Source of the DNA: a virus
Length of the DNA: 64,000 bases
Virus record (IMG/VR): IMGVR_UViG_3300045107_000413
Coordinates: 1-64,000 of that record
Reading direction: 5' to 3' (one strand)
The first letter of the stretch is position 1. Every line of letters begins with the position of its first letter. The notes below the pieces were generated by a model, which did not search any database, had not been told where the DNA came from, and saw nothing but the letters and a program-made list of their open reading frames with translations. The translations under genes were made by a program, and so were the position numbers. Below, in pieces: positions 1 to 64,000 of this stretch.

Positions 1-139
1 AAGTGTTTAGTTGCTTCAGAGGACTACTTTGAAAAGCTCCGATGTTTTCGGCCTATCGGTATTATACCACAACGAGCCTTGCTTGTTAAGGGTCTATAAG
101 TTCATTGATGCCCGTTTTACCGGAAGGGAAGAGTGAGAC

Positions 140-694
140 ATGAAATGTCTTTCCATTCAGCAACCGTTTGCATGGTTGATTGTCAACGGCTATAAAGACA
201 TCGAGAACCGCAACTGGTCAACGGATGTTCGCGGCTGTATCCTCATCCATGCAGGTAAGCAGGCAGATATATCTTTCTTTGATAAGGATGGCTTGCTCTA
301 CTTGCCTTATGCAGAGCATATCTGTAGCGAGGCCATAGCCTCCCTCATGCCAGAGCGACTGGCAGACTACGAACGGGGCGGTATCGTCGGCTATGCCACG
401 CTACAGAAGGTGGTCAGCCAGTCAGAGAGTCCCTGGTTTCGTGGCAAATACGGCTTTGTGCTGACGCAGCGCCGCCCCGTTCCCTTCATGCCCTTGCGCG
501 GGCAACTCGGTTTCTTCGATGCGCCCACGGAGATTGAAGAGGAGATCACCCGTATCCGGGATGAACGCGGCTGGTCAGCGGATATGGCTGACCTCACACA
601 AATCAAGCAGGAGTGGCGGGAGTACCGCTTAGCGGGCAACGCGCCGCCGCCCACACCGCCCTCGGAAATATGGAGCAATGACTATGACGACTGA
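140..694 (+). CDS. ASCH domain protein
   Basis: N-terminal LSIQQPFAWLIVNGYKDIENRNW matches the ASCH GxKxxExR motif; also GCILIHAG and GGIVG. Confidence 0.9.
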   Translation: MKCLSIQQPFAWLIVNGYKDIENRNWSTDVRGCILIHAGKQADISFFDKDGLLYLPYAEHICSEAIASLMPERLADYERGGIVGYATLQKVVSQSESPWFRGKYGFVLTQRRPVPFMPLRGQLGFFDAPTEIEEEITRIRDERGWSADMADLTQIKQEWREYRLAGNAPPPTPPSEIWSNDYDD

Positions 695-1073
695 ACCTCA
701 TCCAACACGACTCATTGCCTTGCGCACAGCACCCATCACCGATGCGCAGCCCGTGCTGTGCGTCACGTGCCACCGCCACGCAGGCCCGCACTGGCTCTAT
801 CTCGACTTCTGCGCGTTTCGCAGCAACCTGCTCTACCTGCGCACGGCAGTGCTGGCAGAGGACAGTATCCTCTCCCTTGCCGCCCATGAGCAGTACCGGC
901 GGGTGGAACGGCGGCGGCGGGAGGCGCTGTGGACAACGGTGCAGCGTGAGCATACAGGTCATGTCCCGTATGCGGCGCTGGGCCTTGTAGAAGTGGGGTG
1001 GGTGCTGGACGACGCACGGCAATTACTGAACAGGCTGTACTGGCGCTATCAACCGCGCACAGCGCACAGATAG
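678..1073 (+). CDS. hypothetical protein
   Basis: 131-aa ORF overlapping the ASCH stop, in operon orientation. Confidence 0.55.
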   Translation: MTMTTEPHPTRLIALRTAPITDAQPVLCVTCHRHAGPHWLYLDFCAFRSNLLYLRTAVLAEDSILSLAAHEQYRRVERRRREALWTTVQREHTGHVPYAALGLVEVGWVLDDARQLLNRLYWRYQPRTAHR

Positions 1074-1089
1074 GGAAAGGGGAAGGGAC

Positions 1090-1989
1090 ATGCATGCACC
1101 CGTTGGCGAACTGCAAGCCCTCTTTACGGATTTGCAGGGCTATCACCTGAGCGCAGAAGAACATGCCCGCCTGCTCAAGCGCGCCAAAGAGACGGGGGAC
1201 GAACAGGCAAAAGACGCCTTTCTTGCCGCCAATATGGCCCTCGTCGTCTCCATTGCTGTCCGCTATGAGGGCCGTGGCGTTAGCTTACAGGATTTAGTGC
1301 AGGAGGGGGCGCTCGGACTCTTGCGCGCCTACCACAAGTTTGACCTGGCGCGGGGCTATCGCTTCTCGACGTATGCCACGTGGTGGGTGCGGCAGGCAGT
1401 CTCGCGCGCCTGTATGGAGGCCAGCCTTATTCACGCCCCCGGCTACGTGCAGGACGGGCTGCGGGCGGCGCGGGCGTACCAGAATGCGCGGGAGGTAGCG
1501 GGGGAAGAGGCCCCCACCGAGGCGGAGTTGGCAGAGGCGTCGGGCCTCTCCCTGCCGTTCTACCGCGCAGGCGTGCGGGCAAGTGCAGTCCTCTCCCTTG
1601 ATGTGCCGCTGGCGGAAAACGAGGAGAGCAGCCTTGCCGAAACGCTTATCTCCCCACAGGACGCGGCGGAGGAGGCAGAGGCGCAGGTGGGCAAGGACTG
1701 GCAGCGCGCGCGCATTCTCCACGCCCTCGAACTGCTCACCACGCGCCAACGCACCGTCCTCATCCTGCGCTACGGTCTCTCAGACGGGTGCGCCCGCACG
1801 CTGGATGAGGTGAGCGCGGCGCTCGGTATCAGCCGGGAGCGGGCAAGGCAACTGGAAGTTGGGGCATTGAGCCGCCTGCGCAGCGCAGAGGGACGCAGAC
1901 GCCTTGCCGGTGAGAGCGCCCCGCTGGCCGCGCCATCCGTCTACGCGCGGGCAATGCGCGAGCAGGAAAAGGAGCGCGTCTATGCTTGA
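1090..1989 (+). CDS. RNA polymerase sigma-70 factor (RpoD/RpoS-like, lacks region 1.1)
   Basis: ANMALVVSIA, DLVQEGALGL, KFDLARGYRFSTYATWWVRQAV, and region 4 TLDEVSAALGISRERARQLE. Confidence 0.95.
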   Translation: MHAPVGELQALFTDLQGYHLSAEEHARLLKRAKETGDEQAKDAFLAANMALVVSIAVRYEGRGVSLQDLVQEGALGLLRAYHKFDLARGYRFSTYATWWVRQAVSRACMEASLIHAPGYVQDGLRAARAYQNAREVAGEEAPTEAELAEASGLSLPFYRAGVRASAVLSLDVPLAENEESSLAETLISPQDAAEEAEAQVGKDWQRARILHALELLTTRQRTVLILRYGLSDGCARTLDEVSAALGISRERARQLEVGALSRLRSAEGRRRLAGESAPLAAPSVYARAMREQEKERVYA

Positions 1990-3071
1990 GTCCCTGCTGA
2001 CCACCACCGATGCGGCGCTAGAGGCGGTACCTGCCCCCGTTATCCCCCACTGGCATATCGAGGCCACCTATAGCGGCGGTATCTTCCCCGGCTATAGCGG
2101 CACGGATTTTACGCAGGCGCGGCTCTCCATTGCCGACTTTGTACTGGCAGCAGGGACGGAAAGCGTGGTGGTGTGGCGTAATGGCATCGTGTTTCGGCAA
2201 CTAACGATAGAGAGGAATTGAGGATGGAGGCAGAAGAGAGGGAGCAGCCCAGATGCTGCTATGTAGATGGCACGGCTGCATGCGCACGCCTGGCAGAATA
2301 TATCTTGCGCATCAGGGAAGGACAGGCGTCCGGGGAGTTGCCCCTCTGTGAGCAGCACCTGGGATGGCTGGCAGTCGCCCTGGCGCCCATGAGAAAGCGA
2401 GAGCGCCGTGAAGACGGAAGATGAGGCAAGAGCGGCGATTGCGGCCTGGGGTGAGAACCACTGGAGATGTTCAGGGAACGCAACGCCCCCGGTTGTGACG
2501 GTAGAGACGATCACCTACTGCGAGGTAGAGCAGTGGTGGGAGGCGCGACTCTCCATCACAGGGGAGCCTGGACGGCGCCATGTCATTTTCTGGCAAGAGG
2601 ACAGCCCGCCATTCAGGTTAGCCGTGAGTATCCGTGAGGAGGTGATGGTCTGATGGAGACGCCCATCCCGGAGAGCAGGCCGCTTTGCATGGCAGCCAGC
2701 CTGACCTTCGTGCGCCGTTGTGAGGATACGCTGTACTGGACGTGTGACACCTGCGGGGCGATCATTGCCGATGACATGCGACACCCGCGCCCGCTACGCG
2801 ACCTACATCCCGTGCCTGTAGTGACATGGGAACACAGCAGAGAGGAGAGCATGGTATGACCTCACACCGCACGAAACTGACGCTCTCCATTGCCGCCGGG
2901 GCCACTGTCCCGCAGGCCCGTGACGTGGTGGAGGTTGTGGAAGAGGGCGGGCTGTATGAGGTCTGGATACACCGCGTCTTGCTGGCAGCACATAACCAGC
3001 AGGATGGCAGCACCCACCTCTACGTAGATGCCACAAAGCGGCTAATACGGGAGGCCGTACAGGAAGCATAA
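1982..3071 (+). CDS. run of five small translationally coupled hypothetical ORFs (about 1982-2221, 2224-2424, 2408-2653, 2653-2859, 2856-3071)
   Basis: Consecutive overlapping stop/start codons with GGAG-type RBS; no recognisable domains. Confidence 0.5.
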
Positions 3072-3231
3072 AACGGGCTGGAAGGGGAAGACCCGCCCCT
3101 TCCAGCACATGCCCCTTGACAAGAGTATGTCAGGGCGTATCAAGGAGTATCACAATGAAAAGAACGGACACGCGACCCGTTTTTCTGTGCTATGCTAGTG
3201 AGGACGCGGGGAAGATGGATGAGGTGGAGAG

Positions 3232-3780
3232 ATGAACGCAGCAACACAGCAAATACTTACCGGCTTCTATGAAGCCTTTGCCGATGCCCTGCGCGCGCGC
3301 ATTCGCTTCATCCTGCATGACCCGGAACTCAGTGAGGACGTGCTGCAAGAGGTGTTCGTCAAGGCCTGTTGCAAGTGGGAAACGCTGGCCTCCCATGCAC
3401 ACCCATATGGCTGGCTCTACCGCGTTGCTACCACGACGGCTATTGATGCGGCCCGCCATCAGCGCCGCTTTGCCGCCCCCTGCGTCACGCTCTCCTCGGA
3501 ACTCCCTGACCCCCGACAGCCTGACCCGCAGGAGAGCATCCTTGCCCGCGAACACCTCTCCGACCTGCTCTCTCTCACGCGAGAGCAGGAACTGGCCTTG
3601 CTGCTGCGTGAGGCCAGCACGGGCGTCTCAGACCGCAAGCGACTCTGGAATACCCGCCGCAACATTAGCGACCGCGCAAAGCGGCGTGAACAGGCAAGAG
3701 GCGGCAATGAAAGGAGACCCATCAAATGTTCTCCTGCTGTCGTTCCGATCAGTGACGGCGATGAAAGGAGCGCCACATGA
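3232..3780 (+). CDS. ECF-type sigma factor, region 2 intact and region 4 degenerate
   Basis: DPELSEDVLQEVFVKA and GWLYRVATTTAIDAAR are ECF region 2 motifs; C-terminus lacks a clear HTH. Confidence 0.75.
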   Translation: MNAATQQILTGFYEAFADALRARIRFILHDPELSEDVLQEVFVKACCKWETLASHAHPYGWLYRVATTTAIDAARHQRRFAAPCVTLSSELPDPRQPDPQESILAREHLSDLLSLTREQELALLLREASTGVSDRKRLWNTRRNISDRAKRREQARGGNERRPIKCSPAVVPISDGDERSAT

Positions 3781-4031
3781 AATACCTCTACCTGGCACAA
3801 CTGGAAGCCGTCTATGACGCCGGGGGCGCGGCACCCGTCATCGACTTTTGCCCGGCCCTGCTGGTAGCTTCCTCAGAGCAAGACGCTGAGCAGCAGGCAC
3901 GGGCACGCTGCGCAGGCTTCTTCTCAGAAATGCATGGCTGGCGGCACCACGCCGTGACGGTGATGGCCGTGCCGGAAGAGACGCTCCTACAGGCGGGCTA
4001 CCAGCGCAAAGAAAGCGAGAAAAGCAGATGA
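3777..4031 (+). CDS. hypothetical protein
   Basis: ATGA overlap with the upstream gene and AGGAG RBS. Confidence 0.55.
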   Translation: MKYLYLAQLEAVYDAGGAAPVIDFCPALLVASSEQDAEQQARARCAGFFSEMHGWRHHAVTVMAVPEETLLQAGYQRKESEKSR

Positions 4032-4252
4032 GCGAGCATCTCACCCACTTTACCGCCCTGCGCGAGCGGTACCACGCCTTCTACCGCGCGCTCTTCCTGC
4101 TCTCGCGTGAAGAGGAGATCGGCAGCGCGCCGGAGGCGTACATGCAGCAGGCACGGGCGGCAACTGCTGAGAAACTGGCAGCCCTGAGCGAGACGCTGGA
4201 GAGCATCAAACGGGAATACGGACTACTGGAAACAGGGGAAAGTGAGCGTTAG
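4028..4252 (+). CDS. hypothetical protein
   Basis: ATGA overlap; helical composition. Confidence 0.5.
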   Translation: MSEHLTHFTALRERYHAFYRALFLLSREEEIGSAPEAYMQQARAATAEKLAALSETLESIKREYGLLETGESER

Positions 4253-4275
4253 ATAGAAATATGTCTCATTTACCA

Positions 4276-4304
4276 TTGCACTTGAGTGAACAATGTGATA
4301 CTAT
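4276..4304 (+). promoter_or_regulatory. sigma-70-type promoter
   Basis: TTGCAC-17-TACTAT upstream of the HTH gene. Confidence 0.55.
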
Positions 4305-4339
4305 TACAGCGTACCTCTTACAAGAGAAGGGAGGCTACA

Positions 4340-4537
4340 ATGTTGGTTATGGAAAAGCCATACTACACCGTAGAGGAGGTAGCAAAGGAACTGCAAATCC
4401 ATCCGGTGACAGTGCAACGCTACATCAGGAGCGGGGAACTGACTGCCTACAAAATCGGCAAGATATACCGTATCCATGCCGAAGACTTGCGGCGGTTCAT
4501 GGAAGGACGCAGAACCGACAGAGAGAAGGAAAGCTGA
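4340..4537 (+). CDS. excisionase-like/Cro-like HTH DNA-binding protein
   Basis: YYTVEEVAKELQIHPVTVQRYIRSGELTAYKIGKIYRI; GGAGG RBS. Confidence 0.9.
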   Translation: MLVMEKPYYTVEEVAKELQIHPVTVQRYIRSGELTAYKIGKIYRIHAEDLRRFMEGRRTDREKES

Positions 4538-4737
4538 CATCTGAGAAGCTGGCAAATTCTCTGCCAGTGATAGAGCAGTGGACGCTTCGCAGTTTCCACC
4601 CCGCAAGCGACTCACTGTGTCCCTCTACCACTGTGTCTACAGTGTATGACGGATTGCACACAACCGTCAACGTCTAGAGCAGTGGTTAGGTACCATATGC
4701 TCTTTTTTGTTGCTAAGGGAAGGATGAAGGAGAGAGC

Positions 4738-4965
4738 ATGAAGAAGTCAAAATACCGGACGCTCAGCAGTCTCTATCAGGCTATTGCACAAGGGAAAGTT
4801 GACCTGAAGGGACTTATCGCAATGGCAGACGGCGGAGACTTTACCGTTTACCGGCCCGCCCCTGCTTCCAGCATGGAGGAGGATGAGGTGTTCTTTGATG
4901 GACATGAGCGTGACGCCATCAAATTTGCTGCAAAAATGCTCGGTGTGCGCTACGTGGAGCCGTAG
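4738..4965 (+). CDS. hypothetical protein
   Basis: AAGGAG RBS, 75 aa. Confidence 0.55.
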   Translation: MKKSKYRTLSSLYQAIAQGKVDLKGLIAMADGGDFTVYRPAPASSMEEDEVFFDGHERDAIKFAAKMLGVRYVEP

Positions 4966-4987
4966 CAAAGAGAAGGAGAAAGAAGGA

Positions 4988-5353
4988 ATGCTAGACATTC
5001 AGATTATCAATTGTAGTCGGTGCGGCGCGCCCTGCAAACTGGCGACGGAGGCGACGGAGGAGGCACGATTGCTCAGGGCGGCAACGCGCTCCGAAACGAG
5101 CGGCTATTGCGTTGACTGCGCAGCCACAGACTTTTTGCAAAACCAGTACCCGCACCTTGCCAAACTCATCGCAGGCAACCCGCAGGGCAAGCAGATGCTC
5201 CTTGACACCCGCGTGCAGGCGCAATTTGCACGGGTGATGCAGGCGGGCAATGCCGATGCCCGTCCTGATGAGATCAACTGGGGGCGCGTGGTTGACCTGT
5301 GGGAGATGCCGTTTGCGAACAGGCGGGCGCGGCGCACAGGAGGGAGATCATGA
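4988..5353 (+). CDS. hypothetical protein with two CxxC pairs
   Basis: CSRC...CVDC; AAGGA RBS before ATG 4988. Confidence 0.6.
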   Translation: MLDIQIINCSRCGAPCKLATEATEEARLLRAATRSETSGYCVDCAATDFLQNQYPHLAKLIAGNPQGKQMLLDTRVQAQFARVMQAGNADARPDEINWGRVVDLWEMPFANRRARRTGGRS

Positions 5354-5724
5354 CCAGAGCAGCAGAGGGCAACCGGCGCAAGGGCTTCGCCACGTTCTCG
5401 CCGGAGAGGCGGCGTGAAATTGCCTCACGTGGCGGCAAGGCAGTGCAGGCGCGCGGGACAGGCCATAAGTGGACATCAGAGACCGCCGCCATTGCCGGGC
5501 GACTTGGCGTGAGTCACAAGCGAGCGAAACACAGTGCTGAAATAGCGGGAGAGGAAGCCGTGACCCCGTTACAGCATCATCTCACCCGCTTCTGGTTAGA
5601 GGTCTGGCGCATTGGCAGCCTCACCCGCCTCTATATGACGGAGCGCGGCCTGAGTGAGCAGGAAGCAATGGCAGAGTTGATGAGTCTGGCCGATGTGCCA
5701 GGAGAGGAAGAGGCAGGGCTATGA
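5350..5724 (+). CDS. KGG-motif (stress-induced protein-like) protein
   Basis: GFATFSPERRREIASRGGKA and HKWTSETAAIAGRLG. Confidence 0.8.
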   Translation: MTRAAEGNRRKGFATFSPERRREIASRGGKAVQARGTGHKWTSETAAIAGRLGVSHKRAKHSAEIAGEEAVTPLQHHLTRFWLEVWRIGSLTRLYMTERGLSEQEAMAELMSLADVPGEEEAGL

Positions 5725-6041
5725 CACAGGCAAGCATAGGGGAAACCTTTCACAGCTACAGCGTGGCCGTTTCAAAGCGGGTATTTGACCGGTATGCCTA
5801 TCTGGAATACGGGACGCTGGAACACCCTGAACTCTTAGAGCGATATATTCACACCATTGGCTTTGAACTTCCCGGCGGCTTTCACGGTGATGACGGGAAA
5901 GTCTACCACCATATCTTTGTCGTCCTCTCCCGTGACGATATTACTGATGAGTTAACCACCCTCTTCCCCAAAGTCACGGGCAACTGGACACACAAGATTG
6001 AGAAAGCAACGGGAGAGGAAGATACAGGGGCGGTGAAGTAG
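5721..6041 (+). CDS. hypothetical protein
   Basis: ATGA-coupled 106-aa ORF. Confidence 0.55.
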   Translation: MTQASIGETFHSYSVAVSKRVFDRYAYLEYGTLEHPELLERYIHTIGFELPGGFHGDDGKVYHHIFVVLSRDDITDELTTLFPKVTGNWTHKIEKATGEEDTGAVK

Positions 6042-6250
6042 TCGAACCACTTGCCCCAAAACGGCAAAGTCCTCTGCTAAACGGCAAGCTAGCAGAGGAC
6101 AGCCAAATTTACTGTTGTCGATGCACTTCCTAGTATACCACGAAACTAGGAAGTTGGAAAGGGGTATTCGTATGCAATTCACTACTGTAGCGCGTGTTTT
6201 TGCGCCTATTTTGATAGATGAAGCCGTGTGGAGGCGGTGGAGGTGGCATC

Positions 6251-8437
6251 ATGAGTGAGGATATAGCAGGCTATGCAGCCCTGAACTTTGATGGATTAGA
6301 GCGACGGGCAAACTATCGGTTTATTGGCTTTCGTGAAGACATCCTACAGGCTCTTGACCGCAATGACGCGGCGGCGATTCTCTTTGAAATCATCTGGCGC
6401 TGGCAAATAGAGTACCGGCGGGAAGAGATCATGAAGGAGAATGAGCGACGGAAAAAGGCCAACCTTCCCCTCTTAAGTACAGAGGAAGTGGAAGAACGCA
6501 TGTGGGTCTACATGTCCTACAATGACTTTGTACGTGAGTCAGGCGGGGCCATTGGCTACAATACCGTGATTCGCACACTGGATTTTCTCATCAACACCAA
6601 GAAAGTCTTCAGGCAACGCCCGAATCACAATCCCCACTACCCGGACTTTGAGTACAGCATCAATAAAGAGGAAGTACGCAAGCTCCTCAAAACCCTTCCT
6701 GCTACCCCAAAGTTCACCCCGAAAAAGCCGAAAAAGAAGGGAAAGCAGTCTACCCAAATGGGTATACCCGAACAGGACTCTACCCAAATGGGTATACCTG
6801 CTCAAAACAGAGGGTCTACCCAGACAGGTACACCAGTCTACCCAAATGGGTATACCCCGTCTACCCAAATGGGTACAGGGGTATACCCATTTGGGGGTAC
6901 ATCACAATATCACACAATATCTTCCACAGAATCATCACAGAGAGAGGGTGTTGCGCTTAGCGCGCACACCACACCCACACCTGCTTTTTCATCAGGAGAT
7001 CACCATGCCACCACAGACACCCCTGCTCCTGCTCAGCTGGACACTGCTCCTGCTGACATGGATAGCCGCCGTGAACTACCTGCCACGCCACCTGTAGCAC
7101 ATGAGAATGGTTCTCATTCTCACTTTCAAGCTGAACCGTATGCATATAGCCAACGGTCTATGCAGACGACACAAGGAGACGTACATGCAACAACTTCTCA
7201 TCCCCTTTCTGCTGACGATCATCATTCTTCAGTTGCTCATGCATTCCATCCTGCTGAGATGGATAGTGCAGGAGTTGAGAGAGTTGAACCGCCGTCGGTA
7301 GCCGCCGTGCCTATACGAAACACCTCATCCATTGGCGTGACCTTTCTGGAGGATGAGCCAGAAACCGTGACGGAGACGCCCTTTGCGGCAATGGATGCAT
7401 CTGTGCTGGCGGTGCTACTGGAACGGGAGCAGGTGATGCTTGCCGCCATGACGCCTGTACAGCGCGCACAGGCAGAGAGGACGTACCCTGACCTCTGTGT
7501 GGTGATCGGAGAGGACAGCGATTATGACCGACTCTTGACAGCAGGGCAGTGCCTCTCCGGGCGCGCCGCCCTTGCCGCCGATGTGTGCGCTCTTGCAGAG
7601 TTATCCACAGGGGATGTGGATAACAATGGGGATGAGGAAACGGTGAAGGGCGCGGCGGTGGGCTATGCCCATCCTCCGGTACTGCGCAAGACGGCCCGGC
7701 GCCCGGTTGGGGGCGAGAAAGGAGGCGTGAGAGATGGAATGCGACCCGCTTGCAGTGGGGATCGTTCTGCTCTCGGTGATCGGGGTACTGCTCTGCCTGC
7801 TGAGCCTCAACCTGGCAGCGCACGGCCTGCTCTGGCTATGGCGGAGGCAGCAGCGGCGGAGGCGGGACAGGAAATGAATGCCGTGCGCGTGACGCCGCCT
7901 GATAATGCCGTTCTCATCGATACGGGCAAGCGGGAGGCGGCGCGCCCGCAAGGAGAGCAGGAAATACCGGCAGGTGGCAGGAAGCGGGGGAGCCGCTCCC
8001 CGCGTGGCAGCACAAAAAAGACGCTCTCGGCTGAGCAGGAGGGACGCATTGCCGCCGTCTACGAGGCGCTGGACACTTTCTACCGCGAGGTCATGCCGAC
8101 TGATGCGACAGGGGGCTACGCCCGCACGAAGGCGGGGGATGCCGCCATCTTAGAGTTGATTGATAGCCGACAAGTCACACGCACGGACTTGCTGGACGTA
8201 TGCCGTGACATGTGGGATGAGGAGAGTAAGAACCGCGATACGGGCGTGATGGAATACTGGTGGCGGGCGCACGGGCATATGACGGTTGCCGCCATTTGCC
8301 ATCAGGTGCCCGTGCGCCTGCTCTCTATTCGCAGCAGGCGGCAACCAAAGTCAGGACAGCACGGCAGTGGAGTGCTAAGTCGTCCTACCCTTGCGGCAGA
8401 ACTGGCCGCAAAACAGGCAAAATATGCAGGAGTGTAA
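6251..8437 (+). CDS. phage replication initiator (lambda O-like organisation) with long low-complexity linker
   Basis: Lies directly upstream of DnaB; N-terminal wHTH-like region (WVYMSYNDF); internal iteron repeats. Confidence 0.7.
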   Translation: MSEDIAGYAALNFDGLERRANYRFIGFREDILQALDRNDAAAILFEIIWRWQIEYRREEIMKENERRKKANLPLLSTEEVEERMWVYMSYNDFVRESGGAIGYNTVIRTLDFLINTKKVFRQRPNHNPHYPDFEYSINKEEVRKLLKTLPATPKFTPKKPKKKGKQSTQMGIPEQDSTQMGIPAQNRGSTQTGTPVYPNGYTPSTQMGTGVYPFGGTSQYHTISSTESSQREGVALSAHTTPTPAFSSGDHHATTDTPAPAQLDTAPADMDSRRELPATPPVAHENGSHSHFQAEPYAYSQRSMQTTQGDVHATTSHPLSADDHHSSVAHAFHPAEMDSAGVERVEPPSVAAVPIRNTSSIGVTFLEDEPETVTETPFAAMDASVLAVLLEREQVMLAAMTPVQRAQAERTYPDLCVVIGEDSDYDRLLTAGQCLSGRAALAADVCALAELSTGDVDNNGDEETVKGAAVGYAHPPVLRKTARRPVGGEKGGVRDGMRPACSGDRSALGDRGTALPAEPQPGSARPALAMAEAAAAEAGQEMNAVRVTPPDNAVLIDTGKREAARPQGEQEIPAGGRKRGSRSPRGSTKKTLSAEQEGRIAAVYEALDTFYREVMPTDATGGYARTKAGDAAILELIDSRQVTRTDLLDVCRDMWDEESKNRDTGVMEYWWRAHGHMTVAAICHQVPVRLLSIRSRRQPKSGQHGSGVLSRPTLAAELAAKQAKYAGV
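6749..6900. repeat. iterons / probable replication origin
   Basis: TCTACCCAAATGGGTA at 6749, 6779, 6837 and 6860, a degenerate copy at 6815 and an inverted copy at about 6881-6899. Confidence 0.85.
7005..7097 (+). CDS. putative overprinted small membrane peptide 1 (30 aa)
   Basis: AGGAGA RBS; MPPQTPLLLLSWTLLLLTWIAAVNYLPRHL in the +1 frame of the rep gene. Confidence 0.45.
   Translation: MPPQTPLLLLSWTLLLLTWIAAVNYLPRHL
7185..7301 (+). CDS. putative overprinted small membrane peptide 2 (38 aa)
   Basis: AAGGAGA RBS; MQQLLIPFLLTIIILQLLMHSILLRWIVQELRELNRRR in the +1 frame. Confidence 0.55.
   Translation: MQQLLIPFLLTIIILQLLMHSILLRWIVQELRELNRRR
7601..7623. promoter_or_regulatory. pair of inverted perfect DnaA boxes
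   Basis: TTATCCACA (7601-7609) and TGTGGATAA (7615-7623). Confidence 0.7.
7734..7877 (+). CDS. putative overprinted small membrane peptide 3 (47 aa)
   Basis: AAAGGAGG RBS; MECDPLAVGIVLLSVIGVLLCLLSLNLAAHGLLWLWRRQQRRRRDRK in the +1 frame. Confidence 0.55.
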   Translation: MECDPLAVGIVLLSVIGVLLCLLSLNLAAHGLLWLWRRQQRRRRDRK

Positions 8438-8441
8438 CACA

Positions 8442-9815
8442 ATGGAAAAAGTGCTTCCACACAACATTGAGGCGGAGCAGGGCGTGCTTGGCAGCATCAT
8501 CCTTGACCCGGAGTCCGTCGCGCAGGTGATCGACTTTCTTGCGCCCACCGACTTCTACCGTGACGCCCACCGCACCATTTATGCCACGATCATGTATCTC
8601 TACAGCCAGCATGAACCCGCGGACTTCATCACGCTTTGCGATATGCTGGAACGCACCGGTTCACTGGAAAACGTGGGCGGGCCGTCCTACATCAGCAGTC
8701 TGCTTAATGAGGTGCCAACATCCGGCCATATTGCCCATTATGGTCATATCGTGGAGCGCACCAGCATCTTGCGCCAACTCATCCATGCCGCCGGGCAAAT
8801 TGCCGCCCTGGCCTATGAGCAGGGGGTTGAGGCACAGGACGCGCTGCGACGGGCAGAGGAGATCGTGTTTCGTGTCGGCAAACGGGCGCAACAGGCATCG
8901 TTTGCCCCCATGCAGCACATCATGGTTGAGTATGTGGAGCGCCTCTCAACCATTCATGAGGCGCTCAGGCAGCACAGGAGCGTCATCACGGGCGTACCAA
9001 CGGGCTACGGCGTCCTGGACAGCCTTACAGGCGGGTTGCAGCCAACTGACCTCATCATCCTTGCGGGCCGTCCTGGCATTGGCAAAACGGCGCTTGCGAC
9101 CTGTATTGCCTACCATGCCGCGCTCAAAGGTCGCAAGAAGTGCGCCGTCTTCAGTTTAGAGATGAGTCAGGGACAGTTAGGCGCTCGCCTGCTGGCAATG
9201 GTGACGGGCATCGATACGCAGCGCCAGCGCGCTGGCTGGATTGGAGAGGATGAGTGGGAGACCGTCATTGCTGCCTGTGGCAAGATTGGGCAACTCCCCA
9301 TCTGGGTCAATGACACAGCAGGCAATCCCATCCTCTCCATGCGCTCTCAGTTGCGCCGCCTCATTGCCGAGACAGGCGGCATTGATCTGGTGCTGGTGGA
9401 CTACCTGCAACTGGTGGAGCCGGAGGAGGGAGAAAGCCGGAAGCACTTTGAGAACCGCACGCAGGAAGTGGGCAAGATTGCGCGCGGCCTCAAGGCCCTG
9501 GCCCGTGAGTTCGAGGTTCCCGTGCTGGCCCTTGCCCAACTCTCCCGCGAGGTCGAACACCGCAAGCCACCGCGCCCCCTGCTCTCTGACCTGAAGGAAT
9601 CGGGAGATATCGAGGCGGCGGCAGATATGGTGCTATTGCTCTACCGCGAGGACTACTATGCCAGAATGGAGAAGCGGGAACACTACACCCCGACGAACCT
9701 GGCAGAACTTACTATTGCGAAGTACCGCAACGGCCCGGTCGGGGAAGTGGCTCTGTACTTTCAGGATGAGCGCACGATGTTCTACAACGTGGAGGACGTG
9801 ACCCATGTGGAATGA
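8442..9815 (+). CDS. dnaB: replicative DNA helicase
   Basis: PHNIEAEQGVLG, Walker A AGRPGIGKT, FSLEMS, VDYLQL, LAQLSR, DLKESGDIEAAAD, KYRNGP. Confidence 0.97.
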   Translation: MEKVLPHNIEAEQGVLGSIILDPESVAQVIDFLAPTDFYRDAHRTIYATIMYLYSQHEPADFITLCDMLERTGSLENVGGPSYISSLLNEVPTSGHIAHYGHIVERTSILRQLIHAAGQIAALAYEQGVEAQDALRRAEEIVFRVGKRAQQASFAPMQHIMVEYVERLSTIHEALRQHRSVITGVPTGYGVLDSLTGGLQPTDLIILAGRPGIGKTALATCIAYHAALKGRKKCAVFSLEMSQGQLGARLLAMVTGIDTQRQRAGWIGEDEWETVIAACGKIGQLPIWVNDTAGNPILSMRSQLRRLIAETGGIDLVLVDYLQLVEPEEGESRKHFENRTQEVGKIARGLKALAREFEVPVLALAQLSREVEHRKPPRPLLSDLKESGDIEAAADMVLLLYREDYYARMEKREHYTPTNLAELTIAKYRNGPVGEVALYFQDERTMFYNVEDVTHVE

Positions 9816-10023
9816 GCAGGCGGCCATGCAATGGGCGCGCAGGTGGCACTACCCGCAACTCTGCCTTGCCCGCGGCGTTCGCATCTATGCCGGGGAGCAG
9901 GCATGGAGACACTTCCTGCGGGAAGCAACCGATGAGGCGCTGGACGCTATTCACCGCAGGGTCGTGCGCTGGAACGCCCGCGCCAGTGGGTACATGCCGG
10001 TATTGGCAGGAGAACATCCATGA
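9805..10023 (+). CDS. hypothetical protein
   Basis: Overlaps the DnaB stop; WHYPQL motif resembles HGYPAL in the next ORF. Confidence 0.5.
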   Translation: MWNEQAAMQWARRWHYPQLCLARGVRIYAGEQAWRHFLREATDEALDAIHRRVVRWNARASGYMPVLAGEHP

Positions 10024-10391
10024 AGAAAGGCTATCTCAGCAAAACAACCTGTGCCAGCCACTATTGCCCGACCATGCAGGCGCTCCTGGATAGGGCAACG
10101 AGCAAAGCGGCAACGGTAGAGGAACTGGCGTCTATCCGCATCGCCATCAACAAGGATGATATGTGCTGTGATGCTACCGGTACGTACTGGTGCCATGCCT
10201 GTGCCGCACGCTGCGCCCTCATGAACTACGGCGCCTCGCACGGCTATCCTGCCCTCAGTTTCCCGCCCTACGCCGTCGGGGCGGGGCAAACACTCTGGCG
10301 CACGCTGGCAGGGTTAGGTATGCCAGCGTGCATTGAGGCATGGATGAGAGCATTGGGGTTAGACGGGCAGGAAGAGGAGGGAGCAGCGTGA
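10020..10391 (+). CDS. hypothetical Cys-rich protein
   Basis: ATGA-coupled with GGAG RBS. Confidence 0.55.
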   Translation: MKKGYLSKTTCASHYCPTMQALLDRATSKAATVEELASIRIAINKDDMCCDATGTYWCHACAARCALMNYGASHGYPALSFPPYAVGAGQTLWRTLAGLGMPACIEAWMRALGLDGQEEEGAA

Positions 10392-10512
10392 ACGAGCAGA
10401 CTGAGGCAATTCTCTTCTATTGCGGTGTGTGTGAAGGACAGTGGAACCGGGGCGCATGGGGTCACGGTTCGTATGTGTGCATCGGAAATGCAAAGGAGAA
10501 TGAGAGAGGGTT

Positions 10513-10872
10513 ATGGGCATCTATCTGATTGGGACATTGAGCATGTTTCTTGTGTTGGTATTACTTTTCTCGACAGGTATTGCGATTCTCATCAGGAAAG
10601 CCATGTCCTATAAGCAGATGATTGACTATGCACTTGAGCAGACGCATCAGCTCAAGGCAGTCAAGTGGACACGAGGGAGGCAGCTTCCAGGGGAGTTTAC
10701 CCTGCTTCAGGCAGACACAGCCGTCTACTTGCAGTCAGTCACAGTATTCTCGAAAGGGCAAGAGCAGCTATCAAGTGGTTCAGGTATTCTATTCCCAACG
10801 AGACAATTCAAGGGAATACCTCATAGAAACTGCCCATACCATCTGTCAAGAAGTGTCATAAGAGAGAAGTGA
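10513..10872 (+). CDS. small membrane-anchored protein
   Basis: N-terminal hydrophobic helix; lower GC like the adjacent GT2 gene. Confidence 0.55.
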   Translation: MGIYLIGTLSMFLVLVLLFSTGIAILIRKAMSYKQMIDYALEQTHQLKAVKWTRGRQLPGEFTLLQADTAVYLQSVTVFSKGQEQLSSGSGILFPTRQFKGIPHRNCPYHLSRSVIREK

Positions 10873-10876
10873 GAAC

Positions 10877-12235
10877 ATGAAGAAAATCATTCTGGTTGAT
10901 AGCATCCTCTACGCTGTAAGTATCTGGCTGCTGGTTGCTGCCTGGAATGCACCAAAGAATGAAGCGCATACCCTGCTCTCCATTGTCCTCGGTATCATTC
11001 TGACGGCGCTTTCTAGCCCTGTTATGGTCAAGGCGTTCCTGTTTCTCATTCTAGCACCCTGGCATGAAATCGTAGTTGCAAAACGCAAGCGAACGGCGGC
11101 GCATATGCTTCAGTATACCCCGTTCGTCTCTGTCATTATTCCCGCCTGGAATGAGGAAGTAGGCATTGTTGCAACGCTCAAGACACTGCTTGCGAGTTCC
11201 TACCGGAAGATGGAAATTATTGTTGTGAATGATGGCTCAACAGATAATTCTGATCAGGTAATTCGTACCTTTCTTGCGAAATATGCACAGGCCACTCTTG
11301 GGGCAAGTGACGTGATCTCAATTGCTTACCTCTACAAGCAGAATGCAGGTAAAGCGGCGGCACTCAATACTGGCATTGGGGCATCTCATGGAGAGGTCAT
11401 TGTCTGTATCGATGCTGATTGCCTGCTGACGAAAGACACTATTCTCCACTTTGTACTGGCAATGCAGGATGAGAGCATAGCAGCGGTATGTGGAAACATC
11501 AAAGTAGGCAATAGAACTACCTTGCTTGCTCAGATTCAGATGGTTGAGTACGCGCTCTCTTTCTACTCACGGCAGACTGATGCGCTTCTCAATACTCTCT
11601 ACGTGGTTTCAGGGGCAGGAGGCGCGTACCGCCGTGAGATATTTGACCGAGTTGGGTTCTATAACACTAATTTACGAGGAGGAGGTGAAGACGTTGACCT
11701 GAGCATACGTATTCAACAGGCGGGGATGCGTATTACCTTTGCCCCACGAGCCGTTGTCTACACTGAGGTTCCCGAAACACTACGGGGACTCCTCAAACAG
11801 CGCAAACGTTGGACGCGCAGTCGTTTCGATACCTTCCGGCGTTATCCCCACTTTCTCTTGAGTAGGAGACGTGAACACAATAAGCTGCTCACCTGTTTTG
11901 TGCTTCCCCTCATTGCCTTCAATGACTGGTTCTATCTGCTCAAGATGGTACTCAAACTCATGCTTTATGGCTATTGCCTGCTTATCCACCAGTATGAACT
12001 CCTGGCAATGCCACTACTGATTACAATGGTGATGAGCGGTATCCCCCTACTTATGAACAAAGAATATCGTCCATATCTCTTCCTTGCGCCCATCTACTGG
12101 CTTCTGGGATTTATTCCTGCCTTCATCGAAGCTTATGCTATCGGTGCTGCTTTGTGGGGAATACTGCACCGCCAAGAAGTGCAATGGCAACAATGGCAAC
12201 GACAGGGAGCCACCCGGCAGGTCAAGAGGAAGTGA
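10877..12235 (+). CDS. processive family 2 glycosyltransferase (PgaC/IcaA-like)
   Basis: VSVIIPAWNEE, NDGSTD, GKAAALN, DAD, GEDVDL, QRKRW; N- and C-terminal TM helices. Confidence 0.93.
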   Translation: MKKIILVDSILYAVSIWLLVAAWNAPKNEAHTLLSIVLGIILTALSSPVMVKAFLFLILAPWHEIVVAKRKRTAAHMLQYTPFVSVIIPAWNEEVGIVATLKTLLASSYRKMEIIVVNDGSTDNSDQVIRTFLAKYAQATLGASDVISIAYLYKQNAGKAAALNTGIGASHGEVIVCIDADCLLTKDTILHFVLAMQDESIAAVCGNIKVGNRTTLLAQIQMVEYALSFYSRQTDALLNTLYVVSGAGGAYRREIFDRVGFYNTNLRGGGEDVDLSIRIQQAGMRITFAPRAVVYTEVPETLRGLLKQRKRWTRSRFDTFRRYPHFLLSRRREHNKLLTCFVLPLIAFNDWFYLLKMVLKLMLYGYCLLIHQYELLAMPLLITMVMSGIPLLMNKEYRPYLFLAPIYWLLGFIPAFIEAYAIGAALWGILHRQEVQWQQWQRQGATRQVKRK

Positions 12236-12259
12236 GAATGCAAACAGAAAGGGAAAAAT

Positions 12260-12545
12260 CATGATGGATGCACACCCCATCACTACCAGGGCAGACTACC
12301 CTGTGAACATACAGGGCAAGATCATCTACTGGATAGTACCGGAGCAAGAGCATAGCAGTGATGCCCCCTGGTGCGAGCATGACGGGACGTGCGCCTGCCA
12401 CCCCTGGCAAGCCTGCGCCTGCCGCTTCGACCACGCCTACATGGAGCAGCAGTTTGTGCGCCCTATTGTGGCAGGGGAGCAGACCATCGGGGAGATGCTT
12501 GCACGCTACCGGTGCAAAGAGCAGGTACTATCAAAAAGGAAGTAG
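12260..12545 (+). CDS. hypothetical protein (start approximate)
   Basis: ATG after a purine-rich RBS; Cys/His cluster. Confidence 0.4.
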
Positions 12546-12575
12546 CATACAAAAGAAAAGAGAAGGAGAGAAGCG

Positions 12576-13161
12576 ATGACGACTTTGACACAGCGCGAGA
12601 GGCACCATGACCTCAGTGTGGCACAGACCCGCAGCCTGCGTGAGCGCAACGGCGTGCCGGAAGGCTACTTTACGACAGGAGGAGCGGCCACCTACCTGGA
12701 ATGCAGGATGGATGCCATCTGGACGGCCATCAAGACGGGCAAGTTGACAGGAGAGCGGTTCGGGCGCCTGACCTGCTTCACGAAAGAGGAACTGGACGCC
12801 TTTGATGCTCGCAGGCGGGGGACGCCTGTTCTGGATACGGCGGTTGATACCCCCCCCCGTGCAGACAGTCGAAGCCCCTGAAATGGCACAAGAACTACCG
12901 CAAGACGGACAAGCGCAGGAACAGGCAGTACCCCCTGCACAGGAACAGGCAGTACCCCGCTCGGAAGTGCAGACGCGCTACTCATGGAGTGATGTGCAGG
13001 CAATGGCACTTGTCGGCAAGACAAAGAAGATTGCGCTCTCCGGCGGCGGGCTGCTCTATCTCTGCTATGACGCCGACCTGTTCACGCTGACGGAGCAAGA
13101 ACGCAGCCTGCTCTTTGCCCTCATTGACGCCATCAAGCAGTTTGAGGGAGAGCAGGAGTAG
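12576..13161 (+). CDS. HTH DNA-binding protein apparently split by a frameshift in a C9 tract (ORFs 12576-12881 and 12802-13161)
   Basis: FTTGGAATYLECRMDAIWTAIKTGKL HTH; removing one C at 12850-12858 fuses both ORFs. Confidence 0.6.
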
Positions 13162-13207
13162 CATGCAGGTGGGGATGATGGAAGGGTGAGAGCAGTTTAA
13201 CAAGCAC

Positions 13208-13235
13208 GTGCTGGCTACAGAGACGTAGCCAGCAC
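13208..13235. terminator. hairpin between convergent genes
   Basis: GTGCTGGCTAC...GTAGCCAGCAC inverted repeat. Confidence 0.65.
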
Positions 13236-13245
13236 CGACCATACA

Positions 13246-14001
13246 TCATTTCCAGTGGGGGATAGCAAACTCGTAGCGGCGTTTGAAAAATGAGCCGCGC
13301 AGGGACATATCCGAGAAGAGGACAAATGTCCCATCCTGGCCGTAGCAGGCGCGTTGCAGCACGAGGATGGGTTCGTTGCTTACCATCTGCATCTGCTCCT
13401 GCTCATAGAGGTTGGCGTGGCGGCTACTCACCTCCTCAACGGCGCGCACGGGAGAGCGTCCCTTTGCCGCCAATGCACGGGAGACACTGAAGTCGGGGTC
13501 AGTCTTCATCGCTGGGAGAAATTCCTCTACCAGGGCGTAGGGCCAATAGGTGTCCCACGTGCAGAGGTAGAGCTTGTTTGCCATACTGAAGCGCGCACGG
13601 CAGAGCATGCGCACATGCCCGTCAAGCCCGAATGCTGCGCATACCTCCTCTGGCAGGTAGAGCGGCTCTTGTATCCCCCTGATGGTTGCCATGCCCGTGG
13701 TGACAGGGATACCGAGCGCGCGCGCGTCTGTTGTCCAGTCCTTGTACATCCCCTCAATGGCAATGACGGGGTTCTGGGCAATGCGCCCGGCTTTGAGGTC
13801 TGCCACCTGCTCCTCTTTGTACCAGGGACGCCGCCTGCCGTCAAAGAAGTAGCGCGTGAGCGAGAGGATACTTTTCTCATAGAAGTGGTCATGTGAGACG
13901 CCAAGCAGGCGCGCTGCTGGTTCTGCCGTAATGTATTTCACCCCGCCCTCGACCCGTTCTGTCGGTCGCGGGCGTAGTTTCCTGCCTTTTTGTCCGGTCA
14001 T
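13246..14001 (-). CDS. transcriptional regulator, N-terminal HTH plus C-terminal UTRA domain
   Basis: AEPAARLLGVS HTH; EEVSSRHAN...EPILVLQRACYGQDG...RYEF is UTRA-like. Confidence 0.8.
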   Translation of the reverse strand: MTGQKGRKLRPRPTERVEGGVKYITAEPAARLLGVSHDHFYEKSILSLTRYFFDGRRRPWYKEEQVADLKAGRIAQNPVIAIEGMYKDWTTDARALGIPVTTGMATIRGIQEPLYLPEEVCAAFGLDGHVRMLCRARFSMANKLYLCTWDTYWPYALVEEFLPAMKTDPDFSVSRALAAKGRSPVRAVEEVSSRHANLYEQEQMQMVSNEPILVLQRACYGQDGTFVLFSDMSLRGSFFKRRYEFAIPHWK

Positions 14002-14158
14002 GGTTGCTCCTTTGCATGATAGTTTCTGAGAAAAGCATACCTGAAAATCAACAAAATGTCAAACGAAAGTGGAACAACACCACTTGACAAAAGAAAGAAG
14101 GTCAGGTACTCTTAATGCTATATGGCTGTTTGCTGAGTTCAGAGAAGGAGAGAAGGAG

Positions 14159-14665
14159 ATGGCAGCAGCAGGGGCGGGTACCGCGCACAAGAGCGCGCCC
14201 ATCATCTACATTGTCTTTGGAGTGCTGATTTTAGTGCTGTCCCTCGGTTTCACCATCTTTCAGATTGAAACCAATGAGGCATTCGTGTTAGGGCGGCAGG
14301 CAGGCGGCTACGTGGCTATGCTGGATGTCCTCAAGCAAATCCCAGAGTTCTTCGGCGGTGGCCTCTCTGCGGCAGGGGCGGTGGCCTTTGAAGTGGGTTA
14401 CGGCGTTGAGGCCATTTTTATCATGCTGGTCATGCTCTATGAAGCGGCCCATGATGGGGTGATGCACATGAGTCCGAAGCTTGCCCCCCTCTTTCGCTTC
14501 GGCATGTACGTGGTGGCAGGCTACGATTTCTGGACGGACGTGCATTTCAATGTCCTCAGCAGCATTGCCGCGCAAATCGGCTTTGCGATTGTCGCCTTTC
14601 TCATGGTGGCCTTTGGCCCGACGGCGGGAGTCGCCTCGATTGTCAAGGGTATCAAGGAGTGGTAA
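14159..14665 (+). CDS. multi-pass membrane protein
   Basis: Several hydrophobic helices; AAGGAG RBS. Confidence 0.7.
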   Translation: MAAAGAGTAHKSAPIIYIVFGVLILVLSLGFTIFQIETNEAFVLGRQAGGYVAMLDVLKQIPEFFGGGLSAAGAVAFEVGYGVEAIFIMLVMLYEAAHDGVMHMSPKLAPLFRFGMYVVAGYDFWTDVHFNVLSSIAAQIGFAIVAFLMVAFGPTAGVASIVKGIKEW

Positions 14666-14667
14666 GC

Positions 14668-14754
14668 ATGTTCGCATTCATCGTGCTTTGCCTGTGTATC
14701 GGGGCCATCTTCTTCAATATTGCCCTTGCCTGGATGCGACGGCATGGCCTGTAA
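14668..14754 (+). CDS. small single-TM peptide
   Basis: AAGGAG RBS; MFAFIVLCLCIGAIFFNIALAWMRRHGL. Confidence 0.5.
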   Translation: MFAFIVLCLCIGAIFFNIALAWMRRHGL

Positions 14755-14769
14755 GAAAGGAGAGCGGCA

Positions 14770-16380
14770 ATGGCAGACAACCAGCAACTCGTACCGCAGG
14801 AGCAGCAGGAGCAACCTGCCCAGACGCCGTTCGACCTGGGACGCTCAACGAAGTTAGGTGTCGTGACCTTGCTGGTTTCCCTGACTCTTGACTTCCTGCT
14901 CAATGGCTCCTTCACCAACCTGGGCGGGCAAACGGGCCTCTGGCTCGCAGGCATTGCCACTATCGCGGCCTTTCTTGAGGCTAATCCCATCATAGAGCAA
15001 GTGCAGGATTTGGCTCCGATGCGCGCTCTGGCACGCCGCAAACGCGAGGTTCCGAAAGGGCAACTTCCCCACTGGAAACGGGCGCTAGGCCTGCGGGAAG
15101 AAGAGTCCCTTCCGGTTGATGATGAGATTGATGGGGATGATGCATTGACTCTTGATGAGGAAGAGGATGAAGAGGAGGAGAGCGCATGGAATGCAGCGCC
15201 CTCACTTTCGCCTTTGCCTATCCCTGCTGCGCGTGAAAGTAGCAATCATTCGCAGTTCGTGATCGTTCGTGCGAGCGACCCCCGCCGGGAAATCCTGCTT
15301 GGCCCACAGTTCGGCCTGGACATTGATGCAGTCATTGATGCAGGCGTTTTCATCTCTGGCATGAAAGGCTCCGGCAAGTCCACCGTTGCCGCCCGCCTCA
15401 TGGAGCAGGTAGGGCGCTTCGGGGCCATCCCGCAGGTGATCTTTGATGTCAGGGGAGATTTCACCTCCCTGGTAGACTCCCACTTTGCACGCGGGGTCAT
15501 TTCGACACATGGGAGGCTTTACCGCCCGGAGGAAATCCTGACGCAGCGCCTGCAAGTTGTGGTAGATTTGCGCCCCTTCACAGCTGAGCAGCGCGGCCAG
15601 ATCATTGCGCGCATGTGCCATAACCTGCTCAAGCTTGCCATGAGCCTGCCGCCAGAGGCGCGCTTCCCCTGGTTCGTGCATGTGGATGAGGCGCAGCAGT
15701 ACGCCGCACAGGCGCGCCCGGAAAGCCTGGAGGTGCGCACCTGGCGTGCGGTCTGCCAGGCCCTGAGCAACCTGGGCGTGCTTGGCCGTGCCTACGGGGC
15801 AGTTCCCTGCCTCTACACGCAGCGCATCGCTGACATCAACAAAAGCGTCATCAGCCAGCAGGAGTTGCGCATCTTCCTCAAAGCGACCTTGCACAGCGAC
15901 CTTGCCCGCTACCGTGACTACATCAACCCTGATGTGGCAACGGATGAGACGATCCGCGCACTTGGCGCAGGGGAGGGTGTGGTCTGCCTGCCGGACGGGC
16001 GGCAATTCCTCGCGCGCTTCCTCAACCGGGAGTCCGCGCATGGCTCCCATACTCCGCACTTGGAGGAAGCCCTGCGTTTCCCCGTCGTTTCCCCGTCGTT
16101 TCCCTGTTCATTTCCCATTTCCAACTCACCTATTAATGGAAATGAGCGGGAAATGGCTCTAGAGGCCGATAGAGAAGACTTTGAAGCATATGGAAATGAG
16201 GCGGGGAAATCTCATTCTGAGGGTGAAATGACGGTTTCGGACGAGGTAAAGGAAATGATAAGGCGCATGGTGAAGAGGGGATTTCGACATGGGGAAATCG
16301 CTTCAATCGTTGGGCTTGCGGGTCGCAAATATGGCATCTACAAGCAGGTTTGTCGTGAGTTAGATATTGAAGTTTCTTGA
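14770..16380 (+). CDS. membrane-anchored HerA/FtsK-superfamily ATPase with C-terminal HTH
   Basis: Two N-terminal TM helices, Walker A GMKGSGKS, FDVRGDF, Walker B VHVDEAQ, GRAYG, TQR; C-terminal RHGEIASIVGL. Confidence 0.85.
   Translation: MADNQQLVPQEQQEQPAQTPFDLGRSTKLGVVTLLVSLTLDFLLNGSFTNLGGQTGLWLAGIATIAAFLEANPIIEQVQDLAPMRALARRKREVPKGQLPHWKRALGLREEESLPVDDEIDGDDALTLDEEEDEEEESAWNAAPSLSPLPIPAARESSNHSQFVIVRASDPRREILLGPQFGLDIDAVIDAGVFISGMKGSGKSTVAARLMEQVGRFGAIPQVIFDVRGDFTSLVDSHFARGVISTHGRLYRPEEILTQRLQVVVDLRPFTAEQRGQIIARMCHNLLKLAMSLPPEARFPWFVHVDEAQQYAAQARPESLEVRTWRAVCQALSNLGVLGRAYGAVPCLYTQRIADINKSVISQQELRIFLKATLHSDLARYRDYINPDVATDETIRALGAGEGVVCLPDGRQFLARFLNRESAHGSHTPHLEEALRFPVVSPSFPCSFPISNSPINGNEREMALEADREDFEAYGNEAGKSHSEGEMTVSDEVKEMIRRMVKRGFRHGEIASIVGLAGRKYGIYKQVCRELDIEVS
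16075..16300. repeat. clustered short GGAAAT/ATTTCC-like repeats in two opposing orientations
   Basis: CGTTTCCC x3 and CATTTCC x2, followed by repeated GGAAATG/GAAATG/GGAAATC. Confidence 0.6.
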
Positions 16381-16428
16381 CAAGTGGTTACAAAAAAAAA
16401 GAGACACAAGAGAAGGAGAAACACTCGT

Positions 16429-17343
16429 ATGGCAACACAGGTGGAAGAGGCGGCAGGACAATCAACAACACAGGAGAAATGGCAAGCCTTTGTTTCGCTT
16501 GACTGGTATGATGGCGTCATCAGCTTCCTTTTTAGATTCGTGGCGAAAACGAGCGAACCATTGCTGGCAGCGGGCGTCATTGTGAGCGCCGCTGACTTTC
16601 TGCTCAAAGGGGAACTGATGGCAGATAGTCCCTTGCTTGCCGGTATCTGGGCATGGACACAGGCCGTTGCCATTGAGGCATCTACCGGCCCTGTACTGGT
16701 GTTCGCTCTTCAGGCATTCAAAGCCCGCGACCCGATCAAGGGCTGGCTCTATACCGTGCTGGCCGTTCTACTGTTCATTGTGGGCAGTGCCATGCTGTTC
16801 TTACAGATGATTGCGAACGTCACGGGCGTCACGGAAGCGAACGTGAGCCTCATCGTGATTTACGGATTGTTCGTTTTGCGTGTGATTGTGTCCTCTGGCA
16901 TGGTGGCCCTCTCCTGTACCAAGCATATCCCTTTCAGTGGCATGCTCTCCGCACGAATGGAAGCGACCGTTGAGACACCTGTGACTGTCTCAACACCTTC
17001 TACAGAAGAAATTGTTACACAGGTGCTTGCACACATTGATACACTCTATCAGACACGCCTTGAGACAGTCATGGAGCGCACGATAGAGCGTGTGACTGTC
17101 TCAGTGGAGGAACAGGTGCTTGCACAGTTACCTGAACGTATCACTTCCTCTATGCAAGCAATTGCACTACCTCTACAGGGAACGTATGAGACACCTGTTG
17201 AGACAGGGGAGAGTGTAGAAAATCGTATCAGGGCAATACTCATCCAGACGCCTGACATCTCAATACGCAAGTTGGCAACACAGGCACACTGCGCTCCCAA
17301 TACTGCCTCAAAATGGAAAGAGCGTATCCAGGCGGGGAGTTAA
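16429..17343 (+). CDS. 4-TM membrane protein with C-terminal HTH (Spd-like)
   Basis: Four hydrophobic helices, linker, then PDISIRKLATQAHCAPNTASKW; internal TGAGACA/TGTCTCA repeats. Confidence 0.7.
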   Translation: MATQVEEAAGQSTTQEKWQAFVSLDWYDGVISFLFRFVAKTSEPLLAAGVIVSAADFLLKGELMADSPLLAGIWAWTQAVAIEASTGPVLVFALQAFKARDPIKGWLYTVLAVLLFIVGSAMLFLQMIANVTGVTEANVSLIVIYGLFVLRVIVSSGMVALSCTKHIPFSGMLSARMEATVETPVTVSTPSTEEIVTQVLAHIDTLYQTRLETVMERTIERVTVSVEEQVLAQLPERITSSMQAIALPLQGTYETPVETGESVENRIRAILIQTPDISIRKLATQAHCAPNTASKWKERIQAGS

Positions 17344-17657
17344 TAAAGAAGGGTAGACAGTGCTGTGATAGTTTCAGAAAGCATAGCGATTTCTCGCTTG
17401 AGCTTCCTGTTTACTCGCAGTGTTCACACGGAAGAACTGCTCTCTTCCCTACACTTGTGTTCACGGCGCGATGGGCGAACTACAACGCCCTCTACATGCT
17501 CGGTGGCAAGCCATGTTGCATGCTACGTGTATTCGTGCCTGTTGCTCGCTCTGGTGTCACCTGCTTGCCGCGCTATAGTGTCTCTGTTTTACAAGAGCAT
17601 AGGCTATACTACCAGAAGCGAACAGCACAGAAAGAAGAAAAGCAATAGGAGGAAGCA

Positions 17658-18104
17658 ATGACAGAACAGCACCTGAAGGCTATGCTCGCACGGCGGGGCT
17701 ACACGCCTCATATCGGCATGACGGCCATGCAGCAAGGACACCGGCACATCAATGCCCCTGCCCTCTGTATCGTGCAAGACGGGCAAGAGGTCGTTGTTGC
17801 CGCCCTCGATGAAGTGCTGTCTGCTGATACGGCAACCATTGCCGCCCTCCTTGACCGGCGACTCGGAGCAGGCATGCATCATGTACAGTGCGCGCAGTGC
17901 GGGCATACCCTTTTGCAAGGCGTGGGTGGCACAGGCAAAGGTGAGGGCGCAACGCACTGGTATGAGTACCGTGACGCGAGCCGAGGCCCACAGTCAGCAG
18001 AGATTCTCTTTTGCCCGCGCTGTGGGGCGGCGTTATTTGAAGAGAATATTCAGGAGGTGGAGGATGAGAAGAGGACAGGAGAGCATGATGCCACCATTTC
18101 ATAG
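17658..18104 (+). CDS. hypothetical zinc-ribbon protein
   Basis: CAQC...CPRC; GGAGG RBS. Confidence 0.6.
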   Translation: MTEQHLKAMLARRGYTPHIGMTAMQQGHRHINAPALCIVQDGQEVVVAALDEVLSADTATIAALLDRRLGAGMHHVQCAQCGHTLLQGVGGTGKGEGATHWYEYRDASRGPQSAEILFCPRCGAALFEENIQEVEDEKRTGEHDATIS

Positions 18105-18301
18105 TGATGCTGATACCGTAGGCGGGTCATGGAGCAGTTACCAGACGCTGGCTTTTCGAGAGCGTTGTGCCTGTTGCGGGAAGAAAACATTTCTCGGCTG
18201 GTGGATGGTCAATGAGGAACGCACGCGCTTCAGAGATGGAACAGAAGCCGTGCATTGAGAACTGTTCTGTCGTCCTGCGTGTGAGCGGAAGGGAAGCGGG
18301 A

Positions 18302-18622
18302 ATGAGCAAAATGGGTCTGTACCGGCTCTATGAAGACGTATCCGAAAAGGCGTTTCAGCAACAGGTGATACAGGTGGCACGCCTGACGGGGCATCTTGCC
18401 TATCACACGCTGCATAGTATCGGCAGCGAGCCAGGTTTTCCTGATCTGGTGCTTGTGCATCCGTTGCGTCCCTCATTGCTGATGCCTGAACTCAAGAGTG
18501 AGCGGGGAAGACTCACCAGAGCGCAGGAACGTTGGCTTGCTGCCTTGCGCGCGAATGGGGTGGAAGCGCCCGTATGGCGTCCCCATGATATTGATGAGAT
18601 ATTGGAAAGGCTCAAACGCTAA
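18302..18622 (+). CDS. VRR-NUC nuclease
   Basis: SEKAFQQQV, GFPDLVLV, ELKSERGRLTRAQERW, VWRP. Confidence 0.92.
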   Translation: MSKMGLYRLYEDVSEKAFQQQVIQVARLTGHLAYHTLHSIGSEPGFPDLVLVHPLRPSLLMPELKSERGRLTRAQERWLAALRANGVEAPVWRPHDIDEILERLKR

Positions 18623-19834
18623 TGCACTACCCGCCAGAACTGCCTGCGCTCAATGTTACATGGGAGCATGAGCAGGCGACAACCATCATCCACCGCTACT
18701 GCCGCGCGGGCCTCACCCTCGGCCTCTCGCGTATTGCAACGCTCTTACGCGCGGCACCTATTGCCGCAGAAGAGTGCGATGAACTCCTCTCCTGCCTTGC
18801 CCACGCGCGCCATCATGCAGAGCGGGATATGTGCCGCTATCAGGCAGACATAGTAGGGAGGCTGCAATGAGGAAGCAAGATGACCTTTGCGACCCGTATC
18901 ACCTGAGCCGCCTGGATGAGTACCTGCTCGTGCGTGATTTTTGATGATGAGGATGGAGGAAATCCATCCAGGAGGTGAGGGATGCAACGAACACGAACAT
19001 ACCCCTTCTGGCTGCGCTGGTTACACGCCCGTTTCTGTGAGTGGCTAGAGCAGTACGAGCAGGCCCGCGCCTGGTCAGCGCGCCATTGCCCCTGCTGCGG
19101 CACGCCCGTCTCCTCACATGACGCCCGCTACTGCGCCATGTGCGGGCAGTGCCTGCTGGTGGAGGCGCGGGTGACGGACAGCCTGCCAATAGCGCGCCTG
19201 CACAGTGGGGAGTTGCTGCGCGCCTATCGGGACAGGGAAGGCCATCGGGCGGGCGTCTCTACCACCGAACACCGCGCCTATGTGCGCACGCCGGAGAACC
19301 ACCAATGAAGGAGAAACCGATGCCTACAACGCCCTTGCTCTACCCTGCTGCCGTCATCGCGGCCTTTGTCTATCTGCTGCTGGTGTGCCGCCTTGTCGTC
19401 ATCGTGCGGGAGTCCCTTGCTGTGCTGCGTGCCAGTAAACAGCATCACCCCGTTTGCTGGCTTGCCCCCGATGACGCACTCTGGTTAGACGCCGTGTTCA
19501 GTGATGCCTATGAGGAGTTGACCGAGTGCGACGACTAGGGATACGGACACTGTTCCGTTTGCTGGCACGGACGCGGCAGGCACCGCCCGTTGCGCCCCTG
19601 GTGCTGCGACGCCGTGAGAAGGGGCTGTCATGGGAGGAGTACGTGGCCTTGCAGCGCGTTTCCCTGGCTGCTGATGTGCAACTCTTTGACGGCTCGCTCT
19701 CCTTGGAGGAATATGTGCGCATGAGTCACCAGACACAGCATGTTACCCGTGTGTTGTACCATCATTTAGGGGCAAGTACGCTCCCCGAATATCTGCTCGA
19801 TGCCCCTACTGAGAAAGTCGAGACACTATGCTAA
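18622..19834 (+). CDS. four small hypothetical ORFs (18622-18870, 18982-19308 zinc ribbon, 19305-19538 TM, 19526-19834)
   Basis: Coupled small ORFs leading into the cas locus; CPCC...CAMC in 18982-19308. Confidence 0.5.
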
Positions 19835-21429
19835 CCACCACCAATCCCTATCAGCAACTCATTACGTCCTATACCACAGCACATGGCTACACCGACAGCG
19901 CGCCCCGCTACCAGCCCTGCCGCGTGACCCTCACCCTGTTGCAGCCCTATGCCGGCTATGACCTCCCGCACCTGGACGGCCTGCTCTCCTCCGTCGTCGT
20001 CACGCAAGCCTTGCAGGGGGCGCGCCTCCCAAAGGACAATACCCTCTATACCATTCCGCTCCCGCTTGAAGTTCTCTGGCGCGACAGCGCAGGCACGCCG
20101 CTCTTCCATGCGAGCAGCCTCTTTCCCGACCCACGCCACAGCAAGCATGTCTTCTCCTGGACAAAGAAAAATGACGAGGTGGCCTCCCGCTTTGCCGAAC
20201 GCAAACGCGACGGCGCGCTCTGGCAGCCCGATAGCGGAAGCGGCCAGTTCAAAGAGTACCGCATGCCCCTTCCCATCACGGCATCGGCCCACTTCACCGG
20301 CTACGCCTACGGGGACACAGAGGAGATAGCGCGCCTCTTGTCACTCCTGCATACGACCGGCAAGAAGGGCGCGTGGGGCTTCGGGCGCATTGCCCGCGTT
20401 GAGGTGGAACCCTGCGGCAAGCCGGGGCGCTACGTCTTTGTGCAGGGCGGGCGACTCCTGCGCCCCGTACCTGCTGCCGCTCTACCTGTGCTTGGACTGG
20501 TAGCAGAGGGAACACCTGTCCTCATCGGCTACTCCCCGCCCTACTGGTTGCCTGCCAAACAGGCGCAGTGCTACCCCGAAGGTACAGCAGTCCGGGAAGC
20601 GGTCAGTGCCGCAAAGCCCGTTGTGATGCCGCGCTGGTCAGTCCCGTCCTTCCTACTGTACTGCCAGCAGCAGGACGCCCTGCGCCGTCACGGTGATCTC
20701 ATCCTGCTCCATGACAAATTCCAACGCGGCAAGGGGGAAGGGGCCTTATGCGCGCTCACAGGACTGCCCATTACTGACGGCGGGGCGGTTGCCGCACGGG
20801 ATGCGCTCTCATCCAATATGGGCAATGTGGTCGATTTCTGCAAGGCCCCGCAGAGTCCCTGGGTAAGCAACGCGGCAGCGATCATCCTCTCACAGCCCAA
20901 GTCGATGCACCGCAACCTGGTGGCGCTGCTCTCGCCGCAAGGAGAGGGACACCTGCTCTGGCCCACCATCGCATTGGATCCAAAGCAGCCCGAGGCTGTG
21001 CGACCACTGTGGCGGGAGGTGCTACTGGTGCTGCACGAGCGGTATATGGGCTATCAGTGCGTGGTGATCTACAAGGATGAGCCGAAGTCACGAACGTGGC
21101 CACGCGCCAGGATCGGCGTGGTGGGCGCTTCTATGCCCATCCATTTTTCGGATAGCACGTTCGGTATCTCGAATCTGCTCGTCGTCGATATCGAGACAGT
21201 CGTCGAGCAGATGTCCTTTATCGAGTCGCTACTCGATGGGGGCTATGGCAAGACCCAGATACGGCTTGGTCTGCGTGCGCCTTCGATCGAGAGGCTAGCA
21301 CGCACATTGCAAGCAGAAAAGCGCCTGGCCGCGATGCGCATAACGGCTGAATTTCCCCTGGCATGGAGCGCGGCCAGGACGACCGAAGATCGAACGTTAC
21401 GAAAAGGAGTACAACCCGATGTCGACTAG
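19828..21429 (+). CDS. csf3-csf1: type IV Cas fusion: Csf3 (Cas5-family RAMP) N-terminal, Csf1 (Cas8-like) C-terminal
   Basis: Csf3 motifs HLDGLL, IPLPL, GQFKEYRMP, GDTEEIARLL, GKKGAWGFG, RPVP, PPYW; C-terminal CALTG...DFCKAPQSPWVS resembles a degenerate Csf1 Zn-finger region. Confidence 0.8.
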   Translation: MLTTTNPYQQLITSYTTAHGYTDSAPRYQPCRVTLTLLQPYAGYDLPHLDGLLSSVVVTQALQGARLPKDNTLYTIPLPLEVLWRDSAGTPLFHASSLFPDPRHSKHVFSWTKKNDEVASRFAERKRDGALWQPDSGSGQFKEYRMPLPITASAHFTGYAYGDTEEIARLLSLLHTTGKKGAWGFGRIARVEVEPCGKPGRYVFVQGGRLLRPVPAAALPVLGLVAEGTPVLIGYSPPYWLPAKQAQCYPEGTAVREAVSAAKPVVMPRWSVPSFLLYCQQQDALRRHGDLILLHDKFQRGKGEGALCALTGLPITDGGAVAARDALSSNMGNVVDFCKAPQSPWVSNAAAIILSQPKSMHRNLVALLSPQGEGHLLWPTIALDPKQPEAVRPLWREVLLVLHERYMGYQCVVIYKDEPKSRTWPRARIGVVGASMPIHFSDSTFGISNLLVVDIETVVEQMSFIESLLDGGYGKTQIRLGLRAPSIERLARTLQAEKRLAAMRITAEFPLAWSAARTTEDRTLRKGVQPDVD

Positions 21430-22918
21430 CGTAGTAGCGTTGTTATCCGCTCAGACCAGTATTGCCCATGGCGACCCGGGGGCCTCTGGCACGAGCAATG
21501 TGACCCCGTTTCGGATGCAGCAGGTTCTCTATCCCCGCGCCAATACACAGCCCCTTACTGATGACGTGGAGGCCATTGGTGAAGAGCCTGCCGCTCTGCG
21601 TATCCGTGCGATTCATGAAGCAGAGACAGCCATCCGTGAGCTGGCCCGCTCCTATCCGCTGCCCGCCGACAGCTACCTTGCCCTTGCCCTGCAAGGGCTC
21701 CAGGCAGAACAATTCATTGCCTCCGCCTTTGTCTATTCGCTTATCAGCCAGCTCAACAGCATGAATGGCGGGGATGGTGCAGGTCTCTTCTCCGGCATAG
21801 AACGCTATGATATGCTCTTGAAGCGCCTGGAGATCGTGGCGAACCAGTACCAGACCAGCATGTTCACGCTCTACGCGGCCCTTTTGCGCCAGCTGGGCAT
21901 CGAAGAGAGCCTGCCGAAGATGACGGATATCCTGTGGAGGTATGCCGCGCTGCCGCGAACGGTGCAGCAGTCCGTCATTGCCACGCTGGGCGCTGACCGG
22001 CAGGCGGTGGTGACGATTGCGCGGGCCTGGTTCGAGGATGAGCGGGCGCGCAGGCGCGGGCGCAAGGAGCAGGAAGAATGGGGGCTGTTTGAGGAGACTG
22101 ACTACTATGACCCCACCGGCAAGGTCGCTGGAACCTCGCTCACCTTTGCCGAGGCGGCGATCCCGTGGGTCTCCAGCAATACGTTCCGGCATACGGTCTT
22201 CCGCGAGACGCTCTGCAATCATCTGCTGGAGGCGCTCGAATTTGGCTCTCTTGCCGAGGTGGTCTCCCGCAAGGCGCTTCCTCACTACGTGATCCAGCTG
22301 CTGTCCAATGGCGGCAACGTCAAGGCCAATGCCAAAGCCCCCGATTACAGCAATGCCATTAATCTGGCGGTGATGGGCCTTTTCCCCTCACTGGAACTGC
22401 TCTCCGGGTGCCTACCCACCCACATGATGGGTGAGGGGGCGCTTTCGGTTGCCGACTGGACGCTGTGCCTGCAAAACAATGAGAATACTGCACCGCTGGG
22501 CTACATCTCCGATGTCGATGCGGCGAGCATGCTCACCATTGAGACGCACACACGCCATACGCCGCCGGGGATGGGCAACGATAAGGAAAGTGGGCAGATG
22601 CTTTTCAGCCATACCGTCATGAAGCCGGGGTGCCAGGTGCTCTTCGAGTTCAGCGTTGCGCCATTTGCCTCCCACCTCGCAAAAGGTGCTGCCTACTTTG
22701 CGTACCGCAGCTGGCTGGCGGCAGGAGGGCAGGTCGGTGGCCACGACAATATCGGGGAGGGGCGGTTCCGGCTGGTGGAGCAGCGAGGCGTCGAGGAGGA
22801 ACTGGAGCGCGCAGCCGTCGATTATCAGCGGTATGTGGATCAGCACCGCGATGCGTTGTACGAGGCGCTGGCGACCGGGACGATGGGCTGGAAGGAACGG
22901 TTGCCAGCGTGGGGGTAG
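21419..22918 (+). CDS. csf2: type IV Csf2 (Cas7) with internal Cas11-like helical insertion
   Basis: TSIAHG...TPFR, IPWVSSNTFRH, LLSNGG, FPSLELLSG, THTRH, QMLFSHTVMKPG, G-rich loop GGHDNIGEG; about 200-aa helical insert between FR and IPWVS. Confidence 0.85.
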   Translation: MSTSVVALLSAQTSIAHGDPGASGTSNVTPFRMQQVLYPRANTQPLTDDVEAIGEEPAALRIRAIHEAETAIRELARSYPLPADSYLALALQGLQAEQFIASAFVYSLISQLNSMNGGDGAGLFSGIERYDMLLKRLEIVANQYQTSMFTLYAALLRQLGIEESLPKMTDILWRYAALPRTVQQSVIATLGADRQAVVTIARAWFEDERARRRGRKEQEEWGLFEETDYYDPTGKVAGTSLTFAEAAIPWVSSNTFRHTVFRETLCNHLLEALEFGSLAEVVSRKALPHYVIQLLSNGGNVKANAKAPDYSNAINLAVMGLFPSLELLSGCLPTHMMGEGALSVADWTLCLQNNENTAPLGYISDVDAASMLTIETHTRHTPPGMGNDKESGQMLFSHTVMKPGCQVLFEFSVAPFASHLAKGAAYFAYRSWLAAGGQVGGHDNIGEGRFRLVEQRGVEEELERAAVDYQRYVDQHRDALYEALATGTMGWKERLPAWG

Positions 22919-22920
22919 CA

Positions 22921-23400
22921 ATGCCTGATCTCATCCTTGTTATCGGGCCATGTGGCGCGGGCAAAACCACCTATGCACGGACGCACTATCCGCAGTACCT
23001 GCATGTGGACTATGAGCGGCTCATCCAGTCGCTCTTTGCCGAGCCTGCCCACTTTCGCTTCTATCCCCATGTGCGTACCTGCGGCGCGCTCCTCTTTGAT
23101 GCAGCGGCCCGTCACCTCATTGCAAAGCGGCAGAATGTCTGCCTCACACTTGGCGGGGCGACGCGCCAAGAGCGCGCAAAATACGTTGATCTGGCCTTTG
23201 ATACCAATATGGATGCGCACTGCATTCGCTTGCTGGTAGACCGGGATACCTGTATTTCCCGTGCAAAAGCGGACACACTGCGCCCTGTTTCTTCCCGACC
23301 TTCCTGGCAAGGCGTGGTCGATCACTGGTTTGCTGCCTGGGAACCGGTCGACGCCGTGCAAGAGGGATTCGCGTCATACCAGGAGATTGAGAATGGATGA
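22921..23400 (+). CDS. P-loop kinase (AAA_33 / polynucleotide-kinase-like)
   Basis: LILVIGPCGAGKTTYAR, TRQERAKY, TCISRA. Confidence 0.85.
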   Translation: MPDLILVIGPCGAGKTTYARTHYPQYLHVDYERLIQSLFAEPAHFRFYPHVRTCGALLFDAAARHLIAKRQNVCLTLGGATRQERAKYVDLAFDTNMDAHCIRLLVDRDTCISRAKADTLRPVSSRPSWQGVVDHWFAAWEPVDAVQEGFASYQEIENG

Positions 23401-24190
23401 GATGGAACGGCTGCAACATGATCTCTATAGCCGCACCAACGCTTTCAGGCGCAAGTTGGACGTGGCGCAGTGCGCCATCAATGAGGGGTTAGCCGCAATG
23501 GGAAGCACGCCCTACGTCTCATTTTCAGGTGGCATCGATAGCACTGTGTTGCTTGACCTGCTTTTCTCACAGGATGTCCGCCTACCCGTTCTCTGGGGCG
23601 ATGACGGGGCTGATTTCCCCGTCACGCTTCAGTTCCTCTCAGACACCCAGGCGCGCTACGGCTTCCATCTCATCCGTATTCGCAGCATGGCCCCCTGGCG
23701 CGCGTGGTGTCAGGAGATGAGCCGCCCCGACCTCTCCGATGACCCGGAGGCCAGAGACGCCTGGCTCAACCCACGCATCTGGAATGATACCTGGCACACC
23801 CTTACCCGCGACGCGCCTGCACATGGCTACACAGGCGTCTTCATGGGCATGCTGGCAGCAGAATCGCGTGCGCGCTCCTATGTGTTGCATCAGGGACGTC
23901 GCACTCTCTATCAGGTCAAGGGTGAAGGCGGCATGTGGCACTGCTCTCCGCTTGCCGGTTGGAGTAAGCGTGAAGTCTGGGCCTACGCCGTCTCAAGAGG
24001 GCTGGCCTACAATCCTGTGTATGACCGGCTTGCTGAATTGCACATCCCACTAGCATATCGCCGCGTCGCCGCCATGACGTGTTATCGGGTACTCCAATGG
24101 GGTAGCCACGCGGGCCAGTTCAGATACATCGATTCCGACCTCTCCAACCGACTGTGCACGCTGTTCCCTCGCCTGCGCGCTTTCAGCTAG
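23393..24190 (+). CDS. cysH: CysH-like PAPS-reductase-family (PP-loop) protein
   Basis: YVSFSGGIDSTVLL, AAESRAR, CSPLAGWSKREVWAY, YNPVYD; typical partner of type IV-B loci. Confidence 0.9.
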   Translation: MDEMERLQHDLYSRTNAFRRKLDVAQCAINEGLAAMGSTPYVSFSGGIDSTVLLDLLFSQDVRLPVLWGDDGADFPVTLQFLSDTQARYGFHLIRIRSMAPWRAWCQEMSRPDLSDDPEARDAWLNPRIWNDTWHTLTRDAPAHGYTGVFMGMLAAESRARSYVLHQGRRTLYQVKGEGGMWHCSPLAGWSKREVWAYAVSRGLAYNPVYDRLAELHIPLAYRRVAAMTCYRVLQWGSHAGQFRYIDSDLSNRLCTLFPRLRAFS

Positions 24191-24201
24191 TTTCGTACGT
24201 G

Positions 24202-24247
24202 CAAAGAGGCGCTGCTTCCCATTCATCGTGGAAGCAGCGCCTCTTTG
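24202..24247 (+). terminator. terminator of the cas operon
   Basis: 18-bp perfect stem CAAAGAGGCGCTGCTTCC / GGAAGCAGCGCCTCTTTG. Confidence 0.8.
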
Positions 24248-24341
24248 TTGCAAACTCAATCTGACCAGATGCGAGTTCACAGAAGATGATAGCAGATTCA
24301 AACGAATTTTTCACCTTCCCGGAAATTCGTCCCAAAACCCC

Positions 24342-24380
24342 TTGACAATCTGTATACATTGGTATACAATCGTATACAGA
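24342..24380 (+). promoter_or_regulatory. sigma-70 promoter with overlapping GTATAC operator repeats
   Basis: TTGACA-17-TACAAT; three GTATACA units; TCTGTATAC...GTATACAGA inverted pair. Confidence 0.85.
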
Positions 24381-24434
24381 TGAGGGAGCGCAAGGGACGC
24401 TCTCCGAAAAAGAAATGAACAGGAGATATTCGAC

Positions 24435-24785
24435 ATGGCAAACTACCAGCAGATTCTTGATCAGTACATTGCATCGCAGAATTTCAAAGATGGCGTGGTC
24501 TCGGCCACGAAGGCGTCATGGGGCGGTGGCGGCTACAGCGTCGAGTTATTCGAGGATGGGACCTGGCGCAACCTCTGGAACAACCAGATCGGCAATCGCT
24601 ACGAGACATCGGGTATCCTGCTCGGCCTTCCTACCATCAGTGAGAATATCACTCGCGAGATGGATGAGGAAAAGGCCGTCAACGATGATAGCAATCTGCG
24701 CGACGCCTTCGATTATGAGTTCGATGATCTGGCGAAGGAGTTGCGCGAGAGCCTCTCCGACCAGCTCGCGATGATGGAAATGTAG
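24435..24785 (+). CDS. hypothetical acidic protein
   Basis: AGGAGA RBS; first gene after the promoter. Confidence 0.7.
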   Translation: MANYQQILDQYIASQNFKDGVVSATKASWGGGGYSVELFEDGTWRNLWNNQIGNRYETSGILLGLPTISENITREMDEEKAVNDDSNLRDAFDYEFDDLAKELRESLSDQLAMMEM

Positions 24786-24796
24786 TAAGGAATATT

Positions 24797-25249
24797 ATGC
24801 CAAGTCCACAGATTCAGTTTCGGGCAGTTGGCCCGCTTACAGATGAGCTAGAGAGCCGCTCGGAGGTGGGGAAACCTGCCTCTGAAGTGGCACGTCGTGA
24901 TTTGGGGCGCTATTATGTCCTGCTGGCGCGTAGCTTGCCCCAGTTTACATTGGAGGAGGCCATGCTGCTGGTCAATGCTCTGAACGGGCATCTGACCATG
25001 CCGGAGACGGCACACCTGCTCTGGGCGGAGGTGGAGGGGTTTGTCGTGAGCCAGCTCGGCGATGAGGATTCCTATCCGAATAAGTGGGATTCGCTGATCT
25101 TGCGGCTCAAAAAGTTGACGCCGTTTGAACAGTTGGCAGTCGCCGACGCAGTAGAACGCGCCTGGAATGCGTCGGCGTATCACCTGTCGGATATGTCCGA
25201 GCGGCTGCTTGCGGTCGGGCTGGTGCGCAAGGAGGGAGGTGCCTCCTGA
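24797..25249 (+). CDS. probable ribbon-helix-helix regulator
   Basis: PQIQFR beta-strand followed by SEVARRDLGRYY helices. Confidence 0.6.
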   Translation: MPSPQIQFRAVGPLTDELESRSEVGKPASEVARRDLGRYYVLLARSLPQFTLEEAMLLVNALNGHLTMPETAHLLWAEVEGFVVSQLGDEDSYPNKWDSLILRLKKLTPFEQLAVADAVERAWNASAYHLSDMSERLLAVGLVRKEGGAS

Positions 25250-25935
25250 GCAAGATCAAAGTCAGCTTCACGCAGCTTCTTGAAGCAATGGGGCAATCCC
25301 GCGATATGGGTTTTGCCCGCCTGCTGCTCGTGGTGGATCAGCAGGGGCAGGTGACGTTTCGCCGTGATCTCTCCTATCACGGCTATAGCGGTGAAGCTCC
25401 AGATGCTGATGGCAACCGTATCTGGGCGTTGCCACTGGTTGATCGTCGCCACGAAGAGGAGGATCTCCGCATCCTGGCGGCTGAGTGGATCGAGCAGCAA
25501 TACGCGGAGTTTGCCCCTGCGCCCGATCCCAAAAAGGACGGCATCGAGTTTGTGTTCGATGATGCCCCGGTTGAAGAGAATTTCGCAAACCTGCTCCAGC
25601 TTCTGGCCGAGGTGTTTCAGCAGTTTGAAATCACCCCGGCTCTTGCGTGCTTGAGACATCCCGACCGGAAAACGCACAAGGCCATTCTCCTGCCGGTCCC
25701 CGATGAGGCAATGGGGACGGTTTTGCCCGAATGGCTGATGGCTGTTTTCTTTGACGAGGATTTAGGTCTCTCTCGAAAATCGTTTGATGCGGCGTTTCTT
25801 GCGCCCTATACGCTGTTCCCGATCTGTGAGGAGTGCGAGCAGCAATTTCAGGCGGCTATCGAGAAATTGCAAGCTATTGGTGAGGCGGCGAGGCTCACCG
25901 GCTGGCAAGGCGATACGCTCCCTCCAAAGGAATAG
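25246..25935 (+). CDS. hypothetical protein (possible CTG start)
   Basis: GGAGG RBS precedes CTG at 25246, in frame with ATG 25288. Confidence 0.6.
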   Translation: MSKIKVSFTQLLEAMGQSRDMGFARLLLVVDQQGQVTFRRDLSYHGYSGEAPDADGNRIWALPLVDRRHEEEDLRILAAEWIEQQYAEFAPAPDPKKDGIEFVFDDAPVEENFANLLQLLAEVFQQFEITPALACLRHPDRKTHKAILLPVPDEAMGTVLPEWLMAVFFDEDLGLSRKSFDAAFLAPYTLFPICEECEQQFQAAIEKLQAIGEAARLTGWQGDTLPPKE

Positions 25936-25945
25936 GAAAGAGGCA

Positions 25946-26959
25946 ATGGCGCAGTTCGTAGATCTCTTCATTGATGATTTCGAGCGCCTGGTGTCCGAGA
26001 TTCGCCGCAAGTCTGAAGGCCGCCGCGACCGCTTCCTGGATGAGGGCAATCGGGCGATTATCGAGGCTGCACGTCTCTCGAAGAAGCTCATCCTCGCCAG
26101 CAGCACGATGAAGCTGGTGCGTGAGAAGATCGACGCCTACAGCCAGGTGCTGGACGAGTTGCGCGCCGCCAACCCTGACTTTTCCCTGGTCACGGTTATC
26201 GAGCAGCTGATGGGAGAGCGCGGCATCTGGATCCAGTTCAGCGAGCCGTTCGATGAGGTCGCGCACCGGGTCAAGGTGGCGCTGCTGTTCACCCCGGCCT
26301 TCTATATGGCGACGGGAAAGGATCAGCAGCAGGTGGTGCTACTGGGAGAGGACCGCGAGTTGGTAGAGCTGCTGGAGGGGGACCGTCCAGGAGACCGACT
26401 GGAATACCTGGCGGTGACGCATACATGTCCAACCGGCGGTTGTCAGCCGTCAGGGGGGCGTGATCTGCTGCGTGCGCGCATCTCCCCCTGCGAGATGTGC
26501 AGTCGCCGTCTGGACATCTGGAATCGGGTGATCAATCTCTCCTTAATTGTCTCCGGCCAGTATCTGGCCGAGCAACTCTATCAGGAGGTGGAGGTTCACA
26601 GCGTCCGCCGCATCCCTCGCCAGCACAGCCGTGGGAAAGATCGCCGAAAGCCGGTCAAGCATGTCTTCAGCGTCATCGATGCCGACCGCTTGATTATTCC
26701 CGTAGTGGTGGATGCAGATAAGCCGGAATCACATAAGCGCGGGAGTTGGATGGAGGATGGCGATTTTATCATGGAGAAAATCCGCACCAGGCCGTTCAAG
26801 CGCACCTATCGATCGGCGCGCTATACCCGTATGCAGGGACAGACCCAGGAGTTTCCCGACGGGGTGGAGCGTATGCAGCCCCGTCGACCGCAACATCTGG
26901 GGAAACATATCACTCACGTTCGCGCAAGCAAGCATGAAGGAGGAGAAAAGAATTGGTGA
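25946..26959 (+). CDS. hypothetical protein
   Basis: 337 aa; C-terminal RPFKRTYR resembles basic 'VRGHWR'-like phage motifs. Confidence 0.7.
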   Translation: MAQFVDLFIDDFERLVSEIRRKSEGRRDRFLDEGNRAIIEAARLSKKLILASSTMKLVREKIDAYSQVLDELRAANPDFSLVTVIEQLMGERGIWIQFSEPFDEVAHRVKVALLFTPAFYMATGKDQQQVVLLGEDRELVELLEGDRPGDRLEYLAVTHTCPTGGCQPSGGRDLLRARISPCEMCSRRLDIWNRVINLSLIVSGQYLAEQLYQEVEVHSVRRIPRQHSRGKDRRKPVKHVFSVIDADRLIIPVVVDADKPESHKRGSWMEDGDFIMEKIRTRPFKRTYRSARYTRMQGQTQEFPDGVERMQPRRPQHLGKHITHVRASKHEGGEKNW

Positions 26960-27467
26960 AATTCACACGACCAACAGGAGTAATCTATCATCTTGTCAAC
27001 CTGCTCATTCTCTACGGCTTTCTCTCGTCGCTCCTGGCCCGCGACTGGAACTCCTGTATCTGGGAAGGTATCCTTGTTGGAATCGTCGTTTTCCTCTATG
27101 GCCGGGATTTGCTCAAAAATATGAGGAAAAGGAAGGGGTAAATCTCGAAATGAAACCGTATTAGTGGCGGGAAAACCACTGGTGGAAAAGAGGAAACCAC
27201 CTCCTCGATGCGCTCATTGTCCTCGGCTTCATCCAGGCGATGATCCAGCAGAGCTGGCTTTTTTGTGCCATAGAGGGGGTCATCGTCGGAATCATCATCT
27301 CCGCTTACATGCGCAAATGGTTGAATGGCGGCGATTGGTGGTTTGGAGATGATCCCGGTGGTGATGAGCCGGATAATCCGACCCCGCCAGAGGATCATGG
27401 CCTTTCTACAAAGGTGAGAGAACAGATCAATGATATCCTGGATCGCGAGCTTTCCATCAAAGTATAG
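26953..27467 (+). CDS. two tandem paralogous small membrane proteins (26953-27141 and 27150/27240-27467)
   Basis: Shared pattern HL...LI..GF...W..C..EG..VGI....Y.R; the second has an in-frame TAG at 27162. Confidence 0.55.
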
Positions 27468-27522
27468 GACAAGCGCCAGGCACAAGGAAAGCTGTCGCAT
27501 AGTATTGTGTGAGGAGGAAATA

Positions 27523-27780
27523 ATGGATACTATCGAGGCACAGTGGCATGCTTTTGATGATTCCAATCGGCACATTGCCGAGGATCGTATCATACGCGAT
27601 CCTGCGCAGCTTGCCGCCCTCGCAGCGACGTATTCCTCGTCGCCGCTCGCTATCGATGCCTACTGCCAAGAGTACCAGCGTGTGCTGGCGCTCTGGTTTG
27701 ATCCTGATCCTGAAACTACTATCCCGGAGCCGCCCGCGCCCCGTCCTGCAACAAATCCCTTCTTTTGGGAAGGACGGTAG
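27523..27780 (+). CDS. hypothetical protein
   Basis: GAGGAGG RBS. Confidence 0.6.
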   Translation: MDTIEAQWHAFDDSNRHIAEDRIIRDPAQLAALAATYSSSPLAIDAYCQEYQRVLALWFDPDPETTIPEPPAPRPATNPFFWEGR

Positions 27781-27850
27781 GTCATGCCTGGGAATGGTGA
27801 ACGAGTTTTCACGAATTTGTTCATATTTCCCAATTTGCCCTCAAAACCTA

Positions 27851-27879
27851 TTGATAAATATTTATCTAGGGCGTATACT
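27851..27879 (+). promoter_or_regulatory. sigma-70 promoter
   Basis: TTGATA-17-TATACT with upstream CAAAA tract. Confidence 0.75.
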
Positions 27880-28073
27880 TGTCTTAGATCAAGAGTGAGT
27901 GAGTAAGGAGGATAGGTCAGGGAAGAGAGCGATCTGATAGCATCGCTACGAACTAGCTCAGAACGCTCTCTGGTGACTCACCACCAATCTCAGTATATCA
28001 GCGAGGCACCACCGGGTGCCAGACTAAATGAGGGACACGGAAAGCCCTCAAAGAAACAAAAAAGAGAAAGACA

Positions 28074-28289
28074 ATAGCAAAGCAGTATTCAGTCTCCGAC
28101 CTTCAAGGTCGGACATACATCGGGGTAGTGACAACCCCCACGCCTGCTCAGGAAGCCGCCTGGGCAAAGAAGCAAGCGGGAAAGCACTACGCCCGCGCGA
28201 AGGCAAATGGCGAGCCCGGGACGTGGCTTCGCTGGGAGGACGGCTCCGTCAGTTGGCACCCCTTCAAGTGGCTGGTGCCAGTCAAATAA
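28074..28289 (+). CDS. 71-codon ORF with ATA in the start position
   Basis: Purine-rich RBS then ATA GCA AAG...; protein-like sequence ending WLRWEDGSVSWHPFKWLVPVK. Confidence 0.45.
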   Translation: MAKQYSVSDLQGRTYIGVVTTPTPAQEAAWAKKQAGKHYARAKANGEPGTWLRWEDGSVSWHPFKWLVPVK

Positions 28290-28330
28290 CAAAGTGGGTC
28301 GGTGCGAGTCCGACCCGGAAAGGAAAAACC

Positions 28331-28711
28331 ATGAACTATCGTAACCTGACCCCGCATGCGGTGCGGATACGTATTGAAGCGGGCGACAATCGCCCCGAAC
28401 CGTTGGAATCCGATATCGTGCTTGCGCCGGAGCCATTGCCCCTGCGCATTGCCGAGCGTGAGGGAGAAATGTGGATGCTGGACGGCGGCATCCCACTCAT
28501 CGAGACCCGCCTCGGTGAAATCGAGAACCTGCCCGCCCCGCAGGAGGGCGTTCTGCTCGTCGTCTCCATGCCCGTCGCGGAACGGGCGTATCAGTTGGGG
28601 CGGCGTGATGTCGTCAGCCCCGATAGCGGCAAGACGGCCATCCGCTTCAAGTTGCCCAACGGCAATGAGGGCATCTATGCCGTGCGCCGCCTGCGTTTTA
28701 TAGTTTCGTAG
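28331..28711 (+). CDS. phage hypothetical protein
   Basis: NLTPHAV...LPAPQEGVLLVVS...RRDVVSPD motif pattern; AAAGGA RBS. Confidence 0.75.
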   Translation: MNYRNLTPHAVRIRIEAGDNRPEPLESDIVLAPEPLPLRIAEREGEMWMLDGGIPLIETRLGEIENLPAPQEGVLLVVSMPVAERAYQLGRRDVVSPDSGKTAIRFKLPNGNEGIYAVRRLRFIVS

Positions 28712-28766
28712 TTGTTTGAGTGAGGGCGGTCTGTCCGGTGAGGCAGCCGCCCGGAGGGAAGGAAAA

Positions 28767-29231
28767 ATGTATAACCAGATGATAACCGACGGCTACCGTT
28801 GCCCCAACTGCGGCGTGCTGGTGTCCGTCTACGCAGAAGGCTGCGCGGACGACTGCCTGTGCAGTGCCATTCCCGAAGTGGTTTCCCTTGCGCTCTCTAT
28901 CGCTCGCATCCAGCGCGGAGAAAACCACCTGCAGGACGCAGCCACCCTGCGCCGCAAGTTCGCGGCGGAGTGCGTGGAACTGGCAGAGGCAGGGAGTCTC
29001 ATCTTTGATGAAATTCCAGACATCTTCTATTACGCCCTCTGCCTTGCTGCGCAGGGAGACAATTCCGCGCTCTTGCAGGTGGTGGGGGATATTCTCCCTC
29101 ACTACGGCGTCACCGCCCTACAGGCCAGAGCCGCCTGCCTTGCCAAGTACCGCCTGCGCGCGGCGGGCAACCCGAAGAACTTTGAGAAAGAACGCGCCGC
29201 CGTGCTGGCAGCGATTGGAAAGGAGCCATAA
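28767..29231 (+). CDS. hypothetical protein with MazG-like ExxE...ExxD helix pattern
   Basis: AECVELAEA...DEIPDIFYY...AKYRLR. Confidence 0.5.
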   Translation: MYNQMITDGYRCPNCGVLVSVYAEGCADDCLCSAIPEVVSLALSIARIQRGENHLQDAATLRRKFAAECVELAEAGSLIFDEIPDIFYYALCLAAQGDNSALLQVVGDILPHYGVTALQARAACLAKYRLRAAGNPKNFEKERAAVLAAIGKEP

Positions 29232-29548
29232 TGGCAATGCAGCAAGAAGCCATGTCAGTTGGCGAGGCTATCTCCTTGATTGAAGAGAATGCCCGCAAGA
29301 TTGCCGCCTACGGGCGGGCGCACCCGGAAAAAATAGAGAAAGTTCTCCGCATCAACGGCGGGGAGGTTTCTGACGCAAAGGGAAACCACTTTCCGGTAGA
29401 GACGCCAGAGGACGCCTGCTGCCTGAAGGTGGCAGAGTGGGCATGCCAGACCATGCCCGAATGGCTCTGGGATGCGGCCTGCCTCTGCTTGGATATCCGT
29501 GCTATCGTTCGCGAAGAGTTATCAAAGGGAGTATCTGGTGAATCATAA
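29231..29548 (+). CDS. hypothetical protein
   Basis: AAGGAG RBS; coupled to the upstream gene. Confidence 0.55.
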   Translation: MAMQQEAMSVGEAISLIEENARKIAAYGRAHPEKIEKVLRINGGEVSDAKGNHFPVETPEDACCLKVAEWACQTMPEWLWDAACLCLDIRAIVREELSKGVSGES

Positions 29549-29966
29549 GATCGTTCTCTGCCATCCCACCGACCCGCTGGTGGAATCTGCGCTCTCGCTC
29601 GTTGAAGAGATAGCGCAACTCTCCTGGGTCATTCTCTTCGGCGGGGATCGCTGGTCGCCGGTGGAGGTCGTCGCGGTGGCGATGGAGGAGGAGCAGCCGG
29701 TGGGGATGGCCACGCTGGCCCCCCATGATGAAATGGGTACGGGTGGCCCGCATATTATCGGGGTGTGGGTCTGTCCGCCCATGCGTTCGCAGGGGATCGG
29801 GGGTCGCCTGGTTGCCTCCCTTGCCGAAGAGAGTCAGCGTCGCTACGGACAGGCGCCTACCCTGGTCACGGTCACGAATGTAGGCAAGATGCTGGCGGAG
29901 GCGGCGTTGCATAACGGAATATCTATTCGTGTCCAGCATGCCAATGACATGGCAAATTTGCCGTAG
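29538..29966 (+). CDS. GNAT acetyltransferase
   Basis: IIGVWVCPPMRSQGIGGRLV acetyl-CoA binding motif. Confidence 0.85.
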   Translation: MNHKIVLCHPTDPLVESALSLVEEIAQLSWVILFGGDRWSPVEVVAVAMEEEQPVGMATLAPHDEMGTGGPHIIGVWVCPPMRSQGIGGRLVASLAEESQRRYGQAPTLVTVTNVGKMLAEAALHNGISIRVQHANDMANLP

Positions 29967-29990
29967 AGTTAATCAATCAAGAAGGAGTGT

Positions 29991-30197
29991 ATGATGTACC
30001 TGAAGGTCTATTATAATCCCCAAAAGCGCAAGCCATCCGTTCCAGAGGTTATATCGGCGCTTCCCGCCGATATGGCCCATCTGGAAGTGAATGATCGTAT
30101 CGATTTTATTCAGGTCATCTTCCCACGCACAACGCCCTACGCTGACTACCAGCGCGTGCGCGAGGTGCTTCAGGCGGCAGGCTTTGAAACCGAGTAG
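29991..30197 (+). CDS. hypothetical protein
   Basis: AAGGAG RBS. Confidence 0.55.
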   Translation: MMYLKVYYNPQKRKPSVPEVISALPADMAHLEVNDRIDFIQVIFPRTTPYADYQRVREVLQAAGFETE

Positions 30198-30232
30198 TGG
30201 CTTGGCCCTGTGCTACAGTAGGAGTATATGGT

Positions 30233-30721
30233 ATGCAACAAGAATCGCATGAGCAGTATGCGATCAATATCCCCTCTTCTCTCATCGGGCGCATTACCCG
30301 TTATTGCGATGCGGTTGGCATGAGTCTCGATGAGTTCATTGGGCGCGCTGCGCTGGCCTACTTTGAGATGGCGGCGTGGAATAGCCGCGAGCATCCGCTG
30401 AAGGTAGCGCGAGATGCCCATGGGCTCTCCATTTCCGAGCTGGCGGCAGCTCTGCTTGCTTATCGGCAGGGATCGGAGACGCTTCCCATCAAGGAGATGA
30501 CGAAAGGGGCAGCGTCGCTTGCTCGCAGCATTTCTCGATGGGAGAAGGGGGAAAATATCCCTGATCCAGCCTCCGCTGCCATTCTTGCCGCCGTGTTGGA
30601 GTTTCCCTCAGCAGAGGAGGTACGGCAGCTCTGCGTTCTCTGGCAGGCATTGCATGAAGTGCCTGTTGCGCCGGGTGCCGAGTCGCCCGGCATGGCCTCG
30701 GAAGGGGCCGGAAAGGATTGA
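30233..30721 (+). CDS. RHH plus XRE-type HTH regulator
   Basis: INIPSSL...GMSLDEFI; LKVARDAHGLSISELA...ISRWEKGENIP. Confidence 0.75.
   Translation: MQQESHEQYAINIPSSLIGRITRYCDAVGMSLDEFIGRAALAYFEMAAWNSREHPLKVARDAHGLSISELAAALLAYRQGSETLPIKEMTKGAASLARSISRWEKGENIPDPASAAILAAVLEFPSAEEVRQLCVLWQALHEVPVAPGAESPGMASEGAGKD
30669..30721 (+). repeat. conserved two-hairpin leader plus RBS, copy 1 (copy 2 at 37260-37312)
   Basis: 53 bp with one mismatch (GGAA vs GCAA tetraloop). Confidence 0.9.
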
Positions 30722-30723
30722 AA

Positions 30724-31038
30724 ATGGAGCAGTGGCAAGGGGCAAAGGGCGTCTCCTACTATGGATGTGGGGAGGATTTCGGCCCGTGTGGCTGCGGCAA
30801 GGCCCGTGCCACTCACGGGCTGGAATTGCCCCGCACCTGGTGGGAGGCAGAGCAGGAAGCCTATCAGGCATTCCTGCGGGCGCATGATCTCGCCTTCTTT
30901 GCCGGAGGCTATGATTATCGTTCCATCCTCGGAGACGGGGATGAGGCAATCATCCAGCGTTCAGCTTGCGCGGCTTGCGCCCGTCAAGCAGAGGAGTTGG
31001 GGCTGGTAGTAGAGGATGAGGATGTCTCCTGTACCTAG
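30724..31038 (+). CDS. hypothetical cassette protein
   Basis: Follows the conserved leader RBS GGAAAGGA. Confidence 0.6.
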   Translation: MEQWQGAKGVSYYGCGEDFGPCGCGKARATHGLELPRTWWEAEQEAYQAFLRAHDLAFFAGGYDYRSILGDGDEAIIQRSACAACARQAEELGLVVEDEDVSCT

Positions 31039-31089
31039 CCCCCTCCATCGCCCCGCTGGTCGGGCTAAGGCCAGCAGAAAGGCAAAACG

Positions 31090-31344
31090 ATGCCGATTGA
31101 TGAATACGGGCGGGAATATGAGATTCCCCGCCAACACTCTATCTGCACCAGCTACGAAATGGTGCAGACGGGCGGAGGCCGGACTGAGACCGGTCAGATA
31201 TGCGGCCTGTATGACGGCATTCCCGCCGCCCGCGCCGCACATCTCAACACCCTCGTCAAGTGTTTCCCGCCGCCTGCGTGGCGTTTCGGGCGAGTAGAAA
31301 CCGAAGTCATCGATGAAGAGGATGACGACGGGGAAGAGGAGTAG
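31090..31344 (+). CDS. hypothetical cassette protein with acidic tail
   Basis: AGAAAGG RBS; flanked by GCCAGCA direct repeats. Confidence 0.6.
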   Translation: MPIDEYGREYEIPRQHSICTSYEMVQTGGGRTETGQICGLYDGIPAARAAHLNTLVKCFPPPAWRFGRVETEVIDEEDDDGEEE

Positions 31345-31351
31345 CCAGCAC

Positions 31352-31531
31352 AGCCAGCAACGCTCATCGGTTCCCTCTCTCATCGAGAGCATGAGAGAAA
31401 GCGGTTCACGCAAGGCGTTCAGGCGGTTCGAGTCCGCCGCTGGCTTTTCCGTCAGTTTGGGACTGACGGAACTCAAATCGCCTCCATTGAGGTAGCTGCC
31501 CGTTCATCCGTTCCGGGCGCAAATGGAACGG
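31352..31531 (+). ncRNA. tRNA-like minihelix plus downstream hairpins and pseudoknot, copy 1
   Basis: AGCCAGC/GCTGGCT 7-bp stem and GGCGG-TTCGAGT-CCGCC T arm; 31411-31531 is identical to 37649-37769. Confidence 0.7.
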
Positions 31532-31605
31532 ATTCTTGTTGCCCCATCACCTCCACGAGTTTTGCTGAGTTTCCCAAAATTGCCCCCAAAAAGGCCATTT
31601 CCCCC

Positions 31606-31634
31606 TTGACAATTTCTAGCGCATGCGCTATAAT
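31606..31634 (+). promoter_or_regulatory. consensus sigma-70 promoter with palindromic operator
   Basis: TTGACA-17-TATAAT containing TAGCGCATGCGCTA. Confidence 0.9.
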
Positions 31635-31683
31635 ATTCTTAAGAGGAAACACAAAACGCAAAAACAAAAAGGAGATCAAAAAA

Positions 31684-31950
31684 ATGGCAATGACAGCAAA
31701 GAACCCGAAGTGGAGTGACAAGGAGCGCCGTGAGGGCGCAGTTCTCGAAATCCTGTTCAGGGAACAGTTCGCAGACCACTCAGTCTGCTACACCTTCCGC
31801 GCCACATGGTACATCACAAAGCGTGAGTACCACGTACAAATTGACCCGTTCGGCAAGCCAGTGCGTTGCACTTGCCCGGATGGGATGAGAGATCAGTGCT
31901 GGCACCAGCATGAGCTAGAGGCGCTGGAAGCAGCCTACCAGAGCCGCTAA
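31684..31950 (+). CDS. SWIM-type zinc finger protein
   Basis: YHVQI...CTCPDG...CWH. Confidence 0.75.
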   Translation: MAMTAKNPKWSDKERREGAVLEILFREQFADHSVCYTFRATWYITKREYHVQIDPFGKPVRCTCPDGMRDQCWHQHELEALEAAYQSR

Positions 31951-32015
31951 GCAGGGGGCAAAGAGAGCAGCCCCGGCAATGCGCCAGGGCTGCTCTCTTG
32001 CCGGAAAGGCATTTT

Positions 32016-32204
32016 ATGAAGCTCTACACCACCTCCGAGGCCGCCCGCATACTGGGTATCGCCCCCGTCACCGTGCGCCGCCATATCGAGCAGGGGCATC
32101 TCCATGCTGAAAAGCAGGGGCGTGACCGCCTCATCACGGATGAGGAGTTGGCGCGCTTTGCCGCCGCGCGTCGTGGGCGGGGGCGGCCTGAAAAACCTCA
32201 CTGA
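32016..32204 (+). CDS. excisionase-like HTH protein with AT-hook
   Basis: YTTSEAARILGIAPVTVRRHIEQGHL...RGRGRP. Confidence 0.85.
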   Translation: MKLYTTSEAARILGIAPVTVRRHIEQGHLHAEKQGRDRLITDEELARFAAARRGRGRPEKPH

Positions 32205-32260
32205 GCAACAAACAGCCGGTCACGGATAGATGTCAGTCGTGACCGGCTGTTTGTTGCTCA
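32202..32260. terminator. long bidirectional terminator hairpin
   Basis: TGAGCAACAAACAGCCGGTCACG and its exact reverse complement, between convergent genes. Confidence 0.85.
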
Positions 32261-32408
32261 CAACCGGTGCTTATTCCAGTCCACGCACGTCACGCGCCAG
32301 CGCGCATTCGTCATCCGGCTTGCTATCACCAGATAGGCCCGCCGCCGCTTGCCTCTCAGTTGCCGCTTCTCCCACCACGCCCGCACCCGCCGCCACATAT
32401 CCGCCCTC

Positions 32409-32768
32409 TCATAACCCCAAATGCACAAACAACACGATGAGTAGCCCGTCATAGATGCCGAAGGCCAGCATGAGCAGGATGAGTGCCACCATGACGACTT
32501 TCAGCCAGAACAGGATATCCTCCTTCTGTGCCAGCACCGCCGCAAGGGAGGCCCCTGCTTCCTGTCCGTAGCCATGCACATCTTCCCCAAGCCCTGATAG
32601 CACGTTCTCTATGCGCTCCATGCGCTCTATCAGCAGGGTGTTGAGCGTAGGCGGCTTGCCTGGCGCTATCTCCGAGAGCAGGGGGCGGCTCATGTCTCCT
32701 CGCGCCATTTCCGGCGCGCTCTGCTCCGTCGCTGTTTCCTGATCTCCTGGCATCACTTCTCTCTCCAT
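32409..32768 (-). CDS. membrane protein with C-terminal TM helices
   Basis: Hydrophobic C-terminus; TGATG coupling with the ArsR gene. Confidence 0.55.
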   Translation of the reverse strand: MEREVMPGDQETATEQSAPEMARGDMSRPLLSEIAPGKPPTLNTLLIERMERIENVLSGLGEDVHGYGQEAGASLAAVLAQKEDILFWLKVVMVALILLMLAFGIYDGLLIVLFVHLGL

Positions 32769-33124
32769 CAGGCCCCCTCTTCCAGCACCGAGAGCCAACG
32801 AACAAGCACCGTCACCTGCTCACGGCGCACCTGGTAGTAGGCATAGAGGCCGTGTTTGTATCCGCTGATGAGGCCAGCCTCACGCAGTACGCGCAAGTGG
32901 TGGGAAATGGTAGCCTGCTCCAGCGTAAAGGCATTCACCAGTTCCCCCACACAGAGACGGCCCTCATGGCGCAAGAGCAGGGACAGCAGTTGCAGGCGTG
33001 TCGGGTCGGCGAGGGCCTTGAAGCGCCGCGCCTGTGCGACTGCCTCCTCTTCTGCAAGCGGGGCTTCCAGTTGCACGGGCGGCCTCCATGACGGCTCAGC
33101 GCGAAATGTGGTATGCACGTCCAT
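32768..33124 (-). CDS. ArsR/SmtB-family regulator
   Basis: FKALADPTRLQLL, LCVGEL, QATISHHLRVLREAGLI. Confidence 0.93.
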   Translation of the reverse strand: MDVHTTFRAEPSWRPPVQLEAPLAEEEAVAQARRFKALADPTRLQLLSLLLRHEGRLCVGELVNAFTLEQATISHHLRVLREAGLISGYKHGLYAYYQVRREQVTVLVRWLSVLEEGA

Positions 33125-33203
33125 CCTCCTCCTCTGCCAGAACGAAATATGTAGATATGCCATTGCAAGAAGGATAGCACGGCAGACGGGCAAAGACAAG
33201 GGG

Positions 33204-33554
33204 TCAGGGCGATGCGCTCGTATCAATGGTGGCAGGAAGGCGGCTCACACGAATGGTAGCGCCATCTCTGATCGTGATTGAGTCGTCTTCGATCTCAATA
33301 TCCAGGTTGCGCTGCTTCTTGAGGGTATCGATGAGCAGGTTCATCAGGGACTTGAGTTGCTTATATTCCCCCTCGACGCGCTTGATCTGGTTGCGCAGGA
33401 GTTCATTTTCGGCAGAGAGCGCCTCCCGCACGCGCGTCTGCACGCCCACTTCTGCGTTGGCAACGGCGCTACGCAGCGCAATATAGCCCCCCAATACCCC
33501 GCAGATGAGCAAAATAAAGTTAGCAATCGTCAGAATTTGCGCCCAGTTTACCAT
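33204..33554 (-). CDS. N-terminal TM plus coiled-coil protein (holin-like)
   Basis: Single TM then coiled coil; lies at the distal end of the late strand. Confidence 0.55.
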   Translation of the reverse strand: MVNWAQILTIANFILLICGVLGGYIALRSAVANAEVGVQTRVREALSAENELLRNQIKRVEGEYKQLKSLMNLLIDTLKKQRNLDIEIEDDSITIRDGATIRVSRLPATIDTSASP

Positions 33555-33685
33555 CGCGCCTGCTCCCGCCGCTCACTCCCGCCTACATGCCGCGCTGCCT
33601 GCTTGAGCAGGATGGCCCCGGCGCCAAAGAGGGCAAGCAGCAGCATGAAATTGCAGAGTGCCAACGCGCCCGCCCAACTTATCAT
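33548..33685 (-). CDS. small TM peptide, paralogous to the N-terminus of 33204-33554
   Basis: MISWAGALALCNFMLLL vs MVNWAQILTIANFILLI. Confidence 0.5.
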   Translation of the reverse strand: MISWAGALALCNFMLLLALFGAGAILLKQAARHVGGSERREQARW

Positions 33686-33912
33686 AGATGCCGCTCCTCC
33701 ACAAACTGCCGCCGCCACTCTTCTAAGAGCCGTACTCGCTCCTGCAACGCCTCGTGCGAGAGGCCATAGCGTTTAATGAAGCTGCGCAACTGCATAAAGG
33801 CAACGGGGCCAAAGATCACCAGAATGAGAAACGTGAGGAAAATGGCCCAGCGTACCAGCAGAATCACTACCTCTTGTGACACTTCCCACATCCTTCCATC
33901 ATCCATCACCAC
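33682..33912 (-). CDS. small TM plus coiled-coil protein (holin/hemolysin-like)
   Basis: TM helix then HEALQERVRLLEE. Confidence 0.5.
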   Translation of the reverse strand: MVMDDGRMWEVSQEVVILLVRWAIFLTFLILVIFGPVAFMQLRSFIKRYGLSHEALQERVRLLEEWRRQFVEERHL

Positions 33913-34348
33913 ACACGCTACAGAGGCAAAAATACGCGCCTCCCCCTAATCCACTACCTGCATGCCGTGCAAGGCCATCTGTTGGGCTTCCTGGTGGCAA
34001 AGAGCGGCACGTGGAGCGACTACCCCCGGCAGGGAGACACGCACTCCCTGCCGTATTGCGTAGAGAAGGAAAGTAACAAACAAGGAAACAGAAACGGAGA
34101 GAAGATATCTTGCACGGTGCTTTCCCTTCCCTTCCACCACTTCACCTGCCACCACCACGCGCCTGCGCGCGACGGGCAAGGCCGTCGCTCATCACAACCA
34201 CGTCACAGTTTGCCCTTGTGGCAAGTATAGCACATCCTTCCTGCCTGTTGTAGGGAAATTGCCCCTTGTCTTTTGTGTTTGCCTGTGGAATACTAGAGAT
34301 AGGGAGATTGAACATTCTCGATACAGTTCTACACAAGAAGGGAGAACC

Positions 34349-35722
34349 ATGCCCGTGAAACACGTGCCTGTTCGTGCCATCCTCATCTCATTCCTGCTCA
34401 TCCTCACTTTTACCGCCTCCGACCTGCTCCCAGGACAAGCACAGGCGGCTTTCCCACACAAGTACACCAATACCACGCCCATCCAGCACGTGGTGTATAT
34501 CGAAAAGGAGAATAGAACCTTTGACGACTACTTTGGCGGGTACCAGTGCCTTGACGCATCAGGGATACGGAGCGTCCCCTGCGTCAACGGGGCCTCAACC
34601 GGACTCATCAAAATCAAGGGGCAAGTGCAGACCATTGCCCTGAACCCGACGCGCGATCAAGAAACCAACTTCTGCCATACCTGGCAATGCGCGCACAAGG
34701 CAGCAGACGGCGGGGCAATGGATGACTTCAATGCCAACCCCAATTGTAGCAAGGCCCCCTACAACTGCTACACGATCGGGGATTGCTCCCTCATCCCCAA
34801 CTACTGCGCCTATGCCGACAATTACGTGCTGGATGATAACGCCTTCTCATCGAGTGAGGCGCCAAGCTTCGTCAACCACCTGGACATGGTGGCCGCAGCA
34901 GCAGGGGACAGCCAGGCCGATAGCGCCATCAACAATCCCACGCTCTCCGGCAAAACGCCGCACCAGTGGGGATGCAACGCGCCTGTCGGGACTACTGTCC
35001 AGTTATATAGCGGCGCGTTGGTCTACCCCTGCGCCGACGGGCAAGCCGGGGATATGGCATCCTTCCCGACCCTTGCCGATGAGATGAACGCTTACGGCGT
35101 CTCATGGAAATACTACACGACGCTCACACAGGCTAACACAGGCTATCAGTGGAATACGCTCAATGCGTTCCCCTCCGTGCGCACAAGCTCCGGCATTGTC
35201 TCTTACAGCCAGTTTGCCACAGATGCCGCCTCCGGCAACCTGCCCGCCTTCAGCTGGCTCACCGCTCCGCAGGCGACAAGCGAGCATCCCTCCGCCTCTA
35301 CCTGCGCCGGGGAAAACTGGACGGTTGCGCAAATCAACGCCGTGATGAGCGGCCCCGATTGGGCAAGCACGGTGATTATCGTGACGTGGGATGACTTCGG
35401 CGGCTTCAGCGACCATGTATCACCACCTTCTATAGATGGTTTAGGTTATGGCTTTCGTGTTCCATTTCTGGTCATCAGTCCATTTGCCCGTGCTACTGAT
35501 AACCCGAACCAACCGAACATTAGCCATGGCCAACTGAGTTTTGAGAGTGTCTTAAAGTTGGCAGAAGAGGTCTATGGGCTTCCTGCTTTAACGGCAAGAG
35601 ATGCCAATGCTGGTGACTTGATGCCCTTGCTAGACTTCAGCGCCAATGACCCGCCTCTACTGCTTTCACAGCGCACCTGTCCTGCACAGACCATGCCGCT
35701 TAACGGGGATTGGAATGACTGA
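34349..35722 (+). CDS. secreted phosphoesterase (phospholipase C / acid phosphatase family)
   Basis: Signal peptide; [53 protein letters not shown]. Confidence 0.93.
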
Positions 35723-35757
35723 GGAGACGGCTTGACAATCTGTCAATGCCTGATATG

Positions 35758-35792
35758 TTGCCCCCTCTGTAGATGATTTACAGAGGGGGCAA
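35758..35792 (+). terminator. intrinsic terminator
   Basis: TTGCCCCCTCTGTA...TACAGAGGGGGCAA followed by a T run. Confidence 0.8.
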
Positions 35793-35837
35793 TTTTTCTG
35801 AGTTTCCAAAATTGGCCTCCAAAATGCCAAAAATGGC

Positions 35838-35866
35838 TTGACAACCGTTTGTATCCGTGTTACAAT
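35838..35866 (+). promoter_or_regulatory. sigma-70 promoter
   Basis: TTGACA-17-TACAAT; spacer shares TTTGTATCCGTGT with the 37142 promoter. Confidence 0.85.
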
Positions 35867-35905
35867 AAGAATATCAAGAGGAAACAAAAAACGGAGGAAA
35901 CGAAA

Positions 35906-36346
35906 ATGACGACCATCGACCAGCTTCTCAGCAAGCACAGCGACAATTATCGCTTTCATGGCGCGGGTGATTTCCTGAGCGACCTGATTGCTCAGGCCGA
36001 GGACGGAGCAATCCGCCTCTGGGGTCGCGACCATGATGACGCGGTGGACGGCGAGGCTGAGTGCGAGTGGGTGCAGGGCGAGGGTTTCCTCTACTGCACA
36101 GACATTCGCGGGGTTGAGGTTATTTATAATAATTTCTCCGGCAATGAGGGCCTTGTTCTCATCCTCGAAAAGCAGGTTGAGAATCCACAAGAATGGTCTC
36201 CTCGCACGGGCGACCGCCGCGAGTCCCTCATCCGCGCCGAAGAGTGGCGCGTGATCGGTGCCATTCGCCCGATCTTTGATGAGGACGGCGAGGAAGTCGA
36301 TCAAGAGGCATTCTCTCTTGAAGAGATTTTGAATGAGGAGTTCTAG
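35906..36346 (+). CDS. hypothetical acidic protein
   Basis: GGAGG RBS. Confidence 0.7.
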   Translation: MTTIDQLLSKHSDNYRFHGAGDFLSDLIAQAEDGAIRLWGRDHDDAVDGEAECEWVQGEGFLYCTDIRGVEVIYNNFSGNEGLVLILEKQVENPQEWSPRTGDRRESLIRAEEWRVIGAIRPIFDEDGEEVDQEAFSLEEILNEEF

Positions 36347-36882
36347 TGGAAGAGAGGAGTTGTTCAAAGTGTGGTGGCCCAAGCCCATTTCCCAACGGGC
36401 GGGGCCGCATCTGCAAGACGTGCCGCACTGCCTATAAGGCGGCATGGTATCAAAGCAGAAAGATGCCCAAGACGCCGCCGACAGAGGAGGAGCGGCGGCG
36501 TCTCCGCAATGCATCGAAAAACCGCTATGCACGGAAGCGGTATCCAATCGATGCAGCGTATCGGGAGAAACAATGAGAAGCTGTGCGTCGCTGGCAAAAG
36601 GCGCATCCTGAAAAGAATCGGGAAAAGGTTGCGCGCTTTCGCCAGCGACAGAAAGCGAGGAAGATTATGCAAAATCCAAAGCTTGTCCAGATCGTGCAAG
36701 AGGCGATCTCTGAGGCTCGCGCCACGGGCCTCGATGACGACGATGCCAAGTGGCTGGCCGTTGGCGCGCTTATCCGTGAGGCGCGTAAAGAGGGCGTCAT
36801 CGGGGAAGTGATCTCCCCAGAGATGAACGCCGCCGCACAGGCCCTCGTCAATCAGGAGTTGAAAAATGGCCGCTCCTCGTAA
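36346..36882 (+). pseudogene. Zn-ribbon/basic helical protein interrupted by an in-frame TGA at 36574
   Basis: ORFs 36346-36576 and 36583-36882 are in the same frame and read continuously across the stop. Confidence 0.5.
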
Positions 36883-37105
36883 TAATACGAATGCGCGGGG
36901 CAAGCGCACACCCAACCCGCGCATCTCCCTCAGCATGGGCATCTCAGGCGAGTTGCGAGAGTTATTCTCCCGCTATCTCACCAATGAGGGGGTAGAGCCA
37001 TCTGAGGAGCATATCAAAGCTCAAGCCCGCGCATGGGCCTATGCCAATTGGGAGGCGCGGCTCAGAGAGGGCCTTGAGCGGCAAGAACAGGCAATTGTCA
37101 TATGA
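36866..37105 (+). CDS. small probable DNA-binding (RHH-like) regulator
   Basis: MAAPRNNTNARGK arm, then RISLSMGISGELRE. Confidence 0.55.
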   Translation: MAAPRNNTNARGKRTPNPRISLSMGISGELRELFSRYLTNEGVEPSEEHIKAQARAWAYANWEARLREGLERQEQAIVI

Positions 37106-37141
37106 GTTTTTAAGGGGAGCGCAAAATTCCCCCAAAACCCC

Positions 37142-37170
37142 TTGACAAGCATTTGTATCCGTGTTACAAT
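37142..37170 (+). promoter_or_regulatory. sigma-70 promoter
   Basis: TTGACA-17-TACAAT preceded by CCCAAAACCCC, as at 24331. Confidence 0.85.
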
Positions 37171-37179
37171 TCTTAGTGA

Positions 37180-37312
37180 AGGGGATGAGTTCCCCGATAG
37201 TCGCGCCCCGTCAGTGTGACGGGCGCGTGAAGGAGCGGTGAGTGCCGCCCCGCAACGTTCGCCGGGTGCCGAGTCGCCCGGCATGGCCTCGCAAGGGGCC
37301 GGAAAGGATTGA
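37180..37312 (+). ncRNA. five-hairpin structured leader including conserved leader copy 2
   Basis: GGGGA/TCCCC, CGCGCC/GGCGCG, GCGG/CCGC, GCCGGG/CCCGGC and GGCCTC/GGGGCC stems. Confidence 0.6.
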
Positions 37313-37318
37313 TGAAAA

Positions 37319-37591
37319 ATGAGTAAATTTTCCCGCTACGAGCAAGTCCCATTAAATGAAATCCAGTCTATCGCCCTCTTGCGGGCGAGCGTCGGCCCGC
37401 ATGATATGTGCATCGAAGTCGATCCGTACTATGATGCGGATGATTGGCATGAGGCGGCACGGGGCGACGGGCGCTCCTACGGTGGCAGCGTCGAGACCGT
37501 TCACCGTCTCCCCGGCGAGTCCTTCAAAGAGTTCAAAGCCCGTGCGGAGCGCCGGGCCGATGAGTTAGACGCGGCAGAGTACCGCCGCTAG
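37319..37591 (+). CDS. hypothetical cassette protein
   Basis: Follows the conserved leader; unrelated to the ORF in copy 1. Confidence 0.65.
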   Translation: MSKFSRYEQVPLNEIQSIALLRASVGPHDMCIEVDPYYDADDWHEAARGDGRSYGGSVETVHRLPGESFKEFKARAERRADELDAAEYRR

Positions 37592-37636
37592 CCCCTCTCC
37601 ATCGCCCCGCTGGTCGGGCCACTCAGAAGGCCAGCC

Positions 37637-37769
37637 AGCCAGCAACGTCAAGGCGTTCAGGCGGTTCGAGTCCGCCGCTGGCTTTTCCGTCAGTTTGGGA
37701 CTGACGGAACTCAAATCGCCTCCATTGAGGTAGCTGCCCGTTCATCCGTTCCGGGCGCAAATGGAACGG
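37637..37769 (+). ncRNA. tRNA-like minihelix plus downstream hairpins and pseudoknot, copy 2
   Basis: 47-nt AGCCAGC-AACG/CGTT-T arm-GCTGGCT; 121 bp identical to copy 1. Confidence 0.7.
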
Positions 37770-37781
37770 CTTCTTTGGGCC

Positions 37782-46638: not shown

Positions 46639-49600
46639 TCATTGATACCCCACCAGTGGACTGCCATACGTCGCCTGTGCTGAGCCATACGCTGCCGCCG
46701 GTATGCCGCCGATGCCCGTAGTGCCTGTGACCGTGACCGCCACGCTGTCCCGAAAATTCACCGTCTCCGTTGCCATCAGGTCAATGCTAGGCGCGGGCGC
46801 AGTCACCGGCCCGTAGTAGGAGGCCGTTGAGCCGCCGCCCGTCGTGCTGCTCACCTGCATACGCAAGAGCGTGGTGAGGATATTCGTCAACTCCGGGTTG
46901 AAGGCCCCCAGGTCGCACTGGCACTCATAGAGGGCTTGCCCAAGCGAGATGAAGCCCTTCAACACCAGCGTCACCTTCTGGATGATGAAGGACACGCGAA
47001 AGAAACTGTCCGTGCGCGACGTGAAGTAGACGGTATAGCCGGGGGTCATGAACTGGTTGGTAGAGAGGTGGATAATCGGGCGGGAGTAGCCGTATTCGCC
47101 TGCCTCGCCAATCCCCGCGTCAATGGCCGCCTGCACAGATGCTAAGGCGCTGTTATTCACCTGCCGCCAGAACATGCCAGAACTACCGAGGCGCTGGCTG
47201 TAAATGGCAACACTCTGCGCGTCAATCACAATGGCTGCGATCCCTGATGCCCCCGTCACATAGATGGCATTGCCGAGTTGCGTCCCGTCAATGTCACGGG
47301 TGTAGTCATAATACGCAAAGCTCACGATGTCATCCGGGGTATCGGATAACTCGAAGTTCAGCGTATTGTACCCCGGCGGCTGGTAGAAGATCGTCCAGTA
47401 ACTATCTACCCCGTAGATGTAGTTGGAGTTGGTCGCCAGCGCATCAAAGGCATCACGCGCCGTGCCGTTGTACTGGTAGGAGAGCGTATTCTGGAAGCCG
47501 TTGGTGGATGCGACATTCGCCGTTGAGAACACGCCGCTAAAATACTTGCTCACGATGCTCGTGATGATGCTGCTATCCGACTGGTTTGTCCACGTGTCAT
47601 TGAGTATCTGCTTTTGCAGCAGCCACGCATAGCCGGAGACCGTGACCGCCCACTGCCGGTTCGGCCCGATATGCGCCCCGGCAGTGGCTTTGGTGATGAC
47701 GCCGCCAAAGAGGCGCAACTGGCGGATGGCCGTGCCGTTGGGAAGCGCCACGCAGTTCTCTTGCCCGGCGGCGCACCAGGGCGTGGGGTAGGCAAGCTGG
47801 TAGTTCTTGCCTTGCGCAAAGGTCATGGGTTCGAGCATCGCCTGGGTAAAGGTGACGCTGCCGCTATTGGTTGCCCCCGTTGCCGTTGCCAGCAGTTGCG
47901 CTTGCAGGGCGGCTGCCCCTGCTGGCACGCTGACCTGCACGCTGTAGCGCGTCGCGGTGGCGCTCACCGGGGTCGGGCCGTCAAAGCGGACGCTTGAGAG
48001 TTGATTGCCGTACTGGTCAAGCAGGAAGACGCGCAGGGAGGCGGAGAGATTGACCGGGGACGCCCCCTGCACGGTGGCACTCAGCATGTAGGACTGACCT
48101 GCGACGATCATGCCGTTTTGCGTGGTCTGCGTCAGGTAGCCCACGTTGCCATTTGCCGCGTTCGCAAAGGTGATTTTGCCGCCGCCCCCGCTACTCTGGC
48201 TGTAGGAGATGCCCGTCTGGGCTGCGCGCGCGCTCCAGGCCGTCGTGTAGGGATTGAGCGCCGGGTTGAGCAAGAGGTTATGCGTCGGCTCCGGGATTTG
48301 TCCCGCATCCACAAACACCACCTCTTGCAGTTCAGAGAGCGGGATATGGGAGGGGTCATCTTGCAGGGTAAAGCTAAAGGTCGGGATAGGGTCGGATGCC
48401 GTGCGCTCCACGGAGATGCTCTCCTGCAAGAGCGTGGGGTAGAGGACGTCGTTGATAAGCAAAAACACCGGCCCCGGCGTCTGCGTGATGACGGGCGGGG
48501 TAGGCGTCGCGGCAACGAGCGCCAGGCCGTAGGCATAGTGGGATTGCACCGCCGTTGCCGATAAGCCTTTCGCGTAGATCGCGCACTCATCGAGGGTGCC
48601 GGGGAAGAAATCACTTCCCTTCTGCGGGTCATAGCCGAGGGAGAGCGTGCTTCCTGTGTCGTCAATTTGCCCCGTGACCTTGCCCGTCGTGCCGTTTGCT
48701 TGCCCGTTCACATAGAGCGTGATGGTGGTGCCGTCCCAGGTGGCAGCCACATAGTACCACACCCCTGCCTGGAAGGTCTGCGAGAAGGTGGCCTGCCCCC
48801 ACCTGTCTCCCTCCACGCCCACCGCACAGCCGCCGCCAGAGCCGCCTGCCCCAATCCAGAAGTCGATGCCGTCCCCGGAGTTGGTGGGCGTGGTTCCCGT
48901 TGCCCACAGCGTTGCCTTGTGGCTAAAGGTGTTGTTGGCAAGCTTCACCCAGGCTTCCAGCGTGAGCTTGTTCCAGCCGACCGGGGATGGCCCACTGCTA
49001 CAGACGAGGTGGGAGGAGGTGCCGTTGAAGAGGTAGGCCGTGTCGCTATCCCCTGCGAGCGCCCCCGCCTGGGAGTAGGTGATGCCCGTGCAAGTGGCCG
49101 TATTGTTGTTGCCGGAGGAGTCATGGGCGTTGCCTGACGCCTCATCCATGCGGTAGTACGCCTGCGGGCCGTCCTTCAAGATACCGGTCGCGTAGGGGAT
49201 GAAGGTGCCGGGCGTGCCACTACCGCCCCCGCCGCTGCCTGTGCCGCCACTGCTGCTCGTCCAGGTGGGGTACTGCTGCGCGTAGGCGCAAATCATGCCA
49301 TACGTTGGCTCGAAGGTGAAGACGCCGCCAATGGTCTGCGTGACGGACTTTACGGCCTGCGACTGCGCCGGGTTGGTCGTCGTGGTCACGGTATTGAACT
49401 GCGCGTTATCGGTGAAGATGAAGCCATATGTCGCCCCGCCTGCGCGCAGGGCGTCCAGCATGGCTTTGCTGTAGGTGGACTGCACGGCTGTACTGACGGG
49501 CGTCTGTGTGGTCTGCGCGTACACCTGGATACCGGAGGCATGCGTTGAGGCAGGTGTCCAGGGGGAGACGGCGACTGTCCCATTCTGAGAGCCTAATGGA

Positions 49601-51684
49601 TTGGTGGTAATGGGGAGCGTCGTAGCGTTCTTGGCAATCGTCCCGTAGGCATACACCTTTTCCGTCACGCCGGTGTTGCTGTAATCCACAAAGATGGGCG
49701 TGCCATCGCTGATGGAGGCAGGATGGGTGTAGGCGCTGCTCACGGCGAGACTGCTGTAGGCCGTGCCTGCGCTATAGGTCGCAGTCGTTGTGGTGAGTGC
49801 GCCGCCCCCGTCATCATAAATCGACCAGCCAAACTCGGCGCAGGAGAGGAGCGGATTAATCGAGTTGGCAGCAAAGATGGCCTGCAAGTCGAGGAGTTCC
49901 TGCGCGACACTTGGCGCGTTGATTTGTGATTGCGCGGCATCGGCAAAGGTAGATTTCGTCGGGTCTTGTTGCAGCGTCACCGTCCCATCCGGGTTGACGG
50001 TCGTCGTGCCATCTCTATAGTAGTGGAAGTCGACGCCTAAGAGCGTTCCCCCGGAGGCCGCCACCTGGCTGACCAGCCCCGTCATCCAGTTCTGGATATG
50101 CGCGCGCCCCGTCACGGCTGTCTTGCGCACCGCGCAGGCAAAAACCGGCGTTGCCGCGCAGCCCGGCACCGCCGCAATCGCTTGCTGCACCGCCACATAG
50201 GTAGGGGCTAAGATCGCCCCGCCGTTGTCCCACGTGCTGCTCATGTCCCAGGAGGCAGGCGAGCCGCCTGAGGTGTTGTAACTGCCTTGCCCCTGCACGC
50301 GCTGCTGGATGTCGGCGTTCTCGTTGTAGACCTGATAATTCTCGACGGTGCCAAAGCCGGTTTGCCCGTTGTAGCGCGTCGCCACGAGCGTCGCAAAGGC
50401 TACCATATCGGCTGTTGCCACCAGTTGCCCCGTCGCCTGCGTCGCCTCCCGCACCGGCTCGCCGGGGGAGTGCGTGTTGACCGGGTTCCAGCCGACCTGA
50501 CTGCTCTTCGAGGTGGAGATGCCGATAGAGGTTGCGCCCGCCGTGTAGGTATGGTTCGGGTTCCAGATAAATACCGTCTCGGCTGATGCTAAGCCCCAAC
50601 CAACCTGAATTTGATAGCCATGTGGCAGGTAGGCCCCGGCAGGCAGCGCGCTAATCGAGAGGTTGGTGTAGGCGGTGCCGTGCGTGTAGGTGCCATTGAG
50701 CGTCGCATTGGAGCCAAAGGCATCAAGGGTGAGTCGCCACGACGGGGCGTTGTCAAAGGCGAACCAGAAGCGAATGCCGGAGTAGTTGCACTTCTGCACG
50801 TGGTCATCCATCACGCCCCAGTCATAGAAGCCCTGGTAGGGTTCAATCGGCCCCCACTGCAACTGATCGCGCAGGGTCGGACTGGTGGTACTCGTCTTCC
50901 AGCCGGTGCTGCTGACGGAGTTCGGCCCCACCATATCGGTAATGAGTTGGGCGGGAAGGGGCGGCGGCGTCTTGGCGGTAAACCACGTGTTGCCGTATGG
51001 GCCTGCGGCAAGCGTGTTGTAGGCAGGCACGGTCGCAGGCGGCGGGTTATCGGTAACCGTGAAATTGTCAAAGGTCGCGCTTTGCCCGCTCGCAGTCGCC
51101 TGATAGAAGAGGCCGAAATTGCCAGGGCTGGTAAACGTCGTGTCAGCCACCTGTACCATCCAGCCCGCTGGTTCCCCTGAAGGGGTACTCCCTGCGCCCG
51201 CATTGGGGTCGGCCCAGAAGTTGCCCTTGACGTTGTTATTGTCATTGGGGTTATCCCCGAAGCCGCGAATACGCAAGTGCAGCCAGTAGTAGGTAGAGGC
51301 GGCAAAGGTGACAGTCGCGGTTTTGAGGCTTGTCGCGCTCGTGTTGTCTTTGATGAGGGAAAGCGTACTGCCTGTCACACTGAGGCGGTAGTCCTTTGTT
51401 GCCCCTGTCGCGCGGGAGACGAGTCCGACCGTAACCGCCGTGTTGCTCACTAGCACGCGCACATAGAGGTCGGTATCGGTAAACTGATTGGTGCCAAGCC
51501 AGAAGACGTTAGCGGCGGTATCACCGCTCAGTTGCCCGCGCTTCTGCGATGCAGCGGTGATGATCGTGGGGGTAGAGGCCCCGCTTTGTTGCGCCCACGT
51601 TTGCCCGCCGGAGGAGGGGTTCCAGCCGCTCGTCTTGGTATTAGAAAAACTGTCCTGAGCGTAATTTTGCAGGGTGTAGGTCAT
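46639..51684 (-). CDS. large tail protein: clan GH-A glycoside hydrolase, LamG/ConA-like and CBM-like domains, tail hub region
   Basis: WGPIEPYQGFYDW, YQVYNE, DFHYY, AEFGW; AYYRMDE, TLEAWVK, WYYVAATWDG, LYVNG, GTLDECAIY. Confidence 0.85.
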   Translation of the reverse strand: MTYTLQNYAQDSFSNTKTSGWNPSSGGQTWAQQSGASTPTIITAASQKRGQLSGDTAANVFWLGTNQFTDTDLYVRVLVSNTAVTVGLVSRATGATKDYRLSVTGSTLSLIKDNTSATSLKTATVTFAASTYYWLHLRIRGFGDNPNDNNNVKGNFWADPNAGAGSTPSGEPAGWMVQVADTTFTSPGNFGLFYQATASGQSATFDNFTVTDNPPPATVPAYNTLAAGPYGNTWFTAKTPPPLPAQLITDMVGPNSVSSTGWKTSTTSPTLRDQLQWGPIEPYQGFYDWGVMDDHVQKCNYSGIRFWFAFDNAPSWRLTLDAFGSNATLNGTYTHGTAYTNLSISALPAGAYLPHGYQIQVGWGLASAETVFIWNPNHTYTAGATSIGISTSKSSQVGWNPVNTHSPGEPVREATQATGQLVATADMVAFATLVATRYNGQTGFGTVENYQVYNENADIQQRVQGQGSYNTSGGSPASWDMSSTWDNGGAILAPTYVAVQQAIAAVPGCAATPVFACAVRKTAVTGRAHIQNWMTGLVSQVAASGGTLLGVDFHYYRDGTTTVNPDGTVTLQQDPTKSTFADAAQSQINAPSVAQELLDLQAIFAANSINPLLSCAEFGWSIYDDGGGALTTTTATYSAGTAYSSLAVSSAYTHPASISDGTPIFVDYSNTGVTEKVYAYGTIAKNATTLPITTNPLGSQNGTVAVSPWTPASTHASGIQVYAQTTQTPVSTAVQSTYSKAMLDALRAGGATYGFIFTDNAQFNTVTTTTNPAQSQAVKSVTQTIGGVFTFEPTYGMICAYAQQYPTWTSSSGGTGSGGGGSGTPGTFIPYATGILKDGPQAYYRMDEASGNAHDSSGNNNTATCTGITYSQAGALAGDSDTAYLFNGTSSHLVCSSGPSPVGWNKLTLEAWVKLANNTFSHKATLWATGTTPTNSGDGIDFWIGAGGSGGGCAVGVEGDRWGQATFSQTFQAGVWYYVAATWDGTTITLYVNGQANGTTGKVTGQIDDTGSTLSLGYDPQKGSDFFPGTLDECAIYAKGLSATAVQSHYAYGLALVAATPTPPVITQTPGPVFLLINDVLYPTLLQESISVERTASDPIPTFSFTLQDDPSHIPLSELQEVVFVDAGQIPEPTHNLLLNPALNPYTTAWSARAAQTGISYSQSSGGGGKITFANAANGNVGYLTQTTQNGMIVAGQSYMLSATVQGASPVNLSASLRVFLLDQYGNQLSSVRFDGPTPVSATATRYSVQVSVPAGAAALQAQLLATATGATNSGSVTFTQAMLEPMTFAQGKNYQLAYPTPWCAAGQENCVALPNGTAIRQLRLFGGVITKATAGAHIGPNRQWAVTVSGYAWLLQKQILNDTWTNQSDSSIITSIVSKYFSGVFSTANVASTNGFQNTLSYQYNGTARDAFDALATNSNYIYGVDSYWTIFYQPPGYNTLNFELSDTPDDIVSFAYYDYTRDIDGTQLGNAIYVTGASGIAAIVIDAQSVAIYSQRLGSSGMFWRQVNNSALASVQAAIDAGIGEAGEYGYSRPIIHLSTNQFMTPGYTVYFTSRTDSFFRVSFIIQKVTLVLKGFISLGQALYECQCDLGAFNPELTNILTTLLRMQVSSTTGGGSTASYYGPVTAPAPSIDLMATETVNFRDSVAVTVTGTTGIGGIPAAAYGSAQATYGSPLVGYQ

Positions 51685-51831
51685 AGCACCCCCTTGAGAG
51701 AGATGCTACAATGAGCAAAAGCTCTTCCCGATTGGTGGAACTGGTACCACGTCTCACTTTGGATGAGAAGGTTGGAAGTTCGAGTCTTCCATCGGGAGGT
51801 ATCTTTGCAATCAGAGAAGGAGAAGGTATCC

Positions 51832-52382
51832 ATGAAAGATGACGTGCGTGACGCATTAGGGAAAGCGGCATATGAGGCAATGCTTGCATATCGCAGGAAG
51901 ACGTACCATGCAGGTGACTTACCGCAATGGGACGCACTGGATGAAGATGACCGGGAAGAAAACCGATATGCAGCAGAGGCCGTGGTGAACAAGTTGGCAG
52001 AGATGCTCTTGCCTGTCATGGTCAATACCCTGCTCACGGCTTCACAGATAGCAGCAATAGTGAGGAGGATGGCATGAGTGAAGAGAGAGACAGCCACTTT
52101 GCAGGCTTTGCGCGCCTGCTTATTCCAGAACTGGATGCGCAAGTTGGAGCGGTCACGACGTGGGCAATGGAGCAAGGCGTCGATGATGAGCAAAAGATTG
52201 CGCAGGAACTCGCAGCCCGTTGGCGCCTGCTCCTTGCCCGCCGTGCCTATGATCTGGTAGAGCATGCCCTCAAGGAAGCCGAGGAACGTGACCTGTTTGC
52301 TGATGACCTTTATGGCCGCTTTCGCCTGAGTACCGGGGCGAAAATCAGTGAAATCCCTGACATGGGCGCCCTGCCTGACTAA
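51832..52382 (+). CDS. two small hypothetical ORFs (51832-52077, 52074-52382) inserted antisense in the tail operon
   Basis: RBSs and ATGA coupling. Confidence 0.55.
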
Positions 52383-53086
52383 CTGCATTCCTTCACCGCC
52401 TTTTGCCCCGTGTGTGCCTGCCAGCGTTGGATAGTTGCTATACAGGCATCGGGGTCTATCTCCATTGCGTAGCAGGTGTATCCCATGCTCTGACAGACCA
52501 CAAGTACCGTGCCACCGCCACAAAACGGCTCATAGATAATCCCGTTCTCAGGAACAAATTTCAAGCAATAAATAGCCCATGAAACTGATTGTTCCCATTC
52601 ATGAAATTTCTTCTGCAAAGGCGCGTTCTCAAATCCGTCTCGCACAAAGCCACGACCTCGAGGCCATGAGCCATTCACCCACCAGACAATTGGCTTCCAC
52701 ATGATTTCTATACCCATTGCCATACGTGGATGAGAACCATTTGCTTGCCACATACTGATAAGCCAACGGTATTTGAGATGCTTGCCTACATCATTAAGAA
52801 CTTCTGGTATGAGGTAGTGGGGTACGATAGACAGGAAGCTCCCACCATCTTTCAAAAGACTCGGAAGGTGACTCGCTACACATCTGTAAAGATGGGCGTA
52901 TTCTCGAGGGTAAGGCGGGTCAGTGATACAGGCATCTGCCGTTTCCCCGCCCATCAGGCGCGTGACATCCTCACTATTCGTCGAGTCACCACAAAGCAGG
53001 CGGTGCCGTCCCAGTGCAAAGAGATCGCCGCGCTGTACTGTGACCGGTTCTGTCCACATATTCCCCTGTTGTGGTGTGCCTATCAT
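52379..53086 (-). CDS. DNA amino-methyltransferase (N4-C/N6-A)
   Basis: HRLLCGDS, ITDPPY, EPFCGGGT, MEIDP. Confidence 0.9.
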   Translation of the reverse strand: MIGTPQQGNMWTEPVTVQRGDLFALGRHRLLCGDSTNSEDVTRLMGGETADACITDPPYPREYAHLYRCVASHLPSLLKDGGSFLSIVPHYLIPEVLNDVGKHLKYRWLISMWQANGSHPRMAMGIEIMWKPIVWWVNGSWPRGRGFVRDGFENAPLQKKFHEWEQSVSWAIYCLKFVPENGIIYEPFCGGGTVLVVCQSMGYTCYAMEIDPDACIATIQRWQAHTGQKAVKECS

Positions 53087-53106
53087 CCCACTTCCCCCTC
53101 CCTCTG

Positions 53107-55776
53107 CTAAATATTGCCGAATTGCGCGCGCAGCTTATCCCCCAGGTTGCGCGCCAGTTGACTGACCTCACTGCTGCTGCCTGATGCCATATTGACACTC
53201 ACGTTGAGCGTAACCGGGCCGTGCGTGATGTTCGTGGTGTGTGCCGCCTGCTGTGGGGCCTTAATCATGGCATTGAGTTGCGCCTGTAGTTGCGGTTGCG
53301 CCTGCTTCATGCCCTCTACAAAGCCCTTGACTGCGTTTTGCCCCCACTCGATGATGTGCTGGCCTTCCCCCATTTTGGCAGGAGAGTGGAAGCCCAGAAA
53401 GGAGGCAACGGTGGAGATGATATTTTTTGCGGCGTTACCCACGGCACCCACCATGCTCATGATACCCGAAATGAAGCCGGAGATCACATTTTTGCCCCAC
53501 GTGATAGCGATTGAGGCCAGATTACTAAACCAGGAAGAGATGTTGTGCCAGATGGAAGACAGCGCCCCGGAGATGCCCGCCCAGGCGGCGCTAAAGACGC
53601 CCGTGATGGCTGACCACGCCGACTGTACCAGTCCTTTGACCGTCCCCCACAGCGTAGTCCAGCCTGCCACCTGCTTTGCCCACCAGGCAGAAATGGCCCC
53701 CCACAGGGCAGAGAGGACAGCCATGATGGCCCCGGAGATAGCCGTCCAGATGGACTGGGCAAGACTCTTCAGATTGTTCCAGACCCCCGTAAGCCAGGTC
53801 ATGACGGCATTCCAGATGGTGACAATGCCCTTCCACTCCGTCTGTACCGCCGCCTGAATAGCCGTCGTGAGCGCCGTCCAGATGGCCTGTGCGCTGGTTT
53901 TGAGGTTCTGCCACGTGGTCGTCACCCAACTGACAATTGCCTTCCACGTGCTTTGCAGCCAGGTACTCACGCCCGTAATGACCGTGCGGATGCCGTTCAC
54001 CAGATCATGGAAATAATAGTTGTGGTTGTAGAGCCAGCTAAACCAGCCCACAACGGTCTGGATAGCTGTCTTGATGGCCCCGACGATATTGCCCCATACG
54101 CTCTTTGCCAGTGAGACGATGCCGCCCCAGACGCCCGCCAGGAAGGATTTCACCTGGTTCCAGTGCGTGACGATAAAAAGGACGGCCATGCCCACCGGGC
54201 CGATGATGACGGCTAGCAGGATGAGGGCGGCGACACGCACTATTTGTACAATTACTGACCAGGCGGCAGAAGCGGCAGATTGTATCCCCGACCAGATAGC
54301 ATGCATACGAGTACCCAGGCCAGAGAAGAAATTCCCGATAGCGGTGACGGCATTGTGCGCAAAGGTGCCAATAGCGGAGAAAATATTGCCGAAGAAGCTA
54401 GAGATGCCTGACCAGACGCCCTTGAGCCAGGCCGTGATTTGCCCCCAGTGCTGGATAGCCAGGATGAGCAGGGCAACGGCGGCAATGACTGCCAGGACAA
54501 TGGCCCACAGTGGCGCACCGGCAATAGTTACCGCAAGAAAGCCGCCCGCCATCGCAATGAGGGAGGGTACCACTGCTGCCAGGACAATCACGGCCAGCCC
54601 TGCCAGCACACCGCCCAATACGGCAAGCACGGGGGAGTTGGCTTGCAGCGTAGCAGCCCATTTCGCAAAATTCGTGATGAGCGGGGTGACGGCCCCCAGG
54701 ATTTTCCCCAGGACGGGCAAGAGTTTGGTGCCGATTTCAATGGCGGCGACCTGGACGGCGGCGCGCGCCTGATCCATCTTGAAGTTGAAGGTCTGCTGTA
54801 CCGCACTCCAACCAGCTACTGATCCCTTGTTGGCATTCATCACCCCCGACACGTTCTTCATGTTCGCCTCGAAGGTCTGCAAGTGCGTCCCGGTCAGGTC
54901 AAGCAACCCCTGCATTTGCTTGGAGCCGCCCGCAATGGCCTTGAGGGCCGCCACGTACTGCGGGGAGCCGACCTTGTAGGTCTGGGCTAAGTGCTGCATA
55001 ATCATGGAGAGCGCATCCGGCAGGCTCTTCTTCATCTCCGCGCTCACCTGACTGGTAGTGAGGCCAATGGCCTTGAGCGCATCCGAGCCTGCTTTGGCAG
55101 GGGCGGAGAGGGCAATCAAGAGCTGGCGCAAATAGGTCGCGGCGTTGGCAGCAGGCACGCCCTCCGCCGTCATGGTCGCCATCGCCGCCCCCACGTCAAT
55201 GAGATGCACCCCCACCGCAGAGGCGGTCGGCAGGATTTGCGACATGGAGCCTGCTAAGTCCTGCATCGTCGTCTTGCCGTTTTGCACGATGGCCGTCAGA
55301 AAGTTCATGGCCGTGGCCGCGTCCTTCGCCTTGATGCCGTAGTCCGTCATGACGGTGGTGAGGGCATTCGCCACGACAGCCAGGTCGGCATTACCGACCT
55401 TACTGCCCTCGGCTGCTACCCGCATCACCTCAAGGCCCGCCGCCCCGTGATAGCCCGCGCTCTCGATCATGAACATACCCTGGATAAGTTGCTGCGTGGA
55501 TGTACCCGTATCGACCGACATTTGCAGGAGGCTCTGCCCCACCATGCCGATGGCTTTGCTGGACTCACCCGCCCCCGTCACCAGCGTGGTGAGGCCACTC
55601 TGAAAATCTGCCGCCGCCTTGACGGAGTAGCCGACTGCCGCCCCGAAGGCCAGCAGCGCCGCCCCCGCCGCCATTGCCGCTGGTTGCACGGCGCTCATGT
55701 ACTGGCTGAATTGCTGCATCGCACCTGAAGCGTTGTTTTGTGCATTAATGATGATACGCAACGTAATATCTGGCAT
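53107..55776 (-). CDS. tail tape measure protein (TP901-like)
   Basis: Ala/Gly-rich, GKTTMQDL, AANAATYLR, Trp-periodic repeats, GFHSPAK. Confidence 0.95.
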   Translation of the reverse strand: MPDITLRIIINAQNNASGAMQQFSQYMSAVQPAAMAAGAALLAFGAAVGYSVKAAADFQSGLTTLVTGAGESSKAIGMVGQSLLQMSVDTGTSTQQLIQGMFMIESAGYHGAAGLEVMRVAAEGSKVGNADLAVVANALTTVMTDYGIKAKDAATAMNFLTAIVQNGKTTMQDLAGSMSQILPTASAVGVHLIDVGAAMATMTAEGVPAANAATYLRQLLIALSAPAKAGSDALKAIGLTTSQVSAEMKKSLPDALSMIMQHLAQTYKVGSPQYVAALKAIAGGSKQMQGLLDLTGTHLQTFEANMKNVSGVMNANKGSVAGWSAVQQTFNFKMDQARAAVQVAAIEIGTKLLPVLGKILGAVTPLITNFAKWAATLQANSPVLAVLGGVLAGLAVIVLAAVVPSLIAMAGGFLAVTIAGAPLWAIVLAVIAAVALLILAIQHWGQITAWLKGVWSGISSFFGNIFSAIGTFAHNAVTAIGNFFSGLGTRMHAIWSGIQSAASAAWSVIVQIVRVAALILLAVIIGPVGMAVLFIVTHWNQVKSFLAGVWGGIVSLAKSVWGNIVGAIKTAIQTVVGWFSWLYNHNYYFHDLVNGIRTVITGVSTWLQSTWKAIVSWVTTTWQNLKTSAQAIWTALTTAIQAAVQTEWKGIVTIWNAVMTWLTGVWNNLKSLAQSIWTAISGAIMAVLSALWGAISAWWAKQVAGWTTLWGTVKGLVQSAWSAITGVFSAAWAGISGALSSIWHNISSWFSNLASIAITWGKNVISGFISGIMSMVGAVGNAAKNIISTVASFLGFHSPAKMGEGQHIIEWGQNAVKGFVEGMKQAQPQLQAQLNAMIKAPQQAAHTTNITHGPVTLNVSVNMASGSSSEVSQLARNLGDKLRAQFGNI

Positions 55777-55809
55777 TATTTCTGTACTTTCATAGGAATA
55801 CTACCAGAC

Positions 55810-56474
55810 CTACCCCACGCTGATTTTGCGTCCACCACCTGCTCCACCATCCTCACCACTTCCCTTGCGCTTCATGTCCTCAATCTCTGCCTGCTGCTGC
55901 GCGTAGAGTTCATACTCGTACTCATTGCGCGCCACGAGATACATCCGTACCCGCCGTACCAGTCTATCGGGGGGCGGCTTGCCGTAAATGTCGCGGTAGC
56001 CTGCAAAGGCATTCCACACCTGGATTTCCAGGGCTTCCGTTACGGGGTCGTCATCGTCGCTGCACTCGTTCCTGACGAACCTCTGGCAGAGGGCAAAAAA
56101 GCTTTATCTTGCTCCTCCGTATCCGGGTTGAGGTCATTGATGACGGCAATGACAAAGGCGGAAAGCCGGTCACTCATGCGCTCAATCGTCTGCTCGGAGA
56201 GCGGGATGGGTACCTGTTGCCCGCTCTGTTTGTCCAGTTTCGTGCGGTGCCACGCCACAATCATGCGCTTGAGCAGGGCAAGGTTGACGTTGCCGGGCGT
56301 CAAGTCCATCTGCGGGTTCTTCTGGCTCCCTGTCACCGTTGAGGCGTGGTTCATTATCCAGGCCCGGTCTGCCGCGCTCATCTCCGCCTTGACCTGAATG
56401 TACTCATGAGGCGCAAGCGGCCCGCCCGTAATCGTGTAGAGGTCTTCGTCGTCGTATGGTTGACTGTAATTCAT
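55810..56474 (-). CDS. tail assembly chaperones G (56474-56040) and GT via -1 frameshift
   Basis: Slippery T TTT TTG at 56100-56094; the -1 frame is open to the stop at 55810; directly upstream of tape measure. Confidence 0.85.
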
Positions 56475-56499
56475 AGGGTTCTCCTTTATGGCTGTGTTG

Positions 56500-56763
56500 T
56501 TACATCGTGCCAACTTGCGCCCGTAACTGCTCAGAAAGCCGCCCGCAGGCTTCCTGCTCTGCCTGCACCTGCTCGGCATGAACGCCACAGGCGCGCGCCG
56601 CCTCCTCCATTTGTCCCGCCACGAGCGCAAGCAGCGTGCCGCCCGTGCCATGCAAGAGCGCAAGGGCGTACTCCCGCGCCAAATCAAGGGCGCGCTCAGG
56701 GGCAAAGCCCGTTCTGAGTAGCGTTGCCAGGTACTCCTCAAGGGAAAGCGGTGTCTGTTGCAT
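56500..56763 (-). CDS. hypothetical coiled-coil protein (may start further upstream)
   Basis: GAGGGG RBS before MQQTP. Confidence 0.5.
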   Translation of the reverse strand: MQQTPLSLEEYLATLLRTGFAPERALDLAREYALALLHGTGGTLLALVAGQMEEAARACGVHAEQVQAEQEACGRLSEQLRAQVGTM

Positions 56764-57035
56764 ATGTTTCCCCTCAGAGGGTTGCGCACACCCTGCATTC
56801 AGGTTCAGGAAGATATCTCTTGTTGAGCGTGAGACGAGCATGGATTGCTCCGTCTCTTTGCCGCAGTGGGGACACATCATAGGAAGCCTCTTTCTTTTTG
56901 TGGAATAGGATAAAAGGGCATGAAGTTGCATGGGAAGCGGGTTTGTGGTATACTGTAGAAAAGATGTTCGCCAGCAGGGGCGTTGGTAGCACCCCTGCTA
57001 ACTAGACAACGAACCTGAAGTGGAGGCTCATTGCC

Positions 57036-57713
57036 ATGTCTGATAGTATACCTTCTGATACCCCGCAAGACAATCATACCCCGAAAACAACATATATCTA
57101 CATCCTGAGAGACCCCGAAACAAATGCTATTCGCTATGTCGGCAAAGCCGATAATCTTGAGAAGCGTTTGCAAAGACATCTTCAAAAGGATGTTGATTCG
57201 CACCGTTCGCGTTGGGTGAATAGCCTGAAGCGGCGTGGTCTCAAACCAGTTATTGAACTGGTTGAGGAAGTGCCATATGACCAGTGGCCTGAACGGGAAC
57301 GCTACTGGATTGCCCGCTTTCGCGCTCAAGGTTGTGACCTCACAAACACCGCAACCGGCGGCAATGGTGGCAGTGGCCCCGTCTCTCCTGAAGTTCGCGC
57401 CAAGATTTCTGCCGCAAATAAGGGGCGCAAATTTCCACCTATGTCAGAAGAGACCCGACGTAAGATGAGTGAATCCCGTAAGGGGCGTAAGAACTCCCCT
57501 GAAGCTATTGCAAAAACGGCGGCTGCTCTAAGAGGCAGGAAAGCCTCACCAGAGACCCGTGCAAAACTCTCAATGGCGCATAAGGGGCAGATTCCAACTT
57601 TCGGAAAGGGTGCTAAGCATACCCCTGAAACACGTGCTAAGATGTCTTTGAGCAAGAGACAGAAACGTTTCATGCGTGAAAATCCTCCCGATAGCCCTAC
57701 TCTATGGAATTAG
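57036..57713 (+). CDS. free-standing GIY-YIG homing endonuclease with NUMOD3 repeats
   Basis: YIYILRDP...RYVGKA...RLQRH; SEETRRKMS and TPETRAKMS repeats; own promoter TTGCAT-17-TATACT at 56926-56954. Confidence 0.9.
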   Translation: MSDSIPSDTPQDNHTPKTTYIYILRDPETNAIRYVGKADNLEKRLQRHLQKDVDSHRSRWVNSLKRRGLKPVIELVEEVPYDQWPERERYWIARFRAQGCDLTNTATGGNGGSGPVSPEVRAKISAANKGRKFPPMSEETRRKMSESRKGRKNSPEAIAKTAAALRGRKASPETRAKLSMAHKGQIPTFGKGAKHTPETRAKMSLSKRQKRFMRENPPDSPTLWN

Positions 57714-57723
57714 ACTATACATG

Positions 57724-64000: not shown

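What the first reader, a model, noticed from the sequence alone, without database searches (positions are those of the whole stretch)
13246..17343. Streptomyces-style transfer-like module inside a tailed phage
Seen: a UTRA-domain regulator is divergent from an operon of membrane proteins, a TM-anchored HerA/FtsK ATPase with C-terminal HTH, and a 4-TM protein with C-terminal HTH. Established: actinomycete conjugative elements use a GntR-family Kor/TraR repressor, one FtsK-like TraB translocase and Spd membrane proteins. Inference: the phage genome may also spread cell-to-cell or along filaments without virions.
Basis: partly seen in the sequence, partly recalled or inferred. Interest (0 to 1): 0.7.

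Follow-up and report, generated by a model that had tools for sequence, protein, structure and literature searches.

The report
Membrane DNA-pump cassette in a phage
A large tailed phage of filament-forming soil and hot-spring bacteria carries a conserved three-gene set, a membrane-tethered DNA-motor protein with two membrane partners, that resembles plasmid-transfer machinery of Streptomyces in layout but not in ancestry, and its role is still untested.

Summary
Window 13246-17343 encodes a UTRA-domain regulator divergent from three genes. These are a small 3-4-TM protein, a 536-aa P-loop ATPase (hydrophobic N-terminal hairpin, C-terminal helix-turn-helix), and a 4-TM/coiled-coil/HTH protein. 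The record is a 122.5-kb tailed phage with its own canonical terminase, portal and tape measure.

The three genes form a conserved cassette. It recurs in four other viral contigs, in metagenome contigs, and in 16 of 121 sampled genomes of the Ktedonobacteria class. Five such genomes gave no hit for five tailed-phage hallmark families.

The Streptomyces reading is supported only as an analogy. The ATPase belongs to the HerA clade (hhalign 98.2% to a canonical HerA; VIA Z 27.9). It is further from FtsK/TraB (36.7% to pIJ101 Tra; Z 18.4). The 4-TM protein shows no detectable homology to pIJ101 SpdB or DUF2637. The UTRA protein lacks a GntR HTH, although a sister phage has a true GntR+UTRA gene beside its cassette. 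No clt-like repeats were found.

HerA-clade motors do drive DNA transfer elsewhere (TdtA, CedB, VirB4). My best reading is a membrane dsDNA pump used for spread of the element (0.35). Rivals are exclusion/defence and membrane-anchored replication or segregation. I rate it a new variant of a known kind, moderately interesting.

The parts
13246..14001 (-). UTRA-domain protein (251 aa), putative ligand-responsive repressor of the divergent cassette. The N-terminal ~110 aa are not a recognised GntR HTH.
   Evidence: Pfam UTRA E 2.1e-11. phrog_10724, unknown function, E 4e-10. 25% identical over the UTRA domain (E 3e-15) to a GntR+UTRA protein beside the cassette in viral contig L056.
14002..14158 (.). 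Divergent intergenic region. It holds a promoter-like site for the UTRA gene (TTGACA-17-TATGCT, 14062..14034 on the - strand) and two imperfect inverted repeats.
   Evidence: This is weak: 3 promoter-like sites in 5.7 kb against 2.5 +/- 1.6 in shuffles.
14159..14665 (+). Small polytopic membrane protein (168 aa from ATG 14159; the ORF opens at GTG 14069). It has 3-4 TM segments and a conserved Q(I/V)QT(S/T)E motif after TM1.
   Evidence: Hydropathy. RBS. BLAST relatives sit directly upstream of the ATPase in L005, L006 and L010 and in L049, L050 and L048. The 12-sequence alignment has invariant P14, Q35 and D127. No Pfam, PHROG, NCBIfam or PADLOC family.
14770..16380 (+). HerA-clade P-loop ATPase (536 aa). 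Order of parts: N-terminal hydrophobic helical hairpin, acidic disordered linker, compact motor core (about 160-430), disordered linker, C-terminal three-helix HTH.
16384..17343 (+). 4-TM / coiled-coil / C-terminal HTH protein (319-aa ORF; 304 aa from ATG 16429). It starts 3-48 bp after the ATPase stop codon.
   Evidence: AF2 model. 107 homologues, with source names giving Ktedonosporobacter and Ktedonobacter MAGs. Relatives sit directly downstream of the ATPase in other loci. Relatives give weak HTH_23/HTH_24/HTH_17 hits.

Best explanation
The three co-directional genes encode a membrane-embedded double-stranded-DNA pump. It belongs to mobile elements, both phages and integrated elements, of mycelial Ktedonobacteria.

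Inferred mechanism:
- The ATPase forms a ring, as its HerA/VirB4/FtsK relatives do. Two N-terminal hydrophobic helices tether it to the inner face of the membrane.
- Its C-terminal HTH selects the element's own DNA.
- The 4-TM/coiled-coil/HTH partner and the small 3-4-TM partner form the membrane conduit or anchor.
- The motor then drives the element's DNA across a membrane or septal cross-wall. The element can so reach neighbouring hyphal compartments, spores or cells without a virion.
- In this phage the divergent UTRA protein keeps the cassette repressed until a ligand signal, in the manner of kil/kor control.

What is shown: the domain architectures, the HerA-clade affinity, the conservation of the cassette, and its presence in phage and non-phage contexts.

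What is inferred: ring formation, complex formation, DNA as substrate, the direction of pumping and the biological role.
For: (1) The architecture (TM anchor, linker, HerA/FtsK-superfamily motor, C-terminal HTH) is conserved across the family.
- 16 close homologues.
- 238 cluster representatives at E<=1e-30, most with a hydrophobic segment at about 20-70 and Walker A at about 150-210.
- JGI names one member a DtxR-family regulator, which fits a winged HTH.

(2) Gene linkage.
- A 3-5-TM protein follows the ATPase in 16 of 20 loci that have downstream sequence. Several of these partners carry weak HTH hits.
- A small 3-4-TM protein precedes the ATPase in 14 of 21 loci that have upstream sequence.

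(3) The motor core matches DNA translocases. VIA Z values: HerA 27.9, DndH-C 25.0, VirB4 24.0, TrwB 20.7, FtsK 18.4, TcpA 18.3.

(4) The cassette is not tied to virions.
- It occurs in 16 of 121 sampled genomes of the class.
- Five such genomes gave 0 of 5 matches each for PhageMin_Tail, Terminase_6N, TerL_ATPase, Phage_capsid and Phage_portal, and for this phage's own TerL and portal.
- Neighbouring genes include a primase-PolA fusion, tyrosine recombinases, methylases and sigma factors.

(5) The phage has a separate canonical TerL, so the ATPase is not its packaging motor.

(6) A UTRA regulator lies next to the cassette in 2 of 21 loci, both viral, and one of them is a true GntR+UTRA protein. 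The divergent layout matches pIJ101 korA/tra.

(7) Precedents.
- TdtA is required for DNA donation and is encoded on a Thermus ICE (abstract of PMC5365140). The discussion of PMC11868833 calls it HerA-like.
- Membrane-bound CedB/CedD act with membrane proteins CedA/A1/A2 (passages of PMC11868833).
Against: - There is no functional datum of any kind.
- The ATPase is closer to HerA than to any conjugative translocase. hhalign gives 98.2% to a canonical HerA against 36.7% to pIJ101 Tra. The PDB profile hits at E<=1 are led by HerA proteins and include no FtsK, TraB, VirB4 or TrwB.
- No homology of the 4-TM protein to pIJ101 SpdB was detected (probability 0.2-0.3%). The DUF2637 model finds nothing in the genome at E<=10.
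- tblastn of the 4-TM protein found nothing in 72,556 plasmids or 50,697 phages.
- No clt-like repeat cluster lies near the cassette. The only iteron-like cluster lies at 6748-6887.
- No relaxase, VirB4 or coupling-protein family appeared among the 25 most frequent families shown (of 95 matched) for 110 neighbouring proteins.
- The hydrophobicity of the ATPase N-terminus is modest.
- The UTRA link holds in only 2 of 21 loci.
Confidence: 0.35

Rival explanations
1. Superinfection exclusion or anti-phage/anti-plasmid defence. The membrane-tethered HerA-like motor and its membrane partners would detect or expel incoming foreign DNA at the membrane, or trigger membrane damage, and so protect the resident element.
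For: - The nearest structural and sequence relatives include the HerA subunits of SIR2-HerA and DUF4297-HerA defence complexes.
- PADLOC HerA models give hits (best E 1.4e-13), as does mad8 (E 3.8e-9, covering 189-408).
- The cassette sits 2.5 kb upstream of type IV Cas5/Cas7-like genes, another inter-element competition system.
- It is carried by mobile elements and has a patchy distribution, 16 of 121 genomes.
Against: - The PADLOC HerA hits are partial, covering the Walker A region or the C-terminal half only. NCBIfam HerA_antiphage scores 23.8 bits against a cut-off of 800.
- The protein lacks the HerA N-terminal barrel and helical insertion.
- No nuclease, Sir2 or other effector is linked to it. 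Both conserved partners are membrane/HTH proteins with no PADLOC hit.
- C-terminal HTH domains on both the motor and the partner fit recognition of the element's own DNA better.
Confidence: 0.25
2. Membrane anchoring and segregation of the element's replicating DNA. The HTH-bearing membrane protein would tether the DNA, in the manner recalled for phage phi29 p16.7. The motor would clear or partition copies across closing septa or into spores, as recalled for FtsK/SpoIIIE and SmeA-SffA. No cell-to-cell transfer would be involved.
For: - In the phage the cassette lies in the replication block: iterons at 6738-6880, DnaB at 8391-9815 and VRR-NUC at 18167-18622.
- In L044 it directly follows a primase-PolA gene.
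- The TM / coiled-coil / HTH architecture of the partner fits.
- A small membrane protein precedes the motor gene.
Against: - The linkage to replication genes is not constant across loci.
- Nothing distinguishes this role from transfer at the sequence level.
- The phi29 and SmeA-SffA comparisons are recalled, not tested here.
Confidence: 0.2
3. A relic or second genome-packaging or genome-entry ATPase of the FtsK/HerA type used by membrane-containing viruses, with its small membrane partners. The comparison with PRD1 P9, P20 and P22 is recalled.
For: - phrog_2666, labelled 'terminase large subunit', E 8.3e-12.
- STIV2 B204: Foldseek TM 0.77 normalised by target length and VIA Z 18.6.
- The gene order membrane protein, ATPase, membrane protein.
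Against: - The phage has a canonical Terminase_6N TerL, a portal and a tape measure.
- B204 scores well below HerA (Z 18.6 against 27.9).
- The C-terminal HTH and the long linkers are not features of those packaging enzymes (recalled).
Confidence: 0.07

Closest known systems
Streptomyces plasmid transfer/spread module: TraB (Tra), SpdA/SpdB(2), and the GntR-type KorA/TraR repressor (pIJ101, pSVH1)
   Same: - A regulator with a UTRA-type ligand domain lies divergent from an operon. That operon encodes a membrane-anchored ring-translocase-type ATPase with a C-terminal DNA-recognition domain, plus small and 4-TM membrane proteins (pIJ101 layout; passages of PMC4447253).
- The hosts are mycelial.
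- No relaxase is involved.
- The idea that phage-borne SpdB2 homologues could help phage DNA spread is already in print (PMC4447253, discussion).
   Different: - The motor is HerA-clade, not FtsK/SpoIIIE-clade.
- No detectable homology of the 4-TM protein to SpdB, nor of the UTRA protein to KorA.
- The window's regulator has no GntR HTH.
- No clt-like repeats.
- The host phylum is Chloroflexota, not Actinomycetota.
HerA of repair (HerA-NurA) and of defence complexes (SIR2-HerA, DUF4297-HerA)
   Same: - Closest motor core by profile: 9c1m E 2.2e-6 and 8xau E 1.3e-4.
- Closest by structure: VIA Z 25-28.
- hhalign 98.2% to the canonical HerA of Ktedonobacteria.
   Different: - No HAS-barrel N-domain and no helical insertion.
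- It has instead a hydrophobic N-terminal hairpin and a C-terminal HTH.
- No nuclease or Sir2 partner. The partners are membrane proteins.
- Canonical HerA is a separate protein of about 580 aa. It accounts for the weak matches (E 1e-11 to 1e-15) seen in most sampled genomes.
HerA/VirB4-clade DNA-transfer ATPases: Thermus TdtA (ICETh1), archaeal CedB/CedD with CedA/A1/A2, and VirB4
   Same: HerA-clade or VirB4-clade motors that act at the membrane with polytopic or small membrane partners to move DNA between cells. TdtA is encoded on an integrative element (abstract and section headings of PMC5365140; passages of PMC11868833). VirB4 scores VIA Z 24.0.
   Different: - No VirB4-type N-domain and no pilus or VirB6-like gene.
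- TdtA's operon has nucleases, which are not linked here.
- No direct sequence comparison with TdtA or CedB was run.
FtsK/HerA-type packaging ATPases of membrane-containing viruses (STIV2 B204)
   Same: A compact motor core of similar size (Foldseek TM 0.77 normalised by target).
   Different: Lower structural score than HerA (Z 18.6). In addition, the phage packages with a canonical TerL.

Membership tests
TraB / FtsK-SpoIIIE conjugative translocases of actinomycetes | FtsK/SpoIIIE-type motor domain | tested here: not met
   - No FtsK_SpoIIIE Pfam hit at E<=0.1.
- hhalign of the 70-sequence family profile gives 36.7% to pIJ101 Tra against 98.2% to canonical HerA.
- VIA Z for FtsK is 18.4 against 27.9 for HerA.
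TraB / FtsK-SpoIIIE conjugative translocases of actinomycetes | N-terminal membrane anchor | tested here: met
   Two hydrophobic helices at 29-47 and 57-75 (hydropathy 1.4-1.6). The feature recurs in most family members. This is a prediction only.
TraB / FtsK-SpoIIIE conjugative translocases of actinomycetes | C-terminal winged HTH that reads 8-bp clt repeats | tested here: inconclusive
   A three-helix C-terminal domain is predicted (pLDDT 57-76) and is conserved in the alignment. No cluster of exact 8-mers (>=4 in 300 bp) or 9-mers (>=3 in 400 bp) lies near the cassette. Degenerate repeats were not tested.
SpdB2 / DUF2637 spread proteins | Four TM helices plus a cytoplasmic DNA-binding part | tested here: met
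   The AF2 model has four long helices at 24-163 and an HTH at 263-303. This is a match in topology only.
SpdB2 / DUF2637 spread proteins | Detectable homology to SpdB or DUF2637 | tested here: inconclusive
   - hhalign to pIJ101 SpdB gives 0.2-0.3%, against a single template sequence.
- The DUF2637 HMM has no hit at E<=10.
- Pfam SpdB_N (PF27080) is not in the held library.
- Only sub-threshold leads exist: Atlas clusters with SpdB_N (0.80) and DUF2637 (0.79), and BFVD top rows phiC31 Gp25 (E 0.02) and a DUF2637 protein (E 0.15).
GntR/HutC-type Kor/TraR repressors | C-terminal UTRA domain | tested here: met
   Pfam UTRA, 44.3 bits against a cut-off of 23.8.
GntR/HutC-type Kor/TraR repressors | N-terminal GntR winged HTH | tested here: not met
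   No GntR hit at E<=0.1 for the window protein. The L056 counterpart does have one (30.9 bits against a cut-off of 27). BLASTP against pIJ101 KorA is not significant.
GntR/HutC-type Kor/TraR repressors | Represses the divergent transfer operon | not testable with these tools
   Only the divergent orientation and a 157-bp intergenic region with a promoter-like site are seen.
HerA helicases (repair or anti-phage) | HerA/DUF87 ATPase core | tested here: met
   DUF87 24.1 bits against a cut-off of 23.2. hhalign 98.2%, E 3e-14, over 263 columns. VIA Z 25-28.
HerA helicases (repair or anti-phage) | N-terminal HAS-barrel and helical insertion; length about 500-600 aa of globular protein | tested here: not met
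   Residues 1-160 are two helices plus disorder. The HerA insertion aligns to a gap in the family. NCBIfam HerA_antiphage scores 23.8 bits against a cut-off of 800.
HerA helicases (repair or anti-phage) | Linked nuclease, Sir2 or DUF4297 effector | tested here: not met
   No such domain in the conserved neighbours. VRR-NUC at 18167-18622 is not linked in other loci.
Viral FtsK/HerA-type packaging ATPases | Serves as the virus's packaging enzyme | tested here: not met
   The phage has a Terminase_6N TerL and a portal.

The most novel reading that the evidence does not exclude
Mobile elements of mycelial Chloroflexota (Ktedonobacteria), tailed phages included, have built a conjugation-like, relaxase-free dsDNA spread apparatus. 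They built it independently of actinomycetes, from a HerA-clade motor rather than an FtsK-clade one. It is regulated by a UTRA repressor. A temperate phage genome could therefore move through a mycelium, or into a neighbour, without making virions.
Probability: 0.2. Interest if true: 0.85.

Novelty: new variant of a known kind. Interest (0 to 1): 0.58.

Why it matters
If the cassette moves DNA, it would be a second, independently evolved solution to spreading double-stranded DNA through a mycelium. It would sit in a different phylum and be built from a different branch of the HerA/FtsK superfamily. It would also be a case of a tailed phage carrying it, blurring the line between phage and conjugative element. 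Only a suggestion of that kind is in print, for SpdB2 homologues in actinophages (PMC4447253).

Even if the role is exclusion or segregation, the work defines an uncharacterised three-gene family:
- 238 ATPase cluster representatives at E<=1e-30;
- 107 homologues of the 4-TM partner.

It also shows that an FtsK/TraB-like domain order (TM, linker, motor, HTH) arose on a HerA scaffold.

Tried and rejected
- Complex prediction of the small membrane protein with ATPase residues 1-110 gave no answer (score 0.01, mark 0.32). This is not evidence either way.
- The search for related loci with the close alignment A1 found nothing in genome contigs or viral contigs. A3 found nothing in viral contigs. 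The broad alignment A2 had no stretch conserved enough to search with.
- tblastn of the ATPase against phages gave 3 weak hits at 24-26% identity, one annotated 'hera helicase'. Against plasmids it gave 21 alphaproteobacterial DUF87/ATP-binding proteins at 24-30%. The two contexts I inspected were uninformative.
- tblastn of the 4-TM protein gave no match in plasmids or phages. pIJ101 SpdB gave no match in phages and only close Streptomyces-type relatives in plasmids, so I built no diverse SpdB profile.
- Fold search of the 4-TM model against the PDB gave only generic helical bundles (best Z 10.7, below the caution level for helical proteins). BFVD gave 0 matches at E<=0.001.
- The Atlas search with the small membrane protein gave a best score of 0.84 (YWFCY and DUF6040 clusters at 0.82-0.83). 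These are leads only.
- No RNA holder was listed among the sequencing runs. Laid contigs showed near-identical short pieces in soil and mine metagenomes but nothing on expression or structure.
- Literature searches for Ktedonobacteria with conjugation/TraB and with phage/prophage/plasmid listed nothing relevant. PMC9689679 did not bear on the question.
- The phiC31 genome paper was not held, so I could not check whether Gp25 is the SpdB2 homologue that PMC4447253 refers to.
- Supplementary files were not consulted.
- Loci L008, L009, L010 and L012 are short and were not examined beyond BLAST.

Full report
WHAT IS THERE

The window is the first 64 kb of a 122,512-bp virus record that CheckV rates complete. 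It is a tailed phage.
- The tape-measure protein lies at 53107-55776(-) (Pfam PhageMin_Tail E 6.8e-35).
- Beyond the window lie a large terminase (genome 95474-96958(-); PHROG TerL E 1.7e-31; Terminase_6N E 6.5e-24), a portal, head-protein-like genes and an endolysin.
- Two tyrosine recombinases sit at about 106.2 and 121.2 kb. The phage is therefore probably temperate.

The finding's four genes are all present.
- 13246-14001(-) has a UTRA domain (E 2.1e-11) but no recognisable GntR HTH.
- Across a 157-bp spacer lies a small membrane protein. Its likely start is ATG 14159, behind a strong ribosome-binding site.
- Next comes the 536-aa ATPase at 14770-16380.
- Then, 3-48 bp after the ATPase stop codon, comes a 4-TM protein at 16384-17343.
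- The spacer holds a promoter-like site for the UTRA gene, which is not above chance for the region.

THE ATPASE

Motifs and family hits:
- It has Walker A (GMKGSGKST) and Walker B (HVDEAQ) motifs that are invariant in 70 relatives.
- It passes Pfam DUF87/HerA only barely: 24.1 bits against a cut-off of 23.2.
- It touches NCBIfam HerA_antiphage at 23.8 bits against a cut-off of 800.
- It hits phrog_2666, labelled 'terminase large subunit', at E 8.3e-12.

The AF2 model (mean pLDDT 67.7; core 160-425 at 78-96) shows these parts in order:
- two N-terminal helices;
- an acidic disordered linker;
- a compact RecA-like core;
- a second disordered linker;
- a C-terminal three-helix bundle.

Placement within the superfamily:
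- A family profile searched against PDB sequences is led by HerA proteins (9c1m E 2.2e-6, 8xau E 1.3e-4, 8wiv E 4.6e-4). It finds no FtsK, TraB, VirB4 or TrwB at E<=1.
- Foldseek puts HerA first, then STIV2 B204 and TcpA.
- An all-against-representatives structural search gives these Z values: HerA 27.9, 26.7 and 25.2; DndH-C 25.0; VirB4 24.0; TdpA 22.4; TrwB 20.7; EccC 18.7; B204 18.6; FtsK 18.4; TcpA 18.3.
- hhalign of the 70-sequence profile gives 98.2% (E 3e-14, 263 columns) to the canonical HerA of a Ktedonobacterial genome. That protein is itself DUF87 at E 4.7e-40. The same profile gives only 36.7% to pIJ101 Tra.

The protein is thus a stripped-down HerA-clade motor. It has lost the HerA N-terminal barrel and helical insertion. 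It has gained the domain order of FtsK/TraB: hydrophobic N-terminus, linker, motor, DNA-binding C-terminus.

THE CASSETTE IS CONSERVED

Family size:
- Close homologues are few: 16, all metagenomic.
- A profile search finds 3848 cluster representatives at E<=0.001 and 238 at E<=1e-30.
- Most full-length members repeat the N-terminal hydrophobic segment and place Walker A at about 150-210.

Context came from three sources:
- 8 metagenome loci;
- 12 genome loci;
- 4 further viral contigs.

Linkage:
- A 3-5-TM protein follows the ATPase in 16 of 20 loci that have downstream sequence. Many of these partners have a Q-rich coiled coil and a weak C-terminal HTH hit (HTH_23, HTH_24 or HTH_17).
- The four exceptions (L014, L048, L051, L052) are divergent or broken members in which I saw no N-terminal hydrophobic segment.
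- A small 3-4-TM protein precedes the ATPase in 14 of 21 loci that have upstream sequence.
- The small protein family shares an invariant P, Q and D and a Q(I/V)QT(S/T)E motif.
- The 4-TM partner has 107 homologues. Two source names give Ktedonosporobacter and Ktedonobacter MAGs.
- Its AF2 model (pLDDT 75.9) has four long helices, a coiled coil and a confident HTH. With a basic N-terminus, both termini and the HTH should face the cytoplasm (inference).

WHO CARRIES IT

In genomes:
- The only match in one-genome-per-species GTDB contigs by pattern scan was a Ktedonobacteraceae MAG.
- In a sample of 121 genomes of that class, 16 have a strong match (E<1e-45). One of the 16, G067, is an unpublished genome.
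- Most of the other genomes match only through their canonical HerA, at E 1e-11 to 1e-15.
- In 301 genomes of the phylum, 6 match at E<=1e-40, and all six were already in the class sample.

In five cassette-bearing genomes there were 0 of 5 matches for each of the following. The genomes are drafts, so this means 'not found', not 'absent'.
- this phage's TerL and portal;
- PhageMin_Tail and Terminase_6N;
- TerL_ATPase, Phage_capsid and Phage_portal.

Neighbouring genes:
- Among 110 neighbouring proteins in seven loci, the recurrent families are DUF5131, sigma-70, TnpB, C5 methylase, tyrosine recombinase and HTH_3.
- Single instances include a primase-PolA fusion, TGT and BrxL.
- No relaxase, VirB4 or coupling protein is among the 25 families shown.
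- L044 reads methylase, primase-PolA, small protein, cassette, ASCH protein, and then two recombinases. That is the make-up of an integrative element.

In viruses:
- The cassette is in four other IMG/VR contigs of 18-67 kb.
- One of them has a Terminase_6N TerL.
- In another, the ATPase gene spans the contig ends, so that genome is circular or circularly permuted.

THE REGULATOR

A jackhmmer search over all ORFs of 22 sources found a UTRA protein beside the cassette only in the window and in viral contig L056.
- The L056 protein is a true GntR+UTRA regulator (GntR 30.9 bits, UTRA E 1.5e-16).
- It is 25% identical to the window protein over the UTRA domain.

The regulator link is therefore real but occasional, and so far restricted to phages.

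COMPARISON WITH THE STREPTOMYCES MODULE

The pIJ101 record shows korA (GntR) divergent from tra, spdA, spdB and kilB. This is the same layout as here.

From passages of PMC4447253:
- TraB is an FtsK-like translocase that reads 8-bp clt repeats.
- SpdB2 is an oligomeric 4-TM protein that binds DNA and forms pores.

Homology tests do not carry the comparison further:
- 4-TM family against pIJ101 SpdB: 0.2-0.3%.
- DUF2637 HMM: no hit in the genome.
- UTRA protein against KorA: not significant.
- No repeat cluster near the cassette. The only iteron-like cluster is at 6748-6887, inside the 739-aa ORF ahead of DnaB.

The only pointers to Spd-like proteins are below threshold:
- Atlas clusters carrying SpdB_N (0.80) and DUF2637 (0.79);
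- non-significant BFVD top rows phiC31 Gp25 and a DUF2637 protein.

These are leads. The Pfam SpdB_N model was not in the held library.

INTERPRETATION

At the level of homology, that test is essentially met against the reading.

Function is another matter, because HerA-clade motors are used for DNA transfer elsewhere:
- TdtA is required for DNA donation, forms hexamers, localises to the membrane and lies on an ICE (abstract and section headings of PMC5365140). It is called HerA-like in the discussion of PMC11868833.
- CedB/CedD work with the membrane proteins CedA, CedA1 and CedA2 (passages of PMC11868833).
- VirB4 is a further case.

Several features fit a membrane DNA pump that serves the element itself:
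- two HTH domains;
- two dedicated membrane partners;
- tight gene linkage;
- carriage by phages and by elements without detectable virion genes;
- a separate canonical terminase in the phage;
- a probably mycelial host (the morphology of Ktedonobacteria is recalled, not tested).

I give virion-independent spread or transfer 0.35, exclusion or defence 0.25, membrane-anchored replication or segregation 0.20, and a packaging or entry role 0.07. The rest is unassigned. Nothing here tests function.

VERDICT

- The object is a previously uncharacterised, conserved three-gene module built on a HerA-clade motor with FtsK/TraB-like architecture.
- I rate it a new variant of a known kind, with interest 0.58.

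Noticed in passing
window 19828-22918 (+): Two adjacent genes match type IV CRISPR-Cas effector subunits: Cas5/Csf3 (PADLOC E 1.2e-37; NCBIfam 47.3 bits, below its cut-off) and Cas7/Csf2 (PADLOC E 1.5e-19). Both are much longer than usual, at 533 and 499 aa. A direct-repeat scan of the window showed no CRISPR array.
   Followed up: partly
window 6738-6880, inside ORF 6218-8437 (+): Four copies of a repeat of about 22-32 nt (core TCTACCCAAATGGGTATACC) lie inside the 739-aa ORF just upstream of DnaB. This is the only iteron-like cluster in the 122-kb genome and is a candidate replication origin within an initiator gene. The ORF has no Pfam, PHROG, NCBIfam or PADLOC hit.
   Followed up: partly
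window 38148-41708 (-): A 1186-aa ORF holds many degenerate copies of a repeat with 45-nt periodicity and a weak Viral/Archaeal nuclease domain.
   Followed up: no
window 1090-1989 (+) and 140-694 (+): A phage-encoded sigma-70 factor is about 41% identical to sigma factors beside the cassette in chromosomal loci L042 and L047. An ASCH-domain protein is shared with L044. An 83-aa ORF at 4286-4537 recurs near the cassette in L005 and L046.
   Followed up: partly
window 10877-12235 (+): A membrane family-2 glycosyltransferase (452 aa, about 7 hydrophobic segments, weak chitin-synthase-like hits) lies in the phage early region.
   Followed up: no
L056 12227-13027: In a related viral contig, a GIY-YIG/NUMOD3 homing-endonuclease gene and a 156-aa ORF are inserted between the ATPase gene and the gene of its 4-TM partner.
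   Followed up: no
L059/L060 (one 64,952-bp viral contig): The cassette ATPase gene runs across the two ends of the contig. That genome is therefore circular or circularly permuted.
   Followed up: no
window 10000-20000: Short contigs with no or few differences from this stretch occur in runs labelled soil and mine metagenomes, besides the hot-spring and microbial-mat runs that may be the source. They are at low depth.
   Followed up: partly
L007 1607-3253 and 6022-7638; genome 73276-74487: IS elements crowd the cassette in chromosomal copies: an ISL3 transposase directly upstream in L007, and TnpB/IS605 genes next to it in L007, L011, L042, L043 and L047. The phage itself carries a transposase/TnpB-like gene.
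   Followed up: no

What the first reader, a model, noticed from the sequence alone, without database searches (positions are those of the whole stretch)
19828..24190. Phage-borne, two-protein type IV-B-like Cas effector (Cas5-Cas8 and Cas7-Cas11 fusions) with kinase and CysH, and no CRISPR array
Seen: four coupled genes ending in a strong terminator. Gene 1 has clear Csf3/Cas5 motifs joined to a Csf1-like half. Gene 2 has clear Csf2/Cas7 motifs. Gene 3 is a P-loop kinase and gene 4 a CysH-like PP-loop protein. No cas6, cas1/2, dinG or array is present in the window. Established: type IV-B loci normally encode csf1, cas11, csf2, csf3 and cysH as separate genes, usually lack arrays, and have no settled function. 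Inference: the four effector subunits are condensed here into two polypeptides in a phage early operon. This would be a minimal class 1 ribonucleoprotein that could use non-CRISPR RNAs, sequester host crRNAs, or steer a nucleic-acid-modifying CysH/kinase pair.
Basis: partly seen in the sequence, partly recalled or inferred. Interest (0 to 1): 0.92.

Follow-up and report, generated by a model that had tools for sequence, protein, structure and literature searches.

The report
Compact array-less phage type IV-B module

Summary
Window 19828-24190 carries four tightly packed plus-strand genes that end in a strong hairpin.

- **Gene 3:** an AAA_33 P-loop kinase. It is not conserved: the one related locus that shows this position has an unrelated 200-aa gene there.
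- **Gene 4:** a CysH-like protein, 29-30% identical end to end to the CysH of canonical IV-B plasmids.

The 122.5-kb virus record has no CRISPR array and no detectable Cas1, Cas6 or DinG. It does have a separate TIGR-like 35-nt array outside the window.

The family is rare: 13 and 20 metagenome proteins, none in phage, plasmid or reference-genome collections.

Earlier notes of this scan describe the same layout on other DNA. I found no paper that describes it.

Verdict: a new variant of type IV-B. Its function is still unknown.

The parts
19828..21429 (+). Gene 1, 533 aa: Cas5(Csf3)-Csf1 fusion protein
   Evidence: The ORF is. There are 13 full-length relatives of 496-568 aa, 45-84% identical.
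19909..20586 (+). Cas5/Csf3 RAMP domain of gene 1 (residues about 28-253)
20596..21426 (+). Divergent Csf1 (Cas8-like) half of gene 1 (residues 257-533)
   Evidence: Profile A3 found 173 proteins at E<=1e-3, mostly standalone ones of 111-327 aa. 3 of 10, then 5 of 25, of the aligned relatives match PADLOC Csf1_0_IV, best E 1.1e-16. hhalign A5 against Rhodococcus Csf1 gave probability 39%, E 3.1e-4, over 201 colinear columns. There is no direct Csf1 model hit. Only the first Cys of the Csf1 zinc ribbon is kept (C308).
21419..22918 (+). Gene 2, 499 aa: Csf2 (Cas7) with an internal helical domain
21536..22153 (+). Helical insert of about 205 aa in Csf2 (residues about 40-245), between strand 1 (invariant T-x3-HGDPG) and the IPxISSNxFRH helix
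   Evidence: Present in all 17 aligned relatives. The model shows eight helices. Canonical Csf2 has about 42 residues before the same motif. A Cas11 identity is not supported by sequence and was not tested by a fold of the insert alone.
22921..23400 (+). Gene 3, 159 aa: P-loop kinase of the AAA_33 / polynucleotide-kinase-like kind; a lineage-variable accessory gene
   Evidence: AAA_33 E 3.9e-11. Bacterial Pnkp kinase region E 7.4e-4. PHROG polynucleotide kinase E 2.9e-4. Unrelated to the gene at this position in L002.
23393..24190 (+). Gene 4, 265 aa: CysH-like PP-loop protein of the IV-B type
   Evidence: PAPS_reduct E 2.7e-16. 30% identity over 209 aa to the Rhodococcus IV-B cysH (E 4e-19). 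29% identity over 245 aa, to the last residue, with Mycobacterium sp. JS623 (E 9e-19). 48% identity to the L002 copy. The SGGxDS motif is intact.
24201..24247 (+). Terminator hairpin closing the operon
   Evidence: Fold energy -40.5 kcal/mol, z -8.8. The next operon starts at a TTGACA-17-TACAAT promoter at 24342-24370.

Best explanation
This is a compact, array-less derivative of a subtype IV-B CRISPR-Cas (Csf) effector module, carried by a tailed phage.

**Shown.**
- Gene 1 joins Csf3 (Cas5) to a divergent Csf1 (the small Cas8-like subunit).
- Gene 2 is Csf2 (Cas7) with a conserved helical domain of about 205 aa inserted in its palm.
- Gene 4 is the IV-B type CysH-like PP-loop enzyme.
- The slot between genes 2 and 4 holds a variable accessory enzyme, here a polynucleotide-kinase-like P-loop kinase.

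**Inferred, by analogy with solved IV-A and IV-B complexes.**
- Several copies of the Cas7 protein wrap an RNA in a helical filament.
- The Cas5-Csf1 fusion caps one end of that filament.
- The inserted helical domain takes the place that the separate Cas11 filament has in canonical IV-B, because no cas11 gene is present.
- The CysH-like enzyme uses ATP to adenylylate or otherwise modify a nucleic acid held by the complex. The kinase, or in relatives another enzyme, acts on the same substrate.

Which RNA is bound and what the target is are unknown.

The confidence given is for the identity of the module. The mechanism steps are much less certain.
For: **Domain identities.**
- Csf3 domain.
- Csf2.
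- Csf1 by transitive homology.
- CysH is closest to the cysH of canonical IV-B plasmid loci.

**Selection and linkage.**
- The genes are intact and conserved in 13 (gene 1) and 20 (gene 2) metagenome proteins. Many contig lengths are shared between the two lists.
- The same gene order, Cas5-Csf1, Cas7 with insert, one extra gene, CysH, is seen in L002.
- Start and stop codons overlap or nearly touch.

**Absences in the genome.**
- No separate cas11, csf1 or further RAMP relative.
- No array, Cas1, Cas6 or DinG.

**Literature.** IV-B loci are array-less, linked to cysH, carried on mobile elements and of unknown function (PMC8175902 and PMC7038947, passages; still stated in 2026 in PMC13676074).
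Against: - No Csf1 model hits the window's own protein. The family-only comparison with Rhodococcus Csf1 is weak: probability 0.8%.
- The insert shows no likeness to Cas11.
- The kinase is not conserved. Only one related locus shows the downstream genes.
- The gene order and the fusion differ from canonical IV-B (csf1-cas11-csf2-csf3 with a divergent cysH).
- Nothing here shows RNA binding, complex formation or enzyme activity.
- Both structure models are of middling confidence: pLDDT 68 and 66.
Confidence: 0.7

Rival explanations
1. Same parts, but the complex is a counter-defence decoy. It soaks up host crRNAs or other guide RNAs without sequence preference and so blunts host RNA-guided immunity during infection.
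For: - It is phage-borne, has no array and has no RNA-processing enzyme.
- The purified IV-B complex bound heterogeneous non-CRISPR RNA (PMC7937560 abstract; PMC8175902 passages).
- This idea is already in print (PMC7038947 discussion).
Against: - It gives no role to the strictly linked CysH or to the variable enzyme slot.
- The authors who raised it called it unlikely because it is so complex for an anti-CRISPR.
- No host or host CRISPR type is known here.
Confidence: 0.12
2. The RAMP proteins have been taken over as a scaffold for a phage nucleic-acid modification pathway (kinase or another transferase plus the PP-loop enzyme). The pathway marks phage DNA or RNA, with no RNA-guided targeting at all.
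For: - The enzyme in the third slot varies: a kinase here and an unrelated 200-aa protein in L002.
- The PP-loop enzyme family includes DNA-modifying DndC and BrxP. There are weak hits to both.
- The operon sits among replication and nuclease genes: DnaB and VRR-NUC.
- Earlier scan notes report IV-B modules interleaved with DNA-modification enzymes (untested here).
Against: - The Cas7 strand 1 loop and the Cas5 and Csf1 cores are strongly conserved, as expected for a true RNA-binding Csf complex.
- The kinase is not conserved.
- No modification chemistry can be read from the sequences.
Confidence: 0.13
3. The helical insert in Cas7 is not a Cas11 equivalent. It is a lineage-specific enlargement of the Cas7 'fingers/lid' region, and the complex simply lacks a small subunit, as IV-A complexes do. 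This rival concerns one part only and is compatible with the module identity given above.
For: - No sequence or fold match to Cas11.
- IV-A systems work without Cas11 (PMC7038947 passages).
Against: - Its size (about 205 aa, eight helices) fits a small subunit. So do its 1:1 stoichiometry with Cas7 and the lack of any cas11 gene in a CysH-linked, IV-B-like module.
- Cas11 proteins are notoriously hard to detect by sequence (recalled).
- Earlier scan notes report Cas11-Cas7 fusions in phage IV-B clades (not tested here).
Confidence: 0.4
4. A decaying, non-functional remnant of a type IV system.
For: - No array.
- No detectable partner genes.
- The sequences are very divergent.
Against: - All four ORFs are intact and packed with overlapping start and stop codons.
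- There are 80 and 73 invariant columns across relatives that are 45-84% and 42-63% identical.
- The same layout is kept in L002 at about 50% identity.
Confidence: 0.03

Closest known systems
Subtype IV-B CRISPR-Cas (csf1-cas11-csf2-csf3 plus a cysH-like gene), e.g. Mycobacterium sp. JS623 pMYCSM02 (PDB 7JHY) and Rhodococcus plasmids
   Same: - Csf2, Csf3 and Csf1 homologues are present.
- A CysH-like gene of the same clade is present: 29-30% identity over the full length, including the C-terminal tail.
- There is no array, Cas6, adaptation genes or helicase.
- It is carried on a mobile element.
   Different: - Csf3 and Csf1 are one polypeptide.
- The gene order is changed.
- There is no separate cas11. 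Csf2 carries a helical insert of about 205 aa instead.
- cysH is in the same operon rather than divergent.
- An extra kinase is present.
- The Csf1 zinc ribbon is degenerate.
- It is on a tailed phage from hot-spring and mat samples, not an actinobacterial plasmid.
Putative subtype IV-E (Pinilla-Redondo et al. 2020, PMC7038947)
   Same: A Csf3-Csf1 fusion is described there (passages read). The PADLOC Csf3-Csf1_0_IVE model matches gene 1 at E 5.3e-5.
   Different: - That match covers only the Cas5 part (residues 137-258).
- IV-E is described as related to IV-A and associated with arrays. Neither DinG nor an array is present here.
- This locus has CysH instead.
Virus-borne IV-B: 'Fuxiviridae' archaeal viruses (PMC10848311) and PHROG families 34599 and 22746
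   Same: IV-B effector genes plus a CysH-like gene are encoded by viruses (passages). Phage families the size of canonical Csf3 and Csf2 match genes 1 and 2.
   Different: - Fuxivirus has separate csf1, cas11, csf2 and csf3 genes and a mini-array.
- The PHROG families are 243 and 304 aa long and match only the RAMP cores.
Type III-E Cas7-11 and type III-D fused effectors
   Different: Those are type III, array-linked and RNA-cleaving. In them the domains are joined end to end, not inserted inside one Cas7 palm.

Membership tests
Type IV CRISPR-Cas, subtype IV-B | Csf2 (type IV Cas7) | tested here: met
Type IV CRISPR-Cas, subtype IV-B | Csf3 (type IV Cas5) | tested here: met
Type IV CRISPR-Cas, subtype IV-B | Csf1 (small Cas8-like large subunit) | tested here: met
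   Met only transitively.
- The C-terminal profile finds standalone proteins at E down to 1.5e-21.
- 5 of 25 aligned members hit Csf1_0_IV, best E 1.1e-16.
- hhalign to Rhodococcus Csf1 gave probability 39%, E 3.1e-4.
- Direct Csf1 models give no hit on the window's protein.
Type IV CRISPR-Cas, subtype IV-B | Separate cas11 (small subunit) gene | tested here: not met
   There is no such gene in the operon. No ORF in the genome matches a profile of 7 IV-B Cas11 sequences at E<1. Whether the Cas7 insert replaces it is unresolved.
Type IV CRISPR-Cas, subtype IV-B | Adjacent cysH-like gene of the Cas-associated clade | tested here: met
   Pairwise E 4e-19 and 9e-19 to the cysH of two canonical IV-B loci. 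The best PDB CysH scores 4.2e-7 in a database search. No tree was built.
Type IV CRISPR-Cas, subtype IV-B | No CRISPR array, Cas6, adaptation module or helicase | tested here: met
   Caveat: the Pfam models are insensitive here. A non-CRISPR array with a 35-nt period lies at about 72.6-73.3 kb of the genome.
Putative subtype IV-E | Csf3-Csf1 fusion together with DinG and a CRISPR array | tested here: not met
   A fusion is present. The IV-E fusion model matches only the Cas5 part. DinG and an array are absent.
Cas11 small-subunit family (for the gene 2 insert) | Sequence or fold likeness to Cas11 | tested here: inconclusive

The most novel reading that the evidence does not exclude
The helical insert is a built-in Cas11. 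This phage clade would then make a complete class 1 effector from only two polypeptides. That effector would load a phage-encoded non-CRISPR RNA, possibly from the TIGR-like array or another phage transcript. It would bring the CysH-like adenylyltransferase, together with a swappable enzyme such as the polynucleotide-kinase-like protein, to a complementary nucleic acid and chemically mark it rather than cut it.
Probability: 0.15. Interest if true: 0.85.

Novelty: new variant of a known kind. Interest (0 to 1): 0.6.

Why it matters
Type IV-B is the one widespread class 1 CRISPR-Cas subtype whose function is still called unclear in a 2026 paper (PMC13676074). Neither its RNA nor the architecture of its complete complex is known. 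In the only IV-B structure, Csf1 and Csf3 were not resolved (PMC8175902 passages).

A natural version with Cas5 tethered to Csf1 could be easier to purify, image and load with RNA. Cas7 carrying its own extra domain, and CysH sitting in the same operon, should help too.

The variable enzyme slot next to CysH (a kinase here, another protein in a relative) hints that the output is a chemical modification. That gives a concrete assay to try.

Tried and rejected
**Tried without result.**
- Direct family searches of the C-terminal half of gene 1 and of the gene 2 insert gave nothing in Pfam, NCBIfam, PADLOC or PHROGs.
- The protein atlas gave no usable lead for either part.
- Foldseek row 8rc3_G (E 3.1e-3) could not be assigned to a region of the model.
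- BFVD gave 0 matches at E<=0.001.
- Complex prediction of the Csf1-like half with gene 2 returned no verdict.
- No relatives of gene 1 or gene 2 were found in IMG/VR or reference genomes. Gene 1 has none in INPHARED phages.
- In plasmids, only distant Csf3 hits were found.
- The standalone Csf1-like protein P0072 has no match in plasmids or phages.
- Cluster look-ups gave no names for the standalone relatives.
- No RNA holder was listed among the sequencing runs.
- No mini-array or repeat lies near the operon.
- Rfam found only tRNAs in the window.
- The ORF upstream of gene 1 is not conserved.

**Rejected.**
- The kinase as a core component.
- Membership of IV-E.

**Limits.**
- Papers were seen as search listings, abstracts and found passages only.
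The supplementary locus tables of PMC7038947 and PMC12669027 could list this layout.
- The claim that it is not in print rests on searches and on the passages.
Full report
**What is there.**
The window is the first 64 kb of a single 122,512-bp virus record of 56.6% G+C. CheckV rates it 100% complete. It encodes a DnaB-like helicase and a tape measure protein. Near-identical DNA occurs in hot-spring, microbial-mat and mine metagenome runs (some of these may be the source sample).

On the plus strand, four genes are packed head to tail:
- 19828-21429 (533 aa)
- 21419-22918 (499 aa)
- 22921-23400 (159 aa)
- 23393-24190 (265 aa)

The junctions are an 11-nt overlap, a 2-nt gap and an 8-nt overlap. 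A hairpin of -40.5 kcal/mol (z -8.8) closes the unit. A near-consensus promoter at 24342-24370 starts the next one. No convincing promoter lies just upstream of gene 1. The ORF that overlaps its start is not conserved in relatives. The operon probably begins further upstream, and the 'early' label is untested.

**Gene 1.**
Residues 27-250 are a type IV Cas5/Csf3:
- PADLOC E 1.2e-37 and TIGR03116 E 1.9e-12.
- A family profile hits the PDB Csf3 7xfz_B at E 6.7e-13.

The C-terminal 277 residues gave nothing in Pfam, NCBIfam, PADLOC, PHROGs, the atlas or the whole-model fold searches. They are nevertheless the most conserved part of the protein.

A three-sequence profile of this half (window, L001, L002) was run against 1.84 billion representatives. 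It found 173 proteins at E<=1e-3 and 67 at E<=1e-10. Of the 150 listed:
- Six are fused forms of 532-609 aa.
- One is 435 aa.
- The rest are 111-327 aa, many matched over nearly their whole length.

Links to Csf1:
- I scanned ten of these proteins, and three matched PADLOC Csf1_0_IV (P0116 at E 9.1e-14 over model positions 22-208 of 227).
- I then aligned the three query sequences with 22 standalone relatives of my own choosing, favouring high-ranked and well-covered ones. Five of these 25 matched the model, best E 1.1e-16. The window's own sequence did not.
- That 25-row alignment, compared with ten Rhodococcus-type IV-B Csf1 proteins, gave probability 39% and E 3.1e-4 over 201 colinear columns.
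- The fused family alone gave only probability 0.8%.

I read this as a true but very divergent Csf1. The CxxC...CxxC ribbon of the Rhodococcus proteins is reduced to one conserved Cys, C308.

**Gene 2.**
Residues 245-485 match type IV Cas7 models (E 1.5e-19) and Rhodococcus Csf2 (hhalign probability 90%). The model (pLDDT 66) aligns to:

Both alignments span model residues 3-484. So the invariant N-terminal strand and its T-x3-HGDPG loop belong to the Cas7 palm. Residues about 40-245, eight predicted helices, are an insertion inside the fold. Canonical Csf2 has about 42 residues before the same IPxISxNxFR motif.

All 17 aligned relatives carry the insert. I aligned 17 of the 20 found. I dropped three partial ones and used the 499-aa start for the window, which the relatives support.

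I could not show that the insert is Cas11:
- hhalign against one and then seven IV-B Cas11 sequences gave probability 0.07% and 0.24%.
- The PDB profile search found no Cas11 chain.

No ORF in the genome matches the Cas11 profile at E<1. The insert is therefore the only candidate for a small-subunit role, but that argument rests on absence.

**Genes 3 and 4.**
Gene 3 is a Walker-A kinase:
- AAA_33 E 3.9e-11.
- Weak likeness to the kinase part of bacterial Pnkp (E 7.4e-4; PDB rows at E about 0.2).
- A PHROG polynucleotide kinase family (E 2.9e-4).

Gene 4 has the SGGxDS PP-loop. It is 30% identical over 209 aa (E 4e-19) to the cysH of a Rhodococcus IV-B locus. It is 29% identical over 245 aa, up to the last residue (E 9e-19), to that of Mycobacterium sp. 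JS623, the source of structure 7JHY.

**Relatives and context.**
- Gene 1 has 13 relatives and gene 2 has 20, each count including the window's own protein.
- Nearly all are unnamed metagenome proteins. One is a hypothetical protein of Pseudacidobacterium ailaaui.
- Seven contig lengths are shared between the two lists, so the two genes travel together.
- L002 shows the same order: Cas5-Csf1, Cas7 with insert, one gene, CysH (48% identical).
- The third gene there is an unrelated 200-aa protein with no family hit.
- L001 ends inside gene 2.
- The conserved core is therefore three genes plus a variable slot. The kinase is an accessory gene of this phage.

**Absences and one caveat.**
The whole genome has no CRISPR array by TRF or by my k-mer scan, which covered spacings of 40-110 nt only. 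It has no match to Cas1, Cas6_C, Csf4/DinG or Csf1 models. These models are insensitive here, since the Pfam RAMPs model misses gene 2 itself.

Outside the window, at about 72.6-73.3 kb on the minus strand, lies an array with a 35-nt period. It sits behind a 403-aa ORF. Earlier notes of this scan read it as TIGR-Tas-like. It is not a CRISPR array, and I have no evidence linking it to the Csf genes.

**Comparison with what is known.**
- Canonical IV-B loci read csf1-cas11-csf2-csf3 with a cysH-like gene nearby (PMC7038947 and PMC8175902 passages).
- A Csf3-Csf1 fusion is described for the array- and helicase-linked subtype IV-E. The IV-E fusion model matches only the Cas5 part here.
- IV-B modules in viruses are known: Fuxiviridae with separate genes and a mini-array, and PHROG families of canonical size.
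- I found no description of a IV-B module with both the fusion and the Cas7 insert. This rests on five searches and on the passages read, including the 2025 classification update and the 2023 rare-systems survey. Supplements were closed.
- Within this scan the layout has been noted before on other DNA. One note describes a Cas5-Cas8 fusion, a Cas7 with a built-in helical domain, CysH and a swappable enzyme. Others report Cas11-Cas7 fusions in phage IV-B clades. I did not test those notes.

**How it most likely works.**
Shown: the domain identities, the linkage and the conservation.

Inferred from solved IV-A and IV-B complexes:
- A Cas7 filament forms on an RNA.
- The Cas5-Csf1 fusion caps it.
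- The insert stands where Cas11 would.
- CysH acts on a nucleic acid held by the complex, helped here by a kinase.

The bound RNA, the target and the chemistry are unknown. The complex prediction gave no verdict, and no RNA runs were listed.

**Verdict.**
This is a new variant of a known kind. Its interest lies in being a simpler handle on the unsolved IV-B question.

Noticed in passing
Own genome, about 72629-73279 (L003:1130-1780), minus strand, outside the window: An array of units with a period of about 35 nt (GAGTGAGCCA-like and GAGCAGGCA-like boxes separated by variable 8-mers). It starts at the stop of a 403-aa ORF (L003 1777-2988) and ends in a hairpin. Earlier scan notes call it TIGR-Tas-like. 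TRF and my CRISPR scan both missed it.
   Followed up: partly
window:46514-46610 (+): A second tRNA-like element. It scores 34.5 bits with the Rfam tRNA model, but ARAGORN does not call it. It lies just downstream of the 1681-aa minus-strand ORF at 46639-51684.
   Followed up: no
window:24342-24378: A near-consensus promoter (TTGACA-17-TACAAT, 11 of 12) overlaps a short 10-nt tandem repeat (ACAATCGTAT-like, 3.3 copies). This could be an operator at the start of the operon that follows the Csf module.
   Followed up: no
L002:7044-7646: The gene in the kinase slot of the related locus is a 200-aa protein with no family hit. An N-terminal VVIPT and a later EDD motif recall GT-A glycosyltransferases (recalled, not tested). 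An earlier scan note on other DNA also names a GT-A protein in this slot.
   Followed up: partly
window:14770-16380 and 18167-18622: A HerA/FtsK-like ATPase (AAA_16, DUF87 and TrwB hits) and a VRR-NUC nuclease lie upstream on the same strand.
   Followed up: no
L006:1282-2588 (Mycobacterium sp. JS623 pMYCSM02): In the reference IV-B locus, cysH is followed on its own strand by two hypothetical genes of 140 and 294 aa. CysH may therefore have co-transcribed partner genes in canonical loci as well.
   Followed up: no
BFVD entries A0A0N7CBP1 (137 aa) and A0A8S5MXU3 (144 aa): Two small viral proteins matched part of the gene 2 model with Foldseek probability 1.00 and 0.97 but E about 0.07-0.14. 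The matched region is unknown. Their size is close to that of Cas11.
   Followed up: no

Follow-up and report, generated by a model that had tools for sequence, protein, structure and literature searches.

The 64,000-nucleotide window analysed here (positions 1 to 64,000 of the IMG/VR record IMGVR_UViG_3300045107_000413) carries a run of plus-strand genes that includes a csf2 gene whose product contains an internal Cas11-like domain (Table 1). The virus record comprises 122,512 bases (CheckV 100%) and encodes a protein with a tape-measure match (E 1e-70), and on its sequence the host of the module is a tailed phage with a 122.5-kb genome. A simple k-mer scan, as opposed to a dedicated CRISPR finder, detected no CRISPR-like array anywhere in this genome (no 20-mer family with at least 3 copies spaced 40–110 nt). 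Scans of positions 19000–24800 for promoters and terminators gave counts not above those of shuffled sequence.

Table 1 Genes and protein segments of the phage module, in window coordinates
Feature	Position	Strand	Basis
csf3 (Cas5) in the N-terminal half, C-terminal half possibly Csf1-like; 533 aa	19828..21429	+	NCBIfam, PDB, BLASTP
csf2 (Cas7) with internal Cas11-like domain; 499 aa	21419..22918	+	Profile, model, structural alignment
N-terminal portion of the Cas7 core (aa 1-38), with strands at 3-11 and 33-39; motifs AHGDPG and N..TPFR	21419..21532	+	Model, structural and profile alignment, BLASTP
Insert (aa 39-246), eight helices (aa 57-219) between two linkers	21533..22156	+	Model, insert-less relatives
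Cas11-like core of the insert, aa 78-213; motifs GxGLFxGxxRYxxLxxR and ARxW	21650..22057	+	VIA-align, HMM, free-standing profile
Cas7 core, main part, aa 247-499; begins IPWVSSNTFRH	22157..22918	+	Family profile, phrog_22746
P-loop kinase-like gene (AAA_33)	22921..23400	+	Pfam AAA_33 E 3.9e-11; PHROG/NCBIfam ATPase / polynucleotide kinase
CysH-like gene, PAPS-reductase fold	23261..24190	+	Pfam PAPS_reduct E 2.7e-16; phrog_424 E 1.4e-19

The gene upstream of csf2 overlaps its start by 11 nt. The encoded protein matched the NCBIfam model TIGR03116 (cas5_csf3) over residues 29–197 with an E-value of 1.9e-12, below the curated cut-off of that model, and the Csf3 chain 7xfz_B in the PDB over residues 32–198 (E 3.7e-7). 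Its C-terminal half is possibly Csf1-like, as suggested by a weak match of residues 304–482 to the Csf1 of the viral contig L003 (pairwise BLASTP, E 0.004, 23% identity). The csf1 model TIGR03114 had no match in the phage genome, and a protein-atlas search with this half returned low scores only (0.75; TM ≤ 0.34). On the other side of csf2, the kinase-like gene begins 2 nt past the stop codon. The CysH-like ORF that comes after it starts, as listed, at a GTG; a start at the ATG at 23393 instead would leave an overlap of 8 nt with the kinase stop. Subtype IV-B is recognised by its CysH-like accessory gene.

The start codon assigned to csf2 is backed by a GGAG Shine-Dalgarno sequence at 21406–21409, 9 nt 5′ of the ATG, and by N-terminal residues that are invariant in close homologues (H17, G18, D19, P20, G21, N27, F31 and R32). 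The database gene call for the same protein is 467 aa, probably shorter through the choice of a later start codon. The segment that drew attention to the gene in the sequence-only reading, 21539–22125, lies on the plus strand within this ORF and translates without a stop into 195 residues containing the strings quoted in that reading; the whole frame is likewise free of stops.

Searches with the single ORF sequence (P0002) found no Pfam family and no PDB match at E-values up to 10. The NCBIfam model TIGR03115 (cas7_csf2) scored it at 15.8 bits (E 0.0062), short of the curated cut-off of 130 bits; the short Csf2 proteins of the canonical operons on viral contigs L002 and L003 also reached only 18–22 bits, so this model does not cover the phage Csf2 clade. 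A PDB sequence search with a short Csf2 (P0129) found no match either. A family profile built from an 83-row alignment recovered homology with experimentally defined Csf2 and its relatives in the PDB, namely 7jhy_e (Csf2, E 6.5e-15), 11fs_C (Cas7c, E 1.6e-11) and 8rc2_A (Csf2, E 3e-6), with profile positions 6–43 aligned to residues 15–53 of 7jhy_e. Residues 246–482 of the ORF protein matched phrog_22746 (E 1.9e-12).

The predicted structure agrees with this assignment. AlphaFold2, run on the 499-aa protein with the 83-row alignment, gave a model with a mean pLDDT of 91.5 and a pTM of 0.86, in which eight helices at residues 57–219 are flanked by strands at 3–11, 33–39 and 243–249. The model superposes on solved Csf2 with a Cas7/RAMP fold: in VIA-align it matched 8rc3_D with Z 21.9 (rmsd 3.3, 266 positions aligned, model residues 3..497) and the Csf2 chain 7jhy_a with Z 19.0 (rmsd 2.6, 226 of 228 aligned, model residues 3..484), and Foldseek matched it to 8rc3_D at E 1e-8. 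The neighbouring genes are of type IV as well: the one that overlaps it upstream encodes a Csf3 domain, and a CysH-like gene lies downstream. Profile and model together identify the ORF as a Csf2/Cas7 of the type IV-B family, predicted to polymerise on RNA as a helical backbone.

What the Csf2 match leaves over is a stretch of ~208 mostly helical residues. TPFR ends at residue 32 and IPWVSSNTFRH begins at residue 248, a gap of about 215 residues. In 20 of 20 insert-less relatives (18 search matches and the csf2 genes of L002 and L003), 1–2 residues occupy the alignment columns corresponding to aa 40–244, and BLASTP against the 280-aa Csf2 of L002 paired aa 8–37 with 6–37 and aa 248–497 with 45–279. 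The second motif starts at residue 57 in 7jhy_e (IV-B), at 34 in 11fs_C (IV-C) and at 40 in 8rc2_A (IV-A). Solved Csf2 chains span model residues 3 to 484–498 with only 226–267 aligned positions and hence leave the insert uncovered. The sequence-only reading had proposed that about 200 mostly helical residues separate two motifs that are normally a short loop apart; both parts of that proposal hold, with eight helices predicted between the motifs, and no ordinary Csf2 subdomain aligns with the insert. The insert splits the Cas7 core in the loop that leads from the first beta-hairpin (AHGDPG...N.TPFR) to the strand and helix bearing IPWVSSNTFRH.

Folded alone, the insert was modelled with a pLDDT of 87.8. 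When it was compared with 48,161 representative PDB chains, the top VIA-align match was 7jhy_h, the Cas11 of a solved IV-B complex, with residues 34..169 of the insert model (aa 78–213) matching 7jhy_h 9..147; the score (Z 10.2, rmsd 3.2 Å, 124 of 143 aligned) is not decisive alone because helical bundles may reach Z ~13–14 through a common arrangement. The authors of the 7JHY structure describe the IV-B Cas11 fold, in the available part of their report (PMC7937560), as distinct from the small subunits of types I and III, which makes the match to 7jhy_h specific. Sequence evidence points to the same chain: the family profile matched 7jhy_h, named ‘Csf4 (Cas11)’ in 7JHY, with E-values of 1.5e-5 and 1.3e-5, the HMMER alignment covering only its C-terminal 88 residues (69–156).

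Among 1.84 billion proteins searched, four free-standing proteins of 120–228 aa (P0146, P0150, P0151 and P0155) matched only aa 50–238 of the query (E 3e-6 to 6.5e-5), and two of the four come from genes that take the place of cas11 in canonical IV-B operons. On the viral contigs L002 and L003, the Cas11-like gene (149–150 aa) stands directly 5′ of a short csf2 (279–280 aa), followed by csf3 and a cysH-like gene; of these two contigs, only L003 has a csf1 match upstream of the Cas11-like gene. A profile of the four free-standing proteins found a single match in the phage genome, at 21746–22078 inside the csf2 ORF (E 8.4e-21). Against 7jhy_h this profile reached E 0.54, behind an unrelated decarboxylase at 0.47, and a PDB sequence search with P0151 found no match. 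The GxGLFxGxxRY..L..R and AR motifs are kept in both the inserted and the free-standing forms, and G120, G122, G126, R129, Y130, L133, R136, A201, R202 and W204 in the insert are at least 90% conserved among the 83 rows of the family alignment (~27% identity).

The bundle thus has the IV-B-specific arrangement of its top structural match, and the family profile and the free-standing homologues supply the sequence relationship; together they show the insert to be homologous to the IV-B small subunit, for which the sequence-only reading had noted a resemblance. In IV-B operons Cas11 is a small protein with a gene of its own, which lies between csf1 and csf2, whereas here it is an internal domain of Csf2. 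Because it is internal and stop-free and the 122.5-kb genome has no other Cas11-like region, we regard it as a homologous domain and not as a free subunit. Some type I cas8 genes release free Cas11 by internal translation. We set this option aside for the phage gene: there is no in-frame stop 3′ of the insert, so an internal start would still give a Cas11-Cas7 fusion. The module combines the core genes of subtype IV-B (csf2, csf3 and cas11, the last as a domain) with an adjacent cysH-like gene and, by the k-mer scan, the absence of a CRISPR array.

The inserted and the free-standing forms have a complementary distribution among the sequences scanned. When nine sequences (the whole phage genome and eight loci) were scanned in six frames, each proved to have one Cas11-like region and no more; it lies within the Cas7 ORF in seven of them and is separate in the other two. 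A CysH-like ORF lies downstream in all six of the further insert-bearing loci. Among the 150 representatives of 50%-identity clusters listed, 101 have the fused form (N-terminus, insert and core), and every homologue with a source-given name is called a hypothetical protein. The branch that would give a single origin in a tree of the Cas7 core is weakly supported (SH-aLRT 73). Neither blastn of positions 19000–25000 against phage records nor tblastn of the ORF protein against phage and plasmid records gave a match, and a related-locus search of viral contigs and genome contigs with alignment A3 found no relatives.

The closest solved system is the canonical IV-B effector of Mycobacterium sp. 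JS623 (PDB 7JHY; Zhou et al. 2021, PMC7937560). The phage module shares with it the Csf2 fold and sequence family, the Cas11 fold and sequence, an operon that includes Csf3 and a CysH-like gene, and the lack of an array. It differs in that Cas11 is a domain in a Csf2 loop instead of having its own gene, and in gene order, which is csf3(-csf1-like?)-csf2::cas11-kinase-cysH in the phage and csf1-cas11-csf2-csf3-cysH in canonical IV-B. The phage Csf3 also carries an extension of ~330 aa, the module adds a kinase-like gene, and it resides on a tailed phage, whereas the JS623 effector is found on a plasmid. The putative catalytic Asp42 of 7JHY Csf2 aligns with a conserved Asn, N27, in the phage protein. 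The phage-borne canonical operons of L002 and L003 are also close, with a Cas7 of the same clade (BLASTP E 2e-24), a Cas11-like protein homologous to the insert (HMM E about 1e-33 to 1e-35), and both CysH-like and Csf3 proteins; unlike the phage gene, their cas11-like gene is free-standing and directly precedes csf2.

Covalent Cas7-Cas11 linkage with fewer subunits is also a property of III-E Cas7-11 (gRAMP) and III-I Cas7-11i, as described in the available part of PMC12669027. Those proteins do not polymerise and join three or four Cas7 domains in a line to a single Cas11 domain, whereas the phage protein has a single Cas7 core, with no chain of fused Cas7 domains and no Cas11 between them. 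The family profile made weak local matches to Cas7-11 chains (E 0.024), and these chains align with the phage model over one stretch only (for example 7xc7_A 668..880, Z 13.9). A different route to fusion from that of III-E, as the sequence-only reading had suggested, is what the loop-inserted domain in one Cas7 core represents. Since Cas11 is housed in the fold of that single core, the unit is expected to keep polymerising, with its own Cas11 for each Cas7. Other fusions place the small subunit in another Cas protein as well (C-terminal in Cas8 or Cas10, the Cas10-Cas11 replacement of III-H and the nuclease-Cas11 of I-E3; PMC12669027, available part). They are terminal, on a large subunit or nuclease, and present in one copy per complex, whereas the phage domain is internal to a repeating backbone subunit.

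In the literature openly available as full text, we came across no account of a Csf2 that contains a Cas11 domain. The available portions of PMC8175902, PMC7038947, PMC10848311, PMC12669027 and PMC7937560 do not describe one, although their supplementary tables could list such variants; the fusions mentioned in those portions are csf1-csf3, Cas7-11/Cas7-11i, and Cas11 with Cas10 or nucleases only.

The explanation that best accounts for the locus as a whole, which we hold with a probability of about 0.8, is a IV-B Csf2 with a loop-inserted Cas11 that forms part of a two-filament, two-protein, array-less phage effector. Cas11, normally a separate protein, has become a domain in a Csf2 loop. Each protomer, we infer, would provide one unit of an RNA-binding Cas7 filament and, via two linkers of ~20–27 residues, one unit of a Cas11 minor filament on the target-facing side, and the upstream Cas5-(Csf1-like) fusion would complete a two-protein class 1 effector. 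From the array-less tailed phage and the coupled kinase-like and CysH-like genes, we infer that the module, as the solved IV-B complex does, may assemble around an RNA that it receives in trans, either a host crRNA or an RNA unrelated to CRISPR, and may be of use to the phage in a conflict or in the modification of nucleic acids. The covalent link would fix the Cas7:Cas11 ratio at 1:1, which is a smaller change than the sequence-only reading implied, given that Csf2 and Cas11 already stand at 6 to 5 in the solved IV-B complex (PMC7937560, available part).

We consider it unlikely that the insert is a Cas11 descendant that no longer works as a small subunit and serves instead as a lid in cis, as a regulatory domain or as the platform on which the kinase or the CysH-like protein docks, with no minor filament. 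The covalent tether does keep the domain with the protomer it belongs to, the pTM of 0.86 for the whole protein fits a defined packing in cis, an extra N-terminal helix (aa 57–76) extends beyond the Cas11-matching part, and the gene order is unlike that of the canonical operon, with a kinase added. However, conservation of the motifs is as strong in the insert as in the free-standing Cas11-like proteins, and across the 9 of 9 sequences scanned the insert loci lack a second Cas11-like region while the insert-less loci always have one, a pattern that functional replacement predicts. A much smaller chance attaches to the insert being a lineage-specific helical bundle unrelated to Cas11, its resemblance due to chance or convergence. 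Foldseek with the insert alone found nothing in the PDB at E ≤ 0.001 (best E 1.6, to an unrelated chain) and ranked 7jhy_g only 16th (E 3.0), yet with the best TM-scores (0.38 / 0.49); helical bundles often yield middling Z-scores, and the Pfam and single-sequence PDB searches were empty. Against this stand the independent sequence-profile match to 7jhy_h (E 1.5e-5), a top structural match far above the second row (Z 10.2 vs 5.2) and the homologous free-standing genes that occupy the cas11 position in canonical operons. That the 499-aa ORF arose artefactually, through a faulty assembly or a frameshift that joined separate cas11 and csf2 genes, is scarcely credible despite the 467-aa database call, since an end-to-end gene fusion would put Cas11 at one end whereas here the N-terminal strands of Cas7 come before the insert, the frame has no stop, and the continuous architecture recurs in 101 of the 150 listed cluster representatives, which come from many samples, and in 6 loci that were assembled independently.

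According to the available part of PMC8175902, the function of subtype IV-B is unknown. Extending the Csf2::Cas11 effector reading, we can offer only as a tentative possibility that Cas7::Cas11 is a self-contained block that lays both strands and that, with the Cas5-(Cas8-like) fusion, it makes a two-protein, array-less ribonucleoprotein in many phages. Such a particle might be used with the CysH-like enzyme, and here also with the kinase, and act on captured RNA or DNA in counter-defence or host takeover and not in adaptive immunity.

Of the CRISPR-Cas subtypes, IV-B is the least well understood; it binds heterogeneous RNA and has a conserved CysH-like partner. To our knowledge it has neither an array nor a nuclease, and we know of no role for the CysH-like protein. 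The phage gene is a conserved but unannotated variant of this subtype, and a large phage-borne clade (101 of the 150 representatives listed) merges backbone and small subunit in one polypeptide. Because this clade escapes the Cas7 and Cas11 models now in use, type IV-B is under-counted when phage genomes are surveyed. Alongside the known routes of subunit reduction in class 1, which are linear Cas7-11 fusions and the joining of Cas11 to a large subunit, domain insertion into a unit predicted to keep polymerising is a third. It implies that the pairing of Cas7 with Cas11 is under strong selection even without a crRNA, and the predicted minimal two-gene effector should be easier to reconstitute and image.

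The stretch singled out by the sequence-only reading (21539-22125) is open in frame, its translation contains the residue strings quoted there, and it sits within a 499-aa plus-strand ORF (21419-22918). At its ATG start this ORF shares 11 nt with the end of the upstream gene. Because GGAG stands 9 nt ahead of this ATG and the first 32 residues are kept in close homologues (H17, G18, D19, P20, G21, N27, F31 and R32 are invariant in 6/6 rows), the database gene call of 467 aa is probably too short at its start.

As a single sequence, the protein had no match in Pfam or in the PDB, and its hit to the NCBIfam model cas7_csf2 was below threshold (15.8 bits, cut-off 130). Of 1.84 billion cluster representatives searched with phmmer, 166 reached E ≤ 0.001, and the best 150 of these form the match list used below. 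In a separate listing of 20 close homologues most are nameless, and any name given by the source is "hypothetical protein". We aligned the query with 82 hand-chosen, near-full-length matches (A1), and the resulting profile matched solved type IV Cas7 proteins (IV-B Csf2 7jhy_e, E 6.5e-15; IV-C Cas7c 11fs_C, E 1.6e-11; IV-A Csf2 8rc2_A, E 3e-6). The AlphaFold2 model built on A1 (pLDDT 91.5, pTM 0.86) matched IV-A Csf2 (E 1e-8) and the IV-B Csf2 chain 7jhy_a (E 1.9e-4) in Foldseek, and VIA-align superposed it on 8rc3_D (Z 21.9, rmsd 3.3, 266 aligned, model range 3..497) and on 7jhy_a (Z 19.0, rmsd 2.6, 226/228 aligned, model range 3..484). The host protein of the insert is Csf2/Cas7; by these alignments its Cas7 core extends from residue 3 to the C-terminus, yet it covers only about 226-267 of 499 residues.

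The insertion is genuine and falls within the Cas7 fold. In the model, strands 3-11 and 33-39 precede eight helices between residues 57 and 219, followed by a strand (243-249) and a helix beginning with the SSNTFRH motif, in agreement with the proposed 200 or so mostly helical residues between TPFR and IPWVSSNTFRH. The statement that these motifs are normally a short loop apart was also borne out: all 20 insert-less relatives aligned (18 matches of 274-339 aa and the csf2 genes of viral contigs L002 and L003) show just 1-2 residues where the query has aa 40-244. BLASTP against the 280-aa Csf2 of L002 paired aa 8-37 with 6-37 and aa 248-497 with 45-279, and in the solved IV-A, IV-B and IV-C Cas7 chains the second motif starts at residues 34-57. 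The inter-motif distance in A1 is 169-228 residues in 83/83 rows, by construction, as long matches were chosen.

Sequence, structure and synteny, each moderate singly, all point to homology of the insert to type IV-B Cas11, the small subunit that it resembles according to the sequence-only reading; it is their agreement that makes the case. Chain 7jhy_h of the solved IV-B complex, deposited as "Csf4 (Cas11)", was matched by the A1 profile (E 1.5e-5) and by that of the insert alignment A2 (E 1.3e-5), profile positions 113-202 aligning with chain residues 69-156 of 162; the HMMER match is confined to the C-terminal half of Cas11. Folded alone on A2 (aa 45-240, pLDDT 87.8), the insert found 7jhy_h as its top structure among 48,161 PDB representatives (Z 10.2, rmsd 3.2 Å, 124/143 aligned, insert-model residues 34..169, or aa 78-213 of the Csf2 protein), with an unrelated runner-up at Z 5.2, in a VIA-align comparison where middling Z can arise by chance for helical bundles. 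Foldseek of the insert model against the PDB gave nothing significant; 7jhy_g, another chain of 7JHY, ranked 16 (E 3.0), yet had the highest TM-scores. The match to 7jhy_h is specific, because the 7JHY authors describe IV-B Cas11 as unlike the small subunits of types I and III in how its helices are arranged (PMC7937560).

Among the best 150 of the 166 matches, four free-standing proteins of 120-228 aa (P0146, P0150, P0151 and P0155) match the insert only (E 3.2e-6 to 6.5e-5); the motifs GxGLFxGxxRYxxLxxR and AR are common to the inserted and free-standing forms. A search with the profile of these four (A4) led to L002 and L003. In each, the small gene lies immediately 5′ of a csf2 of 279-280 aa, and csf3 and a cysH-like gene come next; in the canonical IV-B order cas11 occupies this position (PMC8175902). 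Upstream, a 305-aa ORF of L003 weakly matched csf1 (E 0.001), and its 290-aa counterpart in L002 matched no family. Against the PDB chain 7jhy_h the A4 profile scored E 0.54, second behind an unrelated protein; in the 122.5-kb phage genome it matched once, inside the csf2 ORF (E 8.4e-21).

Separate HMMs for the N-terminus, insert and core were scanned over the same best 150 of 166 matches. The full fused form accounts for 101; 16 are intact and insert-less (N-terminus and core), and four carry the insert alone. The others comprise core alone (17, either fragments or short forms that have diverged), insert and core (8, mostly truncated), N-terminus and insert (3, fragments) and N-terminus alone (1, a fragment). 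Six further insert-bearing loci, on viral contigs (L004-L007) and on MAG contigs labelled Chloroflexota and Microbacterium (L009-L010), all have a CysH-like ORF downstream (6/6), with Csf3 detected in 2/6 among the ORFs scanned. A six-frame scan of the whole phage genome and eight loci found a single Cas11-like region in each, within the Cas7 ORF in 7/9 and in a separate ORF in 2/9. One polypeptide thus joins a Cas7 core to a Cas11-homologous domain, and loci have either the fused form or a free cas11. In a Cas7-core tree with insert columns removed (47/83 A1 rows, the first 10 and then every second, plus 20 short forms), one state change suffices for the insert (0/500 shuffles as low) and support for its branch is weak (SH-aLRT 73); the tree would allow a single origin. 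In L004, two overlapping PAPS-reductase/CysH-like ORFs in different frames (8353-9165 and 8742-10373) follow csf2::cas11. In L005, the ORF directly 5′ of csf2::cas11 (6078-6995), where csf1 might be expected, has an N-terminal HTH-like match (AcpB/EbpR/MafR family, E 2e-6; weak Csa3 HTH).

The carrier is an IMG/VR virus record of 122,512 bases (CheckV 100%) that encodes a DnaB-like helicase, and its predicted tail tape-measure protein confirms it as a tailed phage. Our own repeat scan found no CRISPR-like array in the phage genome. Within the Csf3 extension (roughly 330 aa), aa 304-482 of the upstream protein weakly align to the L003 Csf1 (E 0.004, 23% identity); the csf1 model TIGR03114 matched nothing in the phage genome. 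In that alignment "CATCG" of L003 Csf1 pairs with "CALTG", so one CxxC cysteine is lost. The kinase-like gene lies between csf2 and a downstream CysH-like gene; a P-loop kinase is not known as a standard IV-B component. Elsewhere, copies of the 16-24-nt repeat CAGTCTACCCAAATGGGTATACCC and its variants (at 6745, 6778 and 6833) look like an iteron set. Both the final 50 and the final 100 bases of the record are repeated elsewhere in the genome; its first 50 bases are not.

Coordinates of features in the window
Feature	Position	Strand	Description
Repeat set	6745-6856		in 739-aa ORF 6218-8437
Upstream gene	19828-21429		N-terminal half Csf3/Cas5
Possibly Csf1-like part of extension	20737-21273		
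N27 codon	21497-21499	+	
A4-profile match	21746-22078		
Kinase-like gene	22921-23400		P-loop, AAA_33; weak polynucleotide-kinase matches; start 2 nt past csf2 stop
Direct repeat	39639-39707		~24 nt, 45 nt spacing, within 1186-aa minus-strand ORF
Tail tape-measure protein	53107-55776	-	phrog_58 E 1e-70

Canonical IV-B is the closest system, from which this locus differs in its internal Cas11 domain, altered gene order, extended Csf3, added kinase and phage carrier. Because VIA-align finds one Cas7 core only, the protein is not a Cas7-11, as the proposed distinction from type III-E had it. The Cas11 fusions known so far place the small subunit at an end of the protein and join it to a large subunit or a nuclease (PMC12669027). 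A literature search covering main texts found no description of a Cas11 domain inside Csf2. In a low-scoring alignment piece, N27, an Asn, pairs with Asp42 of 7JHY Csf2, a residue proposed to be catalytic; because this Asn is conserved (≥90% in the 83-row A1, and also in short phage Csf2 forms), RNA cleavage by the Cas7 of this clade seems unlikely.

The observation of the sequence-only reading is confirmed and its interpretation supported: Csf2 with an internal Cas11 is a variant of the IV-B effector not described in the main texts searched. The insertion point lies ~10 residues past the loop that, in the A1 profile alignment, corresponds to what is called the "catalytic loop" in 7JHY Csf2. 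This "catalytic loop" is described as near the modelled target strand (PMC7937560), so the insertion point would emerge on the face that small subunits occupy. In 7JHY, five Cas11 lie on the Csf2-Csf2 interfaces of a six-Csf2 backbone (PMC7937560). By analogy, Cas7::Cas11 protomers would polymerise on RNA, each tethered Cas11 domain would dock on a neighbouring Csf2-Csf2 interface, and the docked inserts may build a minor filament with a strict 1:1 stoichiometry in place of n:(n-1).
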